Origin: Chloroflexi bacterium CSP1-4
GTDB taxonomy: Bacteria; Chloroflexota; Limnocylindria; Limnocylindrales; CSP1-4
Length of the DNA stretch: 64,000 bases
Direction: 5' to 3'
Assembly: GCA_001443375.1 (NCBI GenBank)
Contig: LDXM01000005.1
Span: 13,388-77,387, forward strand
Shown: in pieces, positions 1-64,000 of the stretch
Layout of the letters: each line of letters begins with the position of its first letter
Numbering within the stretch: the stretch's first letter is position 1
Program-made: the position numbers and the translations under genes
Notes under the pieces: generated by a model
The model's database searches: none
What the model was told of the DNA's origin: nothing
Seen by the model: the letters and a program-made list of their open reading frames with translations, nothing else

Positions 1-757
1 CCCGACCCGGGGCAAGGGCGGGCTCGAACATCTCGGCCGCCAGCGCCCGATAGTCTTCGGCACCCGAGCTGTCGGGCGCATAGAGGGTGATGGGTAGGTG
101 ATAGGACGCTGCCTCGGCCAGTCGGATGCTCTCGCGGACCTGGGTCCGGAGCATCGCCTCCTGGTAGCGGTGCTCAAGGCGGGCCACCACCGCGCGGGCG
201 TGCAGGGTGCGGTTGACGCGGCAGGCCACGACGCCGCCCAGCCGCAGGCTCGGGTTCAGGCGAACCTTGATCTGGTCCATCGTCTCGACCACGCTCGTGA
301 CGCCGGCAAGCGCCATGAAGTGCGCCTCGACCGGCACGAGGGCTTCGCGGCAGACCGTCAGCGGCGCGATAGCCAGGTACCCGAGCGACGGTGGGCAGTC
401 GACGAGGACGACGTCCCAGCGCGCTGGCAGCCGCTCCAGCGCACGCATGAAGCCGAGGGCGATGTCGGTCTCACCGCGGCGATCGACGGCGACCAGGTCG
501 GGCGAGGCCGCGACCAGGTGGACGCCCGGCGCGGTCGTCTCGTAGATGAGGTGGGCGAGCGGATCGCGACCGCGGATGGCATCCACGACGCTGACCTCGG
601 GGTTCGGGACGCCGAGCCAGGCCGATGCCGATCCCTGGGGGTCCATGTCGATGACGAGGACGTCGTAGCCGGCCTCGCCGAGCGCGCCGGCGAGGTTGAC
701 GGTGGTCGTCGTCTTGGCGCTGCCACCCTTGTGGTTGGCGACGGCGACGGTCCTCAC
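1..757 (-). CDS. ParA/Soj-family P-loop ATPase (3' end runs off the window start)
   Basis: Absent from the ORF track because there is no stop in the window. My reverse-strand translation from the GTG at 755-757 gives VRTVAVANHKGGSAKTTTTVNLAGALGEAGYDVLVIDMDPQGSAS...VVLVDCPPSLG. These are the ParA/MinD deviant Walker A, DxDPQG and DCPP motifs. GTGA start/stop overlap with the upstream gene. Confidence 0.85.
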   Translation of the reverse strand, partial: MRTVAVANHKGGSAKTTTTVNLAGALGEAGYDVLVIDMDPQGSASAWLGVPNPEVSVVDAIRGRDPLAHLIYETTAPGVHLVAASPDLVAVDRRGETDIALGFMRALERLPARWDVVLVDCPPSLGYLAIAPLTVCREALVPVEAHFMALAGVTSVVETMDQIKVRLNPSLRLGGVVACRVNRTLHARAVVARLEHRYQEAMLRTQVRESIRLAEAASYHLPITLYAPDSSGAEDYRALAAEMFEPALAPGR

Positions 758-1569
758 GGCTTGCCGTCCCGGCGATCGGCGAGGTCACCGACCACGTCGC
801 GCACCACCGAACGCAGCGTGCCGGGCGGCTCGGCGATGTCGGCCGCTGCCTCGTCGGCGGCGGTCTGCTGCCGTCGACGGCGAGAACGAAGTGGCGGCGC
901 GGGCCGTTCCTCGGCGGGCAGGCGGCGGGCCACGATGACGGTCGGCGGCGGCGGCGTGGGTCGGGCCCCTCCGGCCGTTCGGGTCGGCCGGGTGGTCCGG
1001 GCGCGCCCAGCCGAGGGTGCGGCGGCTGGCGCACCGACCGGCACGGGGTCGGCTGGTGCCATGACCCCGGGGACGTTGGCGGGCGAACTCAGCCGTCGCT
1101 GCCAGATCGCCGCCCAGCCGCGCAGCACGCCCGAGACGCCGCGGCTCGCGCGCATCAGGCTAGCGCGCGTCAGCCCCGCGCGCGCCAGGCTCGCGGGGGA
1201 CAGGAGTTGGCGCGGGATGAGGTCTGGATCGAGCGCCAGGCCGACCACGGTCACGCCGATCAACAGCACGAGCGTCGATCCGGGGGCCCACGACCCGGCG
1301 AACAGCTCGGCGGTCGCCAGCAGGCCGGCGAGGGAGATGCTCAAGGCGACCCCGACGACCAGCTCGAAGAGCGGGTCGCGGAGCCTCAGCCCGCCCACGA
1401 GCGCCAACCCGGGACAGGCCAGCACGAAGAGGGCGACGAGCGGCGCGACCTGCGTGGCGAAGCCGCCGAGGTACGCGACCGCCGTGGCGGCCGTGATGGC
1501 CGTGACCACCACGCCGCGCACGCGGGCCGCGGTCCGACCGAGCGCGGGGCCCTCCGGCGACGCGTTCAT
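754..1569 (-). CDS. Integral membrane protein (about 4 TM segments) with an Ala/Pro/Arg-rich C-terminal tail
   Basis: Downstream part of ORF 754..1626, taken from MNASPEGPALGRTAARVRGVVVTAITAATAVAYLGGF. Hydrophobic helices are followed by a low-complexity tail. 4-nt overlaps with both neighbours. Confidence 0.6.
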   Translation of the reverse strand: MNASPEGPALGRTAARVRGVVVTAITAATAVAYLGGFATQVAPLVALFVLACPGLALVGGLRLRDPLFELVVGVALSISLAGLLATAELFAGSWAPGSTLVLLIGVTVVGLALDPDLIPRQLLSPASLARAGLTRASLMRASRGVSGVLRGWAAIWQRRLSSPANVPGVMAPADPVPVGAPAAAPSAGRARTTRPTRTAGGARPTPPPPTVIVARRLPAEERPAPPLRSRRRRQQTAADEAAADIAEPPGTLRSVVRDVVGDLADRRDGKP

Positions 1570-2432
1570 CCCAGGATCACCGGCAGCAGCACGAGCTGAC
1601 CGACGAGCAGCGCAGCGTGCCCACACGCCGCGCCGAGGATCGACCCCGTGCGGCGGACCACGAGCCCGAAGGCGATGCCCACCAGCACGGCAAAGACGAG
1701 GTAGCGGAGGTCGAGCGACGCGGAGTACAGCAGGCCGGTGGCGAACGCGCTCACGACGATGCTGCCCCGGGCCAGCGATCGGTCAGCGACCGACTGGATG
1801 ACGCCGCGCAATAGCCCCTCCTCGAGGAACCCGCCGAAGACGGCCACGATAACGGCGGCAGTCAGGACGTTGACCGGCGTCGGGTCCGCCACCAGCGCCT
1901 CCGGGCGCAGGATGAGGTAGGCCGGCACGGACAGGGCCGCGCCCAACAGGAAGACACGCACCTGCGGCTGCCAGCGGGTGAAGCGGATGCCGATGTCGGC
2001 CGGCCGCAGGCCCATGCGGTAGCCCACGAGCACCAGCAGCAAGTATGTCGGCGCACCGATCATCATGAACCATTGGATCGTCGGCACGACGCGCGTCGGC
2101 AGCACCAGGCTCAGCAGCTGCACGATGGGCAGCATCGCGAGCGCCAGCAGCACGCCCCGCTCGGGCTCCCGTGACCAGGTCAGGTAGGCGGTCACCAGGA
2201 AGGTGAAGGTCGCGATCTGAGCCACCACCGCGACCTCGGTCTCGGCGGTCAGGACGAAGGCTTGGGCGACGACGAGGACGAGCCCGCTGAGGCCCAGCAC
2301 GACCGGCGTCCCGCCACGGGCGCGGGCACTGCGCGCGAGCTCAGCGAGCAGCGCCGGGAGTGGCGCCACCGTGAAGCCGCTTCCCGACAGGCGAGGCGCC
2401 TCGAGACCGCCGCTGCGGTCGGAGTCAGCCAA
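1566..2432 (-). CDS. CPBP (CAAX/Abi) family intramembrane protease-like protein
   Basis: ORF 1566..2432. Polytopic. EExxxR motif present (FLEEGLLRGV) and a C-terminal GHAALL His motif. The middle FxxxH motif appears degenerate. Confidence 0.8.
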   Translation of the reverse strand: MADSDRSGGLEAPRLSGSGFTVAPLPALLAELARSARARGGTPVVLGLSGLVLVVAQAFVLTAETEVAVVAQIATFTFLVTAYLTWSREPERGVLLALAMLPIVQLLSLVLPTRVVPTIQWFMMIGAPTYLLLVLVGYRMGLRPADIGIRFTRWQPQVRVFLLGAALSVPAYLILRPEALVADPTPVNVLTAAVIVAVFGGFLEEGLLRGVIQSVADRSLARGSIVVSAFATGLLYSASLDLRYLVFAVLVGIAFGLVVRRTGSILGAACGHAALLVGQLVLLPVILG

Positions 2433-2679
2433 TCGGCAGGATCTCCGCTAAGCGGCCGGCCATGAGCATCAGGAACGCCGCGAGTAGCGGCGCGATGGCC
2501 AGGTCGACGACGGGCAGGATGGAGCGGCCTCGCTCGGTATCGGCCACGACCAACAGGAGACGGACCGCGATGAGCGCGAGCAGGAAGGCGACGACGATGC
2601 CCCCGGCACCCGAGGCCAGGGCCTGTCCGGGCGTGCCCGGCAGGCTATCGATGGCGACCTGGGTGACGGTCCCGGTCAT
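2425..2679 (-). CDS. Small membrane protein (84 aa, 2 TM segments)
   Basis: C-terminal part of ORF 2425..3267, from MTGTVTQVAIDSLPG. ATGA overlap with the GT2 stop at 2676 and overlap with the CPBP start. Hydrophobic helices. Confidence 0.55.
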   Translation of the reverse strand: MTGTVTQVAIDSLPGTPGQALASGAGGIVVAFLLALIAVRLLLVVADTERGRSILPVVDLAIAPLLAAFLMLMAGRLAEILPIG

Positions 2680-3683
2680 CGCTCTTCCGCCAACGCGACT
2701 CGACGGCCCCGGATCGAGACGGTCCCGACCACGAAACCGGCGGTCGTCATGCCCAGCCCGAGGATGATCGCCGCCGCCCGCTGGAAGGCAGCCGCCTCGC
2801 GCCGCCAGACCGCGCCACCGAGCTCGCGCAGCACCCGAGCGCCGAGGACGCGCAGCGCGTAGCTGCGCTCGGTCGACAGCGCATCGCCGCCGCCCACGAG
2901 GCGCGCGACCATCGCCTTGGAGAGGCCCTCCGCGTAGCAGCGCGACCGGTAGTAGGAGAGGGTGCCTCGGGCGGCCGGTACGCGGTGACGGACGACGGAC
3001 CGCGGCTCGAAGAGGATGGTGCGGTCGGGCCAGCGCTGTCGAGCCCGGATGCACAACTCCGTCTCCTCGCCACCGAGCGGACGGCTGCCCAGCCGGCCGA
3101 CGCTGTGGGCGAACCCGCCGACCTCGTCGAAGACTTCCTTGCGGAACGACATGTTGCAGCCGATCACGTTGCGCACCGGGGCACGCCCCTCGGGCATGCC
3201 GCGGTAGGTGCAGCCGACGACCCAGTCGAACTCGCGCGGGAACCAGGCCGGCCTGCCACGCTCCCATAGGGGGTCGATGGTGCCCCCGACCGCCATGACC
3301 GAGGGGTCCGCGTACCCGGCCACGAGCGACTCCAGCCAGTCGGGCTCGCCGTACGCATCGTCGTCGATGAACGCGACCACCTCGCCAGTCGCGACGCGCA
3401 GGCCGCTGTTGCGGGCGCCAGAGAGGCCGCGCTGCTCGATGTTCTCGGTCAGCACGACCCCCGGCAGACCGTGCGCGGCGCGGCCGAGCAGGGCGGGGTT
3501 GTGATCGATGACCACGATGACCTCGTGCGCCGGGCGATGCTGGGTCTGGCTGGCCACAACGGCCGCCACGAGGTCATCCCAGCGGGCCTCCGTGTAGGCG
3601 CAGATGACGACGGAGATGGTCGGAGAGGGGGAGAGCGGTTCGGTCTGCACGGGCCTGAACTGTACATGCCCATTCCCGGGCAC
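2676..3683 (-). CDS. Family 2 glycosyltransferase (GT-A fold) with a C-terminal TM segment
   Basis: ORF 2676..3683. ISVVICAYTE...VIVVIDHNP...GLSGARNSGL...AFIDDDA (DxD) are typical of GT2. Confidence 0.85.
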   Translation of the reverse strand: MPGNGHVQFRPVQTEPLSPSPTISVVICAYTEARWDDLVAAVVASQTQHRPAHEVIVVIDHNPALLGRAAHGLPGVVLTENIEQRGLSGARNSGLRVATGEVVAFIDDDAYGEPDWLESLVAGYADPSVMAVGGTIDPLWERGRPAWFPREFDWVVGCTYRGMPEGRAPVRNVIGCNMSFRKEVFDEVGGFAHSVGRLGSRPLGGEETELCIRARQRWPDRTILFEPRSVVRHRVPAARGTLSYYRSRCYAEGLSKAMVARLVGGGDALSTERSYALRVLGARVLRELGGAVWRREAAAFQRAAAIILGLGMTTAGFVVGTVSIRGRRVALAEER

Positions 3684-3747
3684 GCCCGTCGCGGACCCCA
3701 GAAAGCGATGCGTCGGCGCACCACCCGACCTCCCGGGTCGGAGGCCG

Positions 3748-4035
3748 TCAGCTCACCGGGCGGTGGTCGTCTCCATCGGGTCGTCGACGATCGCCCAGCA
3801 GCCGCTGCGCGGCGTGGCCGAAGCCCTCCTTGCGCGCCAGGCGGTAAAGGGCGGTGGCGTCCTCCACACCGAGGTCGTAGCGCGCGCGGAGGCGTGACAC
3901 GTTCCGCGCGTCGTCGGCATGGCGGAGGGCCAGGCGCGCCGCTGCAGCGCCGATGAGCGCCGTGACGATCGCGAGCAAGCGTCTCATGACGGCGGCGAGG
4001 ATGTGGCCGGACGGCAAGGGTGTCCACTCCGCCAT
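3748..4035 (-). CDS. Hypothetical small protein with an N-terminal hydrophobic segment
   Basis: Inner part of ORF 3748..4149, from MAEWTPLPSGHILAAVMRRLLAIVTALIGAAAA. High GC3 in this frame. Same strand as its neighbours. Start uncertain (alternative ATG at 3987). Confidence 0.4.
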   Translation of the reverse strand: MAEWTPLPSGHILAAVMRRLLAIVTALIGAAAARLALRHADDARNVSRLRARYDLGVEDATALYRLARKEGFGHAAQRLLGDRRRPDGDDHRPVS

Positions 4036-4072
4036 TGTGCGTAGCCGGCGCGCGCGGTGGCCGCCCGGTGCG

Positions 4073-5611
4073 TCAGGGTACGTACTCGAAGCGACCGATG
4101 TCGGGTCCCGAGCCGGCCCACGTCTCGCCCGTGACGTCGATACCGGCATCGATGGCCGGTGAGGTCGAGGTCAAGTGATAGTCCCGGCCGTCCGCGTCGA
4201 CGAAGCGGGGGTCCGCCTGCAGGCCGTGGCGGTCGAAACCGGTCCATTGCACGAACTCTGCCAGGCTGTCGGTGTTGCCCTGACCGGCCACGTAGGCGAC
4301 GTACCTGCCGTACGTGGCGGCGCTGCCACCGGGTCGCACCAGGTCGTGGTCGATGACCAGCGATGTCGGCAGGCCGCTCGTCAGGCTGTAGGCCCGACCC
4401 CGGTAGATGACGTTGTCGACGATGCGGAGGCCGGCGATCGAGCCCGCAAAGGACCCGCCTGCGGCGACGTAGAAGGCATAGTGGTCGAGGCCGTCGAAGG
4501 TGTTGTGAGCGAAGAGGCTGTCCGACGCGCAGCGCAGGATGAGGCCTGTCGTCTCGCCCGCAACGCTGCCGGCACCGTAGGCCACGTTGCGCACGAAGGT
4601 CAGCCGGGCGCACGGAGCGCTGCCGTCGGTGCCCGTCTCCATGACGTTGTTGTTGTCCCAGGCGATGTTGTCCGCGATGCGCAGGTCGGAGGCCGCGTAG
4701 ACCTCGAACGCCCCGCCGTCATAGCCCCCGCCCGAGAGGTGCGGCGCCCGATTGCCCCACAGGCGGTTGCCGACGATCGAGACGGCACCGGTCGTCTTGG
4801 TGACGACGATGCCATTGCCGCCGCGGCTGCTGGTCACCATGCGGTCGTTGTGGTGGATCCGGTTGCCCGTCACCCGTGCGCCGCTGACGGCGCCGCTGAG
4901 CTCGATGCCCGTGTCGTTCTTGGTGATCTCGTTGTCGCGGATGGTGACGTTGGTGGCGTCCTTGACCTTGACGCCGAAGCTGTGGTTGTCGCGGATCGTG
5001 TTTCCCTCGATGAGCACGCGGGTGCTGGACTCGACCCGGACGCCGGAGCCCCAGAGGTCCGGAGCATCCCGGATGACCAGGCCGCGAACCGTCACGTCTG
5101 AGGTGCCGCGCACCAGCACGACATACGTGCCGCCCGAAACGGTGACCGTCTCACCCGATGCCGCCACGACGGTCAGGCCGGGCCGCAGGATGCTGAACGG
5201 GGCGTAGGTGCCGCCGCGGACGATGATGGTCGAGCCCGCCGGCGCGACATCCGCTGCGTGCTGGATCGTCCGCCACGGTGATAGCGCGGAGCCAGCCGCG
5301 GAGTCCGAGCCAGCGGTCGACACATAGCGCGTCGACGACGTGGCCGCCGTGGGCTTGGGCGTCGGCGTGGGCGTCGGTCGCGGTCGCGTCTTGAGCTCCG
5401 ACCGCTCGACTGCGGTTCGCCACGCGGTGCCGGCGGTCGTCGGGTTCGTGGCCGCACCTTGCGGCAGCGACGATCGTGCGTCGGCCGCACGGCTGTCGAT
5501 GGGCGCCAGGACCACGGCCACCGCGAGCCCTGCGGCCAGCCAGGCTGCCGCGCGGCTGGCACGTCGCTCGGGGCCGGATCCGGTCGGCGAAGGTCGGCGC
5601 TGGTCGTCCAT
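4073..5611 (-). CDS. Secreted right-handed parallel beta-helix repeat protein (pectate-lyase/NosD-like fold)
   Basis: ORF 4073..5611. N-terminal signal/anchor AAWLAAGLAVAVVLAP, a PTPTPTPKP linker, then repeated beta-helix rungs (VRGLVIRDA, IEGNTIRDN, IRDNEITKN, VTGNRIHHN, IVGNRLWGN, IADNIAWDN). Confidence 0.85.
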   Translation of the reverse strand: MDDQRRPSPTGSGPERRASRAAAWLAAGLAVAVVLAPIDSRAADARSSLPQGAATNPTTAGTAWRTAVERSELKTRPRPTPTPTPKPTAATSSTRYVSTAGSDSAAGSALSPWRTIQHAADVAPAGSTIIVRGGTYAPFSILRPGLTVVAASGETVTVSGGTYVVLVRGTSDVTVRGLVIRDAPDLWGSGVRVESSTRVLIEGNTIRDNHSFGVKVKDATNVTIRDNEITKNDTGIELSGAVSGARVTGNRIHHNDRMVTSSRGGNGIVVTKTTGAVSIVGNRLWGNRAPHLSGGGYDGGAFEVYAASDLRIADNIAWDNNNVMETGTDGSAPCARLTFVRNVAYGAGSVAGETTGLILRCASDSLFAHNTFDGLDHYAFYVAAGGSFAGSIAGLRIVDNVIYRGRAYSLTSGLPTSLVIDHDLVRPGGSAATYGRYVAYVAGQGNTDSLAEFVQWTGFDRHGLQADPRFVDADGRDYHLTSTSPAIDAGIDVTGETWAGSGPDIGRFEYVP

Positions 5612-5951
5612 CGGTCGCTACCTCGCTCGGCTCACCGCCGCCTGCGTGCGACGCGTCCTCCGTGCGGACCATAACAGCCATCGGCGGGCGGCGCCGAGAG
5701 GCGAAGACGTCCCGCATGACCGCGGTACGGACGTCCGGCCTGCAGCGGGCGGTGGGCGGCGGTATGGTGTCGTGGGGGGCGGTCGCTGACCGGACCGATG
5801 GCCGCGGCGCGTACCAGGACCTGCGGCGACGCGGGCTGGTATGGACGGCGCCGACGTGAGAAGATGCGGCCCCGCAGGCACAGGAGTCTCGTCGACCGTG
5901 ACGGCATCCTCAGCCGACGGCCCCCGCCGCCGGCCCAGGTCCACGGGATCG

Positions 5952-8029
5952 ATGGAGGGCGTCGTCCGCCCGGCTCGATCCAGCATCCCGGTCCGAGCCC
6001 AGGTCCCGAGCGGTGCGCCGACGCACCGCCACGGCGCGCAGACCGCGGGTTCCCGCTGGCAGCGCACCACCGCCTCCTTGTGGCGCCGCGTCCGACGGGC
6101 GTCGCCGCGCATGCTGGCGCTGGTCATCTTCGCGGTCGTCGTGGCCGCGCTGGCCGCGCCGTCGATCTTCCGGTCGGACAAGCCCGCCGAAGCGGTGACC
6201 CGAGGCGTCGGGTCGGTCGACTTGTCCTACCAGGCCAAGGGCGTCAAGGCGCCCACCGGCCGCAAGCCGGAGGCGTCCAAGCTCTGGATCCATGACGGAT
6301 CGTGGTGGGGGGTCCTCTTCGACCGCAGCCGAGACGCGTACATGATCTACCGGTTCGACTGGGAGGCCGACGAGTGGATCCCGAACGGCCAGATGGTCGA
6401 CGATCGTAACGGGTCGCGCGCCGATGTCCTCTGGGACGGGCGCTACCTGTACGCGGTCAGCGGTGGCCTCGACCCGGCCTCGCCGAAGCACCGCGCCCTG
6501 CTGTCTCGCTTCAGCTATGACGGGGCCCGACGCGAGTTCCGGCTCGATCGCGGCTTCCCGCTGGCGATCTCCGAGGGCGGCGCCGAGACGTTCGTGGTCG
6601 ACAAGGATGGCGACGGTCGACTGTGGGTCACCTTCACCCGCGACCGAAAGGTGTACGTCACCCATTCGCTGACCACCGACCGCGATTGGACCCGGCCGTT
6701 CCCGCTGCCGGTGCCCCAGGCGACCGATCTCAGCCCCGACGACATCTCGGCCCTCGTCGCCTACGACGACGGCATCGGCGTCATGTGGAGCGACCAGAAG
6801 GATGGCGCGATGTACTTCGCCTCGCATCCCAACGGTGCCGACGACGCCAGCTGGGACTTCTCGACGGCCATCCAGGGTCCGGGTCTGGCCGACGACCACA
6901 TGAACCTCAAGGCGCTCCGAGATGACCCGGCGGGCAGGGTGTTCGCGGTCATCAAGACCTCCCTCAATGACGCGCCAAAGCTGATCCGACGGGACCCCTC
7001 ATCATGCTCCTCGTGCTGCAGGCGGACGGAACGTGGGATCAGTACGTGGTCAGCCGCGTGGTCGATGACCAGACGCGGCCGCTCCTGCTCATCGACCAGG
7101 ACCATCGCCAGCTGATCGTCTTCACCAGCGCGCCGTGTTGCTCGGGCGGGAGGATCTACTTCAAGTCGTCGAGCCTCGACCGCATCAAGTTCTCGTATGG
7201 AGCTGGCACGCCGTTCATGGTTGCCGGCGCCGACGCCAAGATCAACAATCCGACGTCGACGCGTCAGAACCTCGGCTCCGGCACGGACCTGCTGGTCGTC
7301 GCCTCGGACGACGAGTCGAACCGCTACCTCCACAACGTGCTGTACCTGCGTGGCCCGAAGGTTCCCCCGCCTTCGATGGCCCCCGACGTCGTCACTGCGC
7401 CGTCCGGGTCGTCCGCGCCCGGCGGGTCCGGCGGTCTCCCGGTGGTCCGCGCCACGCTGTTCGAGGATGGCTTCGAGAGCGGCGGCTTCGAGCGCTGGAC
7501 GACGGCGACCGGTGTCGGCGGGGGCGTGGTGCGGGCCGAGTCCGGGCAGGGCCGTTCCGGCGCCTGGGGCGGTCACCTGCTCAGCACGGCCACCAAGGGG
7601 GCCACCGCGACCGCGCGGTTCCGGCTCCCGGATGCGCTGCCCGCGCTGTCCGTGGGCCTGGATGTCAAGTTCGCCGGCGAGGGGCCCGAGGGTGGCAACG
7701 CGCCCATCCTGCGCCTCTTCGACGAGCGCGGTCGGCGACTGGTCAGCGTCTACCGCCAAAACCGACGGTCGGATCGCGTGTGGGTCGGGCAGGGCGACCT
7801 CCACGACCCCACCAGCGGCCGCATCGACCTCCAGACGTGGGCTCGAGTCGAGGTCGGGCTCCGACCGGCTGCCGGCGGCTCCGTGCTCGAGGTGCGCCTT
7901 GACGGACGGCTGGTCTACCAGGCGAGGGTCGCCTTCGACGTGTCGGCGGTGCGAGAGGTCCAGATCGGCAACGACTCGAAGGGACAGCCATTCGACATCT
8001 TCGTCGACGACGTGAGGATCCAGGGGTGA
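5952..8029 (+). pseudogene. Secreted two-domain protein (beta-propeller-like N domain plus ConA/LamG-like C domain), split by a frameshift near 6975-6985. Paralog of 8026..10755.
   Basis: ORFs 5841..7115 and 7004..8029 each align to consecutive parts of the downstream paralog: AVIKTSLND | DPTGPLIMLLVLQADGTW versus AVTKTSLNNGGAPLTLLLVLKPNGTW. The frame changes from 0 to 2 next to the A-run at 6977-6979. Start uncertain (ATG 5952, TTG 6078 or ATG 6111). Confidence 0.7.
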
Positions 8030-10755
8030 ACAGCATCGAGATCCAGACGCAGCCAGCCACGGCCAGCGGACCAGGCGACAGGAGGCGGATGATGGCGTCG
8101 CAAGCTGCGGGCCGCACGGGTCGGAGTCGGGCGGCCGCCCGGGGCGTGCTGATGAGCCTTGTCATCGCGGCATCGGGGCTGCTGGCCGGTGCGGCGTCTG
8201 CGGCGCCGGTGACGGTCGGCTACCGTGACTTCTCCTATGCCGGCACGACCGCCCCGACCGGCCAGAAGCCGCAGAGCAAGCTGTGGTTCAACGACGGCAT
8301 CTGGTGGGGCAACCTGTTCCACAGTGCCTCGAAGACGTACCACATCTACCGGCTCGACTGGGCGACCCAGACCTGGAGCGACACGGGTACGCGGGTGGAC
8401 ACGCGAGCGAAGGCCTGGAGTGACGCCAAGTGGGACGGCAGCCACCTGTACGTGGCCAGCGCCGTCTTCTCTGCCAGCCAGTCTGCCAGCGCCAAGGTCT
8501 GGCGCTTCTCCTACGACAGCGTCACCATGGCCTACTCGCTCGACAGCGGCTTCCCGGTCACCGTGTCGAGCGGCGGCGTCGAGGCCGTCGTCCTCGAGAC
8601 CGACACGGCCGGCGTGGCCTGGGTGACCTTCACCCAGGCCAACAAGGTCTGGGTGACGCACAGCGTCGGCGCCGCCCAGACGACCTGGGTCGCGCCCTAC
8701 GTCCTCCCGCTGCCCGGCGCGGACACGCTGACCTCTGACGACATCTCCTCGATCGTCGCCTTCGACGGCCAGATCGGCGTGATGTGGAGCAACCAGAACC
8801 CCAATGACTGGGCCATGTACTGGGCCACCCACGTCGACGGGGCCGGCGACAGCGCCGCCGACTGGGTCGCCAACACGGCCGTCAAGCAACCCGAGTACGC
8901 CGACGACCACCTCAACCTGAAGCAGCTCACCGCAGACGCCACCGGGCGGGTCTACGCCGTCACCAAGACCTCGCTCAACAACGGCGGGGCGCCGCTTACC
9001 CTGCTCCTGGTCCTCAAGCCGAACGGCACCTGGGAACGGCACACCATCGGCACGGTGGCCGACGACCACACGCGGGCGATCCTGCTCATCGACACCGACA
9101 ACCGGATGCTCTACGTCTTCGCGGCCTCGCCCTGCTGTTCGGGCGGCATCGTCTACATGAAGTCGACCAGCATCGACAACATCAACTTCCCGTCCGGCAA
9201 GGGCACGCCCTTCATCCAGAGTGCCACCGACACGACCATCAACAACCCCAGCTCGACGAAGCAGAACGTGAATGGCGCCTCCGGCCTGGTGGTCATCGCG
9301 GGCGACGATCACTCTCGCTACTACCTGCACAACGCCATCGATCTGGGGCCGCCGGACACGACCCCGCCGGACACGATCATCGACTCCGGGCCGTCGGGCA
9401 TCGTCAGCAGCACCTCGGCGACATTCACCTTCCACGCCACCGAAACGCCATCGACCTTCGGCTGCAAGGTCGACAACGGGCCGTTCTCGTCGTGCACGTC
9501 GCCGGCGACCTACACCAACCTCTCGACCGGGTCGCACACCTTCCGTGTGCGGGCGACCGATGCCTCCGGGAATACGGACGCGACCCCCGCGGCCCAGACG
9601 TGGACGATCGACACCTCGGTCCCGGACACGACCCCTCCGCAGGTGACCCTGACCGCTCCGGCCCAGGGCGCCCAGGTCGGGGGCACGGTCAACCTGACCG
9701 CGACGGCGTCCGATGACGTGGCCGTCGACCACGTCGACTTCCTCGTCGACGGGTCCCTGGTCGGCGCCGATGCCAGCCCGCCCTACGCCTTCGCTTGGGA
9801 TTCGACCGCCGCGCCCGAGGGCCCGGCGACGGTCACCGCCCGGGCCGTGGACAGCTCGCTCAACACGGCCTCCGACGCCCACGGCGTGACCGTCGACCAC
9901 ACCGCCCCGGACACGATCATCGATTCGGGCCCGAGCGGCACCGTGGCCAGCTCGAGCGCTTCGTTCACGTTCCACGCCACGGAGACCGGTTCGTCCTTGG
10001 CCTGCAGCCTCGACGGCGCTCCGACCTCGGCCTGCACGTCGCCCAAGACATACACCGGCCTGGCCAACGGCGACCACAGCTTCACCGTCGTCGCCACCGA
10101 TCCGGCCGGCAACCAGGATCCATCCGCCGCCAGCTGGAGCTGGACCGTCGACACGACCGGGGCGCCGCTCTTCAGCGACGGCTTCGAGAGCGGCGACTTC
10201 AGCGTAGGCGGCTGGACCGTCGTGACCGGGGGCGACGGCACGGCCGTGGTCCAGGGTGCGACCGTCAAGACCGGGACGTACGCGGCCCGCCTGGCGGAGA
10301 CGGCCAGCACCGGCTCGGTCGCCTATGCCCGCAAGAACCTGGGCGCCAGCTACGCCGACCTCAGCGCGGCGGCCGACATCCAGGTCCAGCTCGAGGGAGC
10401 GAGCGGCGCCAACGTGCCCATCTTCCGGCTCTACGACGCCTCGTCGGTGCGCCTGTTGACGATCTACCGGCAGAACGCGACCAACGGCCAGATCTGGGCC
10501 TCCGACGGCACGAACCGCTTCCAGTCGACGGGCCTGCTGCCACTCAACGCCTGGGGCCGCTTCAAGGTGCATGTCATCACCGCCGGCTCGGGCGCCAGCA
10601 CCGTGGAGCTGTGGCTCGATGGGTCGAAGGTGCTGACGGCCACCACCGCCAACCTGGGGACGTCGGGTGTCCGGTCGGTCCAGATCGGCAACGACACGTC
10701 GAAGCAGACCTTCGCGCTGGTCGCGGACGACGTCCTGGTGACGCAGGGGCCCTGA
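8026..10755 (+). CDS. Large secreted protein: beta-propeller-like N domain, three Ig-like domains, ConA/LamG-like C domain
   Basis: ORF 8026..10755. Signal/anchor LMSLVIAASGLLAGAASAAP. Shares conserved blocks with the upstream paralog (QKPQSKLWFNDGIWWGNLF, PCCSGG, INNPSSTKQN, LFSDGFESGDFS...IGNDTSKQTF). GTGA overlap with the upstream stop. Confidence 0.85.
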   Translation: MNSIEIQTQPATASGPGDRRRMMASQAAGRTGRSRAAARGVLMSLVIAASGLLAGAASAAPVTVGYRDFSYAGTTAPTGQKPQSKLWFNDGIWWGNLFHSASKTYHIYRLDWATQTWSDTGTRVDTRAKAWSDAKWDGSHLYVASAVFSASQSASAKVWRFSYDSVTMAYSLDSGFPVTVSSGGVEAVVLETDTAGVAWVTFTQANKVWVTHSVGAAQTTWVAPYVLPLPGADTLTSDDISSIVAFDGQIGVMWSNQNPNDWAMYWATHVDGAGDSAADWVANTAVKQPEYADDHLNLKQLTADATGRVYAVTKTSLNNGGAPLTLLLVLKPNGTWERHTIGTVADDHTRAILLIDTDNRMLYVFAASPCCSGGIVYMKSTSIDNINFPSGKGTPFIQSATDTTINNPSSTKQNVNGASGLVVIAGDDHSRYYLHNAIDLGPPDTTPPDTIIDSGPSGIVSSTSATFTFHATETPSTFGCKVDNGPFSSCTSPATYTNLSTGSHTFRVRATDASGNTDATPAAQTWTIDTSVPDTTPPQVTLTAPAQGAQVGGTVNLTATASDDVAVDHVDFLVDGSLVGADASPPYAFAWDSTAAPEGPATVTARAVDSSLNTASDAHGVTVDHTAPDTIIDSGPSGTVASSSASFTFHATETGSSLACSLDGAPTSACTSPKTYTGLANGDHSFTVVATDPAGNQDPSAASWSWTVDTTGAPLFSDGFESGDFSVGGWTVVTGGDGTAVVQGATVKTGTYAARLAETASTGSVAYARKNLGASYADLSAAADIQVQLEGASGANVPIFRLYDASSVRLLTIYRQNATNGQIWASDGTNRFQSTGLLPLNAWGRFKVHVITAGSGASTVELWLDGSKVLTATTANLGTSGVRSVQIGNDTSKQTFALVADDVLVTQGP
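9367..9615 (+). repeat. Intragenic repeat unit 1 (83 aa Ig-like module)
   Basis: PDTIIDSGPSGIVSSTSATFTFHATET...CTSPATYTNL..GSHTFRVRATDASGNTD. The DNA start CCGGACACGATCATCGA is identical to unit 2, which lies 540 nt downstream. Confidence 0.8.
9907..10155 (+). repeat. Intragenic repeat unit 2 (83 aa Ig-like module)
   Basis: PDTIIDSGPSGTVASSSASFTFHATET...CTSPKTYTGL..GDHSFTVVATDPAGNQD. Collinear with unit 1. Confidence 0.8.
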
Positions 10756-10920
10756 CAGACCGCACCCAAGCCGACCAGGCGTCGGCGCTCGCCAGCGGAG
10801 GACGAAGGACTGATCTCGCGAGAGGATGCCGCCACGGCGGCCGAGGACGCCTGGCTGCTGCGGCGCTGGCGCCTCCGCGCGCCCGACGACGACCTCCTGG
10901 GCTGGCTTGGGCTGGCCCTC

Positions 10921-12651
10921 ATGGCCGGCGCTGGCGCCATCGTCTGGTTCGGCCTCATCGGGCGCGTCGACCTCGCCGCCGTCAACGACCTCGGCCTGGT
11001 GTCCGTCCTGCCGCCGCTGATGTACGTCGGGATGGCACTCGTCGCCATCGCCTACGGCGCGATGCTCGCCCGAGCCGACTTCCCGACCTGGCTGGCGGTC
11101 GGGCTGGTCGTCCTGACCATCGCCATGCTCTACGGCCTCGCGCCGGCGATCGAGGGCGAGCTGCGCTTCTCGCCCGCCTGGCGCCACCTCGGCCTGGTCG
11201 AGTTCATGAGCCGCAACGGCGCCGTCCAACCGTCGCTCGACGCCTACCACAACTGGCCCGGGCTCTTCGGCCTGGCCGCGTTCCTGACGTCGGTGACCGG
11301 TGTCAGCGACCTGAACGGCCTGGCCATGTGGGCGCCGGTCTGGTTCAACCTCGCCTTCCTGGCGCCACTCGCTCTGGTCCTCTCGGCGCTGACCGATGAC
11401 CGGCGCATCCTCTGGCTCGCGATCTGGCTGTTCTACCTGACCGACTGGATCGGCCAGGACTACTTCGCCCCGCAGGCGCTCGGCTTCCTGCTCTTCCTGG
11501 TCGTCGTGGCGATGCTGCTGCGCTGGCTGGGACATGGGGAGCTGGCCGAACCTTCCGGGGCGGTGGAGGAGGGTCGCCTCTACCGGCTGCGGCAGGTGCT
11601 CGCGCTCATCCTGGACGCCGGGCCGATGCGCGCCGCGGCATTGTCGCCCCGCCGCCGAGCGGCGCTGATGGCCGCCCTGCTGGTCATCTACGTCTTCGTC
11701 GTCGGCACCCACCAGCTGACGCCCTTCTTCCTGGCGGCCGTGACGCTCGCCCTGGTCCTCCTGCGGCGGGTCCCGTGGGCCACCCTGCCGGTGCTGATGG
11801 CCATGACCATCGCGGCCTGGGTGGCCTTCCTCGCGGTGGCCTTCCTCATCGGGCACTTCCAGAACGTGGCCGGATACGTGGGCACGCTGGCAGAGTCGCT
11901 GGCGGCCAACCTGACCAGTCGCCTGCAGGGCAGCCCCGACCACGTCACGGTCATCTATGTGCGCATCGCAAGCACGCTCTTCATGTGGGGCCTGGCCGTC
12001 GTGGGCGTGATCCGCCGGCTGCTGCAGGGCCGCTGGGACGTGACCGCCTTGGTGCTTGCGCTGGCTCCCTTCCCGCTCTTCCTGGTGCAGGCGTACGGCG
12101 GCGAGATGCTGCTGCGCATCTACCTCTTCGCCCTGCCCTTCGTGGCCTTCTTCGTCGCCTGCGCCGTCCTGCCGCGCTCGGGCGACGACGACAGCCCGTC
12201 ACTGGCCACGGTCGGCATCGTCAGCGTCCTGGGCATCGCCCTGATGGGCGGGCTGATGGTCACCCGCTACGGCAATGAGCGGCTCGAGCACTTCTCCTCC
12301 GACGAGGTGGCCGCGGTGGCCGAGCTGTACCGCGTGGCGCCGCCGGGCTCGCTGCTCGTGGCGCTGACGCCCAACCTGCCCTGGAAGTCCGTGAACTACG
12401 AGCAGTACCGGTATCGTCCCTCGGGCGACGACTCGACGTTCGGCGATCTCGAGCGGGTGCTGAGCGACATGAGCCTGCACGACGGCGACGTCTTCCTCAT
12501 CCTGTCGCGCAGCCAGCAGGCATACGCGGAGATGATCCTGGGCGCCAGGCCGGGGGCGTGGGAGGCGTTCCGCCGTGCCCTGCTCGGCAGCGGCAAGTTC
12601 CGCCTCGTGTACCTGAATCCCGACGCCGTGATCGCCCGCTTCACTGAGTGA
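10921..12651 (+). CDS. Large polytopic membrane protein with a soluble C-terminal domain (GT-C-like glycosyltransferase or glycan polymerase candidate)
   Basis: ORF 10921..12651. More than 10 hydrophobic helices, then a roughly 130-aa soluble tail. Sits between secreted glycan-type proteins and a GT2. The family is not recognised by eye, and the start may differ. Confidence 0.7.
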   Translation: MAGAGAIVWFGLIGRVDLAAVNDLGLVSVLPPLMYVGMALVAIAYGAMLARADFPTWLAVGLVVLTIAMLYGLAPAIEGELRFSPAWRHLGLVEFMSRNGAVQPSLDAYHNWPGLFGLAAFLTSVTGVSDLNGLAMWAPVWFNLAFLAPLALVLSALTDDRRILWLAIWLFYLTDWIGQDYFAPQALGFLLFLVVVAMLLRWLGHGELAEPSGAVEEGRLYRLRQVLALILDAGPMRAAALSPRRRAALMAALLVIYVFVVGTHQLTPFFLAAVTLALVLLRRVPWATLPVLMAMTIAAWVAFLAVAFLIGHFQNVAGYVGTLAESLAANLTSRLQGSPDHVTVIYVRIASTLFMWGLAVVGVIRRLLQGRWDVTALVLALAPFPLFLVQAYGGEMLLRIYLFALPFVAFFVACAVLPRSGDDDSPSLATVGIVSVLGIALMGGLMVTRYGNERLEHFSSDEVAAVAELYRVAPPGSLLVALTPNLPWKSVNYEQYRYRPSGDDSTFGDLERVLSDMSLHDGDVFLILSRSQQAYAEMILGARPGAWEAFRRALLGSGKFRLVYLNPDAVIARFTE

Positions 12652-13520
12652 GGACCCGACGCCCGATGATCGACCCGCGCCCGACGACGGCGGGTACGCG
12701 CGCCACCCTGCTGCCGACGCTGTCCGTCGTGGTCCCCGCGCGCGATGCGGAGGCGATCGTCGAGGCGTGCCTGCAGTCGGTGGTGCGGCAGGGACCGGCC
12801 GCCGTCATCCTCGTGGACGGGCGCTCCACGGATGGCACGGTCGAGATCGCCCGCCGCTACGCCGACGTGATCGTGAGCGACGAGGGCCGCGGGCTGCCCG
12901 CGGCCCGATCGATCGGCGCGCGCACCGCGACGACGCCGCTCGTCGCCCTGGTGGATGCCGACGTGATCCTGCCCGACGGGTCGCTGGCCGCCCTGCTGGC
13001 CGAGTTCGAGCGCGACGGCTACACGGCACTCCAGGCGGGCCTGCTCAGCGAGTCCGGTCCCGGCTACTGGGGACAGGCGCTCGCCGCGCACCATCGGACC
13101 GGTCGCAGCCGGTACTGGTTCGGGCTGGTGGCGACGATCTTCGACCGCGAGGTCCTGCTCCAGCACGGCTTCGACGCGTCCTTCGAGTCGGGCGAGGACA
13201 TCGAGCTGCGCTGGCGCCTTGCCCAGTCCGGCGCCAAGGCCGGCGTCTCGCGCCAGGTGATCGTGCGGCATCGCTTCGGCGACACGTTCGCCTTCGCTCG
13301 TGGCCAGTTCCGTGCCGACGGGCGCGGCCTGGCGCGGATGGTGCGCAAGCATGGCTGGCGAGGGGTCCGGCTGCTGCTCCTGCCGGCCGCCGCCGGCGCC
13401 CGCGGCATCCTGCTCTCGCTGGTGCGCCGGCAGCCGCGCTGGATCCCGTACTACTGCGCGTTCAGCGTCCTCAACTACACGGCCATGCTGGGCGAGCTCG
13501 TCCGGCGCCCGCGGGGCTGA
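12648..13520 (+). CDS. Family 2 glycosyltransferase
   Basis: ORF 12648..13520. LSVVVPARDAE...VILVDGRSTDGT...LVDADV (DxD). GTGA overlap with the upstream stop. Confidence 0.85.
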   Translation: MRTRRPMIDPRPTTAGTRATLLPTLSVVVPARDAEAIVEACLQSVVRQGPAAVILVDGRSTDGTVEIARRYADVIVSDEGRGLPAARSIGARTATTPLVALVDADVILPDGSLAALLAEFERDGYTALQAGLLSESGPGYWGQALAAHHRTGRSRYWFGLVATIFDREVLLQHGFDASFESGEDIELRWRLAQSGAKAGVSRQVIVRHRFGDTFAFARGQFRADGRGLARMVRKHGWRGVRLLLLPAAAGARGILLSLVRRQPRWIPYYCAFSVLNYTAMLGELVRRPRG

Positions 13521-13525
13521 GCCCG

Positions 13526-14830
13526 ATGGCCCTGCTGGCGCGCCTGCGCGGGCGCGTCCACCTCGACGCGTCGGCCGACCGGACGGCACGAGCGGTCCTC
13601 GTCAGCTCGGTCTCGCTCGTCGCGGGCAAGGTCGCCGTGATGGGCTTCGGGTTCCTGTCGTGGGTCGTTGCGGCGCGCCTCTACCCGGTGGCCGAGTTCG
13701 GCCTGGCGGCGGGCGCCGTGGCCGCGGTGACGCTGTGCGCCCAGCTCGCGTTGCTGGGGGTCGGATCCGCCATCATCACCCTCCTGCCCGTCCATGAGGG
13801 GCGGCCGGGGCGCCTGCTCGACGGCGCCATCACGCTGCTCGCCGCTTCCAGCGCCCTGGCCGGGCTCGGGTTCCTGCTCTTCGCCGGGACTGCCCTGGAG
13901 GAACTGAGCGTCGTTGCCGCGCAGCCCGTCTACGCGCTGCTCTTCCTGCTCCTGGCCGTCTCCGGCACGCTCGGCGTGCTCTTCGATCAGGCGTCGACCG
14001 CCCGCCGCCAGGGCGTGCTGGTGATGTCCCGCGGTGTCGCAGCCGGCCTCTGCACGCTGGTCGCCGTGGCCGCCATCGGCCTCGCCGGGACGGCCACCAC
14101 GTCGCTGGCCATCTTCGCTGCCTGGGTGGCCGGCGGCCTGGTGACCGCCATCGGCGGCCTGTGGACGATGCGCCGGGTCGCCGACGGCTATCGCTATCGT
14201 CCCGTCGCCGACCGGGCCCTGAGCGCCGCGCTGATCCGCGTCGGGCTGCCCAACTACGCCCTGACGCTGGCCGAGCGGGCGCCCGGCTTCGTCCTTCCGG
14301 TGATCGTCGTCGAGCTCCTCTCGCCGGCCGCCAACGCCGCCTGGTATGCGGCCTGGATGATGGCCTGGGTCGTCTTCATCATCCCCATCCAGGTGGGTAT
14401 GACCTCCTTCGCCGAGATCGCGCGCGCGCCCGAACGGACCGCCCGCATCGTCCGCAACGGCATCCGGACGTCGCTCGGCCTGGGTGCCGTCGCGGCCACC
14501 GGGCTGGCGGTCCTGGCCGGGCCCATCCTGGGCCTGCTGGGCGAGGCCTACGCGGCGACCGCCGAGGCCCCCCTGCGCATCCTCGTCATCGGCTTCGTGC
14601 CCGTCACCTTCATCCTCGCCTACTTCTCGCTCTGCCGGGCCCGGCGACGCCTGCGCGAGGCCATCGTGCTGGGTGCGGTCGATGCCGCGGCGTCGATCCT
14701 GCTGCCGGCTGCGGTCGCCCAGGAGACCGGCCTGGTCGGCATGGCGATCGCCTGGCTGGCCGTGCAGGTCGTGGTCGCCCTCGTCGCCCTGGTCCGCCTG
14801 CGCCGCCTGACTCGCCTCCCTGCCGACTGA
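13526..14830 (+). CDS. Oligosaccharide/polysaccharide flippase (MOP superfamily, Wzx-like)
   Basis: Real part of ORF 12767..14830, from the ATG at 13526 (MALLARLRGRV...). About 12 hydrophobic helices. The pattern RVGLPNYALTLAERAPGFVLPVIV is typical of PST-family flippases. Confidence 0.8.
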   Translation: MALLARLRGRVHLDASADRTARAVLVSSVSLVAGKVAVMGFGFLSWVVAARLYPVAEFGLAAGAVAAVTLCAQLALLGVGSAIITLLPVHEGRPGRLLDGAITLLAASSALAGLGFLLFAGTALEELSVVAAQPVYALLFLLLAVSGTLGVLFDQASTARRQGVLVMSRGVAAGLCTLVAVAAIGLAGTATTSLAIFAAWVAGGLVTAIGGLWTMRRVADGYRYRPVADRALSAALIRVGLPNYALTLAERAPGFVLPVIVVELLSPAANAAWYAAWMMAWVVFIIPIQVGMTSFAEIARAPERTARIVRNGIRTSLGLGAVAATGLAVLAGPILGLLGEAYAATAEAPLRILVIGFVPVTFILAYFSLCRARRRLREAIVLGAVDAAASILLPAAVAQETGLVGMAIAWLAVQVVVALVALVRLRRLTRLPAD

Positions 14831-14839
14831 GGTCGGGCG

Positions 14840-15943
14840 TCAGTCCAGGAACGGCGCGGCGGTGCCGGCCACCGCATCCCACGCGAGGAGGAAGGGCACC
14901 GGTCGTCCTTCGGGCTCGACGCTGATCTGGATGAAGGGCCGGCGCGTCGGTCCCAGCCGCTGGCGGAGGGCCTCGGGCCGCACGCGGGCCCACGACCCGG
15001 CATTGGCGTACCAGGTCCGCCCGTCTTCCCGGTCGAACGGGGTCAGCGCCGGTCGGTGCGTGTGGCCGAAGGCGAGGACGGGAACGTCGATGCCTGCGGC
15101 GCGCAGGGCCTGGTCGATGTGCCGGACGGCGGGCCCCAGGTACCCGGCGCCCTCGACGGCGCCGGCCGGGGCGATGCCCAGCGCCTGGCGAGCGAGCCGC
15201 TGCGCGATGCGCAGCCCGCTCACATCCGAGAGGCGATCGATGGCCGTCAGGGCCGCCGCCGGCAGGCCGACCTGGCCGGCGTACGCGGGCAGGACGTCGC
15301 GGCGGTAGGCGGCGCGCGCGCCTTGGAAGCGGCCCCGGCCGGCCAGCCGGCGCACCGCCGCCCGAGCGAACGGCAGGCCGGCCTCGCGCCGCGCTGCCAG
15401 CGGGACGGCATCCGAGCTCGGGTCGGGGTCGGGCCGGAGCGCGAGCGGGAAGGCGTTGAGGTCGTGGTACTGGTGCCCGTGCTCGGCATAGACGACACCG
15501 GGCAGGTACCGGATCCAGGGCTCGATCGATGGCTCCGCAGCGCCCACGCCGATCCTGGCCAGGAGGCGCTCGCGGACGGCCGGCGTCGGCAGTGCGGCGT
15601 CGTGGTTGCCGGTCACGAGGTCGACCGCGACACCCGCCGTGAGCAACGCTCGGAGCGCGTCGGGGAAGCCAGGATGGGCATCGAGGATGCGGTCCATGAC
15701 GCTGGCCGAGAGCGCCTCCCAGCGGGCGCGCGGGTCACCGGCACCCGCGGGTGCGACGAGCGGCAGGTCGAAGGTGTCGCCGAGGAGGATGACCCGCCGT
15801 CCGCTTGACGTCCCTCCGTCCGCCCCGGCCAGCCACGAGGCGAAGCTCGAGAACGCGGCGTCCGCCGTTTCGTCGGGCAGCCTGTCGGCCGTGGCCGCCA
15901 GATGGAGGTCGCCGATGATGACGATGTCAGGGCGCCCGTTCAT
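14840..15943 (-). CDS. Calcineurin-like metallophosphoesterase (cytoplasmic)
   Basis: Real part of ORF 14840..16471, from MNGRPDIVIIGDLHL. Motifs GDLHL, LLGDTFDL, GNHD, EHGHQYH, GHTH. Confidence 0.8.
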   Translation of the reverse strand: MNGRPDIVIIGDLHLAATADRLPDETADAAFSSFASWLAGADGGTSSGRRVILLGDTFDLPLVAPAGAGDPRARWEALSASVMDRILDAHPGFPDALRALLTAGVAVDLVTGNHDAALPTPAVRERLLARIGVGAAEPSIEPWIRYLPGVVYAEHGHQYHDLNAFPLALRPDPDPSSDAVPLAARREAGLPFARAAVRRLAGRGRFQGARAAYRRDVLPAYAGQVGLPAAALTAIDRLSDVSGLRIAQRLARQALGIAPAGAVEGAGYLGPAVRHIDQALRAAGIDVPVLAFGHTHRPALTPFDREDGRTWYANAGSWARVRPEALRQRLGPTRRPFIQISVEPEGRPVPFLLAWDAVAGTAAPFLD

Positions 15944-16971
15944 GGAACCCCGGGGCCAGCCGCGGCGGGCCTCGGCGGGATCGGTGTACAGGTGCCCGAT
16001 CCGGCGTCGGTCGCGGTAGAGCCCTCCACCGGCAAGAAGGTCCAGGCGTAGCCGTCGGAGCGCAGCTCGAGCGACAGGAGGCCGTAGACGCGGGCGATGT
16101 GGGCCTCGCTGGTGGGCAGCAGCGAGCCCATCGTCCGCAGGCCGCTGCCGCCGGTGCCGACCACGAACTGGCGGATGCCCGCGGGTGTCGCCCGGCCGCG
16201 GTGGTCCTGCGGCGCGAAGCGCTCGTAGTCGTGGTCGTGGCCGGAGAGCACGACGTCGGCGCCAGCGGCCTCCAGGGCCTGCCAGAGCGCGTCGGTGCGC
16301 TCGTCGCTGCCGTGCAGGACGCCGGAGCTGAAGCGCGCGTGGTGCCAGTAGGCGAGGATGCAGGCCGCCGGATGGGCGGCCAGGTCGCCGCGTAGCCACG
16401 TCTCCTGCGGGTCGCCGACCCCGCATCCGCCGATCTCGTCGCAGTTGCTGTTCAGCGCGTACACGCGCCACGCCCCGAGGTCGTAGGCGTAGTAGCCCTC
16501 GGCGGGGTCGCCGGCGGCCGCCCCGAAGTAGGCGAAGTAGGGGGCGGCACCCGGGGTCTTGTACTCGTGGTTGCCGGGCACCGGCCGCATGCGATCCCGG
16601 AACGGTCCCCAGCTCGGGCCGAAGCAGGCCGCGAACTCCTGCGCGGTGCCCGATTCGTAGGCCAGGTCGCCCAGCGGCAGGATCGTGCCCTCGTGCTCGG
16701 CCAGGAGGCGCGCCGTGCGCTCATCGCCCTTGCCCCCGCATTCGCCGATGTCGCCGGCGGCCAGGACGGAAACGGGCGGCGCGGCCGGAGGCGCCGACGA
16801 GGGCGTGGCCACTGCCGGCCCGGCGCTGTTGGAAGGCTCGACGACCGAGGCCGCGGGCGTCGCCGGTGCCGGTGCCAGGCCGCAGCCCGCGACCGCGCCG
16901 ACGAGCACGAGCACCCAGGCGCCGGCTGGCCATCGGGCGCGACGTGGGAGGCGGCGTGGGCTAGCGGACAC
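15940..16971 (-). CDS. Lipoprotein metallophosphoesterase (secreted, purple-acid-phosphatase-like core)
   Basis: ORF 15940..16971. Lipobox LVGAVAGC, a Pro/Ala linker, then GDIGEC, GDLAYE, GNHEY, SGHDHDYER. 4-nt overlap with the downstream gene. Confidence 0.85.
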   Translation of the reverse strand: MSASPRRLPRRARWPAGAWVLVLVGAVAGCGLAPAPATPAASVVEPSNSAGPAVATPSSAPPAAPPVSVLAAGDIGECGGKGDERTARLLAEHEGTILPLGDLAYESGTAQEFAACFGPSWGPFRDRMRPVPGNHEYKTPGAAPYFAYFGAAAGDPAEGYYAYDLGAWRVYALNSNCDEIGGCGVGDPQETWLRGDLAAHPAACILAYWHHARFSSGVLHGSDERTDALWQALEAAGADVVLSGHDHDYERFAPQDHRGRATPAGIRQFVVGTGGSGLRTMGSLLPTSEAHIARVYGLLSLELRSDGYAWTFLPVEGSTATDAGSGTCTPIPPRPAAAGPGVP

Positions 16972-17003
16972 CGTCGGCGCGAGCTCCTGTGGCGAGGCGG
17001 GCG

Positions 17004-17030
17004 ATGGGCGACCCGATGGGGGTCGCCCAT
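17004..17030. promoter_or_regulatory. Perfect 11-bp inverted repeat (ATGGGCGACCC-gatgg-GGGTCGCCCAT) in a divergent promoter region
   Basis: Read directly. The arms are 17004-17014 and 17020-17030. It lies 33 nt from the ATG at 16971 (minus strand) and 48 nt from the ATG at 17078 (plus strand). Confidence 0.4.
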
Positions 17031-17077
17031 CCTACCGCGTACGCCTACACGTCTCGGAACGGGTAGATTCGGCGGCC

Positions 17078-18211
17078 ATGCACATCGACCTCTCCGGCCG
17101 AGGCTCCATCGCGCTGACGGCGAGCGACGACGTCGCGTCGCGCTACCTGTCCGCACTCCTCGCCCCGTTCCCGGCCCAGCCCGGCATGCCGCCGGATCCG
17201 GTCGTGGCACTCACCCCGGTGCCGCCGGGATCGCTCCCGCTTCGCGAGTTCCAGCGCGCCGCGGACGACGACCTCGTCACCGCCACCGATGGCGAGCGCT
17301 GCCTCGTGATCTGGGACGGGCGGGCATGCGCCATCCCGGACGCCACGGCCGCGCGGCCGGCGGTCTTCGAGTACGAGGTCGGATTCCCGCTCTGGCGCGT
17401 CTTCCGCTCGGCGATCCGGCCGGCCCTCCAGGTGGGCATGGCCGCGGACGGCCGAGCCGTCACGCTCCACGCCGCCTCGGTCGTGCTCGACGGTGTCGGG
17501 ATCGCCGTGGCGGGTTGGTCGGAGAGCGGCAAGACCGAGACGGCGCTGGCCCTCATGGAGGCGGGCGCGGGCTTCCTCTCGGACAAGTGGACCCTGCTCG
17601 GGCATGACGGCGAGCTGTCCGCGTTCCCGATCAGCGTCGGCGTGCGGCGCTGGGTACTCGAGTACCTGCCCACACTGCGGCGGACGGTCACGCGCCGCTC
17701 CCGGGTCCAGTTCGCTGCCGCCGGAGCCGCCTCGCGCATCCTCGACCCCATCGGCCGGCGGCCGGCGGCCACGCGCTCGCGCGGCATGCTCTCGGACCTC
17801 GCCCGTCGCGCTGAGGCGATGGGCGACCGGGCGGCCTTCGAGGTCGAGGAACTGCGGGCCGCCTACGCCGACACGAGCGACCCGACCCGACGCGTCCCGG
17901 CACGGGCCGTCTGCCTGCTCATCAACGCCCCGGACGGCGAACCTCCGCGCGTCGAGGCGCTCGATCCGGCCGTGGCCGCCACGCGGCTGGCCCGCACCGC
18001 CGGCTACGAGCGTCGGGCCTACTTCGCCCTCCGCCAGCGCGCCGCGTACGCGCTCGCCGGCCAGCCGCCGACCATCGCCGATCGAGCCATCGAGACCGAC
18101 GCCGCGTTCTTGGTCGCGGCGCTCGGGGACATCCCCGTCCTGGGGGTCCATGCGCCCTTCCCGACCGATCCGCGCCCGGTGGCCGAGGCCATCCTGCGCG
18201 CCCTCGGCTGA
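17078..18211 (+). CDS. HPr-kinase-like P-loop protein, copy A
   Basis: Real part of ORF 16685..18211, from MHIDLSGRGS. AVAGWSESGKTETALALMEAGAGFLSDK matches the HprK C-terminal kinase P-loop (GxSGxGKSETALEL...DD). Confidence 0.75.
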   Translation: MHIDLSGRGSIALTASDDVASRYLSALLAPFPAQPGMPPDPVVALTPVPPGSLPLREFQRAADDDLVTATDGERCLVIWDGRACAIPDATAARPAVFEYEVGFPLWRVFRSAIRPALQVGMAADGRAVTLHAASVVLDGVGIAVAGWSESGKTETALALMEAGAGFLSDKWTLLGHDGELSAFPISVGVRRWVLEYLPTLRRTVTRRSRVQFAAAGAASRILDPIGRRPAATRSRGMLSDLARRAEAMGDRAAFEVEELRAAYADTSDPTRRVPARAVCLLINAPDGEPPRVEALDPAVAATRLARTAGYERRAYFALRQRAAYALAGQPPTIADRAIETDAAFLVAALGDIPVLGVHAPFPTDPRPVAEAILRALG

Positions 18212-19215
18212 TGGCCGAGGCGGCCTTCGCCTTCGTCGACGGCGTCCGCGCCGGCGTCCGCGGCCCGGCGTCGATCGTCGATGCGTTCCGCCTCGAGTAT
18301 GCCCCGCGCGAGGTCCTCGACCGTGCTGCCCTCGCCCTCGACATCCGTTTCGGGCGCGAGACGGCGCACGCCGCCGCCGTCGTCGAGGGTCGCCACAAGA
18401 GCGTCGGCTGGCGCATCGCCCTTGGCCCGGCGGGCGCCGCGCCGATACAGGCGGACATCCACCTCCGTGGCATGCCGCGGTCCTTCGCTCGCTCGCTCGT
18501 CCAGGGCTATGCCATCGAGCCACTGGTGTCGATCGTGGCCGCGGAGCACGGCCAGGCCCTCGTGCCCAGCGCGGGTGTAGCCAGGCCAACGGGCGTGACG
18601 CTCATCCTTGGCCGCTCGCGCGCCGGCAAGAGCACGCTCATGGCGCGCCTGATGGCTGCCGGCCACGAGGTGCTGGGCGACGACCAGCTGTTCCTCGACG
18701 CCAGCGGCGCGTGCGTGGCCTTCCCGCGCCGTCTCCGCTTCTACCCCGACCTTGAGACGACCGCCCCGGCGGCCTACGCTCGCATGCCTGCTGCCATCCG
18801 GCGGCGACTGCGGCTGATGGGACTCCTCTCCACGGTGACACGCGGCCACATCCGTCCCTCGTTGGCGGTCGATCGCACCGCCATCGGTGGCCACTGGGTG
18901 CCCGGGCCGCTGCCCATCGAGCGCGTCGTGCTCCTGCAGCGAGGCGACCACGCCGGCGAGTTGCGCAGCGCACCGGCGTCGCCCGAGCAGGCCGTGGCCT
19001 GGGCCACTCGGCTGCTGGCCGAGCAGCGTGCCCGGCTCGCCCTGTCGGGTGAGGCTGGTTGGCGAGCCCGGCTCGATCGAGCCAGCGAGGCGGAAGTGGC
19101 CATCCTCAGCGACACGTTCGCAGGCCCGGCCATCGTGTCCATCTCCGTCCCGCACGACTGGCCGGCGGCCGCCGCCGTGACGGCGGTCGCCCGACGGCTG
19201 GGGCTCGACGTCTAG
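18211..19215 (+). CDS. HPr-kinase-like P-loop protein, copy B
   Basis: ORF 18211..19215. LILGRSRAGKSTLMARLMAAGHEVLGDD has the same P-loop architecture. The start overlaps the stop of copy A by 1 nt. Confidence 0.75.
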   Translation: MAEAAFAFVDGVRAGVRGPASIVDAFRLEYAPREVLDRAALALDIRFGRETAHAAAVVEGRHKSVGWRIALGPAGAAPIQADIHLRGMPRSFARSLVQGYAIEPLVSIVAAEHGQALVPSAGVARPTGVTLILGRSRAGKSTLMARLMAAGHEVLGDDQLFLDASGACVAFPRRLRFYPDLETTAPAAYARMPAAIRRRLRLMGLLSTVTRGHIRPSLAVDRTAIGGHWVPGPLPIERVVLLQRGDHAGELRSAPASPEQAVAWATRLLAEQRARLALSGEAGWRARLDRASEAEVAILSDTFAGPAIVSISVPHDWPAAAAVTAVARRLGLDV

Positions 19216-19219
19216 GCTT

Positions 19220-19948
19220 TCAGGCGGTCGGGACCCCGCGCTCGGGCGCCACGACCTCCACCGACGCCAGGCCCCGTGCCGCCAGCTCCAGGCGCAGCTG
19301 GTCGGGTGTGCCGGCGAGGATGGGGAAGGTGCCGTAGTGGATGGGCACGACCGTCTGGACGCCGAGCAGCTCCACCGCCAGGGCCGCCTCGCGCGGTCCC
19401 ATCGTGTAGTGGCCGCCGATGGGCAGGAAGGCCACGTCCGGCCGGCGCAGCTCGCCGATCAGGCGCATGTCGCCGAAGACGTCGGTGTCGCCGGCGTGGT
19501 AGACGCGCCGGCCGTTCTCCAGCTCGACTACGAAGCCCGCCGGCTCGCCGAGGTAGAGCGGCACGCCGAGGTCCGCGGCCCAATCGCCGGCCGAATGCTC
19601 GGCCCGCACCATCGTCACGCGCAGCCCGGCCGCCTCGACGGTGCCGCCCTTGTTCATGCCGATGACCTGGTCGGCGCCGCCGGGCAGCCGCCGCGCCAGC
19701 CAGAGGCTCATCTCGTGGATGCACGGCCAGGCGGGACGCAGCCGGCTGGCCAGGGCCACCGCGTCGCCCATGTGGTCGGAATGGCCGTGGGTCACGAGGA
19801 GCAGGTCGCAGCGGTCCACGGCGTCCGACGACTTCGGCGAGGTCGGGTTGCCGAACCACGGGTCGATGAGGATGTGCCGGCCGCCGTCCGTGGCGATCTC
19901 CACGCAGGCATGGCCGTACCAGGTGAAGGTGAAGCCGAGTCCGCCCAT
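19220..19948 (-). CDS. Metallo-beta-lactamase-fold hydrolase (UPF0173-like)
   Basis: ORF 19220..20236, trimmed to MGGLGFTFTWYGHACVEI (GGGGAGGG Shine-Dalgarno sequence 6-7 nt upstream). Motifs LLVTHGHSDH and HAGDT. Confidence 0.85.
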   Translation of the reverse strand: MGGLGFTFTWYGHACVEIATDGGRHILIDPWFGNPTSPKSSDAVDRCDLLLVTHGHSDHMGDAVALASRLRPAWPCIHEMSLWLARRLPGGADQVIGMNKGGTVEAAGLRVTMVRAEHSAGDWAADLGVPLYLGEPAGFVVELENGRRVYHAGDTDVFGDMRLIGELRRPDVAFLPIGGHYTMGPREAALAVELLGVQTVVPIHYGTFPILAGTPDQLRLELAARGLASVEVVAPERGVPTA

Positions 19949-20280
19949 GGCGCCCTCCCCGCAGATCGGGTTCTTTCGGTCCTTCATGGTAGGCCTTTGC
20001 CGGTACGCGGGGGAGCGTCGCGCGGGGGACCATTTCTGAGAGACATAGGGGCCGAGCTGAAGACCATGACGGGAGTCGCCACGACCGGTCTGGCGTCGTT
20101 TCCATTCCTGGGAGTGATGGATCGGGCAGTCGAGGGGGCGGTAAGGGGGCCGTGAGGTCGCCGATCGGCCCACCAGGTCGATTCCCATGCCTGGGGGCGA
20201 TGGGTCGCGCGACGCAGGGGGTCCTCGGGTCGCCACTCGGCTCGCGAGAGGGCCCTCGCCTCGTTCGCTACACTCCCCGG

Positions 20281-21111
20281 GTGCCCAGCCGGTCCATCCT
20301 CGAGAGCCTCGCCTACGTCAACTGGGCGCTGCTCTTCAGCCTCTCGCTGGGCAGCCTCGCGACCGTCGTGCTCCTGCGCTGGCGCACGGACGCCTCGAGG
20401 GGCTACCTCACCTTCGCGGCCGCCTGTGCGGCGCTGCTGGCCGGCCTCACCTACCTCCTCGACGGCGGCCTTCCGGCGCCCGAGAGCCTTTCCATCCACG
20501 CCGCTCCAGCGGCGCTGGAGGCGGTCCGGCGGGGTGGACTCGCGGTCCTGACCGTGCTCGCCGCGGCCGAGGTCATCGCTCGGTCCCGATCGGCCCGCAG
20601 ACCGTGGTTCGGGCTGGCCGGGATCGGCGCCGGCGTCGTTGTCGCCCTCGCGGCGGGACTCGGCTGGGCCGGCCCGACCTGGCCGGGCCTGGCCATCGCC
20701 GCGCAGCTGCTCGTGCTGGCCGCGGCCACGGGCGGCGTGCTGGCGGCGATGATCCTCGGTCACTGGTACCTCGTGACGCCGCGCCTGTCGGAAGGGCCGC
20801 TCATCCTGGCGGCCCGCGCGCTGACGGCCGTGGTGGTCCTGCAGATCGTCCTCTTCGGCGTCTGGACGGCGCTCGGCATCGGCCCCTACGGTCCGTTCGC
20901 CGTCCTCACCGGCGGCGAGGCCTTCTTCGTCTGGCTGCGTCTCGTGGTGAGCCTGGTCTTCCCGCTCGTGCTCACGATGATGGCCGTGCGCACGGCGCGG
21001 ACGCGCTCGATGGAGTCGGCCACGGGGCTGCTCTACATCGACACGGCGGCCATCCTCGCGGGCACGATCGTCGCGGCGGCGCTGCTCTTCGGCGCCGGGG
21101 TCATCGTGTGA
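20281..21111 (+). CDS. Integral membrane protein, unknown function
   Basis: Real part of ORF 20152..21111, from the GTG at 20281. About 8 hydrophobic helices. Ends 5 nt before the moaD-moaE fusion. Confidence 0.6.
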   Translation: MPSRSILESLAYVNWALLFSLSLGSLATVVLLRWRTDASRGYLTFAAACAALLAGLTYLLDGGLPAPESLSIHAAPAALEAVRRGGLAVLTVLAAAEVIARSRSARRPWFGLAGIGAGVVVALAAGLGWAGPTWPGLAIAAQLLVLAAATGGVLAAMILGHWYLVTPRLSEGPLILAARALTAVVVLQIVLFGVWTALGIGPYGPFAVLTGGEAFFVWLRLVVSLVFPLVLTMMAVRTARTRSMESATGLLYIDTAAILAGTIVAAALLFGAGVIV

Positions 21112-21116
21112 GCGCG

Positions 21117-21905
21117 ATGCGCGTCACGGTCCGCCTCTTCGCCCTGCAGCGCCAGCAGCTGGGCACCCGCGAGGTGCGCCTCGAGCTGCCCGAGGGCGCG
21201 ACGATCCAGGCCGCGTGGGAGACGCTGGCGGCGGCCCACCCGGTCCTGGAACCGGCCCGCGACTCGGTGCGCTTCGCGCGCAACGGCGAGTACGCCTCGA
21301 GCGATGAAACCCTCGCCGACGGCGACGAGCTGGCCGTCATCCCCCCGGTGGCCGGCGGCGCCGACGACCTCCCGGGCGCGGTTGACCCGCGCGTGCGCCG
21401 CATCGCCCTGAGCGTCGAGCCGATCGGCGACGCAACCCTGGCCGAGCTGCGGGCTGCCGTCGCCACCGACGCCGATGGCGCCGTGGTGGCCTTCCTGGGG
21501 CGGACGCGCGAGACGCCGGGCACACCCGCGCCGGGCCAGGAGGCGCAGGCGCAGCGGTTCGCCGGGCAGCGCGTCGTGGGGCTCGAGTACGAGGCCTACG
21601 AGGCCATGGCGCTGCGCACGCTCGAGGCCATCGCCGACGAGATCGAGGCGCGCTTCGGCGTGCGCCGGCTGGGCATCGTCCACCGCGTCGGCCCCGTCGG
21701 CCTGGGCGAGGCGAGCGTGGCCATCGTCGTCGCTGCAGCCCACCGGGGCGAGGCCTTCGCGGCCTGCCGCTACGCCATCGAGGAACTGAAGGCCCGCGCG
21801 CCGATCTGGAAATCGGAGCGCTTCGCCGACGGCAGCGTCTGGCTCGGCGCGCCGGCGCGCACGGGGCCGCCCGGATCGCCCGGCAGCGCGGAGGAGCGCG
21901 AATGA
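21117..21905 (+). CDS. Molybdopterin synthase MoaD-MoaE fusion protein
   Basis: Real part of ORF 20187..21905, from MRVTVRLFALQRQQLG. The MoaD part ends in the conserved ...VIPPVAGG, then reads straight into MoaE (GAVVAFLGRTRE...VGLEYEAYEAMA...VHRVGPVGLGEASVAIVVAAAHR...APIWKSE). Confidence 0.85.
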   Translation: MRVTVRLFALQRQQLGTREVRLELPEGATIQAAWETLAAAHPVLEPARDSVRFARNGEYASSDETLADGDELAVIPPVAGGADDLPGAVDPRVRRIALSVEPIGDATLAELRAAVATDADGAVVAFLGRTRETPGTPAPGQEAQAQRFAGQRVVGLEYEAYEAMALRTLEAIADEIEARFGVRRLGIVHRVGPVGLGEASVAIVVAAAHRGEAFAACRYAIEELKARAPIWKSERFADGSVWLGAPARTGPPGSPGSAEERE

Positions 21906-21918
21906 CAGGAGCCCGTGC

Positions 21919-22241
21919 GTGCCGATCCGACTGACGCGCCACGCCCGGAAACGTGCGGCAGGCGGCGCATCCCGATGGAGCTCGTCGAGCAGGTGTATCG
22001 GGATCCCGACGAGACCAGGCCAAGCGCAACGGCCCCCGACCGGGAGGTCCGCAGTCGGCTGTATGATCGGCAGCAGATCGAGATCGTCGTCGATCTTGGC
22101 GAGGACCCGAACGGCGACCTCGAGCTGATCCTGACCGGCCGGCCTGGTCGAGGTCTGAGCGCCTATCATCGAGCCCTGGACCCACGCCAACGGAGGTCCC
22201 ATGGCCGCCCATCTCGCCGCGCGCGCATACGACCTGCGTGA
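21919..22241 (+). pseudogene. DUF4258-like small gene that appears frameshifted
   Basis: AGGAG at 21907-21911 is 7 nt before the GTG at 21919. That frame gives MPIRLTRHARKRAAGG, then nonsense. The -1 frame continues RRIPMELVEQVYRDPDET...IEIVVDL. Joined, they resemble the DUF4258 pattern (RHAxxRxxxRgI..e.Veqv). The 3' end is uncertain. Confidence 0.3.
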
Positions 22242-23784
22242 GCGGGCGGCCGCGTTCGCGGCGGGACTCCAGACGCAGGCGCGGGCCGAGACCACGCTGG
22301 CCTGCGAGCGCGCCGTGCTGCGCCTCTTCGGCGTCAGCGGCCTCGACGCTTCCGGCCGGCCGCTGGCCCTGGAGGTCGTGGAGCGCCTGGCGGCGCTGGG
22401 ACCCGGCCGGCTCGGCGGCGGCATCGCCCTGCCCTTTGCCGCCGCAGCCCGCGAGTACGACCTCTCCCCCCAGGAGCTGGCGCTCGACGTGGCCGCCGGC
22501 AACCTGGACCTCGGCCTCGAGGCCGAGCTGCTGCGCGAGCCCGAGCGCCGGCAAGAGGCGGAGGCGATGGTCGGCGCGTGGCTGGCCGGCGCCTGGGAGC
22601 GCTTCGACGCCAATCGCACCGCTCGGACCGAGCTGCTCGCGGTCCTGGGGGACCCGCCGGCGCCGTGGTTCGGCGTGGAGCTGCCGTCCCTCACGGCCGG
22701 CGCTGCCGCTGCCGCTGCCGGTGCGATCGCGCTGGTGCCGGGTGGCGTGGACGTCGTGCGCGTCCGCGTGCCGCGCGATGGCGAGCTGCGTCGCGGCCTC
22801 GACGAGGAGTTCGACGTCGCCGATGCCGGCGAAGACCCGCTCGCGGCCCCGGCGGGCAGCCAGCGCGGCCTCGGCGCGTTGCGCACCGCGCTCGACGAGG
22901 CCGCCGCCGAGGGCGGGCGATACCTTCGCCTCGGGACACGGTCGCTCGGCCTGGCGGCCCCCGACCAGGCCGTCGTGGCCGGCTTCGAGCGCGTGGACCT
23001 CGTCTTCGCCGACCCGGTCGAGACCGTCGTCGAGTTCGGCGTCGAGCCGGCCCGCGCGTTCGCCGACCATGCCTTCGCCGTCGAGGTGCTGGCCCGCAGC
23101 GGCGCCTCGCTGGTCCTCGGTCCCGGGCCGCTCGCGGTGGCGCCGGAGCTGGCCCGCGGCGAGCCGCTCGACCCGGCCACGCGCATCGGCCGGGCGCTGG
23201 CACTGCAGGCGCTCAGCCTGGAGCTGACGCGTCAGGGCGGCCTGCCCGCGGAGCGGATCCTCCTCGGCGCGCTCTCGCGGGACCAGCTGACGGAGCCGGT
23301 CGGACACCTGCCGGGCATCGTCGAGGTGGCCCTCCGCCGGCTCGTCTTCCCGGGTCATGGGCTGGTCGTCGAGGAGCCCGACGAAGCCGATGCCGATGCG
23401 GCCTGGCCGGTGGCGCTGACCGCCTGGCTCGCTGCTGGTCCGGCGCCGGCGCTCGTCCTGCGTCGCCCCGCCACCGCAGCCGTGGCCGACGCGTCGCGCG
23501 AGGTGCGGACCGCCGTGGAGGCGGCCGCGGGGCTGGCCGCCGCGCGAAGCCTGGGGTTGCTCCACGGCGAGGCCGCCGCCCTGGCCAAGCGGAGCCTGCG
23601 CGTGGCCATCGACACGATCCGGGAGCTTGCCGACGAGGGCTGGGAGCACCTGCTGCTCTCGCCCGCCGCGCTGGCCCGACGGCCCGAGCCGGCCGAGGGT
23701 TGGATCGGCGCCGGGGGCCGCGCCGCCAAGCGCGAGCACCTTGACCTCCTGGGCCTGGGGGCCGATGCTGTGCTCGCGCCATGA
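22201..23784 (+). CDS. D-lysine 5,6-aminomutase alpha-subunit (KamD)-like TIM-barrel protein
   Basis: ORF 22201..23784. GGAGG Shine-Dalgarno sequence and strong GC3. TLACERAVLRLFGVSGLD and GGRYLRLGTRSLGLAAPDQAVVAGFERVDLVFADP resemble KamD segments as I recall them (TVERAVCRLLGIDGVD; GKYIRLCNYCSGLCMPEIAAMGAIERLDVMLNDA). Confidence 0.6.
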   Translation: MAAHLAARAYDLRERAAAFAAGLQTQARAETTLACERAVLRLFGVSGLDASGRPLALEVVERLAALGPGRLGGGIALPFAAAAREYDLSPQELALDVAAGNLDLGLEAELLREPERRQEAEAMVGAWLAGAWERFDANRTARTELLAVLGDPPAPWFGVELPSLTAGAAAAAAGAIALVPGGVDVVRVRVPRDGELRRGLDEEFDVADAGEDPLAAPAGSQRGLGALRTALDEAAAEGGRYLRLGTRSLGLAAPDQAVVAGFERVDLVFADPVETVVEFGVEPARAFADHAFAVEVLARSGASLVLGPGPLAVAPELARGEPLDPATRIGRALALQALSLELTRQGGLPAERILLGALSRDQLTEPVGHLPGIVEVALRRLVFPGHGLVVEEPDEADADAAWPVALTAWLAAGPAPALVLRRPATAAVADASREVRTAVEAAAGLAAARSLGLLHGEAAALAKRSLRVAIDTIRELADEGWEHLLLSPAALARRPEPAEGWIGAGGRAAKREHLDLLGLGADAVLAP

Positions 23785-24323
23785 GTGAAGGTCACGAGGA
23801 TCCGGGCATCACGCGCGTGGAGTGGTCGGGCTGGTCGTGGTCGCCGCGGCGACGCGTGCCCTGGCTGGGCGTGCTGCTCGTGGTCTTCGGCCTCGCCATG
23901 CTGGTCGATCAGCTGACGCCGCTCAGCGCCTCGGCGCTCATCCTCGGCGCGCTGGCCATCGCCTTCGGGGCCAGCTGGCTCATCGGCGGATCGCGCTGGG
24001 CGATGGTGCCCGCGCTCGTGCTGGCCGCCCTGGCCATCCCCGACGCGCTCACGGACCTCAAGGTCATCACCGGCGACGGCTGGGGCTCGGTCGCGCTGGC
24101 CATCGCCTTCCTCGCCATCTGGCTCGTGGGCGGCCGGCGGGGCCGGCGTCCCGGCTGGTCCCTGTGGCTGGCCGTGATCTTCGGGATCATCGGATCGACG
24201 CAGGTCTCCGACCAGTTCGACTGGCTGCCCGACCTCGACGCCTTCTGGCCCGTCGTCTTCATCGTGGTGGGGGTCGCGCTGATCCTGGGCCAGGGCCGCC
24301 GGGGGAGTTCCGCCCCCTGGTGA
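23781..24323 (+). CDS. Integral membrane protein, unknown function
   Basis: ORF 23781..24323. ATGA overlap with the upstream gene. About 5 hydrophobic helices. Confidence 0.65.
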   Translation: MSEGHEDPGITRVEWSGWSWSPRRRVPWLGVLLVVFGLAMLVDQLTPLSASALILGALAIAFGASWLIGGSRWAMVPALVLAALAIPDALTDLKVITGDGWGSVALAIAFLAIWLVGGRRGRRPGWSLWLAVIFGIIGSTQVSDQFDWLPDLDAFWPVVFIVVGVALILGQGRRGSSAPW

Positions 24324-24333
24324 GCGCCCTGCG

Positions 24334-25122
24334 CTACTTCGTGTAGACGCCCCCCGGGTCCAGCTCCTCGCGGATGAGGCGCAGCTCCTCGGCGGTCGGG
24401 GCCGGCGTCTCGGCCAGGCCGGCGGCGACCTTCGGCCGCCAGGCCATGGCGGCCTCGACCTGCTCCAGCGTGGCGCCCGGATGGAGGAAGTCGAGGCGCA
24501 TCTCGCCCGCGTCGTCGAAGTGGTAGATGCCGAGATCGGTCACGACCACGGAGGGCCCATCGCCCAGCCAGCCCTGCTCACGCCGGATGCGGGCCGCGTT
24601 ATCCGCGCCGCCCAGGTTGCCGGGTGAGGTGCGGAAGTCGATCCGCTCCACGAAGCTGCGCGGGCTCTGGCGCATGATCACGAAGACCTGGCGGGCGTTG
24701 ATGGCGATCTCGCACGCGCCGCCGGAGCCGGGCAGGCGCGTCCTGGGGTGCGCGTAGTCGCCGATGACCGTGGTGTTGATGTTGCCGAAGCGGTCGATCT
24801 GCGCCGCGCCGAGGAAGCCCACGTCGATCAGGCCGCGCTGGAGGTAGTAGCCGAACAGCTCGAGCATGCTCACCACGGCCGTCGCCCGCGTCACGATCGT
24901 GGGGTCGCCGATGCTCAACGGCAGTCGGGCGGGCTGGGCACCGAAGACGCCGGCCTCGTAGACCAGCTCCAGCTCGGGCGCCACGGTGCGCTTGGCCAGG
25001 TTGACGGCGATGTTGGGCAGGCCCACGCCGACGAAGCAGACGTGCTGGCCGGCCAGCTCGCGCGCGGCGGCCACGATCATCATCTCGGAGCGCGTGAAGG
25101 GGGCCGCGGGTTGGTCGGTCAC
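24334..25122 (-). CDS. CoA-transferase subunit B (family I, glutaconate/3-oxoacid type)
   Basis: ORF 24334..25122. CFVGVGLPNIAVNLAK...GAAQIDRFGNINTTVIG...LPGSGGA. Confidence 0.85.
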   Translation of the reverse strand: MTDQPAAPFTRSEMMIVAAARELAGQHVCFVGVGLPNIAVNLAKRTVAPELELVYEAGVFGAQPARLPLSIGDPTIVTRATAVVSMLELFGYYLQRGLIDVGFLGAAQIDRFGNINTTVIGDYAHPRTRLPGSGGACEIAINARQVFVIMRQSPRSFVERIDFRTSPGNLGGADNAARIRREQGWLGDGPSVVVTDLGIYHFDDAGEMRLDFLHPGATLEQVEAAMAWRPKVAAGLAETPAPTAEELRLIREELDPGGVYTK

Positions 25123-26042
25123 CGGTAGTCCCCGTAGTCCACTGACCCCGACGGCGCCGTGCCCGGCCGGAGGGAGGCGACTCGCTCCGCGCCGAGCTTC
25201 TCCAGGTACTCAGCGCGACCGGAGACCCCGTGCACCCACTCGTCGAGCCAGGCGTCGAGGGCGGCGGCGTCGCGGCTGACGGCGTCCCACTCGATGTAGA
25301 AGCGGTTGTCGCGGTCGTAATAGCCCTGGGCATACGAGGGGTGGGCGCCGAAGGGCTCCACGACCACGGCGTCCACGATGAGCCCGGGGATGATCGTGCG
25401 ATTGGGATCGGCGCGCACGACCGACTCATCCACCAGCTCCTCGACGACGACGATGACGCGCTCGGCGGCGAAGGCGACCTCCTTCTGGCAGCCGAGCAGG
25501 CCCCACACCTGCGTGTCGCCGGCGGCATCGGCGCGCTGGGCATGGACGATGGCCACGTCAGGCTTGAGCGGTGGCACGGCGTAGACGTATTCCTCGCCGT
25601 ACGGCGAGCGCACCTGCCGGATGAGCGGGTTCGCCTTGGGCAGGTCCGACTCGAAGTAGCTGCGCAGCGGGAAGAAGGGCAGGTTCATGGCCCCCGCCGT
25701 GTACCGCCCGACCATGCCGAAGTGGCTGTACTCCTCCACCTCGAGCGGTGCGGGGTCGGCGTCCTCGATGCGCCGCCGGATCGCATGCAGGCCGCCCACG
25801 CCGGGGTTGCCGAGCCAGCTGAAGATGAGCTTGCGCGCCACCCCGGCGCCGATCATCTGGTCGTAGATGACGTCCGGCGTCATGCGCGCCAGGGTCAGCT
25901 CGCGCCGGCGTTGGCGGATGATCTCGTGGCCGGCGCTGAAGCTGATGAGGTGCGTGAAGCCCTCGATGGCCACCGTGTCGCCGTCGCGCACGATCTCCGC
26001 CACCGCGTCGCGCATGGTGGCGACCTTCGAAGTGCCGGTCAC
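25119..26042 (-). CDS. CoA-transferase subunit A (family I)
   Basis: ORF 25119..26042. MRDAVAEIVRDGDTVAIEGFTHL... with 4-nt overlaps to both neighbours. Confidence 0.85.
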   Translation of the reverse strand: MTGTSKVATMRDAVAEIVRDGDTVAIEGFTHLISFSAGHEIIRQRRRELTLARMTPDVIYDQMIGAGVARKLIFSWLGNPGVGGLHAIRRRIEDADPAPLEVEEYSHFGMVGRYTAGAMNLPFFPLRSYFESDLPKANPLIRQVRSPYGEEYVYAVPPLKPDVAIVHAQRADAAGDTQVWGLLGCQKEVAFAAERVIVVVEELVDESVVRADPNRTIIPGLIVDAVVVEPFGAHPSYAQGYYDRDNRFYIEWDAVSRDAAALDAWLDEWVHGVSGRAEYLEKLGAERVASLRPGTAPSGSVDYGDYR

Positions 26043-26461
26043 CGCGGATCCGCATCCCCACGGGCGATGATCACGGTGGCGTTGGCATGGTGCGCGACGT
26101 ACACCGACACGCTGCCGAGGACGGCCTGGCCGAGCGCGCTGAGTTGGCGCGAGCCGAGCACGATGGTGTCGTAGCCGAAGTCCTCGGCGACCTGCACGAT
26201 CAGCGGACCCGCGTCACCGATCGGCTCGTGGGTCTGGGCATCCAGCCCGCGTTCGGCGAGGAAGGCCTTCGCTTCGTGCAGCTCGGCGGCGTGGGCCGAG
26301 GCGGCGCTCCACGGATCGTCCGGCGGCGGGCCCATCTCCAGCGGCGCCACGCTGACCAGGCCGACACGGGTCCCCAGGCCGGCGGCCAGCTCCGCCCCCA
26401 CCTCGAGCGCCCGTCGCGCCGGGGCGCTCCCGTCGTAGGCGATCAGGATGCCCCGGATCAC
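26039..26461 (-). CDS. Universal stress protein (UspA family)
   Basis: ORF 26039..26461. ILIAYDGS...TIVLGSRQLSALGQAVLGSVSVYVAHHANATVIIAR. Confidence 0.85.
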   Translation of the reverse strand: MIRGILIAYDGSAPARRALEVGAELAAGLGTRVGLVSVAPLEMGPPPDDPWSAASAHAAELHEAKAFLAERGLDAQTHEPIGDAGPLIVQVAEDFGYDTIVLGSRQLSALGQAVLGSVSVYVAHHANATVIIARGDADPR

Positions 26462-26482
26462 GCCGCTCGCCGCCGTTCCACG

Positions 26483-27553
26483 TCAGGCGACCTCCGTGGG
26501 CGTCGTGCCGGGTGGCGGCCCGGCGCCGCCGGGTGTCTGCGCTCCCATGACCAGCCGCGGCTGGGCTCCGAACGAGACCATCGGGAAGCGCGCCACGAAG
26601 AGGCCCCACAGGCCGCGCGGGGCCAGCAGGGTCAGCCCGATCGCCACGACGCCGAGGATCACGAGGTACAGGCTACCGAAATCGGCGAGGGTCTCGCGCA
26701 GGCCGATGAAGACGAGGGCACCGACGATCGGGCCCTCGATCCGCCCCAGGCCGCCGATGATCACGATGAAGATCATGCGCGCGGTCCAGTCGACGCTGAA
26801 GGCCGCGTTGGGCTGGATGCGCAGCAGGCTGAGGTAGATGATCGCGCCGGCCACCGCGCAGCCGACCGAGGCGATGAGGTAGACCGCCAGCTTCGTCCGG
26901 AAGACGTCGATGCCCAGGCTTTCCGCGCCGGCCTCGCTGTCACGGAGGGCCCGCAGGGCCAGCCCGAGGCGCGAGCGCATGATCCAGGCCACGAGGATGA
27001 CCGAGCCGAAGCCGACGCCCAGCGCCAGCCAGTAGGTCAGCGCCAGCCGGCCCTGCGGGCCCAGGAAGGCCGCGCCCTGGATGGTCACCCCGTTGCCGGC
27101 GCCGACCTCCTTCGCTCCCGAGACGAGGATCCGGAAGACCTCGGCGATGACCCACGTGCCGATGGCGAAGTAGCCGCCGTGCAACCGGAAGGCGAAGAGC
27201 GAAGTGGCCAGCGCGATGAGCGCGATGACCGCGGCCAGGACGGGGATGGCCAGCAGCGGGTGGAGGCCGAGGCGGTCGGTGCCCACGAAGAGGCCGTAGG
27301 CGCCCAGGCCCACGAAGGCTTGCTGGCCGATGGAGACGAGCCCCGCGTAGCCGGCCAGCAGGTTCCACATCTGCGCCAGCGCGAGCAGCGTGAAGAACTC
27401 GATGAGCAGCTTCATGAACCCCGATCCGCCCCAGGCCGGCGCGGTCGCCAGGACGGCCAGCAGCAGCAGGCCGACGACCGCCGCGGCCCGGCTGGCGGGC
27501 GTGGCCGACTCGACGCGAAACGGGGGCACGGCGGTCGCGCTCGTCGTCGACAT
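26483..27553 (-). CDS. livM: Branched-chain amino acid-type ABC transporter permease (LivM family)
   Basis: Real part of ORF 26483..28426, from MSTTSATAVPP. LSIGQQAFVGLGAY...RDSEAGAESLGIDV are typical of LivM. Confidence 0.85.
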   Translation of the reverse strand: MSTTSATAVPPFRVESATPASRAAAVVGLLLLAVLATAPAWGGSGFMKLLIEFFTLLALAQMWNLLAGYAGLVSIGQQAFVGLGAYGLFVGTDRLGLHPLLAIPVLAAVIALIALATSLFAFRLHGGYFAIGTWVIAEVFRILVSGAKEVGAGNGVTIQGAAFLGPQGRLALTYWLALGVGFGSVILVAWIMRSRLGLALRALRDSEAGAESLGIDVFRTKLAVYLIASVGCAVAGAIIYLSLLRIQPNAAFSVDWTARMIFIVIIGGLGRIEGPIVGALVFIGLRETLADFGSLYLVILGVVAIGLTLLAPRGLWGLFVARFPMVSFGAQPRLVMGAQTPGGAGPPPGTTPTEVA

Positions 27554-27555
27554 GC

Positions 27556-28431
27556 TCACACCTGGCGCGCCGTGCGGCGGGCGAAGAGCCCGCTCGGTCG
27601 AAAGGCAAGGACGGCGAGGAAGAGGAGGTGCCCGGCCAGCGCCTGGTAGGCGGGGTTGACCTGGTTGCCGACGGCCTGGGCCACGCCCAGGGCCACGCCC
27701 CCGACGAGGGTGCCCCACAGCGACCCGAGGCCGCCGATGATGACTGACTCGAAGGCGAAGATGAGGCGCTGCGGCCCGTCCGAGGGCCCGAAGGTGGTGC
27801 GGATGCCCAGGAAGACGCCGGCCACCGCGACCGTCCCCAGCGAGATGGCCATGGCGATGCTGTAGAGGCGGCGGTGATCGATGCCCACGATGCGGGCCGC
27901 CTCCGTGTCGTCGGACGTCGCTCGCAGGGCGCGGCCCAACTGGGTCCGACTGACCACGAACTGGAGGCCGAGGAGCACGCCGACGGCGACGAGCAGCGTC
28001 AGCAGCGGGAAGAACCCGACCGAGATCTGATCGGTGAGGGTCACGCTCGCATTCTCGAGGGGTCCGGCGTCCAGGCCCTGGGAGTCGGCCGAGAAGACGT
28101 CCAGGAGCACGTTCTGCACCACCACGGCGATGCCGAAGGTGACCAGCACCGGCGGTAGCACGCCGCCGCCGAGGGCGAAGTTCAGGAGCACGCGCTGGAG
28201 GAGGAAGCCGATGACCATCATCACCGGCACCACGGCGACGAGGCCGACGAGCGGGTTGGCGCCCGTCGCCGTGACCACCACCAGGGCCAGATAGGCAGCC
28301 AGGATGTTGAGGTCTCCGTGCGCGAGGTTGACCAGGCGCATGACCCCGAAGGCCAGCGAGAGCCCCGTGGCCAGGAGCGCGTAGAGGCCGCCGAGGAGCG
28401 TGCCCTGGATGACCGCGTTGACCCACTCCAT
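27556..28431 (-). CDS. livH: Branched-chain amino acid-type ABC transporter permease (LivH family)
   Basis: ORF 27556..28431. MEWVNAVIQGTLLGGLYALLATGLSLAFGVMRLVNLAHGD. Confidence 0.9.
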   Translation of the reverse strand: MEWVNAVIQGTLLGGLYALLATGLSLAFGVMRLVNLAHGDLNILAAYLALVVVTATGANPLVGLVAVVPVMMVIGFLLQRVLLNFALGGGVLPPVLVTFGIAVVVQNVLLDVFSADSQGLDAGPLENASVTLTDQISVGFFPLLTLLVAVGVLLGLQFVVSRTQLGRALRATSDDTEAARIVGIDHRRLYSIAMAISLGTVAVAGVFLGIRTTFGPSDGPQRLIFAFESVIIGGLGSLWGTLVGGVALGVAQAVGNQVNPAYQALAGHLLFLAVLAFRPSGLFARRTARQV

Positions 28432-28448
28432 GTCGGCTGGACGCTCCC

Positions 28449-29147
28449 TCAGATGCCGAAGTACGCGGCGGCGATGGCCTCGCGGGTCAGCTCCGCGGGC
28501 CGTCCCGCGAGTGAGATGCGCCCTTCCAGGAGGCAGGCGACGCGATCCGCGACCCCGAGGGCCTGATCGATGTTCTGCTCCACGATGAGCACCGTCGTGC
28601 CCGCCGCGGCGATGGCCGGAAGTCGATCGTAGAGCTCGCGGATGACGACCGGCGCGAGCCCCAGCGAGACCTCGTCGAGGAGCAACAGGCGCGGGTTGTT
28701 CATCAGCGCGCGCCCGATCGCGAGGGCCTGCTGCTCGCCGCCGGAGAGCACGGCCGCGCTGCGGCGCGCGCGCTCCTTCAGCAGCGGGAACAGCTCGTAC
28801 ACCCGCCCGAGGCCCCAGTGGCCGCGCCTTCCGCGGTAACCACCGATGAGCAGGTTCTCCTCGACGCTGAGGCTGGGGAAGACTCGCCGCCCCTCCGGCA
28901 CCAGCGAGACGCCGAGCTTCACGCGCTCGTGGGTGGGCAATGCGTCGATGGCCTGGCCATCGAAACGGATCCCGCCGCCTCGCGCGGGCAGCAGGCCGGC
29001 GATCATGCGCAGCAGGGTCGACTTGCCCGCTCCGTTGGAGCCGATCATGGCGAACCGTTCGCCCTCCTGCACCGCGAGTGAGATGTCGTACAGCGCCTGG
29101 AAGTCGCCGTAGAAGCTGCTCGCGCCGCGGACCTCCAGCAGGCTCAC
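28449..29147 (-). CDS. livF: ABC transporter ATP-binding protein (LivF family)
   Basis: Part of ORF 28449..30779, from the GTG at 29147 (VSLLEVRGAS). GSNGAGKST, LSGGEQQ, LLLDE. GTGA overlap with livG. Confidence 0.9.
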   Translation of the reverse strand: MSLLEVRGASSFYGDFQALYDISLAVQEGERFAMIGSNGAGKSTLLRMIAGLLPARGGGIRFDGQAIDALPTHERVKLGVSLVPEGRRVFPSLSVEENLLIGGYRGRRGHWGLGRVYELFPLLKERARRSAAVLSGGEQQALAIGRALMNNPRLLLLDEVSLGLAPVVIRELYDRLPAIAAAGTTVLIVEQNIDQALGVADRVACLLEGRISLAGRPAELTREAIAAAYFGI

Positions 29148-29872
29148 GCGCGGATTCCCTGGCCGAGGTAGACCGACTGGACCTCGGGACTGGCCATGAC
29201 CGTCTTCGGCGCGCCCTCGGCGAGCTTGCGGCCGTAGTTGGTGGCCATCAGGCGGTCGACGACGGAAACCAGGGCCTGGACGATGTGCTCGATCCAGACG
29301 ATGCCCAGCCCCTCGCCGCGCAGCGCCCGGATGATCTCGATCAGCGCCTGCACCTCGTGCTCCGCCAGGCCGCCGGCGATCTCGTCGAGTAGCAGCAGTC
29401 GGGGACCGGAGGCCAGCGCTCGCGCCAGCTCCAGCCGCTTGCGGTCGAGCAGCGTCAGGGCGCCGGCAGGCGTGTTGGCGTGCGCCAGGAGACCGGTCCG
29501 TTCCAGCGCCGCAACGGTCGCCGTACGCGGGTCGGCGCCGGTCCGCTGCCCGGCGAAGCTGGCGCCGATCAGCACGTTCTCGAAGACGGTCATGCCGCCG
29601 AAGGGATGCGGCACCTGGTGGGTCCGACCGATGCCGGCCCGCGCTCGCGCGTGGACCGGCATGGCCGTGATGTCCCGGCCGTCGAGCAGGATGCGCCCGC
29701 GGTCGGGCTGGAGACTGCCGGTGATGAGGTTGAGCATCGAGGTCTTGCCGGCGCCGTTGGGGCCCACCACTCCGAGGATCTCGCCCGCCGCCAGCGTGTA
29801 GGACAGCTCGTCGGCCACGACGACCGTCCCGAAGGCCTTGGCGACGTGGTCGAGCTCCAGCAGCGCGGCCAC
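29144..29872 (-). CDS. livG: ABC transporter ATP-binding protein (LivG family)
   Basis: ORF 29144..29872. GPNGAGKTS, LLLLDEIAGGL. Confidence 0.9.
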   Translation of the reverse strand: MAALLELDHVAKAFGTVVVADELSYTLAAGEILGVVGPNGAGKTSMLNLITGSLQPDRGRILLDGRDITAMPVHARARAGIGRTHQVPHPFGGMTVFENVLIGASFAGQRTGADPRTATVAALERTGLLAHANTPAGALTLLDRKRLELARALASGPRLLLLDEIAGGLAEHEVQALIEIIRALRGEGLGIVWIEHIVQALVSVVDRLMATNYGRKLAEGAPKTVMASPEVQSVYLGQGIRA

Positions 29873-29899
29873 GTCGCCTCCGGGAGCCGAGGGACGGAC

Positions 29900-31312
29900 C
29901 TAGCCGCCGATGGGGCGGAGCTGCCCGGCCTTCGGGATCTCGGGATGGTCCTTGTTGCTGACGATGACCAGGTCGTAGGGGAAGGTGGTGCCCCGTCCCC
30001 ACTGCCCGCCCACGAGCGGCGTCTTGGAGATGTTCGGGAAGGGCACTCCGCCCGTCCAGTCCACCCTGCCCACGATGGTGTCGAGGACCGTGACCTTCAG
30101 GGCGTCGCGGATGGTCGCCTTGTTCTCGATGTCCGTGGTGCGCTTGAGCACGTCGCTGGCCAGTTCGAAGAGGGCGTGCCCGAAGCCGATCGGCTGCGTC
30201 CACTGCTTGCTCGTCGCCGCCGTGTACCCGTCGGCGAGGTCCTTCGCCGTCTGGCCGGTCAGCGACGAGCTGAAGGGATGGCTGGGGCTCCACCAGACCT
30301 CGCTCGAGAGCGCATCGCCCTCCCCGTTGGTGCCCAACGCCTCGACCGAGGCCGGGAAGAGGAGCGCCTTGCCGATGGAGGCGATCTTCGGCGTGAAGCC
30401 TTGCTGCTTGGCCTGGTTCCAGAAGGTCGTGAAATCGGGCGGGATGGGCACGCCGGTGACGATCTCGGCCGAAGCTGTCTTGAAGGCGCCGATCTGGGCC
30501 GAGAAGTCGGAGCTGAGGTTCTCGTACCGGCCGGGGTCGTGGATCGTGTAGCCGGCGGCCGCGAGCGGCGGCGGGAAGCCCAGGACGGGGTCGCCCCAGG
30601 CGTTGCCATCGCCGTCGTTGGGGAAGAGCCCACCTACTTGCTTGTTCGTGTCGACCTGGCTCCACATGTCCAGGAAGACGGCGATGATGTCCTCCAGGCC
30701 CCAGAAGAAGTGGTACGTCCACTCGAACGGGACGGGGTTCGCCGGGTCCTTCTGGCGCCCGAAGAAGTACGGCTGCCACGGTGCGACCGTCGAGATGCAG
30801 GGCACCTGGTTGGCCTCGGCCTGGTCGGAGACCGGGTTCGTCGTCTCGGGTGTCGAAGCGACCAGCATGAGGTCGATCCCGTCCTGGAGGATGAGATCGC
30901 CGGCCACCTCGGCGGCACGGTTCGGGTCGGACTGGCTGTCCTTGGCCAGGATCTGGATGGGATGCAGCGTGCCACCGATATCCACGCCACCGGCGAAGGC
31001 CGCGTTGGCGCCGGCGAGGATGTACTCGTCAGCCTCGCCGAAGCCGGCCAGGGGCCCCGTCGTGGGACTGACGTAGCCGATCTTGATGGCGCGCCCGGTC
31101 GGCACTGCGGTGGCGGTCGCGCCGGCCGTCGCGGCGGGGCCCGTGGTGGCCGTCGGGGCGGGCGTCCCTCCGCTCGGCTGGCAGGCCGCGAGGAAGGCGC
31201 CCAGCCCGGCGGTCGCTCCGGCGTACCCCGTCAGGCGCAGGAAATCCCGCCGGTCGAGGGGACGACCCAGCACCGCTTCGACGATCCTCCGCTCGTTCGC
31301 TTCGTTCGACAT
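29900..31312 (-). CDS. ABC transporter substrate-binding lipoprotein (LivK/type I periplasmic binding fold), Tat-type signal
   Basis: ORF 29900..31312. RRDFLRLTGYAG...LAAC lipobox, a Thr/Ala/Pro linker, then IKIGYVSPTTGPLAGFG. Confidence 0.85.
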   Translation of the reverse strand: MSNEANERRIVEAVLGRPLDRRDFLRLTGYAGATAGLGAFLAACQPSGGTPAPTATTGPAATAGATATAVPTGRAIKIGYVSPTTGPLAGFGEADEYILAGANAAFAGGVDIGGTLHPIQILAKDSQSDPNRAAEVAGDLILQDGIDLMLVASTPETTNPVSDQAEANQVPCISTVAPWQPYFFGRQKDPANPVPFEWTYHFFWGLEDIIAVFLDMWSQVDTNKQVGGLFPNDGDGNAWGDPVLGFPPPLAAAGYTIHDPGRYENLSSDFSAQIGAFKTASAEIVTGVPIPPDFTTFWNQAKQQGFTPKIASIGKALLFPASVEALGTNGEGDALSSEVWWSPSHPFSSSLTGQTAKDLADGYTAATSKQWTQPIGFGHALFELASDVLKRTTDIENKATIRDALKVTVLDTIVGRVDWTGGVPFPNISKTPLVGGQWGRGTTFPYDLVIVSNKDHPEIPKAGQLRPIGG

Positions 31313-31441
31313 CGCGCTGCTCCTCCTCGTGCCGCTCGTGCAGCGAGCGGTCGCTGATCAGACTCCTGCGCCTCGACGGGAGTGTACGGGCTCGGCCCGT
31401 CCGCTACACATCGATTCGGAGCGCGTCGCAGGCGGGCGCGT

Positions 31442-32236
31442 TCATCGGAAGCGAGTGAAGTCGGGCGGCCGCTTCTCGTTGTAGGCGGCGAATCCCTCCC
31501 GTCCCTCGTCGGTCTTCGTGTAGAGGCTGAGGCCGTCGAAGACGAGGTTCTGGATGCCCACGATGTGATCGGTGTCGGCGTTGAACGAGTGCTTCAGGAA
31601 CCGCATCGCCGTCGGCGAGTAGGCGGCGATCTTCTTCCCCCAGGCGACGGCCGTGGGCACGACCTGGTCCTGCGGGACGACCGCGTTGACGAGCCCCCAC
31701 CGCTCGGCGGTCGCGGCGTCGTACTGATCGAGCAGGAACCAGATCTCCCGCGCGCGTTTCTCGCCCACCACGCGGGCGAGGTACGCGCTGCCGAAGCCGC
31801 CGTCGAACGACCCGACCCGTGGCCCGGTCTGGCCGAACCGGGCCGTCTCCGAGGCGACCGTCAGGTCGCACAGCACGTGGAGCACGTGGCCGCCGCCGAT
31901 GGCGAAGCCGTTGACCGCGGCGATGACGGGTTTCGGGATCGCCCTGATGAGCCGGTGCAGCCGTTCGATCTCGAAGAGCCCGCTCTCCGTCGGCCCATAG
32001 TCGCCGGTCTCCGCGCGCTGCTTCTGGTCGCCGCCGGCGCAGAATGCCCGGTCGCCCGCGCCCGTGAGCACCACGGCGGCGACGGTCGAGTCCGCCCACG
32101 CCGCCCGGAAGGCGGCGATCAGCTCGTCGACGGTGCGGCCGCGGAACGCGTTCATGCGATCCGGGCGGTCGATGGTGATGATCGCGACGCCGTCGTCGAT
32201 CTCGTAGCGGACGTCGGTGAAGCCGTTGCCAGTCAT
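31442..32236 (-). CDS. MenB/BadI-subfamily crotonase (1,4-dihydroxy-2-naphthoyl-CoA synthase-like)
   Basis: Last 265 codons of ORF 31442..34711, from MTGNGFTDVRYE. AFCAGGDQK...GFAIGGGHVLHVLCDLTVASETARFGQTGPRVGSFDGGFGSAYLARVVGEKRAREIWFL...EKRPPDFTRFR closely follows MenB. Confidence 0.85.
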   Translation of the reverse strand: MTGNGFTDVRYEIDDGVAIITIDRPDRMNAFRGRTVDELIAAFRAAWADSTVAAVVLTGAGDRAFCAGGDQKQRAETGDYGPTESGLFEIERLHRLIRAIPKPVIAAVNGFAIGGGHVLHVLCDLTVASETARFGQTGPRVGSFDGGFGSAYLARVVGEKRAREIWFLLDQYDAATAERWGLVNAVVPQDQVVPTAVAWGKKIAAYSPTAMRFLKHSFNADTDHIVGIQNLVFDGLSLYTKTDEGREGFAAYNEKRPPDFTRFR

Positions 32237-32335
32237 TCGGTCACCTCGCTGCCGGGGGGTGGAGCGCGTGGGCGCATCCAGACGCGTATGGTACGGAGAG
32301 CGTGAACCAGTGTCGGGCAGGTCGTCGAGGGCGGG

Positions 32336-33553
32336 ATGCAGATGCAGAAACCACTGGCCGGTATCAAGGTCCTGAGCTTCGAGATCCAGGTCGCCGGCCC
32401 CTACTGCAGCATGATGCTGGCCGACCAGGGAGCCGCTGTCATCAAGGTCGAGCAACCGGGCTCGGGTGACACGGCTCGCGGCGGCGCGCCGAGGATCACG
32501 AACGAACGGGGCGAGCAGCAGAGCGGCTACTTCCTGCGCTTCAACCGCAACAAGCGCAGCCTCACGCTCAACCTGAAGAGCGAGGCCGGGCGGCAGATCT
32601 TCCGAGACCTGGCCAGGGGTTCGGATGTCCTGATCGAGAACTTCCGACCGGGTCTCCTCGACGAGATGGGGCTCGGATACGACGCGCTGTCGAAGGACAA
32701 CCCCGGCCTCGTCTACGCCAGCATCACCGGCTTCGGGAGCATGGAGGGCTACCTGGGGCCCTACAGCAAGCGTCCCGCCTACGATATCGTGGCTCAGGCC
32801 ATGGGCGGCCTGATGGCCACCTGCGGACAGGCGGGTGGCCCGCCGACCTGGCGGGGGGTGGCCCTCGGCGACATCGCCTCGGGGATGAACGCGGCGTACG
32901 CGATCACGCTGGCCCTCTTCCAGCGCGGCCAGACCGGCCTGGGCCAGTACATCGACGTCTCGATGTACGACACGATCATCGGCCTGGCGGAGCGTTCGCT
33001 GACCGCCTACGCGCTCACGGGCACGATCCTGGAGCGCGGACGCGAGCCGTACATGGCTCCCTGGGGGCCGTTCGAGTGCAGCGACGGGTGGGTCGCGCTG
33101 ATCGTCGCCACCGAGCGCGACTGGGGCCATTTCTGCGAGGCCATCGGCCGTCCCGACCTCGTCGGCCACGAGGGCGCCACGTCTGGCCCCGAGCGGGCCG
33201 GGAACATGGCCGGCTGGCTCGGTCAGACCATCGCCGGGTGGTTCAGGGGCCAGACGAAGGCCGAAGCCGCGGAGAGGTTGCTGGCGGCCGGGCTGCCGGC
33301 CGGTCCGGTGCAGAATGCCCAGGAGATCCACGAGTGTCCCCATGTCAAGGCCCGGGGGACGCTGATCGACGTTCCCGATCCCATCCTCGGGACGGTGCGG
33401 CTGGTCGGGCCTCCGTTCAAGATGTCGGGCAGTCCGGCGCCGGTCACCATGGCCGCGCCACTCCTGGGCGAGGACACCGCGGACATCCTGCGCGAGATGC
33501 TCGGTTACTCCGATCAGGATGTGACTCGTTTGCAGGCAGAAGGAGTCCTCTAG
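32336..33553 (+). CDS. Family III CoA-transferase (CaiB/BaiF type)
   Basis: ORF 32336..33553. LAGIKVLSFEIQVAGPYCSMMLADQGAAVIKVE...NRNKRSLTLNLK...AYDIVAQAMGG. Confidence 0.9.
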   Translation: MQMQKPLAGIKVLSFEIQVAGPYCSMMLADQGAAVIKVEQPGSGDTARGGAPRITNERGEQQSGYFLRFNRNKRSLTLNLKSEAGRQIFRDLARGSDVLIENFRPGLLDEMGLGYDALSKDNPGLVYASITGFGSMEGYLGPYSKRPAYDIVAQAMGGLMATCGQAGGPPTWRGVALGDIASGMNAAYAITLALFQRGQTGLGQYIDVSMYDTIIGLAERSLTAYALTGTILERGREPYMAPWGPFECSDGWVALIVATERDWGHFCEAIGRPDLVGHEGATSGPERAGNMAGWLGQTIAGWFRGQTKAEAAERLLAAGLPAGPVQNAQEIHECPHVKARGTLIDVPDPILGTVRLVGPPFKMSGSPAPVTMAAPLLGEDTADILREMLGYSDQDVTRLQAEGVL

Positions 33554-34822
33554 GTGCCGATGTCGAGTGAAGTTGGCGTCGTGAGCGCCGTGCGCAGCCC
33601 GTTCGGGAAGTTCGGCGGCGCGTTGCGGGACTTCACCTTGCCCGAGCTGGGTGGGCGGGTCGTCGCCGAGGCCATCCGGCGGGCCGGGATCGACCCGGCC
33701 GACGTCGAGGAGGTGGCCACCGGCGTCAACCTCCCGGGAGCCGACCGCTCGATCGCGCGACAGGTGCTGATCGAGGCCGGGATCCCGACGTCGCGCGTCG
33801 CCTACACCATCGATCGGGCCTGCTGTTCCTCGATGGCGGCGATCTCGATGGCATCGCGCTCGATCCGCCTGGGCGACACGAGGATCGCCGTGGCCGGCGG
33901 CACCGAGAACATGAGCCGGGTGCCCTACTTCCTGACCGCGCAACGGTGGGGCAACGCTCTCGGCGACGTGGTCCTCAAGGATCAGCTGGTCATCGCCGAC
34001 CCCATGACGGGCAAGCCCCGCGCCGTCCAGGCGGGGGAAGAGGCCGTCGAGTACGGGATCACCCGCGCCGAGCAGGATGCCTGGGCCGTGCGCAGCCATG
34101 AGAACTACCTGCGGGCCTGGGAGGCGGGCAAATTCGCCGAGGAGATCATGCCCATCTCCGTTCCGCAGCCCAAGGGGGAGCCGCTGCTCTTCACCCAGGA
34201 CGAGTCGGTGCGCCCCGGCACCACGCTGGAGAAGCTCGCCGCGCTGCCCACCATCTACGGCAGCCCCACGGTGACCGCGGGCAACGCCCCGGGCCTCAAC
34301 ACCGGGGCATCGGCGATGGTGCTGATGTCCCCGCAGGAGGCCGAACGACGCGGCACGGAGCCCCTGGCCATGCTGATCGGCTGGGCCATGGCGTCCGGGC
34401 ATCCCGACCGGATCGCGTCGATCCCGGCGGAGTCGGCCAGGCTGGTGCTGGAGCAGGTCGGGATGACCATCGACGACATGGACCTGATCGAGATCAACGA
34501 GGCCTTCGCGGCCGTCCCGCTCGTGTCGACGCTGCTGATGGCCGGCGGCGACCGGGCGAGGGCCGAGGCGATCCGGGACAGGACGAATGTCAACGGCGGC
34601 GCGATCGCCATCGGTCACCCCACCGGCGCGACGGGCGCGCGCCTGGTCATGACCCTGATCTACGAGCTGCGACGTCGCCGCGATGCGGCCGGTGAGAGCC
34701 GGCCCTACCACGGCCTGGCCACCATCTGCGGCGGCATCGGCGAGGCGGAGGCGATCATCGTCAAGGTCGCGGCCCGACGACCGCCGCGCACGGCGTCACG
34801 AGGCCAACGGAGCCGGACGTGA
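33554..34822 (+). CDS. Thiolase (acetyl-CoA C-acyltransferase family)
   Basis: ORF 33554..34822. IDRACCSSMAAI (active-site Cys), NVNGGAIAIGHPTGATG, ICGGIGEAEA. Confidence 0.9.
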   Translation: MPMSSEVGVVSAVRSPFGKFGGALRDFTLPELGGRVVAEAIRRAGIDPADVEEVATGVNLPGADRSIARQVLIEAGIPTSRVAYTIDRACCSSMAAISMASRSIRLGDTRIAVAGGTENMSRVPYFLTAQRWGNALGDVVLKDQLVIADPMTGKPRAVQAGEEAVEYGITRAEQDAWAVRSHENYLRAWEAGKFAEEIMPISVPQPKGEPLLFTQDESVRPGTTLEKLAALPTIYGSPTVTAGNAPGLNTGASAMVLMSPQEAERRGTEPLAMLIGWAMASGHPDRIASIPAESARLVLEQVGMTIDDMDLIEINEAFAAVPLVSTLLMAGGDRARAEAIRDRTNVNGGAIAIGHPTGATGARLVMTLIYELRRRRDAAGESRPYHGLATICGGIGEAEAIIVKVAARRPPRTASRGQRSRT

Positions 34823-36342
34823 CCTCCCTGCGCGCCGACTACGCACCGGACGGCCAGGAGCATGCGGGCGAGTTCCCGTACACGCGCGGGATCAGCGCCG
34901 AGCCGGGGCCGTGGATCATGGGCCAGTACGCCGGCTTCGGCACGGCGGCCGAGACGAACGGGCGCTTCCGGGCGCTTCTCGAGGCCGGGGTCACGGGCTT
35001 CTCCGTGGCGCTGGACCTGCCGACGCAGATGGGCCTCGACTCCGATGATCCGGCCGCGGCCGGGGAGGTCGGCAAGGTGGGCGTCGCGATCGACAGCCTG
35101 GCGGACATCGAGACCCTGATGGCGGGGATCCCGCTCGAGCGGATCAGCCAGATGCGCACGACGGCGAACTCGATCGGCTACATCTGGGCGGCGATGTTCG
35201 TCGCCCTCGCCGAGCAGCGAGGCCTCGACCCGAACGCGTTCGGGATCTTCATCCAGAACGACGTGCTCAAGGAGTACGTCGCCAGGGGGACGCAGATCTT
35301 TCCACCCGCGCCCTCCCTGCGCCTGTCCGTGGACGTGCTCGAGTACGTGGCGCGCCACGTCCCTCGCTGGGTTCCGCTCGCCGTCTCCGGGTACCACATC
35401 CGCGAGTCCGGCTCCGATGCCGTCCAGGAGATCGCGTTCACGTTCGCCAACGCCATCGCGTACCTCGATGCCGCCGTCGGCCGTGGCGTCTCGATCGACG
35501 CGGTCGCGCCAACGCTGTTCACGTTCCTGTCGGCCGACATCGAGCTCCTCCATGAGGTGGCCAAGTTCCGGGCGGCGCGGCGCGTGTGGGCGAAGCTCAT
35601 CCGCGAGCGGTACGGCGCTCGCGACGCGCGGAGTGAGCAGCTGCGCATCTTCGTCTTCACCGCCGGCTCGTCGCTGACGGCTCAGCAGCCGCTGAACAAC
35701 GTCGTGCGGGCGACCGTCGAGGCGATCGCCGCGGCCCTCGCCGGGGTGCAGACGATGCACGTGTGCGCGTACGACGAGGCGGTCGGGGTGCCGACAGAGG
35801 CCGCGGCGACCCTGGCGCTGCGCACGCAACAGATCGTCGCCTTCGAGACCGGCCTGACGGAGACGGTCGATCCCTTCGGCGGCTCGCACGCCATCGAGGC
35901 GCTGACCGCCGAGACCGCGGTGAGCATCGAGGCGCTGCTGGCCGAGATCGAGTCGCGCGGCGGTGCCCTGGCCTGCATCGAGTCGGGCTGGTTCCAGGAC
36001 GAGATCGCCGGGTCGGCCTACCGCCAGGCGCAGGCGGTGGAGGCGGGAGAGAAGCCCGTGATCGGCGTCAACCGGTTCGCGTCCCCCTCGGAGCCGATCG
36101 CCGTGTTTCGCAGCGACCCGGCAGGCGAGCAGCGGCAGCGGGACAGTCTGCGGGCCTTGCGCGAACGCCGATCGCAGTCCGATGTCACGCGGTGCCTCGA
36201 CCTGGTCGAGAGTGCGGCACGCTCCGGGGCGAACGTCGTCCCGGCCTGCGTGGAGGCGGTCAAGGTCTACGCGACGGTCGGCGAGATCGTCGGGCGCCTG
36301 CGTGCCGTGTTCGGAGAGTGGCGCCCGTCGGGCGCGTTCTAA
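34819..36342 (+). CDS. Methylmalonyl-CoA-mutase-family large (substrate-binding TIM barrel) subunit without a B12-binding domain
   Basis: ORF 34819..36342. FPYTRGI...QYAGFGTAAETN...FSVALDLPTQMGLDSD...GVAIDS...IQNDVLKEY...SGYHIRESG...EVAKFRAARRVWA...SLTAQQPLNNVVR...DPFGGS. Ends after the barrel/linker. GTGA overlap with the thiolase. Confidence 0.85.
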   Translation: MTSLRADYAPDGQEHAGEFPYTRGISAEPGPWIMGQYAGFGTAAETNGRFRALLEAGVTGFSVALDLPTQMGLDSDDPAAAGEVGKVGVAIDSLADIETLMAGIPLERISQMRTTANSIGYIWAAMFVALAEQRGLDPNAFGIFIQNDVLKEYVARGTQIFPPAPSLRLSVDVLEYVARHVPRWVPLAVSGYHIRESGSDAVQEIAFTFANAIAYLDAAVGRGVSIDAVAPTLFTFLSADIELLHEVAKFRAARRVWAKLIRERYGARDARSEQLRIFVFTAGSSLTAQQPLNNVVRATVEAIAAALAGVQTMHVCAYDEAVGVPTEAAATLALRTQQIVAFETGLTETVDPFGGSHAIEALTAETAVSIEALLAEIESRGGALACIESGWFQDEIAGSAYRQAQAVEAGEKPVIGVNRFASPSEPIAVFRSDPAGEQRQRDSLRALRERRSQSDVTRCLDLVESAARSGANVVPACVEAVKVYATVGEIVGRLRAVFGEWRPSGAF

Positions 36343-37148
36343 CCCGATGCCGAGGTCAGGAACGCGGCCAGGCACTCGTTGAAGGCCGCGGGCTGTGCGC
36401 TCTGGGGTGAATGGAAGGCGCCCGGGATCACGGCACGTTCGGCGCCGATCCGTTTGGCGAGGACGTCGCATACGTCCTGCAGGCCGGCACCGGCCGTGGC
36501 GCGAGTGGCCGCGCTCGCCGTGTCCCAGCCACCCGAGACCACCAGCTTGGGGAAGGATGCTGTCTCGAGTGCGCCGACCGGTACCTCCGCCTCCCAGGGC
36601 ATGCGCTGGTGCATCGAGGTCCGGATGGCCGCGACCTTGTCGGGAGCGAGGCCGGCGCTGAGCTCTGACCAGGCCCGCAGATGCAGCGTCTCGAGGTCGT
36701 AGCCCATGGCTTGCAGGAATGCCGGATAGAACGCCTCTGGCGTGAGGTCCGCGAGCCTGGCGAAGACGGCGGCGATCCGCTGCTGCATCGCTTGGGCGGC
36801 CGGGCTTCGGGGTGCAAGGTGGAACAGCGGCGGTTCGATGACCACCAGAGAGCGGGCCGCACCGGGCCGGCGTCCGGCGGCGATCAGGCTCGCGACCGCA
36901 CCGTACGAGTGGCCGACCAGGTGGGCGCCGTCGCCGAGGAGTTCGGCGATATCGTCCGCGTCGCGGTCGAAGTCCTCGCCGCGGGTCGGTGGGCTGTCGC
37001 CGTATCCGCGCCGGTCGACGAGGAGCAGGCGGTAGCGGTCGGCGAGCGGCCGCTGCGCGGCCCAGGATGCTCCGCCCCGCACGAAGCTGCCATGCACGAA
37101 GAGTACGGGTTCCCCGTCGCCCCACGTCGTGACGTGCAGCTCGCTCAT
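36339..37148 (-). CDS. Alpha/beta-fold hydrolase
   Basis: Part of ORF 36339..37622, from MSELHVTTWGDGEPVLFVHG. Nucleophile elbow GHSYGA. Confidence 0.8.
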   Translation of the reverse strand: MSELHVTTWGDGEPVLFVHGSFVRGGASWAAQRPLADRYRLLLVDRRGYGDSPPTRGEDFDRDADDIAELLGDGAHLVGHSYGAVASLIAAGRRPGAARSLVVIEPPLFHLAPRSPAAQAMQQRIAAVFARLADLTPEAFYPAFLQAMGYDLETLHLRAWSELSAGLAPDKVAAIRTSMHQRMPWEAEVPVGALETASFPKLVVSGGWDTASAATRATAGAGLQDVCDVLAKRIGAERAVIPGAFHSPQSAQPAAFNECLAAFLTSASG

Positions 37149-37927
37149 CGCCCCCGAGGAACGATCCGCTGCCGCAGGATGCCGACCATCTCGGGACTCC
37201 CGGCATAGAGCGCTTCGGGAACCTTGTCGCGCCCCATCAGGGCCGAGAGGTCGACCGGCCGGCCGGAGGCGTAGACCAGCACCGCGCCGATCCTGTCCAG
37301 CAACAGCGAGGGGAAAGCCAGGTCCCACAGGTTCACGGCCGGATCGAAGAAGAGGCCCGTCACGGCGCCCTTGGCGAGCAGGCACAGCTGGTAGATGGGC
37401 GCACCCAGGCAGTAGATGCGGCCTGGAAAATCGACCGCGAACGTGCGCTGGTAGTTCGTCGGCCCGAAGATGAACGTGTTCGGCTCCAGCGCGGCCGAGA
37501 GGCTCGGGTTGAGCGGCTCGTCGTTGCAGAAGCCCGGGCCGTCTTCGTCGGCCCAGAAGAGTTCGCGCGTGACCGGGTTGACCGCGGCTCCGGCGATGGG
37601 TCGGTCGCCGTCCATGAGGCACACGGCCGGCATCCAGAGGGGCATCCCGGCCACGAACGCGCGGCTCCCGTCGAGCGCATCCACCACCCAGGCACGGGTT
37701 TCCCCCGGCGCCGGCGGCCGCGACTCGGCAGTCTCTTCACCGATGTAGCCGTACCGGGGCGCCAGAGCGGTGAGTGATGACCGGAGGAAGTCCTCCACGG
37801 CCGCGTCGGCCTCGGACGCGATGCTCAGGTCGGCCTTGACCGTGCCGGTCACCCTGCCGTAGTAGCGCAGGGCGAGTTCCCCGGCCTCGGTGACGATCTG
37901 CCGTATGTCCGCGATCGCTGGCGACAT
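37145..37927 (-). CDS. Inositol-monophosphatase-family protein
   Basis: ORF 37145..37927. IGEETAE, WVVDALDGSRAF (variant of WxxDPIDGT), WDLA. Confidence 0.8.
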   Translation of the reverse strand: MSPAIADIRQIVTEAGELALRYYGRVTGTVKADLSIASEADAAVEDFLRSSLTALAPRYGYIGEETAESRPPAPGETRAWVVDALDGSRAFVAGMPLWMPAVCLMDGDRPIAGAAVNPVTRELFWADEDGPGFCNDEPLNPSLSAALEPNTFIFGPTNYQRTFAVDFPGRIYCLGAPIYQLCLLAKGAVTGLFFDPAVNLWDLAFPSLLLDRIGAVLVYASGRPVDLSALMGRDKVPEALYAGSPEMVGILRQRIVPRGR

Positions 37928-38072
37928 TCGGGTCTCCCGCTCAGGTGCGCGGCGAGCCGCAGGTGCTCGTGCCTGACGAAGGCCCGCCCGAAGCGGGCCG
38001 GTCGGACTGGTCAGCAGCGCGCCAGGCGATGATGCTACGGTACGACCTCACGGACAGCACGAGGTGCGGCGG

Positions 38073-39005
38073 ATGAAGCTCGGCGTCTTTCTCCCTGTCT
38101 CGGGTCGGGCGGCGGTGCCCGAGGTGCTCACCGAAGCGGCCCGCCAGGCCGAGACACTGGGTTTCGATTCGGTCTGGGCCGCGGAACGGATGGTCAATCC
38201 CTGGGAGATGACGACCCGCTACCCGTACAACGCGGCCGATACCTGGTTCGTGCCACCGGAAAGCCCCTTCCTGGAGACGTTGACGGCGCTGACCTTCCTG
38301 GCCGGCGTCACCGAGAGGATCTCCCTTGGCGCGAGCGTCATCGTCCTGCCCTACCGACATCCCCTGTTCACGGCCAGGGTGGCTACCTCCATCGACACGC
38401 TGTCCAAGGGACGACTCATCCTCGGCGTCGGGATCGGCTGGATGCCCGAGGAGTTCGAGGCGCTGGGGGTCAACTTCAAGGACAGGGCGGGCATGTCCGA
38501 GGAGCAGCTGCAGATCTTCAACCTGCTCTGGAAGGAGGAGCGGCCGCACTTCGAGGGTCGCTACTACCGTTTCGGCGAGGTGGCCGTCAATCCCAGGCCG
38601 GTCCAGCAACCGCGCTTTCCCATCTGGATCGGCGGGGAAAGCGAGGCGGCCCAGCGGCGGGCGGCCAAGTACGGCGATGCCTGGTTCTCGTATTTCGTGA
38701 AGACGACGGCCGAGGAGCTGGCCGCTCGCTTCAGGCAGCTGCAGCAGTGGGCCACCGAGGCGGGCCGGGATCCGGGTTCGGTCAAGCTCTGTTCCGTTCG
38801 CCCCATCGACGTCACCGCCGAGCCGGTGCCCCAGGAGGAGGACAGCTTGAGGGGCACACCCGAGCAGCTCGTCGAGGCGCTCCGGCGTTTCGAGGACGTC
38901 GGCGTCGAGCACATGGCCCTCCAATTCCATCGCGGCCGCTGGCCCGAGCGGAGGGAGCAGATCGAGAGATTCGGCCGGGAAGTCATCCCGGCCCTGCGCT
39001 CCTAG
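38073..39005 (+). CDS. Luciferase-like (LLM class, probably F420-dependent) oxidoreductase
   Basis: ORF 38064..39005, trimmed to MKLGVFLP (GAGG 9 nt upstream). FDSVWAAERM...GVGIGWMPEEFEALG...PIWIGGES. Confidence 0.85.
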   Translation: MKLGVFLPVSGRAAVPEVLTEAARQAETLGFDSVWAAERMVNPWEMTTRYPYNAADTWFVPPESPFLETLTALTFLAGVTERISLGASVIVLPYRHPLFTARVATSIDTLSKGRLILGVGIGWMPEEFEALGVNFKDRAGMSEEQLQIFNLLWKEERPHFEGRYYRFGEVAVNPRPVQQPRFPIWIGGESEAAQRRAAKYGDAWFSYFVKTTAEELAARFRQLQQWATEAGRDPGSVKLCSVRPIDVTAEPVPQEEDSLRGTPEQLVEALRRFEDVGVEHMALQFHRGRWPERREQIERFGREVIPALRS

Positions 39006-39045
39006 CCGCTCGACGGCCCAGGTCTGCCAGCCGGAAGCGCGAACC

Positions 39046-40596
39046 ATGAGACGTGCCGCCGACGTGCCCCTGTACTACAACGCTATCGACATCCTCGAGC
39101 GCAACCTGGGCGCGCGAGCGGACAAGGTCGCCCTCTACAGCGCGGAACGGACGATGACGTTCGGGCAGGTCTCAGGTGAGGCGAACCAGGTCGGGAACGC
39201 GCTCAGCAAGGCGCTCGGGGTTCGTCTCGGAGACTTCGTGGCGCTCCTGTGCCTCGACGGACCCGAGTGGGTGACGTCCTTCTTCGGCATCGTGAAGGCC
39301 GGCGCGGTGGCCGTCAGCATCAACACCATGGCGACGCCGCGCGAATGCGACTACATCCTGCGCGACTGCCGGGCCAGGGTGCTCATCGTGCACGAGTCCC
39401 TGTTGCCGACGATCGAGGGGATCCGCGCCGGGCAGCCGTCCCTGGAGCACGTCGTCGTCATCGGAGGCTCGGCTCGAGAGCCCGATCTGGCCTATCCCGA
39501 GTTGATCGGCGACCAGGCGACCGAGTTCGTGGCGGCGCCCACGCACCGCGACGACCCGTGCATGCTCAACTACTCCAGCGGCACAACGGGAGAGCCGAAG
39601 GGCATCCCCCATGCCCAGAAGGACCTGCCCCTGACCGCGCAGCTCTACGCCGTCGACGGCATCGGGCTACGAGAAGACGACATCACCTTCAGCGTCGCCA
39701 AGCTCTTCTTCACCTACGGCTCGGGTGGGAACCTGATCTGGCCCTGGTACGCCGGCGCGAGCGTCATCCTGTCGCCCGCCCCGTCCCGCATCGCCACCAA
39801 CCTCCTGGAGACGATCGACCGGTTCAAGCCGACGGTCCTCAACGGCGTGCCGACGAGCTACGCCTCCATGCTGGCCGTCGACCGGTTCACGGAGACCTAC
39901 GACCTTGCCTCGCTGCGCATGTGCCTCTCGGCCGGCGAGGCCCTGCCCGCGGCCATCTGGCACGAGTGGAAGAGGCGCACCGGCCACGAGATCGTCGAGG
40001 GTATCGGGACGACGGAGAACTTCGCCCTGTACCTCACCAACCGGCTGGGCAGCGCGCGCCCGGGCAGCGCCGGCAGGTCGGTCGAGGGCTACGAGATCAA
40101 GATCGTCGACGATGGCGGGCAGGCAGTGCCGAGAGGCCAGGTCGGCAACCTGCTCGTGAAGGGCGAGACCGCCGCGCTCGCCTACCTCCACCAGTATGAG
40201 CGGAGCCACCAGACTTTCCTCGGCGAGTGGCTCGCGACCGGCGACCGCTTCCACGAGGACGACGACGGTTACTACTGGTACGTCGGGCGTTCGGACGACA
40301 TGCTCAAGGTCGGCGGGATCTGGGTCTCGCCGGTGGAGATCGAGAACACCCTGACCGGTCACGTGGCCGTGCGGGAATGCGCGGTCGTCGGCCGCGCGGA
40401 CCAGTCGGACCTGATCAAGCCCAAGGCGTTCGTCGCCCTGCACGCCGGCTACTCGCCTTCCGAGGAGATGGCCCAGGAGTTGATCGCCTACTGTGCTCGG
40501 GAATTGGCGGCTTTCAAGCGTCCGCGCTGGATCGAGTTCGTGGACGAGTTGCCCAGGACCGCGACCGGCAAGCTCCAACGCTCGAGGCTGCGATGA
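39046..40596 (+). CDS. Aryl-CoA ligase of the benzoate/4-hydroxybenzoate-CoA ligase family
   Basis: ORF 39046..40596. YYNAIDILERNL, YSSGTTGEPKG, GIGTTE, GDRFHEDDDGYYWYVGRSDDMLKVGGIWVSPVEIE, TATGKLQR. Confidence 0.9.
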   Translation: MRRAADVPLYYNAIDILERNLGARADKVALYSAERTMTFGQVSGEANQVGNALSKALGVRLGDFVALLCLDGPEWVTSFFGIVKAGAVAVSINTMATPRECDYILRDCRARVLIVHESLLPTIEGIRAGQPSLEHVVVIGGSAREPDLAYPELIGDQATEFVAAPTHRDDPCMLNYSSGTTGEPKGIPHAQKDLPLTAQLYAVDGIGLREDDITFSVAKLFFTYGSGGNLIWPWYAGASVILSPAPSRIATNLLETIDRFKPTVLNGVPTSYASMLAVDRFTETYDLASLRMCLSAGEALPAAIWHEWKRRTGHEIVEGIGTTENFALYLTNRLGSARPGSAGRSVEGYEIKIVDDGGQAVPRGQVGNLLVKGETAALAYLHQYERSHQTFLGEWLATGDRFHEDDDGYYWYVGRSDDMLKVGGIWVSPVEIENTLTGHVAVRECAVVGRADQSDLIKPKAFVALHAGYSPSEEMAQELIAYCARELAAFKRPRWIEFVDELPRTATGKLQRSRLR

Positions 40597-41561
40597 CCTA
40601 CACGCTGCCACTCGACGAGATCGACAAGGACGACGTCCAGCGCTGCGGGGGCAAGGGCGCCAACCTTGGCGAGCTGACCCAGATCGGGGCCCGGGTGCCG
40701 CCCGGGTTCTGTATCACGGCCGACGCACTGGGGTACCTCCTCAGCTCCAACTCGCTCGACGGTCCGATCGCCGAGGTCGCCTCGCGGCTGGACTTCGAAG
40801 ACCTCAATGCCCTCGAAGCGGCCACCGCCGGCATCCGCGGCATGATCGCCTCCGCGCGCGTCCCGACCGACCTGGAGGCGGAGATCCTCGAGCGGTACCG
40901 GGCCCTGGTCAGCGACGCCAACCGGTACGTTGCCGTGCGTTCGTCGGTGGCCGTGAAGGACAGCCCCATCTCGTCCTTCCCCGGGATGATGGACACCTAT
41001 CACTACGTGCTGGGTGAGACCGAGCTGCTCGAGAAGGTCCGCGAATGCTGGGCGTCCCTGTGGACGGCACGCGCCGCGTTCGCCCGGCACCGACAGGGCA
41101 TCGCCCAGGACCGCGGCCTGATCGCGCCGGTGATCCAGCTCATGGTCAACGCCGATACCGCTGGCGTATTGTTCACGGCGAACCCGATCACGGGGGCCAC
41201 GACCGAGATCGTCATCGAATCGAACTGGGGGCTCGGCGAGTCCGTCGTATCGGGCCGGTCGATGAACGATTTCTACGTGCTCGACAAGGCTAACCTCGGA
41301 TTGAGAGAGAGGAGAGTCGCTCGCAAGAACGTGATGGTAACAATGGATCTTGGCAGAGGCTCCGGACGTCTCGAGCAGGCGGTGCCGCCGGAACGGTCCA
41401 GCGAGCCAACGCTTTCGGACGCTCAGCTCGTGGAATTGGGACGCACGAGCAAGGGCATCGAGGACCACTTCGGATTCAACGTCGACATGGAATGGGCCTA
41501 CCAGGACGGGATCCTCTACGTCCTGCAGGCTCGTCGGATCCGACACGTGGGCAAGAACTAG
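40593..41561 (+). CDS. Stand-alone PEP-synthase/PPDK N-terminal ATP-grasp protein (PpsB-like kinase subunit)
   Basis: Part of ORF 40227..41561, from the ATG at 40593 (ATGA overlap with the ligase stop). DVQRCGGKGANLGELTQIGARVPPGFCIT...AVRSS...LWTARA...VQLMV...DMEWAY..G.LYVLQARRI. Confidence 0.85.
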   Translation: MTYTLPLDEIDKDDVQRCGGKGANLGELTQIGARVPPGFCITADALGYLLSSNSLDGPIAEVASRLDFEDLNALEAATAGIRGMIASARVPTDLEAEILERYRALVSDANRYVAVRSSVAVKDSPISSFPGMMDTYHYVLGETELLEKVRECWASLWTARAAFARHRQGIAQDRGLIAPVIQLMVNADTAGVLFTANPITGATTEIVIESNWGLGESVVSGRSMNDFYVLDKANLGLRERRVARKNVMVTMDLGRGSGRLEQAVPPERSSEPTLSDAQLVELGRTSKGIEDHFGFNVDMEWAYQDGILYVLQARRIRHVGKN

Positions 41562-41593
41562 CCGTCAAGCGATGCGACGAAGGAGTACGGATC

Positions 41594-42628
41594 ATGGCCC
41601 AGCGAACGGTCGACTGCCACAATCACTGGTATCCGCCCGACTACCTCGAATACCTGGTCGGTCGGACGGAATTCCCCTACGCGCGCCAGACTGGTCCCAC
41701 CAGCTACCTCTGCTATGCACCCGGCGGCGTCATCGTGGCGCATATCGACCGGGCCGGACACTACGACCTCAAGGCCCGCATCGAGGACCTGGACAAGGCC
41801 GGCCTCGATACCCAGATCATGAGCATCACCATCCCCGGACCGGAGATGCTGCCGGTCAAAGAGGGCATCTATTGGGCGAAGCGGACCAACGACTCCTTCG
41901 CCCGGGCCGTCCAGGACTATCCGGGGCGCTTCTACGCCTACGCGGGCCTGCCGTGGCAGGCTCCCGATGAGGCGGTCAAGGAGCTGGAGCGCTGCCACAA
42001 GGACCTCGGCGTCAAGGGCATCCAGGTCTTCTCCAACGTCAACGGCAAGCCGCTCTTCTTCGATGAGTTCGACCCCATCTGGGCCCTCGCGAACGAACTG
42101 GATCTGCCCTTCCTCGTGCATCCCACCGTGCCCTTGACGGCGAGCGTCATGGACATGGTGCGCATCCCCTACCAGCTGTACGGCTATACGCTCGACACCT
42201 CGATGGCCGTGATCAGCCTCATCTTCAACGGCGTCTTCCAGAAGTACCCGAACCTCAAGGCCGTCCACTCCCATCTCGGCGGCATGGTGCCCTACCTGGT
42301 GCAGCGCCTGAAGGCATCCTGGAAGGGCTACGCCGCGGAGTGGGGCCTGGAACTCGAGGAAACCCCGGACATCACCTATGCCGATCGGGTCTGGCCTGAT
42401 ACGACGTCGTTCTACCTGCCGGCCATGCGCTGCGCCCTGGAGTGGGTGGGCCCGGGGCACCTCGTCGTCGGCACCGACTACGCCCATCGCGTGGGCGATC
42501 CCGAGGGCGCCATCCAGGCCGTCAAGGACCTGGGCGCGTCCGTGAACCTGTCGCAGGACAAGACGGACCTGATGCTGGGCAAGAACGCCGAGGCGCTCTT
42601 CAAGCTCCCGCCGATGCCTGGGCGCTAG
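41594..42628 (+). CDS. Amidohydrolase_2 (ACMSD/gamma-resorcylate-decarboxylase-type) metal-dependent (de)carboxylase
   Basis: Part of ORF 41492..42628, from the ATG at 41594 (GAAGGAG Shine-Dalgarno sequence). VDCHNHWYPPDY (HxH), LVHPTVP, HSHLGGMVPY, VVGTDYAHR. Confidence 0.85.
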   Translation: MAQRTVDCHNHWYPPDYLEYLVGRTEFPYARQTGPTSYLCYAPGGVIVAHIDRAGHYDLKARIEDLDKAGLDTQIMSITIPGPEMLPVKEGIYWAKRTNDSFARAVQDYPGRFYAYAGLPWQAPDEAVKELERCHKDLGVKGIQVFSNVNGKPLFFDEFDPIWALANELDLPFLVHPTVPLTASVMDMVRIPYQLYGYTLDTSMAVISLIFNGVFQKYPNLKAVHSHLGGMVPYLVQRLKASWKGYAAEWGLELEETPDITYADRVWPDTTSFYLPAMRCALEWVGPGHLVVGTDYAHRVGDPEGAIQAVKDLGASVNLSQDKTDLMLGKNAEALFKLPPMPGR

Positions 42629-42741
42629 CACGCCTCAACGGGAGGCCCCGGAGTCGGGCCGCAAGCCCGATTCCGGGGCGCCTTCCTCGGGTAGCTGGCC
42701 GGTGTGTCGACCGGATGCACGGCGGCCGTGAGGAGATCCCC

Positions 42742-44445
42742 ATGCCGACAGACAGGAGCATCAGCTCACTCAGGACACTGAGACCGGATCGCGACGCCGA
42801 CATCTTCTGGTTCAGGGATGACCTGCACCAGCCCTACCCCATCTCGCCGATGGGCATGACGACGATCCAGAAGCACCACGCCTGGGGCTATCACGTCGCT
42901 TCGGAGCAGACGCAGCTGCCGCCCTCGAAGGGCGCGCACGTCAAGCTCTACCGGGGCCGCGTCTACCTGGGCTTCGCCCTGATCGACGATCCGGAGGAAG
43001 TCGCGCGCCGCGCGAAGGCGTTCGGCCAGCTCGTCGAGCACTGCACGGATCACTGGGCGGAGTTCTACGGCGGCTACATCTCGGAGGTGATCGCCAACCT
43101 GGCTTCGCTGGCCGCGGTGGACGGCGACGGCCTGACGACTCCGCATCTTCTCGACTACCTGAACAAGAGCGAGGAGATCAACCGCCGGCATTGGGAGATC
43201 CATTTCATCCTGATGTATCCGGCCGACACGATCTACCTGGAGTTCGAAGCCTTCTGCAGGACGCACGGGGTCGAAGAAGCGGCCTTCGTCAACATGCTCA
43301 AGGGATTCAACTCGATGTCGACGCAGACCGACGAAGGCTTGTGGCACCTGGCCGAGGCGGCGGACAAGGCTGGCCTGCGCGATCGACTGCGGAACACGAC
43401 GGCCGGGATGCTCCGGGATGCGCTCGCGGGTGATCCGAATGGGCGCGAGTGGCTCGATCGTTTCGACGAATGGCTGGAGCGGTTCGGCAACCGCATCAGC
43501 GCCGCGCACCTCGACGTGATCTTCCCGACCTGGAAAGAGGACCCCACGCCCGTCCTCGAGACCATCAACAGCTACTTCGCGCGCATGGACGCCGGCTGGC
43601 ACCTGCTCCAGGCCCGCGACGAGGTGATGCGGCAGCGCGACGAGGTCATCGCGGCCGTCGAGCAGAAGCTCACTGCGGAAGACAAGCTCGTCTTCGAACG
43701 ACTCCTGCCGGCCGCCCAGCAGGTCTACGCCTTCCAGGAAGACCATGGGTTCTACATCGACGCGGGCTCCACCGCCGCCCTGCACAACTCGCTGATGGCC
43801 TGCGGTCGGCGCCTGCATCGCTGCGGCCTGCTCGAACGGGCCGAGGATGTCTTCTTCCTGACCTTCAGCGAGCTGGTCGAGATCCTCGGCGACCTGGCCC
43901 GCGACGAGAAGATCGGCACGTATCACCATCGAGCCCTCGTGCCCTCCCTCGTCGCGGAACGGAAGGAGAACCGGGAAGCGGCGACCGCCCTCGATGCTCC
44001 GCTCACGGTCGGGAACGTCCCATCGACGATGAGCGACCCCATCGCCCTCAAGGTGTTCGGGATCGTCGACGAGGTGCTTCACCCCAAGGGCGAGAAGCAG
44101 ATGGTCGAGCGACTCGAGGGGTTCGCCGGAGCGGCGGGCGTGGTCGAAGGACCGGCGCGCGTGATCCTGAGCTTCGAGGAGTTCCCCACGCTGCAGTCCG
44201 GCGACATCCTCGTCTGTCCGGCCACCAGCACCGCCTGGACGCCGCTGTTCCTGAAGATCGCCGGCGTGGTGACCGACACGGGCGGCATGCTGACTCATGC
44301 CGCGATCGCGGCCCGCGAATACGGGATCCCGGCCGTGGTGGGAACGTGGAATGCCACCAATTCGATCCGCGACGGGGACATCATCAGGGTGGACGGGAGC
44401 GCCGGGGTGGTGCAGGTCCTGGTCCGGGCCGAGGGCCGGGGCTGA
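42742..44445 (+). CDS. Protein with a C-terminal PEP-utilizer phosphohistidine swivel domain (PpsA-like kinase subunit)
   Basis: Part of ORF 42442..44445, from the ATG at 42742 (GAGGAG Shine-Dalgarno sequence). About 470 aa of unrecognised helical N domain, then GPARVI...GDILVCPATSTAWTPLF...VVTDTGGMLTHAAIAAREYGIPAVVG. Confidence 0.85.
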   Translation: MPTDRSISSLRTLRPDRDADIFWFRDDLHQPYPISPMGMTTIQKHHAWGYHVASEQTQLPPSKGAHVKLYRGRVYLGFALIDDPEEVARRAKAFGQLVEHCTDHWAEFYGGYISEVIANLASLAAVDGDGLTTPHLLDYLNKSEEINRRHWEIHFILMYPADTIYLEFEAFCRTHGVEEAAFVNMLKGFNSMSTQTDEGLWHLAEAADKAGLRDRLRNTTAGMLRDALAGDPNGREWLDRFDEWLERFGNRISAAHLDVIFPTWKEDPTPVLETINSYFARMDAGWHLLQARDEVMRQRDEVIAAVEQKLTAEDKLVFERLLPAAQQVYAFQEDHGFYIDAGSTAALHNSLMACGRRLHRCGLLERAEDVFFLTFSELVEILGDLARDEKIGTYHHRALVPSLVAERKENREAATALDAPLTVGNVPSTMSDPIALKVFGIVDEVLHPKGEKQMVERLEGFAGAAGVVEGPARVILSFEEFPTLQSGDILVCPATSTAWTPLFLKIAGVVTDTGGMLTHAAIAAREYGIPAVVGTWNATNSIRDGDIIRVDGSAGVVQVLVRAEGRG

Positions 44446-44576
44446 TCGGGCGCTGCGCGATCCGTGGGGGCCACGACGACGGATCTCACTTCCGTTGACA
44501 ACGCAACTAGGATGGCTCTGCGCGCTCGTCACAGGGAGTGTTCGGAGCGGCGCACGAGGAAGGGAGTGCAACGGTG

Positions 44577-45131
44577 ATGAACCTGGGCAGGGCCGTCGAC
44601 GACTGGGGCGACTACGTCACACGGCACAAGCTGAAGGTGGCCATCGTTGGCGGCCTCGTGGCCACGCATGTGACCACGAACCTGGGCATGTGGTACCACG
44701 GCATCGGGCTGCCCGACCTGAACTTCAACATCCTCAACGGGTACCTCGTGTTCGGGAACGCGGGCATGGACCCGGCAGGGATGAGCGACCCGGTGTGGCT
44801 GACGCTCTTCGGGGGGGTCGTCCACTACGCCATGGGCGTCTCCTTCGCCCTCATCTACGCGTTCGGGATCTACCCGCTGATCCCGATCGCGAACACGATC
44901 CGCGGCAACTTCATCAAGGCGTTCATCTGGGGCCTGATCCTGGCCACGCTCAGCGCGGTGTGGTGGATCAACCTCTTCCCGAATCTCGCCGGCCCGGGCA
45001 CGAGCGCCGGCATCTTCATGACCAACCTGGGAGCCGACTGGTGGAAGTGGCTGGTCGCCGTCTACCTGTGGCACCTCGTGTACGCGTTCAATCTCGGTTC
45101 GTTCTTCCAGCCGAAGGACGTCCCGGCGTAG
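44577..45131 (+). CDS. Small integral membrane protein, aromatic-rich, unknown function
   Basis: ORF 44538..45131, trimmed to MNLGRAVDDW (GGGAG upstream). About 5 hydrophobic helices. Confidence 0.6.
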   Translation: MNLGRAVDDWGDYVTRHKLKVAIVGGLVATHVTTNLGMWYHGIGLPDLNFNILNGYLVFGNAGMDPAGMSDPVWLTLFGGVVHYAMGVSFALIYAFGIYPLIPIANTIRGNFIKAFIWGLILATLSAVWWINLFPNLAGPGTSAGIFMTNLGADWWKWLVAVYLWHLVYAFNLGSFFQPKDVPA

Positions 45132-45146
45132 GAGCCTAGCCAGGGA

Positions 45147-46445
45147 TCAGCGGGAGGCGTCGACCTCGGCCACGGCCTCGCCGAAGAGGCGGACCCCGGT
45201 GTCGATCTCGTCGGCGCTGACGATGAGCGCGGGCGACATGCGTACGGCGTCGTCGCCGGCCTCGAGGATGAGCAGGCCGCGCTGGAAGCTGGCCATGGTG
45301 ACGGCATCGGCGCTGGCCGGCGAGTCGAGCCCGATGCCGATCATCAGGCCCTTGCCGCGTACGTCTTTGATGATGCGGGGGAAGCGCTCGGCCAGCGCGC
45401 GCAGGCCGGCGCGAGCCTGTTCGCCGCGCACGGCCGCGTTCTCGACCAGCTCCGCCTCGAGAAGACGGACCGTCTCGATGAGCGCGGCGCAGGCGAGCGG
45501 GTTGCCGCCGTAGGTCGAGCCGTGGGTGCCCGGCGTCCAGGTCATGATCTCCGCCTTCGCGATCATGCCCGCGATGGGCATGCCCGAGGCGATGCCCTTG
45601 GCCGTGAGCAGGATGTCGGGCTCGACGCCCCAGTGCTGCACTGCCCACATCTTGCCCGTGCGCCCGGCGCCCGACTGGACCTCGTCGGCCACGAGGAGGA
45701 TGCCGTGCTCGTCGCAGATGCGGCGGAGGCGGGGCAGGAAGTCGTCGTCGGGCACGACGTAGCCGCCCTCGCCCTGGATAGGCTCGACGAAGACCGCCGC
45801 GAACTCCTTGGCGGGCATCAGGCGCTTGAAGATGCGCCCCTCCAGCTCGTCGAGGCCGGCGCTGCCGTAGGGCACGTGGTAGACGCCGGGCAACAGGGGC
45901 CCGAAGCCGGCGTGGTACTTCGCCTTGGATCCGGTCAGGCTCACCGCGCCGTAGGTGCGGCCATGGAAGGCGCCGAGGAAGGCGATCACGTTCTGACGAC
46001 CGGTGTGGTGGCGGGCGAGCTTCAGCGCGGCCTCCACGACCTCTGCGCCGGAGTTGCCGAAGAACACGCGCGTCTTGCCCTTCATCGGCGCGATGCGGGC
46101 GAGGACCGCGGCCGCCTGGGCGTAGATGGGCAGGTAGAAGTCGGAGGCGCTGAAGTGGAGCAGGTCGCCCGCCTGGCGCGTGATCGCGCCGACGACGTCC
46201 TCGTGGCTGTGGCCGGTCGAGTTGACCGCGATGCCGGCCGCGAAGTCGAGGAAGCGGTTGCCGTCGATGTCCTCCACCATGAGGCCGTCGCCGCGCACGG
46301 GCACGATGGGGTAGACCCGCGGCAGGCTGGGGGAGGTGACGCTTTCGTCGAAGGCGATGTGCGCGCGGGCCTTGGGGCCCGGCAGCTCGGTCACGATGTC
46401 GGGGACCGGGCGGGTCTGGCTGCGGCGGTCGACGAGCTGCGTCAC
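45147..46445 (-). CDS. gabT: 4-aminobutyrate aminotransferase (class III PLP aminotransferase)
   Basis: ORF 45147..46445. GTG start with AGGAG 7 nt upstream. FAAGIAVNSTGHSH, FFGNSGAE, LLVADEVQSGAGRTGKMWA, TAKGIASGMP, STYGGNP. Confidence 0.9.
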   Translation of the reverse strand: MTQLVDRRSQTRPVPDIVTELPGPKARAHIAFDESVTSPSLPRVYPIVPVRGDGLMVEDIDGNRFLDFAAGIAVNSTGHSHEDVVGAITRQAGDLLHFSASDFYLPIYAQAAAVLARIAPMKGKTRVFFGNSGAEVVEAALKLARHHTGRQNVIAFLGAFHGRTYGAVSLTGSKAKYHAGFGPLLPGVYHVPYGSAGLDELEGRIFKRLMPAKEFAAVFVEPIQGEGGYVVPDDDFLPRLRRICDEHGILLVADEVQSGAGRTGKMWAVQHWGVEPDILLTAKGIASGMPIAGMIAKAEIMTWTPGTHGSTYGGNPLACAALIETVRLLEAELVENAAVRGEQARAGLRALAERFPRIIKDVRGKGLMIGIGLDSPASADAVTMASFQRGLLILEAGDDAVRMSPALIVSADEIDTGVRLFGEAVAEVDASR

Positions 46446-46660
46446 GTGGTCGCTCCTGGGATGGCGGACGGCCGTGACGCCGGGCCTCGTGGGCGTCCCG
46501 GTGCATAGGGTTTATGCAGGGTGGATACTCCGGGCAGTGTAGCAGGCACGGCCACGCAGGGAAGCCAGGTCGAGGCCACACGGGCCGCCTGACGGCGGGC
46601 CGCGTGCCTCCCTCGTGCCGCCTGCCGCCGCCGCCCGGCCCAATTCCCGCTCAACCTCAT

Positions 46661-46670
46661 TCTATGATCG
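46661..46670. promoter_or_regulatory. Motif copy 1, TCTATGATCG
   Basis: Read directly. The extended direct similarity with copy 2 is TTCTATG(A/T)TCG...TCAGGCC. Confidence 0.35.
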
Positions 46671-46753
46671 GTATCAGGCCTTGGCGAGCGACAACAGGCC
46701 GATCGGCGCGGTGTGACGGGAGCTTGTGCCCAAGGGACCCTCCCATTCCGCGT

Positions 46754-46763
46754 TCTATGTTCG
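46754..46763. promoter_or_regulatory. Motif copy 2, TCTATGTTCG
   Basis: Read directly. 93 nt downstream of copy 1. Confidence 0.35.
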
Positions 46764-46819
46764 ACGCGGCCCTCAGGCCAGCCTGCCCATGGGCTTGTCA
46801 CCGACCCTTACCCGCCGAG

Positions 46820-46829
46820 CGAACATAGA
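46820..46829. promoter_or_regulatory. Motif copy 3, inverted (CGAACATAGA, the exact reverse complement of copy 2)
   Basis: Read directly. Confidence 0.35.
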
Positions 46830-46915
46830 TCGCTGACGCGCGCGACGGTAGTACTGACAACGCGGTCGACAGGCCTGGCAGGCGGCTGCGCTCCCCGCCG
46901 TCCCCCCCGCGCGCC

Positions 46916-48496
<1,581 letters not shown>

Positions 48497-48542
48497 CTCA
48501 GTGTCCCCTGGCTCGTCGGGTGGTCGGCGTGAGGGGTCCAGT

Positions 48543-49415
48543 CTAGCGCCGGAGTGCCGTCGCGACCTCCCCGAGGTCGGCCGCCACGGCGTCGGGTCGG
48601 CCCCCGCCACGGGCGCGGGCCGCGGCCCGCGCGAGGTCCTCGTCGCCGTGCTTGCCGCTGCGCACGAAGACGCCCCGTAGCCCGGCCCGCTGGGCGCCGA
48701 GGACGTCGTGCCAGAGGTCGTCGCCGATCATGGCCACGTCGGCCGTGTGGAGGCCCGGGGGGCCGGTCTCGGCCGCCAGCTCCCGCACCGCCTCGAGGAA
48801 GAAGGCCTTGGTCGGCTTGCCCACCACGGTCGCCCGCCGCTCGGTGGCGTACTCGAGGCCCACCACGAGGCCACCCGAGTCGAGCGTCACTCCGCGCTTC
48901 GTCAGCCACCAGCGGTTCTTGTGCATGGCCACGAAGCCGGCGCCCGCCCGCAGGAGCCGGAAGGCGCGGTCGAGGGTGGCGAAGGTCAGCTCGTCGGAGG
49001 CGTCGCCGATGACCACCGCGGCGGCGCGAGCCTCCGGCTGGTCGGCCTCCTCGCCCGTCATCAGGTCGAGGCCCGCGAATTCGGCGCGGGCGTCGGTGGT
49101 GGAGATGAGGAAGATCCGACCACCGGGGTGGCGCCGGGCCACGTGGGCGGCGGTGGCAGAGGCGGCGCTGACGATCCGCTCGATGGGGATATCGAGGCCC
49201 GCGCGCGCGAGGTGCGCGGCGAGCGTCGTGCGGCTGATGGCCGAGGTGTTCGTGGCCAGCCGGTAGGGGACGCCAGCCCGCTCCACGGCCGCCAGTGCGC
49301 CGGCCGCACCCGGGATCTGCCGGCCGCGGAGCACGAGCACCCCGTCGATGTCGAGGAGGAGAGCACGCACGCCCCGGAGGGCGGCGACGAGCTGGGCGGC
49401 GGGCGGCGAGGGCAC
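48543..49415 (-). CDS. HAD-IIA family hydrolase
   Basis: Part of ORF 48543..49898. LLLDIDGVL, ATNTS, VGKP, MIGDDLWHDV. Start uncertain (GTG 49415 or ATG 49487). Confidence 0.75.
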   Translation of the reverse strand: MPSPPAAQLVAALRGVRALLLDIDGVLVLRGRQIPGAAGALAAVERAGVPYRLATNTSAISRTTLAAHLARAGLDIPIERIVSAASATAAHVARRHPGGRIFLISTTDARAEFAGLDLMTGEEADQPEARAAAVVIGDASDELTFATLDRAFRLLRAGAGFVAMHKNRWWLTKRGVTLDSGGLVVGLEYATERRATVVGKPTKAFFLEAVRELAAETGPPGLHTADVAMIGDDLWHDVLGAQRAGLRGVFVRSGKHGDEDLARAAARARGGGRPDAVAADLGEVATALRR

Positions 49416-49635
49416 GCGGCTGATGGTAGGGGAAAAGCGGCCGCGGCCAAGCCGTCCAGCGCGGATCGGCGCATGACCGGTGGGCATGCGAGGCCGGTGG
49501 GTCGTGCGTGGCTGCCGGGCCATTGGAGCCGATCGTGAAGCGGATGAGCACGAGTTCGGGCCGTGGCATGCGGCGTGGTCATGCCCTGGGGGGTCCCGCT
49601 CCGCTCCCACGCCGTTGGGACTAGACTCCGCGCCG

Positions 49636-50340
49636 ATGAAGGGCGCCATCGCGCTGGTCGGATCGGGGGAGTTCACGCCCGCCCTCGAGGCGATCGACCG
49701 GGAGCTGCTCGCGGCCACGGGCCGCGCCCGCCCGCGGGTTGCCATCCTGCCCACGGCCTCCGCATCCGACGGCGAGGACGTCTTCCTGCGCTGGGCGGAG
49801 ATGGGCCGCCAGCACTTCAGTGCGCTCGGGGCGGAGGTCGAGCCGGTCCTCGTGCGCGACCGTGGCGGTGCGCAGGACCCGGCGAACGTGCAGGCCATCG
49901 GCGAGGCGGACCTGGTCTACCTCTCGGGCGGCCAGCCGGACTTCCTCTACGACGCGCTGGCCGGGACGGCCGTGGAGCGCGCGATCCACGAGGCCCACGC
50001 GCGCGGCGCCGTCGTGGTCGGCTGCTCGGCCGGAGCGATCGTCCTGGCCGACCGGCGCCTCCGCGTCCGGCGCCGGATGCCCTTCCCGCCGAGCTGGCAA
50101 CCGGCCTTCGGGCTGGTGCCCCAGGCCGTGGTCGCGCCCCACTACGACGCGCTGCCCGAGACGCTGATGCTCCTCCTCATCCTCGCCGCGCCGCGCGGCT
50201 CGGTGGTGCTCGGCATCGACGAGGAGACGGCGGCGGTGGGTCGGGACGGCACCTGGCAGGTGCAGGGTCGCGGCCGCGTGACGGTCTGGCGCGGTCGGCG
50301 CCGGACCCGACACCGCGACGGGGAGACGTTCCGTCTCTAG
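49636..50340 (+). CDS. Peptidase S51 (cyanophycinase/dipeptidase E-like) family protein
   Basis: Part of ORF 49480..50340, from MKGAIALVGSGEF. LSGGQP and the nucleophile motif GCSAGA. Confidence 0.75.
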   Translation: MKGAIALVGSGEFTPALEAIDRELLAATGRARPRVAILPTASASDGEDVFLRWAEMGRQHFSALGAEVEPVLVRDRGGAQDPANVQAIGEADLVYLSGGQPDFLYDALAGTAVERAIHEAHARGAVVVGCSAGAIVLADRRLRVRRRMPFPPSWQPAFGLVPQAVVAPHYDALPETLMLLLILAAPRGSVVLGIDEETAAVGRDGTWQVQGRGRVTVWRGRRRTRHRDGETFRL

Positions 50341-50409
50341 GGCTGCGACCGTCGGACGCCCGAGCGGCTCTCGCCGTCGACATGGCCTCGGGCCCTCGTC
50401 CTAACGGCG

Positions 50410-50615
50410 GTTGTTCCACGAACACCAAACAGGACGCTCTGGGCGCCGACGCTGGCCAGCGGACGGTCCCCCGGGACTCCGGTCGAGGTTCGAGCGTGCG
50501 TTTCTTCGCTCGGGCGGCGGAGGACAGGGGTCCGCATGGCCGTCTCAGCATGGCAACCGGGTCCCGGGCGTCGCGTCGTCTCGTGATCTGCATCGTTTGG
50601 TGTTCCTGGCGCAAC
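50410..50615. ncRNA. Candidate structured RNA (or MITE-like palindromic element), identity unknown
   Basis: Lies in a convergent intergenic gap. The closing helix pairs 50410-50430 with 50595-50615 and includes a perfect GAACACCAAAC/GTTTGGTGTTC. The inner helix pairs 50471-50477 with 50561-50567 (CCGGGAC/GTCCCGG) and 50479-50483 with 50556-50560. A local hairpin pairs 50491-50496 with 50507-50512. The arms are unusually AT-rich for this genome. Confidence 0.25.
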
Positions 50616-50685
50616 GCGCGTCCCCGTCGGCCTCGGGATGCCGGCCTCGCGCGCTGGGACGCCGGGTCCGGACCGGGGAATCGAA

Positions 50686-50713
50686 GACGCCGGCCCTGCC
50701 CAGGGCCGGCGTC
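50686..50713 (-). terminator. Strong stem-loop downstream of the Zn-ribbon gene (12-bp perfect stem, 4-nt loop)
   Basis: GACGCCGGCCCT-gccc-AGGGCCGGCGTC. On the minus strand it is followed by TTCGATT. It lies 42 nt after the stop at 50755. Confidence 0.5.
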
Positions 50714-50754
50714 AGAGCGTGCGCGAGAGCCGAACGCCCGGAGGTGCCGACGGA

Positions 50755-51102
50755 TCAGACCGCCTGGACCTCGCGGAAGCAGTCGGAGCAGTAGACCGGC
50801 TTGTCCTGGCGCGGCCGGAAGGGGACCTGGGCGGCGTTGCCGCACTTCGAGCAGATGACGGCGAAGTACTCGCGCGCCGGCCGGTCGTCGCCGCGCTCGT
50901 AGCCGCGCGGGCCGCCGATGTCGCGGACGTCGTAGCCGGAGCCCGACGACTCGCGCTGTGCCCGCCGCGAAGCGCGGCAGCTCGGGCATCGCTTCGGGTC
51001 GGACGTGAATCCCTTCTGCGCGTAGAACTCCTGGTCGGCGGCCGAGTGAACGAACTCGACGCCGCAGTCGGCGCAGGTGACGTTTCGATCGGTGTACGAC
51101 AC
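50755..51102 (-). CDS. Zinc-ribbon protein with two CxxC...CxxC modules
   Basis: Part of ORF 50755..51741, from the GTG at 51102 (GGAGG 10 nt upstream). VSYTDRNVTCADCGVEFVHSAADQEFYAQKGF..PKRCPSC...VICSKCGNAAQVPFRPRQDKPVYCSDCF. Confidence 0.75.
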   Translation of the reverse strand: MSYTDRNVTCADCGVEFVHSAADQEFYAQKGFTSDPKRCPSCRASRRAQRESSGSGYDVRDIGGPRGYERGDDRPAREYFAVICSKCGNAAQVPFRPRQDKPVYCSDCFREVQAV

Positions 51103-51347
51103 CCGAATGAGACCTCCGTGGAGCAGCGTGTGCGCGTGTTCGATTCGCCGGTGGCCGGACGGAGGACGGCGTTGCAGGGAGTGTGGCGCGAGGTCGGGGG
51201 CCGGGCGCCGCTCTGCCCAGGTGCTCTGCCGAAGGTCCCTGAAAGCCGGGGCGCACCGGTGATGCGCCGCGAAGGTTACCACAAGGGCGCCTGGCGGCCT
51301 CCGCGCGTGCCACGCGAGATGGCACAATGGGGGTGGAGCCTCGGCCC

Positions 51348-51380
51348 GGCGAGCGAGGGCCAGGGGGCTCCTCGCTCGCC
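51348..51380 (+). promoter_or_regulatory. 11-bp perfect hairpin in the sbcD-like leader
   Basis: GGCGAGCGAGG-(11 nt)-CCTCGCTCGCC, 56 nt upstream of the ATG at 51436. Two further 6-bp hairpins lie at 51250-51268 and 51307-51325. Confidence 0.35.
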
Positions 51381-51435
51381 CGATCAACGCTCGCGCCGAT
51401 CCGCTCATCCGTCGAACGGAGGACCGGGCCCCTCG

Positions 51436-52608
51436 ATGCCGCGACTCCTGCACATGGCCGACGTCCACCTCGGCGCGCGCCACCACGACCTTGGCGAGGC
51501 CGCGTCCCAGCAGCGGGAGCGGCAGTTCGCCGCGTTCCGACGCGCCATCGACCTGGCCCTGGAGGAGCGAGTGGACGTGGTTCTCGTCGCGGGCGACCTC
51601 TTCGACTCGAACCAGCAGCCGCGCCGTTCCGTGGAGCGTGCGGCGGCCGAGTTCAAGCGCCTGGCCGGTGCGGGCGTCCGCGCCGTCGTCATCCCGGGCA
51701 CGCACGACGTCTACGACCCGGCCTCGATCTACCGCGTCCACGACCTCGCCGCGCTGGCCGGCCAGAAGCCCGACGCGGACGTCGTCGTGGTCCTCACGCC
51801 CGACCGTCCGGATGTGGTCTTCCCGTCACTCGACCTCGTCGTCCACGGCCGTGTCTTCGCCACGAAGCGGGCACCGGCCAGCCCGCTCAAGGGCTTTTCG
51901 GCGGCCGCCGACGACCGCGCCCACTGGCGCGTCGGGCTCGTCCACGGCTCGCTGCGCGTCCCGGGCAAGGTGGACGACGACGACGTGCTCTTTACCGAGC
52001 ACGAGGTCGCCGCATCGGGCCTCGACTACCTCGCGCTCGGCCACTGGCACTCGTTCCGGCAGGGCGTGCAGGGCGACACGACCTGGGCCTACGCCGGAGC
52101 TCCCGAGCCAGTCGCCGTGGACCAGGACGGCTCGGGCCAGGTGCTGCTCGTCGATCTGAGCGAAACGCAGGGTCGCAAGTACGTCTCCATCGTGCCCCGC
52201 GAGGTCGGGCGCACGCGCTTCCGCAAGCTGGACGTCGACGCCGCCGAGGTCGGGACGCAGCCCGCTCTGGTGGAGCGGCTGCACGCCATGGCCGACCCGG
52301 ACCTCGTGCTCGACGTCCGCATCACCGGCGTCGAGCCGGACGACCTCGAGCTCCAGGAGGACGAGGTCGAGCGGCAGCTCGAGGGCGGCTTCCTCAAGGT
52401 CCGCGTGCGCAACCTCGCCGTCCCCCCGCCGGTCGAGGGCGACCTCCCCCCGCCGGACACGATCGCCGGAGCCTTCATCCGCGACCTCGAGATGCACATC
52501 GCCGAGGCGGAGGCGGCGGAGGATGCCGATCGCGCCGCGGAGCTGCGCGAGTCGCTGCGGCTGGGCCGGATCCTCCTCGACGACCCGACGCGTGTGACGG
52601 TGGCCTGA
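51436..52608 (+). CDS. SbcD/Mre11-like DNA-repair metallophosphoesterase
   Basis: Part of ORF 50638..52608, from MPRLLHMADVHLG. GDLFD, PGTHD, GHWH. Confidence 0.85.
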   Translation: MPRLLHMADVHLGARHHDLGEAASQQRERQFAAFRRAIDLALEERVDVVLVAGDLFDSNQQPRRSVERAAAEFKRLAGAGVRAVVIPGTHDVYDPASIYRVHDLAALAGQKPDADVVVVLTPDRPDVVFPSLDLVVHGRVFATKRAPASPLKGFSAAADDRAHWRVGLVHGSLRVPGKVDDDDVLFTEHEVAASGLDYLALGHWHSFRQGVQGDTTWAYAGAPEPVAVDQDGSGQVLLVDLSETQGRKYVSIVPREVGRTRFRKLDVDAAEVGTQPALVERLHAMADPDLVLDVRITGVEPDDLELQEDEVERQLEGGFLKVRVRNLAVPPPVEGDLPPPDTIAGAFIRDLEMHIAEAEAAEDADRAAELRESLRLGRILLDDPTRVTVA

Positions 52609-54791
52609 TGCGCATCGAGCGGCTGCGCCTGCGCGACCTCATGCGCCACGCCGACCTCGACCTGGAGCTGGCACCGGGCCTGACCGTCGTGCGCGGCCCG
52701 AACGAGTCGGGCAAGTCGACCATCCAGCGGGCCATCGAGTTCGCCTTCTTCCGCAAGGTCACCGCGGCCGGCCAGGACGTCGAGGGCCTGCGGCGCTGGG
52801 GCGCTGGCCAGGAGGCGGCGCCGGTCGTCGAACTCGACTTCGTGGACGACGCAGGCGTGGCCGGCCATCTCGTGAAGACGTTCGCCGGCGTGAAGGGCAG
52901 GGCCGAGCTGCTCTGGGGCGACGACAAACTGAACGATCCGGCCGCGATCGAGCGGCGGCTGGCCGAGCTGACCGGCATCCCCAACGAGAAGTTCTTCCGC
53001 TCCACCGCGGCGGTGCGCCACGAGGAGCTGGCCGACCTCGACCGCGATGAGACCACCCTGCGCGATCGCCTCCAGATGTCCGTCAGCGGCGCCGACCGCG
53101 GCATCGGCGCCGCGCGCAAGAAGCTCGACGACGCCGTCCGCAAGTACACCACCGAGGGCGCCAAGAACCCGGGCATGCTCAAGACCGCCCGCGAGCGCGC
53201 GGCGGCCCTGGAGATCCAGCTGAGCGACGGGGAGTCGGCGCTCGCCCGTCTCGAGGAGGAGCGCTCCGCGCTCTCCCGGGCACGCGATGCCGACGCGACG
53301 GCCGAGCGCCAGCTCAAGACCGACCGCGACCAGCTCGCGGCGGCCGAGCGGGCCGTGGCCCTGCTCGCCCGGCAGCAGGGCGCCCAGGCCCGGTACGAGC
53401 GCTACCGCCGGGCCACCGAGCTGCGCGACGAGATCGCCGCGAAGGAGGCCGGCCACCCGGCGAGAGTGCCGCTCTCCGCGCTGCGTGCCTCGGTCGAGAG
53501 GTTGCGTGTCGCCGAGAAGCAGATCTCGGAGTACCGCGCCGAGCTGGCCGACCAACCCGAGGTGTCCGGCTATGACGTGGGCGCGCTGCCCACCCCATCC
53601 TGGCGCCGCTGGGCAGTCGTCGCCCTCCTCCTGGCCGTCGTCGGCATCGTCATCGCCGCGACCGGCACGGTGGGACCGTTCGGTACGGTGCCCGGCTTCG
53701 TCGGCCTCGGCATCGCCGCCCTCGGTCTGCTCATCGGCGCGACGGCACTCGTCCAGCAGCGCCGCAGCTCCGACGTGCGCCGCCAGAACGTCCTGCGCGA
53801 GGAGCAGATCTCGCGTCGCCTGCGCGGTCGCTCGGAGATCGAGCAGCTGCTCCGCGACACCGAGGCGCGGCGCGACGGAGAGCTCGAGGTGCTCGAGCTG
53901 GCCGACGTGGCCGCCGCGGAGCTGCTCCTCGAGGCCGAAACGGCCCACGTCGCCGCCATCGACCAGCTCAAGGCCGAACAGAAGGGGCTCCTCGGCGACG
54001 AGCGGCCCGCCGACGACGTGGCGCGGCTGCGCGACGCCGCCGCGGCCGAGGCCGAGCAGGCCAGGCATGCGCTGGCGGGCATGGGCGAGATCGGCGCCGA
54101 GCCGGCCAAGTCGCGGGAACGCTGCGAGGCCACCGTGCGCGCCAGCCAGGCCGAGCGCGAGCGGGCGATGCACGAGATGGCCAACGCCGAGGGCCGCGTG
54201 GACGCCAACAAGGTCGATGCGGAGGCCGTGGCCGTCGTCGCCGAACAGCTCTTCGAGGCGCGCCGGCGGCTGGCCGCCGCCGAGCGGCGCCTGCGCATCG
54301 TGCGCACGACGCTCGAGACCCTCGACGCGGCGGAGAAGGCGACGATGAGGAAAGCCGCCCGCTTCCTTGAGAAGCGCATGGCCGGCGACGTGGCGCGCAT
54401 CACCGGCGGCCGCTACCGGCGCATCCGCGTGGACGAGGCCGAGCTGACCTTCAGCGTCTTCTCTCCCGAGACCGGCGACTGGGTGGATGTGCGTTCGCTC
54501 TCCCAGGGCACGCTCGACCAGTTCTACCTCGCGGCGCGCCTCGGGCTGGTGCGCCAGGTGACGCAGGACCGCCGCCCGCCGCTCGTCTTCGACGATCCCT
54601 TCCTGACCTTCGACGACGTCCGCGCGCGTGAGGCGCTGCAGCTCCTGCGCGAGACCGCGGCCGAGCTGCAGGTCATCTACCTGACCACCTCGGACCGCTA
54701 CGACGACGTGGCCGACCGGGTCGTGGTGCTGCCCGCACCGACCGAGCGGGACACGCAGGCGCCGGACGAGGCGTCGGTCGGGGCGGCCTGA
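52608..54791 (+). CDS. SbcC/Rad50-like AAA ATPase with coiled coils and two central TM helices (YhaN-like)
   Basis: Part of ORF 51327..54791, from MRIERLRLRDL. Walker A GPNESGKST, long Ala/Glu/Arg coiled coil, hydrophobic WAVVALLLAVVGIVIAATG...GFVGLGIAALGLLIGATAL, signature LSQGTLDQ, Walker B PPLVFDDPF. Confidence 0.85.
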   Translation: MRIERLRLRDLMRHADLDLELAPGLTVVRGPNESGKSTIQRAIEFAFFRKVTAAGQDVEGLRRWGAGQEAAPVVELDFVDDAGVAGHLVKTFAGVKGRAELLWGDDKLNDPAAIERRLAELTGIPNEKFFRSTAAVRHEELADLDRDETTLRDRLQMSVSGADRGIGAARKKLDDAVRKYTTEGAKNPGMLKTARERAAALEIQLSDGESALARLEEERSALSRARDADATAERQLKTDRDQLAAAERAVALLARQQGAQARYERYRRATELRDEIAAKEAGHPARVPLSALRASVERLRVAEKQISEYRAELADQPEVSGYDVGALPTPSWRRWAVVALLLAVVGIVIAATGTVGPFGTVPGFVGLGIAALGLLIGATALVQQRRSSDVRRQNVLREEQISRRLRGRSEIEQLLRDTEARRDGELEVLELADVAAAELLLEAETAHVAAIDQLKAEQKGLLGDERPADDVARLRDAAAAEAEQARHALAGMGEIGAEPAKSRERCEATVRASQAERERAMHEMANAEGRVDANKVDAEAVAVVAEQLFEARRRLAAAERRLRIVRTTLETLDAAEKATMRKAARFLEKRMAGDVARITGGRYRRIRVDEAELTFSVFSPETGDWVDVRSLSQGTLDQFYLAARLGLVRQVTQDRRPPLVFDDPFLTFDDVRAREALQLLRETAAELQVIYLTTSDRYDDVADRVVVLPAPTERDTQAPDEASVGAA

Positions 54792-55633
54792 ACCCGCTCG
54801 GCGTCGTCCTCGGCCTCGCCTCGGCCGCCTCCTGGGGCAGCGCGGACTTCCTCGGCGGCCTCGCGACCCGAGCGGTCGGCGCCCTGCCCACGGTCGCGCT
54901 CAGCCAGCTCGTCGGGTTCGCCGGCGCGCTGGGGCTGGCGCTGGTGGCCCGCGAGGCACTCCCCGGCCCGCTCCCGCTGGCCTGGGGTATCGTCGCGGGC
55001 CTGGCCGGTCTGGGCGGCGTCCTGGCGCTCTATCGAGTCCTGGCCGTGGGCACGATGAGCGTCGGCTCGCCGCTCGTGGGCGTCATGGGCGCGGGACTGC
55101 CGGCCGCCGCCGGCCTCCTGCTCGGGGACGCCGTCTCCTCGCTCGACCTCGCCGGCGTCGCCTGTGGGCTGGCCGCCGTGGCGGCCGTCTCGTGGACCCC
55201 CTCGGGCCAGGGGAGGGGCGAGCTGCGGCGCGTGCTGCCACTCGTGGTCGCCGCCGGCATCGGCTTCGCCGGCTTCTACCTGGCCATCGACCAGGCGGCC
55301 CGCACGGGCGGCGAGACGTGGTGGCCGCTGGTGGCGGCGCGGGCGGGGTCGGTGCTGGGTGCGGCCATCGCCGTGGCGCGTCTGCGCCCGGGGGGACGAC
55401 CCACGGGCCGCTGGCCGATGCTCATCGCGATCGGCCTGGGCGACCTGCTGGGCAACGCGTTCTTCGTGATGGCCAACGCACAGGGGGCGCTCAGCGTGGC
55501 GGCGGTGCTCTCGTCGCTCTACCCGGTGGCGACGATCGTCCTCGCGCGGCTCGTCCTCGGAGAGCGGTTGCGCCGGGCGCAGGCGCTCGGCGTGGCCCTG
55601 GCGCTCGTCGGCGTCGCGCTCATCGCCGCATGA
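54788..55633 (+). CDS. EamA/DMT-family transporter, probable non-canonical CTG start
   Basis: ORF track starts at the GTG at 54944 (229 aa). However, the in-frame upstream sequence LNPLGVVLGLASAASWGSADFLGGLATRAVGALPTVALSQLVGFAGALGLAL encodes the expected first EamA helices. I see no ATG, GTG or TTG between 54722 and 54944. The CTG at 54788 overlaps the upstream TGA (CTGA). Confidence 0.65.
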   Translation: MNPLGVVLGLASAASWGSADFLGGLATRAVGALPTVALSQLVGFAGALGLALVAREALPGPLPLAWGIVAGLAGLGGVLALYRVLAVGTMSVGSPLVGVMGAGLPAAAGLLLGDAVSSLDLAGVACGLAAVAAVSWTPSGQGRGELRRVLPLVVAAGIGFAGFYLAIDQAARTGGETWWPLVAARAGSVLGAAIAVARLRPGGRPTGRWPMLIAIGLGDLLGNAFFVMANAQGALSVAAVLSSLYPVATIVLARLVLGERLRRAQALGVALALVGVALIAA

Positions 55634-55663
55634 CCCAGCGCCGGCGGGGATAGCCAACGCGCG

Positions 55664-56788
55664 GTGCCGCATGCGAGGATGACGTCGATGCTCACCGACG
55701 AGACGATCCGCCGTGCGCCCAAGGTGCTCCTCCACGACCACCTCGACGGCGGCCTGCGCCCATCCACCATCGTCGAGCTGGCCGCCGAGTTCGGCTACGA
55801 CGGGCTGCCGACGACCGATCCGACCGACCTTGCGGCCTGGGTCCGGCGGGGCGCCGACCGCAAGTCGCTCGAGCTGTACCTCGAGACGTTCGCCCACACG
55901 GTCGGGGTCCTCCAGGAGCGCGACGCGATCATCCGCGTGGCGGCCGAGTGCGCCGAAGACCTCGCCGCCGACGGGGTCGTCTACGCCGAGGTGCGCTACG
56001 CGCCCGAGCTGTCGACCGAGCGCGGCCTGACGCTCGACGAGGTCGTGCAGGCCAACCTCGAGGGCTTCGGGCTGGGCATGGAGCGGGCCGCCGCAGCCGG
56101 CCGGCCGATCGTCATGAAGATGATCGCCACGGCGATGCGCCAGGCGGCGCGGTCGGTCGAGGTGGCCCAGTGCGCCGTCCGTCATCGCGACGAGGGTGTC
56201 GTCGGCTTCGACATCGCCGGCCCGGAGGCCGGCTATCGCCCGACCCGCCACCTCGACGCGTTCGACTTCATCCGCCACGAGAACTTCCACATCACCATCC
56301 ACGCCGGCGAGAGCTTCGGGCTGCCGTCCATCTGGGAGGCGCTGCAGTGGTGCGGCGCCGAGCGTCTCGGCCACGGCGTGCGCCTCGTCGACGACATCAC
56401 GCAGGAGCCCGACGGATCGGTCCGGCTGGGGCGGCTGGCCGCCTTCGTGCGCGACCGGCGCGTTCCGCTCGAGATGTGCCCCACCTCGAACGTCCACACC
56501 GGCGCCGTGGCCAGCCTGGCCGACCACCCCATCGACCTGTTGCGCCGCCTCCGCTTCCGGGTGACCGTGAACACCGACGACCGGCTGATGAGCGGCGTGT
56601 CGCTCTCGTCCGAGTTCGCCGCCCTGGCCGCCACGTTCGGCATCGACCTGGGCGAGATGGAGTGGCTGACGCTGAACGGCGCGAAGAGCTCCTTCGCACC
56701 GTTCGACGAGCGGCTGCGCCTCATCAACTCGGTCATCAAGCCGCGCTACGCCGTGCTCCGGGCGGAGGAGGCCGCCGTCCTCGGCTGA
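55664..56788 (+). CDS. add: Adenosine deaminase
   Basis: ORF 55664..56788. PKVLLHDHLDGGLRP, ITIHAGE, RLGHGV, CPTSN, VNTDD. Start may be the ATG at 55679. Confidence 0.9.
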   Translation: MPHARMTSMLTDETIRRAPKVLLHDHLDGGLRPSTIVELAAEFGYDGLPTTDPTDLAAWVRRGADRKSLELYLETFAHTVGVLQERDAIIRVAAECAEDLAADGVVYAEVRYAPELSTERGLTLDEVVQANLEGFGLGMERAAAAGRPIVMKMIATAMRQAARSVEVAQCAVRHRDEGVVGFDIAGPEAGYRPTRHLDAFDFIRHENFHITIHAGESFGLPSIWEALQWCGAERLGHGVRLVDDITQEPDGSVRLGRLAAFVRDRRVPLEMCPTSNVHTGAVASLADHPIDLLRRLRFRVTVNTDDRLMSGVSLSSEFAALAATFGIDLGEMEWLTLNGAKSSFAPFDERLRLINSVIKPRYAVLRAEEAAVLG

Positions 56789-56814
56789 GAGCGACCGCCG
56801 TGGCCCCCGCGCCG

Positions 56815-57603
56815 TCAGCGCCTCATGAGCCCTGCCGCGGCCGCCGCATCGAGCAGCCAGACGGCGTTGTCGCCGCGAGCGAGCTGCGCCGGCAGCCGCG
56901 CGACGTCCAGCGGTCCCTCCAGCACCTCGGCCACGCGCCCCGCCTTCGCCGCCCCGTGGCACATGACGAGAACGTGGCGCGCCACGGTGACCACGCGCGG
57001 GTCCAGCGTCAGCCGGGGCAGGTGCGGCTCGATGTGCGTGGGTGCGGGCACGGCCATCGCGAGCGGCGCTCCCGCGGCCAGCGCCGCGCTACCCGGGAAC
57101 ACCGACAGGATGTGCCCGTCGGCGCCCATGCCCAGCAGGACCAGGTCGAAGACGGGCAACCCGTCGCGGCCGACCGGGACGCGCGCCCGCAGCCGCTCGG
57201 CGTAGGTCTTGGCCGCCCACGCCGCGCCCAGCCCCTCGCCGATCGCCGCCTCGACCGGGAAGGGGTGGATGCGCTCCGCCGGGACGGGCAGGCCCATCCC
57301 GCCGTCGCCGATGTCGAGGAGGATGTCCAGCGCGAGGCGGGCGCACGAGGCCGCGTGGTCGGGCGGGACGTAGCGCTCGTCGCCCCACCACAGCTCGACG
57401 CGCGACCAGTCGAAGGCCTCGCGGCGCGGCCAGGTGGCGAGGCGGACGTAGAGCGCGACCGCCGTGGAGCCGCCCGTCAGCGCGACGTGCGCGATGCCGC
57501 GCCCCGCGACGGCGGCGGCGAGCACGCCCACGACCCGCTCGGCGGCCGCTTCCGCGAGCGCCTCGGGATCGGGCAGGACGACGACCTCGGCCATCGCGCT
57601 CAC
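56815..57603 (-). CDS. pgl: 6-phosphogluconolactonase
   Basis: ORF 56815..57603. ALTGGST, WWGDERYVP, LLGMGADGH. GTGA overlap with opcA. Confidence 0.85.
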   Translation of the reverse strand: MSAMAEVVVLPDPEALAEAAAERVVGVLAAAVAGRGIAHVALTGGSTAVALYVRLATWPRREAFDWSRVELWWGDERYVPPDHAASCARLALDILLDIGDGGMGLPVPAERIHPFPVEAAIGEGLGAAWAAKTYAERLRARVPVGRDGLPVFDLVLLGMGADGHILSVFPGSAALAAGAPLAMAVPAPTHIEPHLPRLTLDPRVVTVARHVLVMCHGAAKAGRVAEVLEGPLDVARLPAQLARGDNAVWLLDAAAAAGLMRR

Positions 57604-58850
57604 ACCCCCAGCAGGTGCACGGCCTGTTCGATCGCCCGGCCGAGGACGCGATCCGGGCCGGCCCGCTCGAGCGCCTCGGCGAGATACGGCGCCTCCCCGA
57701 ACGGCTCCAGGCGTCCGGCCCGCCGGCTGACCTCGGCACCCGACCAGTCGGCCGTGGCGAGCAGGTGGTCCGCCTGGCGGGTCACGCGGGCGCGCACCTC
57801 GTGACCGCGCCGGCCCAGCTCCAGCTCCACCAGCACCAGCGAGCCCGGCGAGCGCAGCCTCGCGTCACCGGCATCGCCGACCGGGCGCACCTCGACCCGC
57901 ACCGCGCCCCGCTCGCCCCGGAAGGTCCCCACCAGGGCGCCGCCGCCACCACGCGACGCCGCCAGGGGCGCCACGACCACCCAGCCCAGCGTCGCGGCCA
58001 GCCAGCCGGCGAAGAGGGCCGCCTTCGTCAGGCGCAGCGCGTCGCCCGGGCGCAGGACGTCGATGCGCAGCGCGCGCGCGGCCGGCAGCTCCGGCGCGAG
58101 GAGGGGGTGCTCGAAGAGCCCGGCCAGCAGCTCCCGCCACAGCGTCAGGCGCATCCAGCCGATGTCGTGCACGACGGGCCGCCCGGCGGCGTACACCTCG
58201 GCCAGCCCCGCCAGGTGCGCGCCGCCATCGTCGCCGAACGAGCCCGAGTCGACCAGCAGCCGGTCGCAGATCGCGAGCAGGTCGCCGAAACGGTGGCGGC
58301 CGATGGGCGGGTCGTCGAGCCACCAGAGGACGACCGGGAGGTCGTGGATCAGCAGCGGCTGCACGAGCCCGGCCAGGTGCTGCTCGATCTCGCCGCCCGT
58401 GCGCACGACGATCTGCTCGGTGCAGGTCTCGGCTCCGCTGCGCCCGGCGATGCGGCACTGGGCGGAGATCCCCGCGTCGATCCAGGAGGGCCCGCCCGGA
58501 TCGCCCGGGCTGAGCACGAGCGCCCGCGAGGGGTGCCGCGTGGCCAGCGTGTTGATCGCGTCGAGGGCGCGCTCGGACGTCTCCGGTCGCGGGGCCACCG
58601 CCACCAGCGTGAGGACGGACGTGCGCATGCGCACGCCCACGTCGCCGGCCACGTCGAGCCGGCCGGCCAGGTGCGGGTCGCCCAGCGCCAGGGCGCGCGC
58701 CCGCGCCGAGAGGTGGGCCTCGTGCGACTCGCGCGCCGCCGCGCTCCAGATGCGCGACAGCTCCGCCTCGATCCCGGGCACGCTCGTGGCCCGGGCCGTC
58801 CAGCGCCGGGCGCCCGCCACCATCGTGATCGGCTCGCCGCCCACGTTCAC
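57600..58850 (-). CDS. opcA: Glucose-6-phosphate dehydrogenase assembly protein OpcA
   Basis: ORF 57600..58850. Sits between zwf and pgl. LVQPLLIHDLPVVLWW, VDSGSF, DIGWMRLTLWRE are typical of OpcA. Confidence 0.85.
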   Translation of the reverse strand: MNVGGEPITMVAGARRWTARATSVPGIEAELSRIWSAAARESHEAHLSARARALALGDPHLAGRLDVAGDVGVRMRTSVLTLVAVAPRPETSERALDAINTLATRHPSRALVLSPGDPGGPSWIDAGISAQCRIAGRSGAETCTEQIVVRTGGEIEQHLAGLVQPLLIHDLPVVLWWLDDPPIGRHRFGDLLAICDRLLVDSGSFGDDGGAHLAGLAEVYAAGRPVVHDIGWMRLTLWRELLAGLFEHPLLAPELPAARALRIDVLRPGDALRLTKAALFAGWLAATLGWVVVAPLAASRGGGGALVGTFRGERGAVRVEVRPVGDAGDARLRSPGSLVLVELELGRRGHEVRARVTRQADHLLATADWSGAEVSRRAGRLEPFGEAPYLAEALERAGPDRVLGRAIEQAVHLLGV

Positions 58851-60454
58851 AGCCTCCGCCAGCGGCGCCCGTCCCGCTCGATGAGCCGGTCGGCGGCCTC
58901 CGGGCCCCAGGTGCCGGCCTCGTACGGGTGCACGCGCAGCTCCTCGCCCGGGGTGGCACCGGCCGCGAGCTCCTCGATGGGCGAGACGATGCCCCAGGCG
59001 GCCTCGACCTCGTCGGCGCGGGTGAACAGCGAGGCGTCGCCGAGCATCGCGTCGAGGATGAGCGTCTCGTACGCCTCGGGCGCCTCGGTCGAGAAGGAGC
59101 TGCCGTAGGTGAAGTCCATGTTCACGCTGCGCACGTCGAGGCCGAGCTCGGGCACCTTGGCCGCGAAACGCAGCAGGATGCCCTCGTCGGGCTGGATGCG
59201 CAGGGCCAGCAGGTTCGGCTCGGGGTCGCTGGTCGACTCCCGGAAGAGCATGAGCGGCGGCCGCTTGAACTGGACGGCGATCTCGGTCGTCCGCTTGGGC
59301 AGCCGCTTGCCGGTGCGCAGGTAGAAGGGCACGTCCGCCCAGCGCCAGTTCTGGACCTCGAGGCGGAGCGCGACGAAGGTGTCCGTCTCGGAGTCGGCGG
59401 CCACCTCCGGCTCGTCGCGGTAGCCGGCCACGTGCACACCGCCCACCCAGCCTGAGCCGTACTGGCCGCGTACGACGTCGCGGCGCACGCGCTCGGCCGT
59501 CCAGTCGGGATCCACGGAGCGCAGCACGCGCAGCTTCTCGTCGCGCAGCGCGTCGGCCTCGAAGGCGATGGGCGGCTCCATGGCGACGAGGCTGAGGAGC
59601 TGCAGCATGTGGTTCTGGAGGATGTCGCGCGTCGCTCCGGCCTCTTCGTAGAACGAGCCGCGGCCCTCCATGCCCAGGTCCTCGGCCACGGTGATCTGCA
59701 CGTGGTCGATGTAGCGCCGGTTCCAGACCGGCTCGAAGATGCCGTTGCCGAAGCGGAAGACGAGGATGTTGCGGACCGTCTCCTTGCCCAGGTAGTGGTC
59801 GATGCGGTAGACCTGCGACTCGCGGAAGACGCGCAGGACCTCGCGGTTGAGCGCGCGCCCCGACTCGAGGTCGTGGCCGAAGGGCTTCTCGATGACGATG
59901 CGCGCCCAGCCGCCGCGGCGCTGCTCACGGTCGAGGCCGGCTCGACCGAGGTTCTCGACGATGGGCCCGTAGGCCGAGGGCGGCGTGGCCAGGTAGAAGA
60001 GCCGGTTGCCGCGCGTGCCGCGCGCGGCATCGATGCGGTCGAGGCGGTCAGCCAGCGCCCGGTACGCCTCGGGCGTCGTGAAGTCGCCCTGCTGGTAGTG
60101 GATGCCGGCGGCGAAGTCGGCCCACAGGGCGGGCTCGATGGGCAGCCGCGAGTGGTCCGCGACCGCCACTGCCATCTCGGCGCGGTAGGTCTCGTCCGTG
60201 TACGGCCGCCGGGCGTAGCCGAGCACGCTCGACTCCGCCGGCAGGAGCCCGGCCCGGCGCAGGTTGACGAGGGCGGGCAGGACGCGGCGGTGCGCCAGGT
60301 CGCCGGTGGCCCCGAAGAGGACGACCGTGCACGGCTCCGGCACCTTCTCCAGGCGCAGGCCCTCGCGCAGCGGGTTCGCGAGGGCGCGGGACCGGCCCCG
60401 AGCACCGCTCCGGGAGGTCCCGGAGCGACGGGCCGGCGTGCTGCGCACGGCCAT
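58847..60454 (-). CDS. zwf: Glucose-6-phosphate 1-dehydrogenase
   Basis: Part of ORF 58847..61165, from MAVRSTPARR. LFGATGDLA, EKPFG, RIDHYLGKE, QNHMLQ. Confidence 0.9.
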   Translation of the reverse strand: MAVRSTPARRSGTSRSGARGRSRALANPLREGLRLEKVPEPCTVVLFGATGDLAHRRVLPALVNLRRAGLLPAESSVLGYARRPYTDETYRAEMAVAVADHSRLPIEPALWADFAAGIHYQQGDFTTPEAYRALADRLDRIDAARGTRGNRLFYLATPPSAYGPIVENLGRAGLDREQRRGGWARIVIEKPFGHDLESGRALNREVLRVFRESQVYRIDHYLGKETVRNILVFRFGNGIFEPVWNRRYIDHVQITVAEDLGMEGRGSFYEEAGATRDILQNHMLQLLSLVAMEPPIAFEADALRDEKLRVLRSVDPDWTAERVRRDVVRGQYGSGWVGGVHVAGYRDEPEVAADSETDTFVALRLEVQNWRWADVPFYLRTGKRLPKRTTEIAVQFKRPPLMLFRESTSDPEPNLLALRIQPDEGILLRFAAKVPELGLDVRSVNMDFTYGSSFSTEAPEAYETLILDAMLGDASLFTRADEVEAAWGIVSPIEELAAGATPGEELRVHPYEAGTWGPEAADRLIERDGRRWRRL

Positions 60455-61353
60455 CAGTCGGTCTTCAGCGCGTGCCCGCCGAACTGCTGGCGGAGCGCGG
60501 CCAGCACCTTCGCGCCGTAGCTCTCGTCCTGGCGGCTGGCGAAGCGGGCGAGCAGCGAGAGGGTGATGATCGGCGCCGGGACGTCCAGCGCCATGGCCTC
60601 CGCGACCGTCCAGCGGCCCTCCCCCGAGTCGGCCACCCAGCCCTTGATGTCCTCGAGGCCCTCGCCGTGCTCGGCGAAGGCGAGGCCGGCCAGCTCGAGC
60701 AGCCAGGAGCGGATGACGGTGCCGTGCTGCCAGGTCTTCGCGACCGCCTCCAGGTCGAGCGAGTACTCGGAGGCGTGGAGGATCTCGAAGCCCTCGGCGT
60801 AGGCCTGCATCAGGCCGTACTCGATGCCGTTGTGGACCATCTTCACGTAGTGCCCGCTGCCGGCCGGCCCGCAGTGGACGTAGCCGCCCTCGGGCGCCAG
60901 CGAGCGGAAGATCGGCTCCAGCGGCTCGACGTCCTCGCGGTCGCCGCCGACCATCGTGCCATAGCCGTTCTGCAGGCCCCACACGCCCCCGGAGATGCCC
61001 GCGTCCACGAAGCGCAGGCCGCGCTCCCTGAGCATGCCGTGGCGGCGCTTCGAGTCGTGGAAGTTCGCGTTGCCCCCATCCACGATCCAGTCGCCGGGGG
61101 AGAGCACGGCGGCGAACTCCTCGAGCGTCGCCTCGGTGGCGTCCCCGGCCGGCACCATGAGCCACACGATGTGCGGGGCCGGGAGCATGCCCACGGCCTC
61201 CTCGGCCGTGAAGGCGCCCTCGAGCCCCTCGGCCATGATCTCGCGCGTCTTCTCCGGCGAGCGATTGAAGGCGACGACGCGGTGGCCGGCGCGTTGCAGG
61301 CGGCGGGCCATGTTGCCGCCCATGCGGCCGAGGCCGACGATGGCGAGGTCCAC
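60454..61353 (-). CDS. gnd: 6-phosphogluconate dehydrogenase, short (about 300 aa, decarboxylating, Gnd-like) type
   Basis: ORF 60454..61353. VGLGRMGGNMARRL, GNANF, GISGG, GSGHYVKMVHNGIEYG. Confidence 0.9.
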   Translation of the reverse strand: MDLAIVGLGRMGGNMARRLQRAGHRVVAFNRSPEKTREIMAEGLEGAFTAEEAVGMLPAPHIVWLMVPAGDATEATLEEFAAVLSPGDWIVDGGNANFHDSKRRHGMLRERGLRFVDAGISGGVWGLQNGYGTMVGGDREDVEPLEPIFRSLAPEGGYVHCGPAGSGHYVKMVHNGIEYGLMQAYAEGFEILHASEYSLDLEAVAKTWQHGTVIRSWLLELAGLAFAEHGEGLEDIKGWVADSGEGRWTVAEAMALDVPAPIITLSLLARFASRQDESYGAKVLAALRQQFGGHALKTD

Positions 61354-61371
61354 GATCCAGGTCTCCCGTGC

Positions 61372-63048
61372 TTACAGGGCGGCGATGAGGGCGTCCAGAC
61401 CGGCGTCCGGGTCGGCCCCGAGGCCGACGCGCAGGACGGGCCGTCCATGCGCTCGGAGCGACGCGAGGTCGCCCAGCGCCTGGGCGTCGATGAGCATGCC
61501 GAAGCTCTCGGCGGCGCCGGGAATGGGCACGTCGGCCGGGTGATCGGCGACGAGCTGCAGGAAGCAGCCGGTCGGCGGGCCGCCCTTGTGCAGCTGGCCC
61601 GTGGAGTGGAGGAGGCGCGGACCGTAGCCCACGGTCGTGGCCAGCCCCGTGCGGGATCGCAGCCGCTCGCGCAGGGCGGCCAGCCGCGCGTCCCGCTCCG
61701 GCGTGCGCGCGACGTAGGCCTGGACGGCGACGTAGCCGTTCTCGGGCGCGAGCGCGAGGTGGGCCCCGAGCCGGGCGGCCAGCGGGGCGCGGACCGAGAG
61801 GCCCTCCTCGGCCGGCAGGCGACCGAACTCCCGGTACCCGGCCAGCACGCGCCGGGTGTTCTCCTTCGACTCGGTCACGTTCGGCTCGTCGAAGGGGTCC
61901 ACGCCGATCACGGCGCCCGCGACGGCGGTCGCGAACTCCCAGCGGAAGAACTCCCCGCCGAGCCCCTCACCCTCGGGGATGACGAGGTCGATGACCGGGT
62001 GCCCCGCGGCCGCGAGGCCGTCGAGGGTCACATCGGTCTCGGCACGCCAGCCGGCGGCCGCCTCGCGCGAGAGGCGCACGAAGATGCGGTCCGGGCCGTA
62101 GTCGCCCGGCGCCCCGAGCGGCTCGCCATCCACGGGGACGATCCCCCAGCCGTTCTTGCCGGTGCTCTCGGCCACGAGCTGCTCCGCCCAGGCGCCGAAG
62201 CCGGCGATGCCGGGCTCGATGACGAAGGTCAGCTTGTCGCGCCCCTCGAGGGCGAGGGCGCCGAGCGCCGTGCCCAGCGCCAGCCCCGGGTTGCCCGCGT
62301 CCTCGGCACGGCAGGCCTCGGCCATCCGCCGGCCGTCGGCGAGGAGCGCTTCGAGGTCGAGGTCGAGCAGCGCGCCCGGCACGAGGCCGACGTAGCTGAG
62401 CGCGGAGTAGCGGCCGCCGATGTCGGGCGGGTTGAGGAAGACGGCCCGGAACTCGTCGCTGTGGGGGACCGCCTCGAGGGCCGGGCCGGGGTCGCCGATG
62501 GCGGCGAAGTGCTCGCCCTCGTCGCGGCTGCCGATCTCGTGGTGGCCGGCCCGCTCCAGCGCCCAGAAGTGCTCCAGGAAGGCCAGCGTCTCGGTCGTCG
62601 TGCCCGACTTGCTGGCGATGAGGTAGAGCGTCGTCGACGGCTCGAAGGCCTCGGTGGCGCGGCGCACGGCCTCCGGGTCGGTCGAGTCGAGGACGCCGAC
62701 GGGGATGCCCTCTTCGCCCATCGGGTAGGCGCCCGCCAGCACCTCCGGCGCGAGTGAGCTGCCGCCCATGCCGCACACGAGCGCCTGGCGGATGCCCGAT
62801 GCGCCGGTGGTGGCGGCGAAGACGGCCAGCTCGTCCATGTGGCCGCCGAAGTGCTGCGGCGCGTCGAGCCAGCCAAGGCGGTTGGCGATGCGCGCCGCGA
62901 CCTCCGGGTCGGCCGTCCAGACGCTCGTGTCGCGACCCCAGATGCGGGCCGGCCAGCCGGCCTGGAGCGCGGCGTCGAGGGCCTCCTCGACCGGCTTGCG
63001 GAGGAGGTCGGGGATGCGGTAGCGCTCGATGGCGGTGGGGTCGGTCAT
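61372..63048 (-). CDS. pgi: Glucose-6-phosphate isomerase (of the type found fused to transaldolase in some lineages)
   Basis: ORF 61372..63048. GMGGSSLAPEV, IASKSGTTTET, GGRYSALS, FDEPNVTESK. Confidence 0.85.
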   Translation of the reverse strand: MTDPTAIERYRIPDLLRKPVEEALDAALQAGWPARIWGRDTSVWTADPEVAARIANRLGWLDAPQHFGGHMDELAVFAATTGASGIRQALVCGMGGSSLAPEVLAGAYPMGEEGIPVGVLDSTDPEAVRRATEAFEPSTTLYLIASKSGTTTETLAFLEHFWALERAGHHEIGSRDEGEHFAAIGDPGPALEAVPHSDEFRAVFLNPPDIGGRYSALSYVGLVPGALLDLDLEALLADGRRMAEACRAEDAGNPGLALGTALGALALEGRDKLTFVIEPGIAGFGAWAEQLVAESTGKNGWGIVPVDGEPLGAPGDYGPDRIFVRLSREAAAGWRAETDVTLDGLAAAGHPVIDLVIPEGEGLGGEFFRWEFATAVAGAVIGVDPFDEPNVTESKENTRRVLAGYREFGRLPAEEGLSVRAPLAARLGAHLALAPENGYVAVQAYVARTPERDARLAALRERLRSRTGLATTVGYGPRLLHSTGQLHKGGPPTGCFLQLVADHPADVPIPGAAESFGMLIDAQALGDLASLRAHGRPVLRVGLGADPDAGLDALIAAL

Positions 63049-63063
63049 CGGTCGGTCCTTCCC

Positions 63064-64000
63064 TCAGGCGGTGGGGACGCGATGCCGGTCGGGTGCCGGC
63101 GAGACGACCCCCCGCACCGTGCCGGTGAGGACACCCCGGGCGACCTCGGCCACGTGGGCGGGGGTGAAGCCGAGGTGCTCGAAGATGGTGGGCGCGGGCG
63201 CAGAAGCTCCGTACCGCTCGATGGCGATCATCGCGCCCTCGGGGCCGACCCAGCGGTCCCAGCCGAGCGAGACGCCAGCCTCGATGCTGACGCGCCGCGT
63301 GACCTCCGGAGGAAGGACGTCGTCGCGGTAGCCCGTGGGCTGCGCCGCGAACCGCTCCCAGCAGGGGAGGGAGACGACCCGCGCGCGGATGCCCTCGTCC
63401 TCGAGCTCCTTGCGCGCGGCCACGGCGAGCTGGAGCTCCGAACCGGTGGCGATGAGGATGACGTCCGGGGTGGCCGGATTCCCGAGGCCGTCGACGGCGT
63501 CGGCCAGGACGTAGCCGCCACGCCGGAGGCCTTCGACGGCCATCTCCGCCGTGCCGGCCAGGACCGGCACCTTCTGGCGGGACAGCGCCAGCGCCACCGG
63601 CCCGTCCCGTCGCTCGGCGGCCAGCCGCCAGGCGGCGACCGTCTCATTGGGGTCGCCGGGGCGCACGAACCAGAGGTTGGGCATCGCCCGTAGCGCGGCA
63701 TAGTGCTCGACCGGCTGGTGCGTCGGGCCGTCCTCGCCCAGCCCCACCGAATCGTGTGTCCAGACGTAGACCACGTGCAGGCCGGCCAGGGCGGCGATGC
63801 GCACGGCGCCGCGCATGTAGTCGCTGAAGGTCAGGAACGTGCCCGCGTAGGGCAGGAAGCCGCCGTGGTAGGCGAGCCCGTTGGCGATGGCGCCCATGGC
63901 GTGTTCGCGCACCCCGAAGCGGAGGTTGCGACCGTCCTCGTGGGCGGTGAAGTCGCCGCCGCCCTTCACGTCGGTCAGGTTGCTCTCGGACAGGTCGGCC
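63064..64000 (-). CDS. tkt: Transketolase, C-terminal two-thirds (5' end beyond the window)
   Basis: ORF 63064..63969 and its upstream continuation. FGVREHAMGAIANG, THDSVGLGEDGPTHQPVEH, LRPGDPNE. Confidence 0.9.
   Translation of the reverse strand, partial: ADLSESNLTDVKGGGDFTAHEDGRNLRFGVREHAMGAIANGLAYHGGFLPYAGTFLTFSDYMRGAVRIAALAGLHVVYVWTHDSVGLGEDGPTHQPVEHYAALRAMPNLWFVRPGDPNETVAAWRLAAERRDGPVALALSRQKVPVLAGTAEMAVEGLRRGGYVLADAVDGLGNPATPDVILIATGSELQLAVAARKELEDEGIRARVVSLPCWERFAAQPTGYRDDVLPPEVTRRVSIEAGVSLGWDRWVGPEGAMIAIERYGASAPAPTIFEHLGFTPAHVAEVARGVLTGTVRGVVSPAPDRHRVPTA

Follow-up and report, generated by a model that had tools for sequence, protein, structure and literature searches.

A widely conserved bacterial gene set of a two-subunit dikinase and an ACMSD-fold enzyme that appears to activate, modify and CoA-link an aromatic amine or phenol

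The 64,000-nucleotide stretch of Chloroflexi bacterium CSP1-4 that we have analysed (hereafter, the window) contains at positions 39046-45131 five co-directional plus-strand genes, A to E, where the genes of an aryl-CoA ligase and of the two subunits of a dikinase accompany that of an amidohydrolase-fold enzyme; the question that this locus raises is which substrate these enzymes would act upon, and what the phosphate is for. The preliminary description had read the operon as a possible pathway of phenol activation in which an ACMSD-family enzyme replaces the UbiD carboxylase; the kinase architecture, the decarboxylase fold, the absence of UbiD and UbiX and the synteny of this reading have stood, while the kinase subfamily, the ligase type and the logic of the phosphate have not. 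Our preferred reading, to which we assign a probability of roughly 0.4, is that the operon forms the centre of a conserved module for the catabolism of a single polar aromatic compound, one that bears an amino or a hydroxy group, with a phosphate handle similar to that of the Hpe pathway. The genes concerned are the following:

26483..29872, minus strand: Liv/HAAT-type ABC importer (PF02653, PF00005), with permeases at 26483-27559 and 27556-28431 (PF02653) and ATPases at 28449-29150 and 29144-29872 (PF00005)
29900..31312, minus strand: periplasmic substrate-binding protein of the importer (470 aa; PF13458, 1e-31)
31442..32305, minus strand: enoyl-CoA hydratase/isomerase (crotonase) family, start codon not fixed (PF00378, 2e-70; tblastn with the crotonase of locus L066)
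32336..33553, plus strand: family III CoA-transferase (PF02515, 2e-119)
33554..34822, plus strand: thiolase (PF00108/PF02803; TIGR01930, 380 bits)
34819..36342, plus strand: B12-dependent acyl-CoA mutase, substrate-binding large subunit only (507 aa; PF01642, 4e-173; TIGR00641)
37145..37927, minus strand: inositol-monophosphatase-family phosphatase, divergent from the operon (PF00459, 2e-22)
38064..39005, plus strand: F420-dependent LLM-class oxidoreductase (PF00296, 3e-53; TIGR03619, 252 bits, cut-off 167)
39046..40596, plus strand: A, aryl-CoA ligase of the anthranilate-CoA-ligase type (516 aa; PF00501, 1e-80; PF13193)
40593..41561, plus strand: B, ATP-grasp (nucleotide-binding) subunit of the two-subunit dikinase (322 aa; PF01326 PPDK_N, 4e-84)
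41594..42628, plus strand: C, metal-dependent ACMSD-fold enzyme (Amidohydro_2), proposed (de)carboxylase on a phospho-intermediate (344 aa; PF04909, 3e-36)
42742..44445, plus strand: D, substrate-binding and phosphohistidine-swivel subunit of the dikinase (567 aa; PF27448, PF00391)
44577..45131, plus strand: E, small hydrophobic protein, a lineage-specific accessory (184 aa; without family match)

The five genes occur where the preliminary description had placed them, and the profiles that it named are all matched: PF00501/PF13193 and TIGR02262 by A, PF01326 by B, PF04909 by C and PF00391 by D. The intergenic distances from A to E are -4, 32, 113 and 131 bp; the start codon of B (at 40593) and the stop of A (ending at 40596) share ATGA, an overlap that had been described correctly. 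Coding in the frames of the operon genes is supported by their GC3 of 0.83-0.94. The LLM gene, only 40 bp ahead of A and in the same orientation, is probably the first gene of the operon.

The comparison of related loci has revealed B, C and D together in 51 of 83 loci, 44 of them in the order B-C-D, from Chloroflexota, Actinomycetota, Acidobacteriota, Alphaproteobacteria, Desulfobacterota-type lineages and Firmicutes, the hosts including both aerobes and strict anaerobes; as a gene set, the trio is conserved widely among bacteria and had so far not been described. A check of neighbourhood conservation had been proposed for a quartet that includes the ligase; the trio is strongly syntenic, but the quartet with the orthologous ligase A is confined to Chloroflexota and Actinomycetota, and elsewhere a non-orthologous aryl-CoA ligase stands in for A. 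A phosphatase of one of two unrelated families is found near the trio in 46 of the 51 loci: 21 have only the inositol-monophosphatase type, 23 only a HAD phosphatase, two have both and five neither, a near mutually exclusive replacement. The orthologue of the former lies immediately downstream of D in 31 loci, while the HAD gene is placed between C and D. An aryl-CoA ligase accompanies the trio in 34 of the 51 loci and an OYE or LLM reductase in 27, with LLM co-located in Chloroflexota and Actinomycetota and OYE instead in Alpha- and Deltaproteobacteria; the lack of ligase and reductase in some loci is partly due to short contigs. Orthologous transporter genes occur in about 25 of the 51 loci, and 34 encode an ABC binding protein or else the membrane protein cl37, never the two together.

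The division of the kinase into an ATP-grasp and a His-domain subunit had been likened to that of phenylphosphate synthase PpsB/PpsA, and at the level of architecture the likeness holds: B and D align full-length with PpsAB of Azoarcus and with pairs of the Hpe-like and Cre-like kind, B being 35-40% identical to PpsB, HpeI-like and CreI-like proteins and D 26-31% identical to PpsA, HpeH-like and CreH-like proteins. Membership of the Pps/Cre/Hpe subfamily is ruled out: the best NCBIfam model for D is the PpsA-type PRK08296 (PRK08296.1-5, aligned full-length), but its 311 bits lie below the subfamily cut-off of 578, PpsA proteins reach 809-1300, and the known Pps, Cre and Hpe members are 43-45% identical among themselves. 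Judged by their alignments, B and D are homologous over their full length to the two-subunit phenol kinases PpsAB, CreHI and HpeHI, but they form a separate clade. The swivel domain of D (PF00391, residues 485-555, 4e-25), which carries the motif GGMLTHAAIAAREYGIPAVVG with His519, is not its only recognisable part, as had been stated, because Pfam also assigns PF27448 (Rph_4th, an Rph-type substrate domain) N-terminally. The GGK motif of B (G19-G20-K21) shows no variation among 55 family members; in D, the catalytic-histidine motif is invariant, H519 and 157 of the 567 positions reach a conservation of 97% or more among 84 members, and the substrate domain is highly conserved.

Enzyme C carries the motifs DCHNHWY from residue 7 and GTDYAH from residue 293, with H9, H11, H176, H227, R238 and D295 invariant. 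Among PDB sequences, ACMSD, LigW and gamma-resorcylate decarboxylase match it at 1e-31 to 1e-24, nothing being closer than ACMSD, and hydratases at 1e-9; the top 50 Foldseek matches of its predicted structure (pLDDT 89.5) are decarboxylases (TM 0.74-0.86), besides a few chains that carry no annotation beyond putative amidohydrolase. Sequence and structural model agree with the decarboxylase type described earlier, placing C closest to the non-oxidative decarboxylases (ACMSD, IDCase, gamma-resorcylate decarboxylase) and not to lactonases or hydratases. With the ACMSD family as compared here (ACMSD, IDCase, the gamma-resorcylate, 2,3-dihydroxybenzoate and salicylate decarboxylases, and LigW), C has in common the Pfam family, the (beta/alpha)8 fold, the HxH, H and D metal ligands, the catalytic histidine and one substrate arginine; however, the identity is only 20-26%, His50 stands where ACMSD has Arg47, additional basic residues are invariant (R53, R62, R112, R133, R299, H56, H298), and the gene sits between those of the kinase subunits in 44 of the 51 loci. 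C is the most conserved component of the gene set, in a tight, separate family (its best 120 matches are all at least 64% identical to it). From family resemblance, it may act as a carboxylase; tblastn over the whole 64 kb has found no UbiD or UbiX, as had been claimed, and UbiD/UbiX, Ppc and biotin carboxylase are absent from the window and, with one exception, from 91 related loci. PpsC genes, likewise sought near the module, are not present there.

Ligase A had been assigned to the benzoate/4-hydroxybenzoate-CoA-ligase family, which its match to TIGR02262 (benz_CoA_lig, 530 bits, cut-off 375) supports, but its closest type is another: the anthranilate-CoA ligase AuaEII (PDB 4wv3) is 62% identical to it over the full length (737 bits, E 8e-221), whereas benzoate-CoA ligases score 365-371 bits. 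By homology, A is orthologous to an anthranilate-CoA ligase and is not a benzoate or 4-hydroxybenzoate ligase, which makes a conversion of phenol to 4-hydroxybenzoate unlikely; the product of the module is likely an anthranilate-type acid. The HxH metal motif of C, of the ACMSD and IDCase type, fits such a product, since the substrates of these two enzymes have a nitrogen adjoining the leaving carboxylate. In locus L094, an A orthologue (67% identical) is part of a cluster with tryptophan dioxygenase and a 2-aminobenzoyl-CoA monooxygenase/reductase, an FAD-monooxygenase/OYE fusion. Compared with AuaEII of Stigmatella aurantiaca and with the 2-aminobenzoyl-CoA (ACMR) pathway, the window has no oxygenase, the kinase, C and the phosphatase occupy the place of the ACMR gene, and the stand-alone OYE or LLM proteins are only about 27-29% identical to their L094 counterparts. 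The AuaEII type of the ligase and the regular company of a phosphatase, a flavin or F420 reductase and an uptake system had been overlooked in the preliminary description.

Among the known pathways that begin with such a kinase, the Hpe/Acv pathway for hydroxyphenylethanone of Rhodococcus rhodochrous GD02 and Sphingobium SYK-6 employs the HpeHI kinase, the HpeCBA carboxylase, the HpeD phosphatase and the HpeE CoA synthetase (PMC9618137), and an Hpe-like cluster occurs in locus L099. The module as proposed resembles it in the PpsAB-type dikinase at the start, the middle enzyme that would work on a phosphorylated intermediate, the dedicated phosphatase and AMP-forming CoA ligase that follow, and the lack of any step that needs O2 (PMC9618137). 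It differs in that the Hpe carboxylase is biotin-dependent and acts on an acetyl side chain, whereas the module has an ACMSD-fold enzyme and no biotin enzyme; the phosphatase is of the inositol-monophosphatase type or another HAD and not of the NagD-type HAD; the kinases are only 26-31% (alpha) and 35-40% (beta) identical; the gene order is beta, C, alpha, while the Hpe kinase genes are adjacent; and a reductase and an importer are added. The PpsABC and PpcABCD system of Thauera, Aromatoleum and Azoarcus (L098), which likewise extends to strict anaerobes, shares the split kinase and, as proposed for the module, a carboxylation and CoA ligation after it, but the module has neither the CBS protein PpsC nor a UbiD-family carboxylase or UbiX, D scores far lower than PpsA on the subfamily model, a phosphatase is present, and the ligase type indicates an ortho-amino acid. 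In the 4-cresol pathway of Corynebacterium glutamicum (CreHI/CreJEF/CreD; L101 is a Cre-like cluster), a two-subunit kinase also sets a phosphate handle that a dedicated phosphohydrolase later removes; its middle step, however, is a P450 oxidation, its phosphatase has an HD domain, and CoA ligase and ACMSD-fold enzyme are missing. The aniline pathway of Desulfatiglans anilini also directs a Pps-like kinase, phenylphosphoamidate synthase, at an aromatic amine, with carboxylation and thioesterification, but it forms 4-aminobenzoate with a UbiD-type carboxylase, and the word amidohydrolase does not occur in its description (PMC7500099).

The conserved phosphatase, OYE/F420 reductase and importer point to a phosphate that stays on the molecule during the middle step and is taken off later, as in Hpe and Cre; because of the phosphatase, it is probably not a leaving group as in Pps/Ppc. 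In the preferred reading, the Liv-type system would import the substrate, and B and D would act as a dikinase (ATP to AMP and Pi) that transfers phosphate through the swivelling His519 onto a hydroxy or amino group. C, with zinc or manganese, would then catalyse a reversible C-C (de)carboxylation of the phosphorylated intermediate, most likely a carboxylation beside the amino or hydroxy group. The inositol-monophosphatase-type enzyme (HAD in other lineages), proposed for this role from synteny, would strip the phosphate from the carboxylated product and thereby make an otherwise unfavourable carboxylation irreversible. Ligase A would convert the anthranilate-type acid to its CoA thioester, which the F420-dependent LLM (OYE elsewhere) would reduce, with crotonase, thiolase, CoA-transferase and mutase processing the product onward. 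This is the Hpe order, except that the biotin carboxylase gives way to the amidohydrolase-fold enzyme; carboxylation of the phospho-form only, between kinase and phosphatase and ahead of the CoA synthetase, has precedent (PMC9618137, PMC12167813). Candidate substrates would be 4-aminophenol or a hydroquinone-type compound, giving 5-hydroxyanthranilate or gentisate, and aniline, giving anthranilate. Some carboxylation steps have so far had no enzyme assigned to them, and the module offers a candidate. Several points weigh against this reading: phosphorylation deactivates a phenol ring towards electrophilic carboxylation, so that a second free hydroxy or amino group or N-phosphorylation is needed; an anion such as an aromatic acid is a better match for a dedicated ABC importer than neutral phenol or aniline; and 4-aminophenol and aniline are not abundant in nature. 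The acid may also differ between lineages, since the ligases are not orthologous, yet D shows high conservation in its substrate domain.

Three other readings appear unlikely to us, each to a similar degree. The earlier one, where B and D make phenylphosphate or phenylphosphoamidate and C carboxylates the ring as the phosphate leaves, before thioesterification, agrees with the PpsAB-like architecture, the absence of UbiD/UbiX and Ppc, the decarboxylase fold and the position of the C gene, flanked by the two kinase genes in 44 of 51 loci, which suggests the hand-over of a labile intermediate; but it leaves no role for a conserved, twice-recruited phosphatase, PpsC is absent, the ligase type indicates an ortho-amino acid and not 4-hydroxybenzoate, and we know of no ACMSD-family enzyme that cleaves a phosphate ester. 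Alternatively, and with as little likelihood, imported anthranilate (or salicylate) could be thioesterified by A at the outset and converted to benzoyl-CoA by an ATP-dependent reductive deamination or dehydroxylation: B and D would phosphorylate the ortho amino or hydroxy group of the CoA ester, OYE or the F420 enzyme would deliver hydride, phosphor(amid)ate would be eliminated, and the leaving group would be hydrolysed by C, by the phosphatase or by both, unless C served as a deaminase. The ligase type, an importer that suits an anion, and OYE and F420-LLM families that are hydride donors to electron-poor rings agree with this reductive route, and to our knowledge the genes for the anaerobic deamination of 2-aminobenzoyl-CoA are not known; in L010, L080 and L085 the cluster is followed by PaaX and by genes similar to those of class-I benzoyl-CoA reductase, and the CoA-transferase, mutase and thiolase of the window recall the pathway from indoleacetate to 2-aminobenzoyl-CoA (PMC8360864). 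On the other side, these reductase genes are linked in three related loci only, tryptophan- or kynurenine-pathway genes lie near no B-C-D locus, and C, a likeness of decarboxylases and not deaminases, has no clear role. Nor do we know of any dikinase of this kinase family that takes a CoA ester as substrate.

It is similarly doubtful that C works in its usual direction, on an imported hydroxy- or amino-aromatic acid that is phosphorylated, decarboxylated (or hydrated or hydrolysed) and dephosphorylated before its remaining carboxylate is thioesterified: the characterised relatives of C are all decarboxylases in vivo, the importer suggests an anionic substrate, and in the Cre pathway the phosphate is no more than a handle while other, unrelated chemistry takes place (L101; PMC12167813), but decarboxylation needs no ATP, so that the two ATP equivalents of the kinase would be wasted, especially in syntrophs (L066, L054), and known family members require a free ortho hydroxy or amino group. 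Less probable still is the ATP-dependent opening of a lactam of the 2-oxindole type in indole or indoleacetate catabolism, in place of the hydantoinase-like iaa enzyme, where B and D would phosphorylate the lactam/enol oxygen, C would hydrolyse the ring and the phosphatase would clear an acyl- or N-phosphate. PigC and RedH, which activate carbonyl oxygens, are relatives of the kinase by profile search, the product would be an ortho-aminophenyl acid, and CoA-transferase, B12 mutase and thiolase adjoin the operon as in the iaa pathway; these three, however, accompany B-C-D in only about 6-7 loci, the window has no Mo-hydroxylase, C is far from lactamases and hydantoinases, and A is not of the phenylacetate- or indoleacetate-ligase type. 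That the kinase is a rifamycin-type antibiotic phosphotransferase or a bona fide PEP synthase with coincidental neighbours is effectively refuted: D and B do match Rph and PEP-synthase models and structures, but the Rph matches are partial (156 and 240 bits, cut-off 999), the PEP-synthase match is partial, far under its cut-off and without the PEP/pyruvate domain, the two-subunit PRK08296 type is the best model, and the tight cross-phylum synteny with catabolic genes speaks against coincidence.

Of the neighbouring genes, the substrate-binding protein of the importer belongs to an orthologue cluster (cluster 8) of 40 loci that include anaerobes and has no PDB homologue at E<1e-5; no B12-binding subunit is adjacent to the mutase; and a family III CoA-transferase lies near the module also in L010, L080, L085, L078 and L053. 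Gene E, with an alternative GTG start at 44538 and no family match in Pfam or NCBIfam, encodes the small membrane protein that had been described, with three to four hydrophobic spans (residues 73-108, 110-138 and 159-177), and its orthologues occur in the closest relatives only (L004, L078, L081 and L088).

The five plus-strand genes that the preliminary description had proposed are present at positions 39046-45131 of the window (G+C content ~70-75%), and we refer to their products as A to E; these genes and their neighbours are the following:

26483-31312, minus strand: complete Liv-type ABC importer
~31442-32305, minus strand: crotonase
32336-36342: family III CoA-transferase, thiolase and large subunit of a B12 acyl-CoA mutase
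37145-37927, divergent from the operon: inositol-monophosphatase-family phosphatase (InosP)
39046-40596, plus strand: A, aryl-CoA ligase with AMP-binding domains (benzoate-CoA-ligase model TIGR02262, 530 bits, cut-off 375)
40593-41561, plus strand: B, stand-alone PPDK_N ATP-grasp protein of 322 aa (PF01326, 283 bits)
41594-42628, plus strand: C, Amidohydro_2 protein (PF04909, 126 bits, cut-off 26)
42742-44445, plus strand: D, protein with a C-terminal PEP-utilizers swivel domain that carries His519 (PF00391; also Rph_4th, PF27448)
44577-45131, plus strand: E, small hydrophobic protein without family

The start ATG of B overlaps the stop codon of A, and the gene of an F420-type LLM oxidoreductase, located on the same strand 40 bp upstream of A, is probably the first gene of the operon; by its model score (TIGR03619, 252 bits against a cut-off of 167), the product is assigned to the F420-dependent LLM class. 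A scan for promoters and terminators has given no signal above chance.

The conservation of this arrangement has been examined in a locus scan with one genome per species, which returned 80 loci. At least 80 species-level genomes carry the module, with a range that extends from Limnocylindria and Gaiellales to anaerobes of the Syntrophus, Desulfatiglans and Pelotomaculum types. Its carriers belong to the Chloroflexota, Actinomycetota (Gaiellales, Thermoleophilia), Acidobacteriota and Alphaproteobacteria (Xanthobacteraceae, Rhodospirillales, Roseiarcus fermentans), and they include the strict anaerobes Desulfocarbo indianensis, Desulfatiglandales, Syntrophus, Syntrophorhabdales, Pelotomaculum terephthalicicum and Peptococcaceae. 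Identity across phyla is at least 60% for C and at least 51% for D, while the closest relatives are Limnocylindria-type Chloroflexota (locus L081: D 89%, C 95%, B 93%; locus L005: D 88%). When all open reading frames of the loci are clustered, B, C and D occur together in 51 of the 83 non-redundant loci, 44 of them in the order B-C-D; the partners of the trio are listed in the table.

Table. Genes that accompany the module in the 51 loci with B, C and D.
InosP-type phosphatase only: 21 of 51
HAD-type phosphatase only (HAD17; between C and D, followed by a 224-aa protein): 23 of 51
Both phosphatase types together: 2 of 51
Neither phosphatase type: 5 of 51 (three are short or truncated contigs)
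Aryl-CoA ligase: 34 of 51
OYE flavin reductase: 21 of 51
F420-LLM oxidoreductase: 7 of 51
Liv-type binding protein: 25 of 51
cl37, 360-aa membrane protein: 9 of 51
Liv-type binding protein and cl37 together: 0 of 51

Of the quartet whose synteny the preliminary description had proposed to test, the trio B-C-D is conserved (51/83 loci), but an orthologue of ligase A is not found beyond the Chloroflexota and Actinomycetota; only in these two phyla do orthologues of A and of the LLM oxidoreductase accompany the trio, the ligase elsewhere being of the 2,3-dihydroxybenzoate-AMP-ligase type. One of the two phosphatases, InosP or HAD17, is encoded in 46 of the 51 loci, and as judged from gene content a phosphatase is recruited twice independently, from two families.

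Between C and D of Deltaproteobacteria, Firmicutes and part of the Acidobacteria and Gaiellales, the HAD hydrolase and the ~224-aa protein are always inserted jointly (L066, at 8131-9637, and 22 further loci); the ~224-aa protein has no Pfam or NCBIfam match. The ~360-aa polytopic membrane protein cl37, also without family (L066, 4886-5965; L036, L049, L053, L054, L062-L066, L070), accompanies the module solely where the Liv-type transporter is missing and may be an alternative uptake system; E and cl37 are not homologous. In three Gaiellales/Thermoleophilia loci (L010, L080 and L085, ~16.6-21.7 kb), genes for a PaaX-type regulator, two HGD-D proteins and two BcrAD/BadFG ATPases come after the module, a set that corresponds in composition to a class I benzoyl-CoA-reductase-like enzyme. 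A benzoyl-CoA link through a tungsten enzyme has been rejected, as the AFOR beside D in Desulfatiglandales is an ordinary AFOR (1aor, 360 bits), not BamB (167 bits). In two long contigs (L004, L078), apparent frameshifts split the genes of the ligase, B and C; as neighbouring genes are affected too, these are probably assembly errors and not pseudogenes.

For the comparison of B and D with known two-subunit kinases, reference pairs have been taken from annotated plasmids: PpsA/PpsB of Azoarcus sp. KH32C, located inside a canonical pps-ppc-ubiD-ubiX cluster (L098), an Hpe/Acv-like pair of Rhizobium with biotin carboxylase, HAD and acetoacetate-CoA ligase (L099), and a Cre-like pair of Rhodococcus ruber with P450 and HD phosphohydrolases (L101). 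The architecture of PpsAB, CreHI and HpeHI, i.e. a separate PPDK_N ATP-grasp subunit of ~35-40 kDa and a second subunit that joins an Rph-type substrate domain to a C-terminal swivel domain with the phospho-histidine, is seen in B and D respectively; H519 of D, in TGGMLTHAAIAAREY, is invariant among 84 members. The three reference alpha subunits are 43-45% identical to one another, while D shares 26-31% identity with each in full-length alignments and the D family has an internal identity of 53-68%; the pattern of B is alike, with 35-40% identity to PpsB and to the HpeI-like and CreI-like subunits, against a comparison value of 41-51%. On the curated NCBIfam model PRK08296.1-5 (cut-off 578), Azoarcus PpsA scores 809, the Hpe-like subunit 772 and the Cre-like subunit 745 bits (PpsA reaches 1300 bits on PRK08296.1-4); D scores 311 bits, below the cut-off, although this is its best and sole full-length model, so that neither the score nor the ~43-45% identity of known members is found in D. 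The Pps-type split architecture claimed in the preliminary description therefore holds, while membership in the Pps/Cre/Hpe subfamily does not, and the combination of this architecture with low identity and score indicates that B and D are a sister clade of the PpsAB/CreHI/HpeHI subfamily, with predicted dikinase activity (ATP to AMP, Pi and a phospho-product). As to the possibility of a rifampin phosphotransferase or a PEP synthase, D ranks the PRK08296 type (311 bits) above both (156 and 97 bits, respectively, on the NCBIfam models). Over the 84 members, 157 of the 567 positions of D are at least 97% conserved, many in the N-terminal substrate domain, which argues for one substrate across all lineages.

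In the plasmid collection, no close relative of D is found (best 31% identity), and MarK has been set aside, being of a different kinase family. Another distant split-dikinase clade is found on the megaplasmid of Thermomicrobium roseum (L100), with an alpha subunit 26-32% identical to D and PpsA; its genes are embedded with those of a xanthine-dehydrogenase-type molybdenum enzyme, a FAH-family protein and a cyclase.

The third member of the module, C, combines the PF04909 family and the (beta/alpha)8 fold of the ACMSD-type decarboxylases. In the PDB sequence search, it matches ACMSD, LigW and the gamma-resorcylate, 2,3-dihydroxybenzoate and salicylate decarboxylases with E-values of 1e-31 to 1e-20 and IDCase with 1e-15, while hydratases and hydrolases of the family reach ~1e-9 at best. 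A structure model built on 22 homologues (pLDDT 89.5) has been compared with the PDB by Foldseek, where the best 50 matches are decarboxylases, save for a few chains labelled simply as putative amidohydrolases in their deposition, with ACMSD and IDCase at the top (TM 0.84-0.86); by sequence as by fold, C is nearest to decarboxylases rather than to lactonases or hydratases, as the preliminary description had supposed. The metal ligands H9, H11, H176 and D295 and the catalytic histidine H227 are invariant in the family alignments; residues of C align with H174, H224 and D291 of ACMSD, the invariant R238 aligns with R235 of ACMSD, the position of Arg47 of ACMSD is taken by an invariant His50, and several other basic positions of C do not vary. 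The HxH motif is of the ACMSD/IDCase type and not the ExH motif that marks hydroxybenzoate decarboxylases. From this family assignment we infer that C is a (de)carboxylase.

The 120 best database matches of C are at least 64% identical to it, none with an informative name, and the plasmid collection holds no close relative (best 35% identity); the “amidohydrolase” that ends the Hpe-like cluster of Rhizobium is unrelated. A second C subfamily (39-41% identity) occurs in Desulfatiglandales-type loci (L029, L042, L045, L046, L082) together with D and a HAD hydrolase, with no B within 10 kb; some of these loci contain an aldehyde:ferredoxin oxidoreductase and a threonine-synthase-like PLP enzyme.

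The acid that is handled in the window is indicated by ligase A, which is 62% identical to the crystallised anthranilate-CoA ligase AuaEII (4wv3, 737 bits; benzoate-CoA ligases, ~365-371 bits) and is thus predicted to be of the anthranilate-CoA-ligase type. An orthologue of A (67% identity) in an Ardenticatenaceae genome (L094) is located next to tryptophan 2,3-dioxygenase, an FAD-monooxygenase/OYE fusion of the 2-aminobenzoyl-CoA monooxygenase/reductase type, SDR, crotonase, RidA and acyl-CoA dehydrogenase; the similarity to AuaEII and this setting suggest that the acid is most likely of the anthranilate type. A downstream pathway common with the L094 cluster has been rejected, as the LLM, OYE, SDR and acyl-CoA dehydrogenase proteins are just 27-36% identical, which is uninformative, and so has a link with tryptophan catabolism, as no TDO, ACMR, RidA or cyclase is found near any B-C-D locus.

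No other known carboxylase is seen with the kinase in the window: E. coli UbiD/UbiX and Azoarcus PpcA/B/D and PpsC, used as tblastn queries, have no match in the window, in agreement with the absence of UbiD and UbiX that had been noted previously, and no BCCP, biotin carboxylase or carboxyltransferase is found in the window or the related loci. Among the latter, only L032 gives UbiD/UbiX- and Ppc-/PpsC-like matches, UbiD/UbiX lying 8-10 kb off on the other strand. The operon thus differs from the Pps/Ppc system, whose UbiD-family carboxylase, UbiX and PpsC CBS protein are all missing in the window, and from the Desulfatiglans aniline system, which has UbiD-type carboxylases and whose paper mentions no amidohydrolase. 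To our knowledge, three follow-ups of a Pps-type kinase occur in aromatic catabolism, namely UbiD-type carboxylases, biotin carboxylases and P450 oxidation. The Hpe/Acv pathway resembles the operon in that a phosphatase and an AMP-forming CoA ligase are encoded with the kinase (in the window, InosP at 37145-37927 and A at 39046-40596), but it acts on its phospho-intermediate with a biotin-dependent three-component carboxylase, and its phosphatase HpeD belongs to a family other than InosP and HAD17. In that pathway, HpeHI, a two-subunit phenylphosphate-synthase homologue, phosphorylates a phenolic hydroxyl, the carboxylase takes the phosphorylated compound only, and HpeD favours the carboxylated phospho-product, with the CoA synthetase acting next (PMC9618137; PMC12167813). 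The Cre pathway follows the same logic of a phosphate handle that is later removed, with other middle chemistry.

For the middle step, C is the sole candidate, and since its family is reversible, its association with a kinase, a twice-recruited phosphatase and a CoA ligase favours an ATP-driven carboxylation, in which the phosphate would be retained through the step of C and removed afterwards: the dikinase would place a phosphate on the aromatic substrate, C would introduce CO2 in the ortho position of an amino or hydroxy substituent, and the phosphatase would remove the phosphate, locking the product in. Of the Pps/Ppc-like scheme advanced in the preliminary description, the order of kinase and carboxylation is kept as a proposal, while the phosphate is revised from a leaving group to a retained handle. 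Carboxylation by the ACMSD-type family requires a free ortho OH or NH2, and the OYE domain of the aerobic enzyme reduces 5-hydroxylated 2-aminobenzoyl-CoA; this requirement, together with an OYE or F420-LLM partner that recalls this reduction, makes para-substituted aminophenol or hydroquinone types, or N-phosphorylated aniline, attractive as possible substrates. We give a probability of about 0.3 to the tentative reading that B, C, D and the phosphatase are a new, cofactor-light, ATP-driven carboxylation system and the missing O2-independent carboxylase for such compounds; the products would then be gentisate or 5-hydroxyanthranilate from the hydroquinone/aminophenol types and anthranilate from aniline.

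A less probable reading, the ATP-dependent removal of the ortho substituent of anthraniloyl- or salicyloyl-CoA, draws on the dedicated importer and on the anthranilate type of the ligase, and we regard it as equally doubtful that C decarboxylates a phosphorylated aromatic acid; the CoA-transferase, mutase and thiolase beside the operon suggest an indoleacetate-type route, within which the opening of a lactam seems quite improbable.

The gene content across the loci gives good support to B-C-D as a conserved module, which would belong to dikinase-initiated aromatic catabolism, the chemistry ascribed to C being a prediction; in the literature searched, we have found no account of a Pps-type kinase combined with an Amidohydro_2 enzyme, nor of the B-C-D gene set. 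If the carboxylation reading is true, an amidohydrolase-fold partner would be a fourth solution after a Pps-type kinase, one without prenylated flavin or biotin, in a system common to soil aerobes and strict anaerobes. Enzymes of the ACMSD family already attract interest as reversible carboxylases for biocatalysis, and a natural ratchet that drives them with ATP would reveal how cells beat the unfavourable equilibrium. The carboxylase of anaerobic hydroquinone degradation was described as uncharacterised in a 2013 review (PMC3727088), and the module could provide this enzyme or, alternatively, the missing chemistry around 2-aminobenzoyl-CoA.

Several observations concern the surroundings of the operon. 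The G+C content is 0.655-0.674 across 38000-46000 (the operon) against 0.69-0.75 in the flanks, which fits a lateral acquisition of the module. The stretch of ~800 bp that separates the stop codons of the mutase and phosphatase genes (36343-37144) contains no convincing open reading frame or family match, while the two genes overlap in the Gaiellales relative L085; the 507-aa mutase has no accompanying B12-binding small subunit. At 45147-49535, on the minus strand and converging on the operon, a class-III aminotransferase, an aldehyde dehydrogenase and a HAD-IIA hydrolase (Hydrolase_6 and Hydrolase_like, NagD family, to which HpeD, the Hpe phosphatase, also belongs) are encoded; the last two are also present in L004 and L088, which are close relatives, the aminotransferase in L088, and HAD-IIA genes are also located near the module in L036, L042, L046, L066, L081 and L082. 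The binding protein of the importer has no homologue in the PDB search, and hence gives no ligand hint; adjoining the importer, at 22201-26461, are a D-lysine-5,6-aminomutase-alpha-like protein, a LiaF-like membrane protein, a two-subunit CoA-transferase (CoA_trans A/B) and a universal stress protein. Unconnected with the operon, a minus-strand pentose-phosphate block at 56815-63969 encodes 6-phosphogluconolactonase, OpcA, 6-phosphogluconate-dehydrogenase-like and PGI-like proteins and the C-terminal part of a transketolase.
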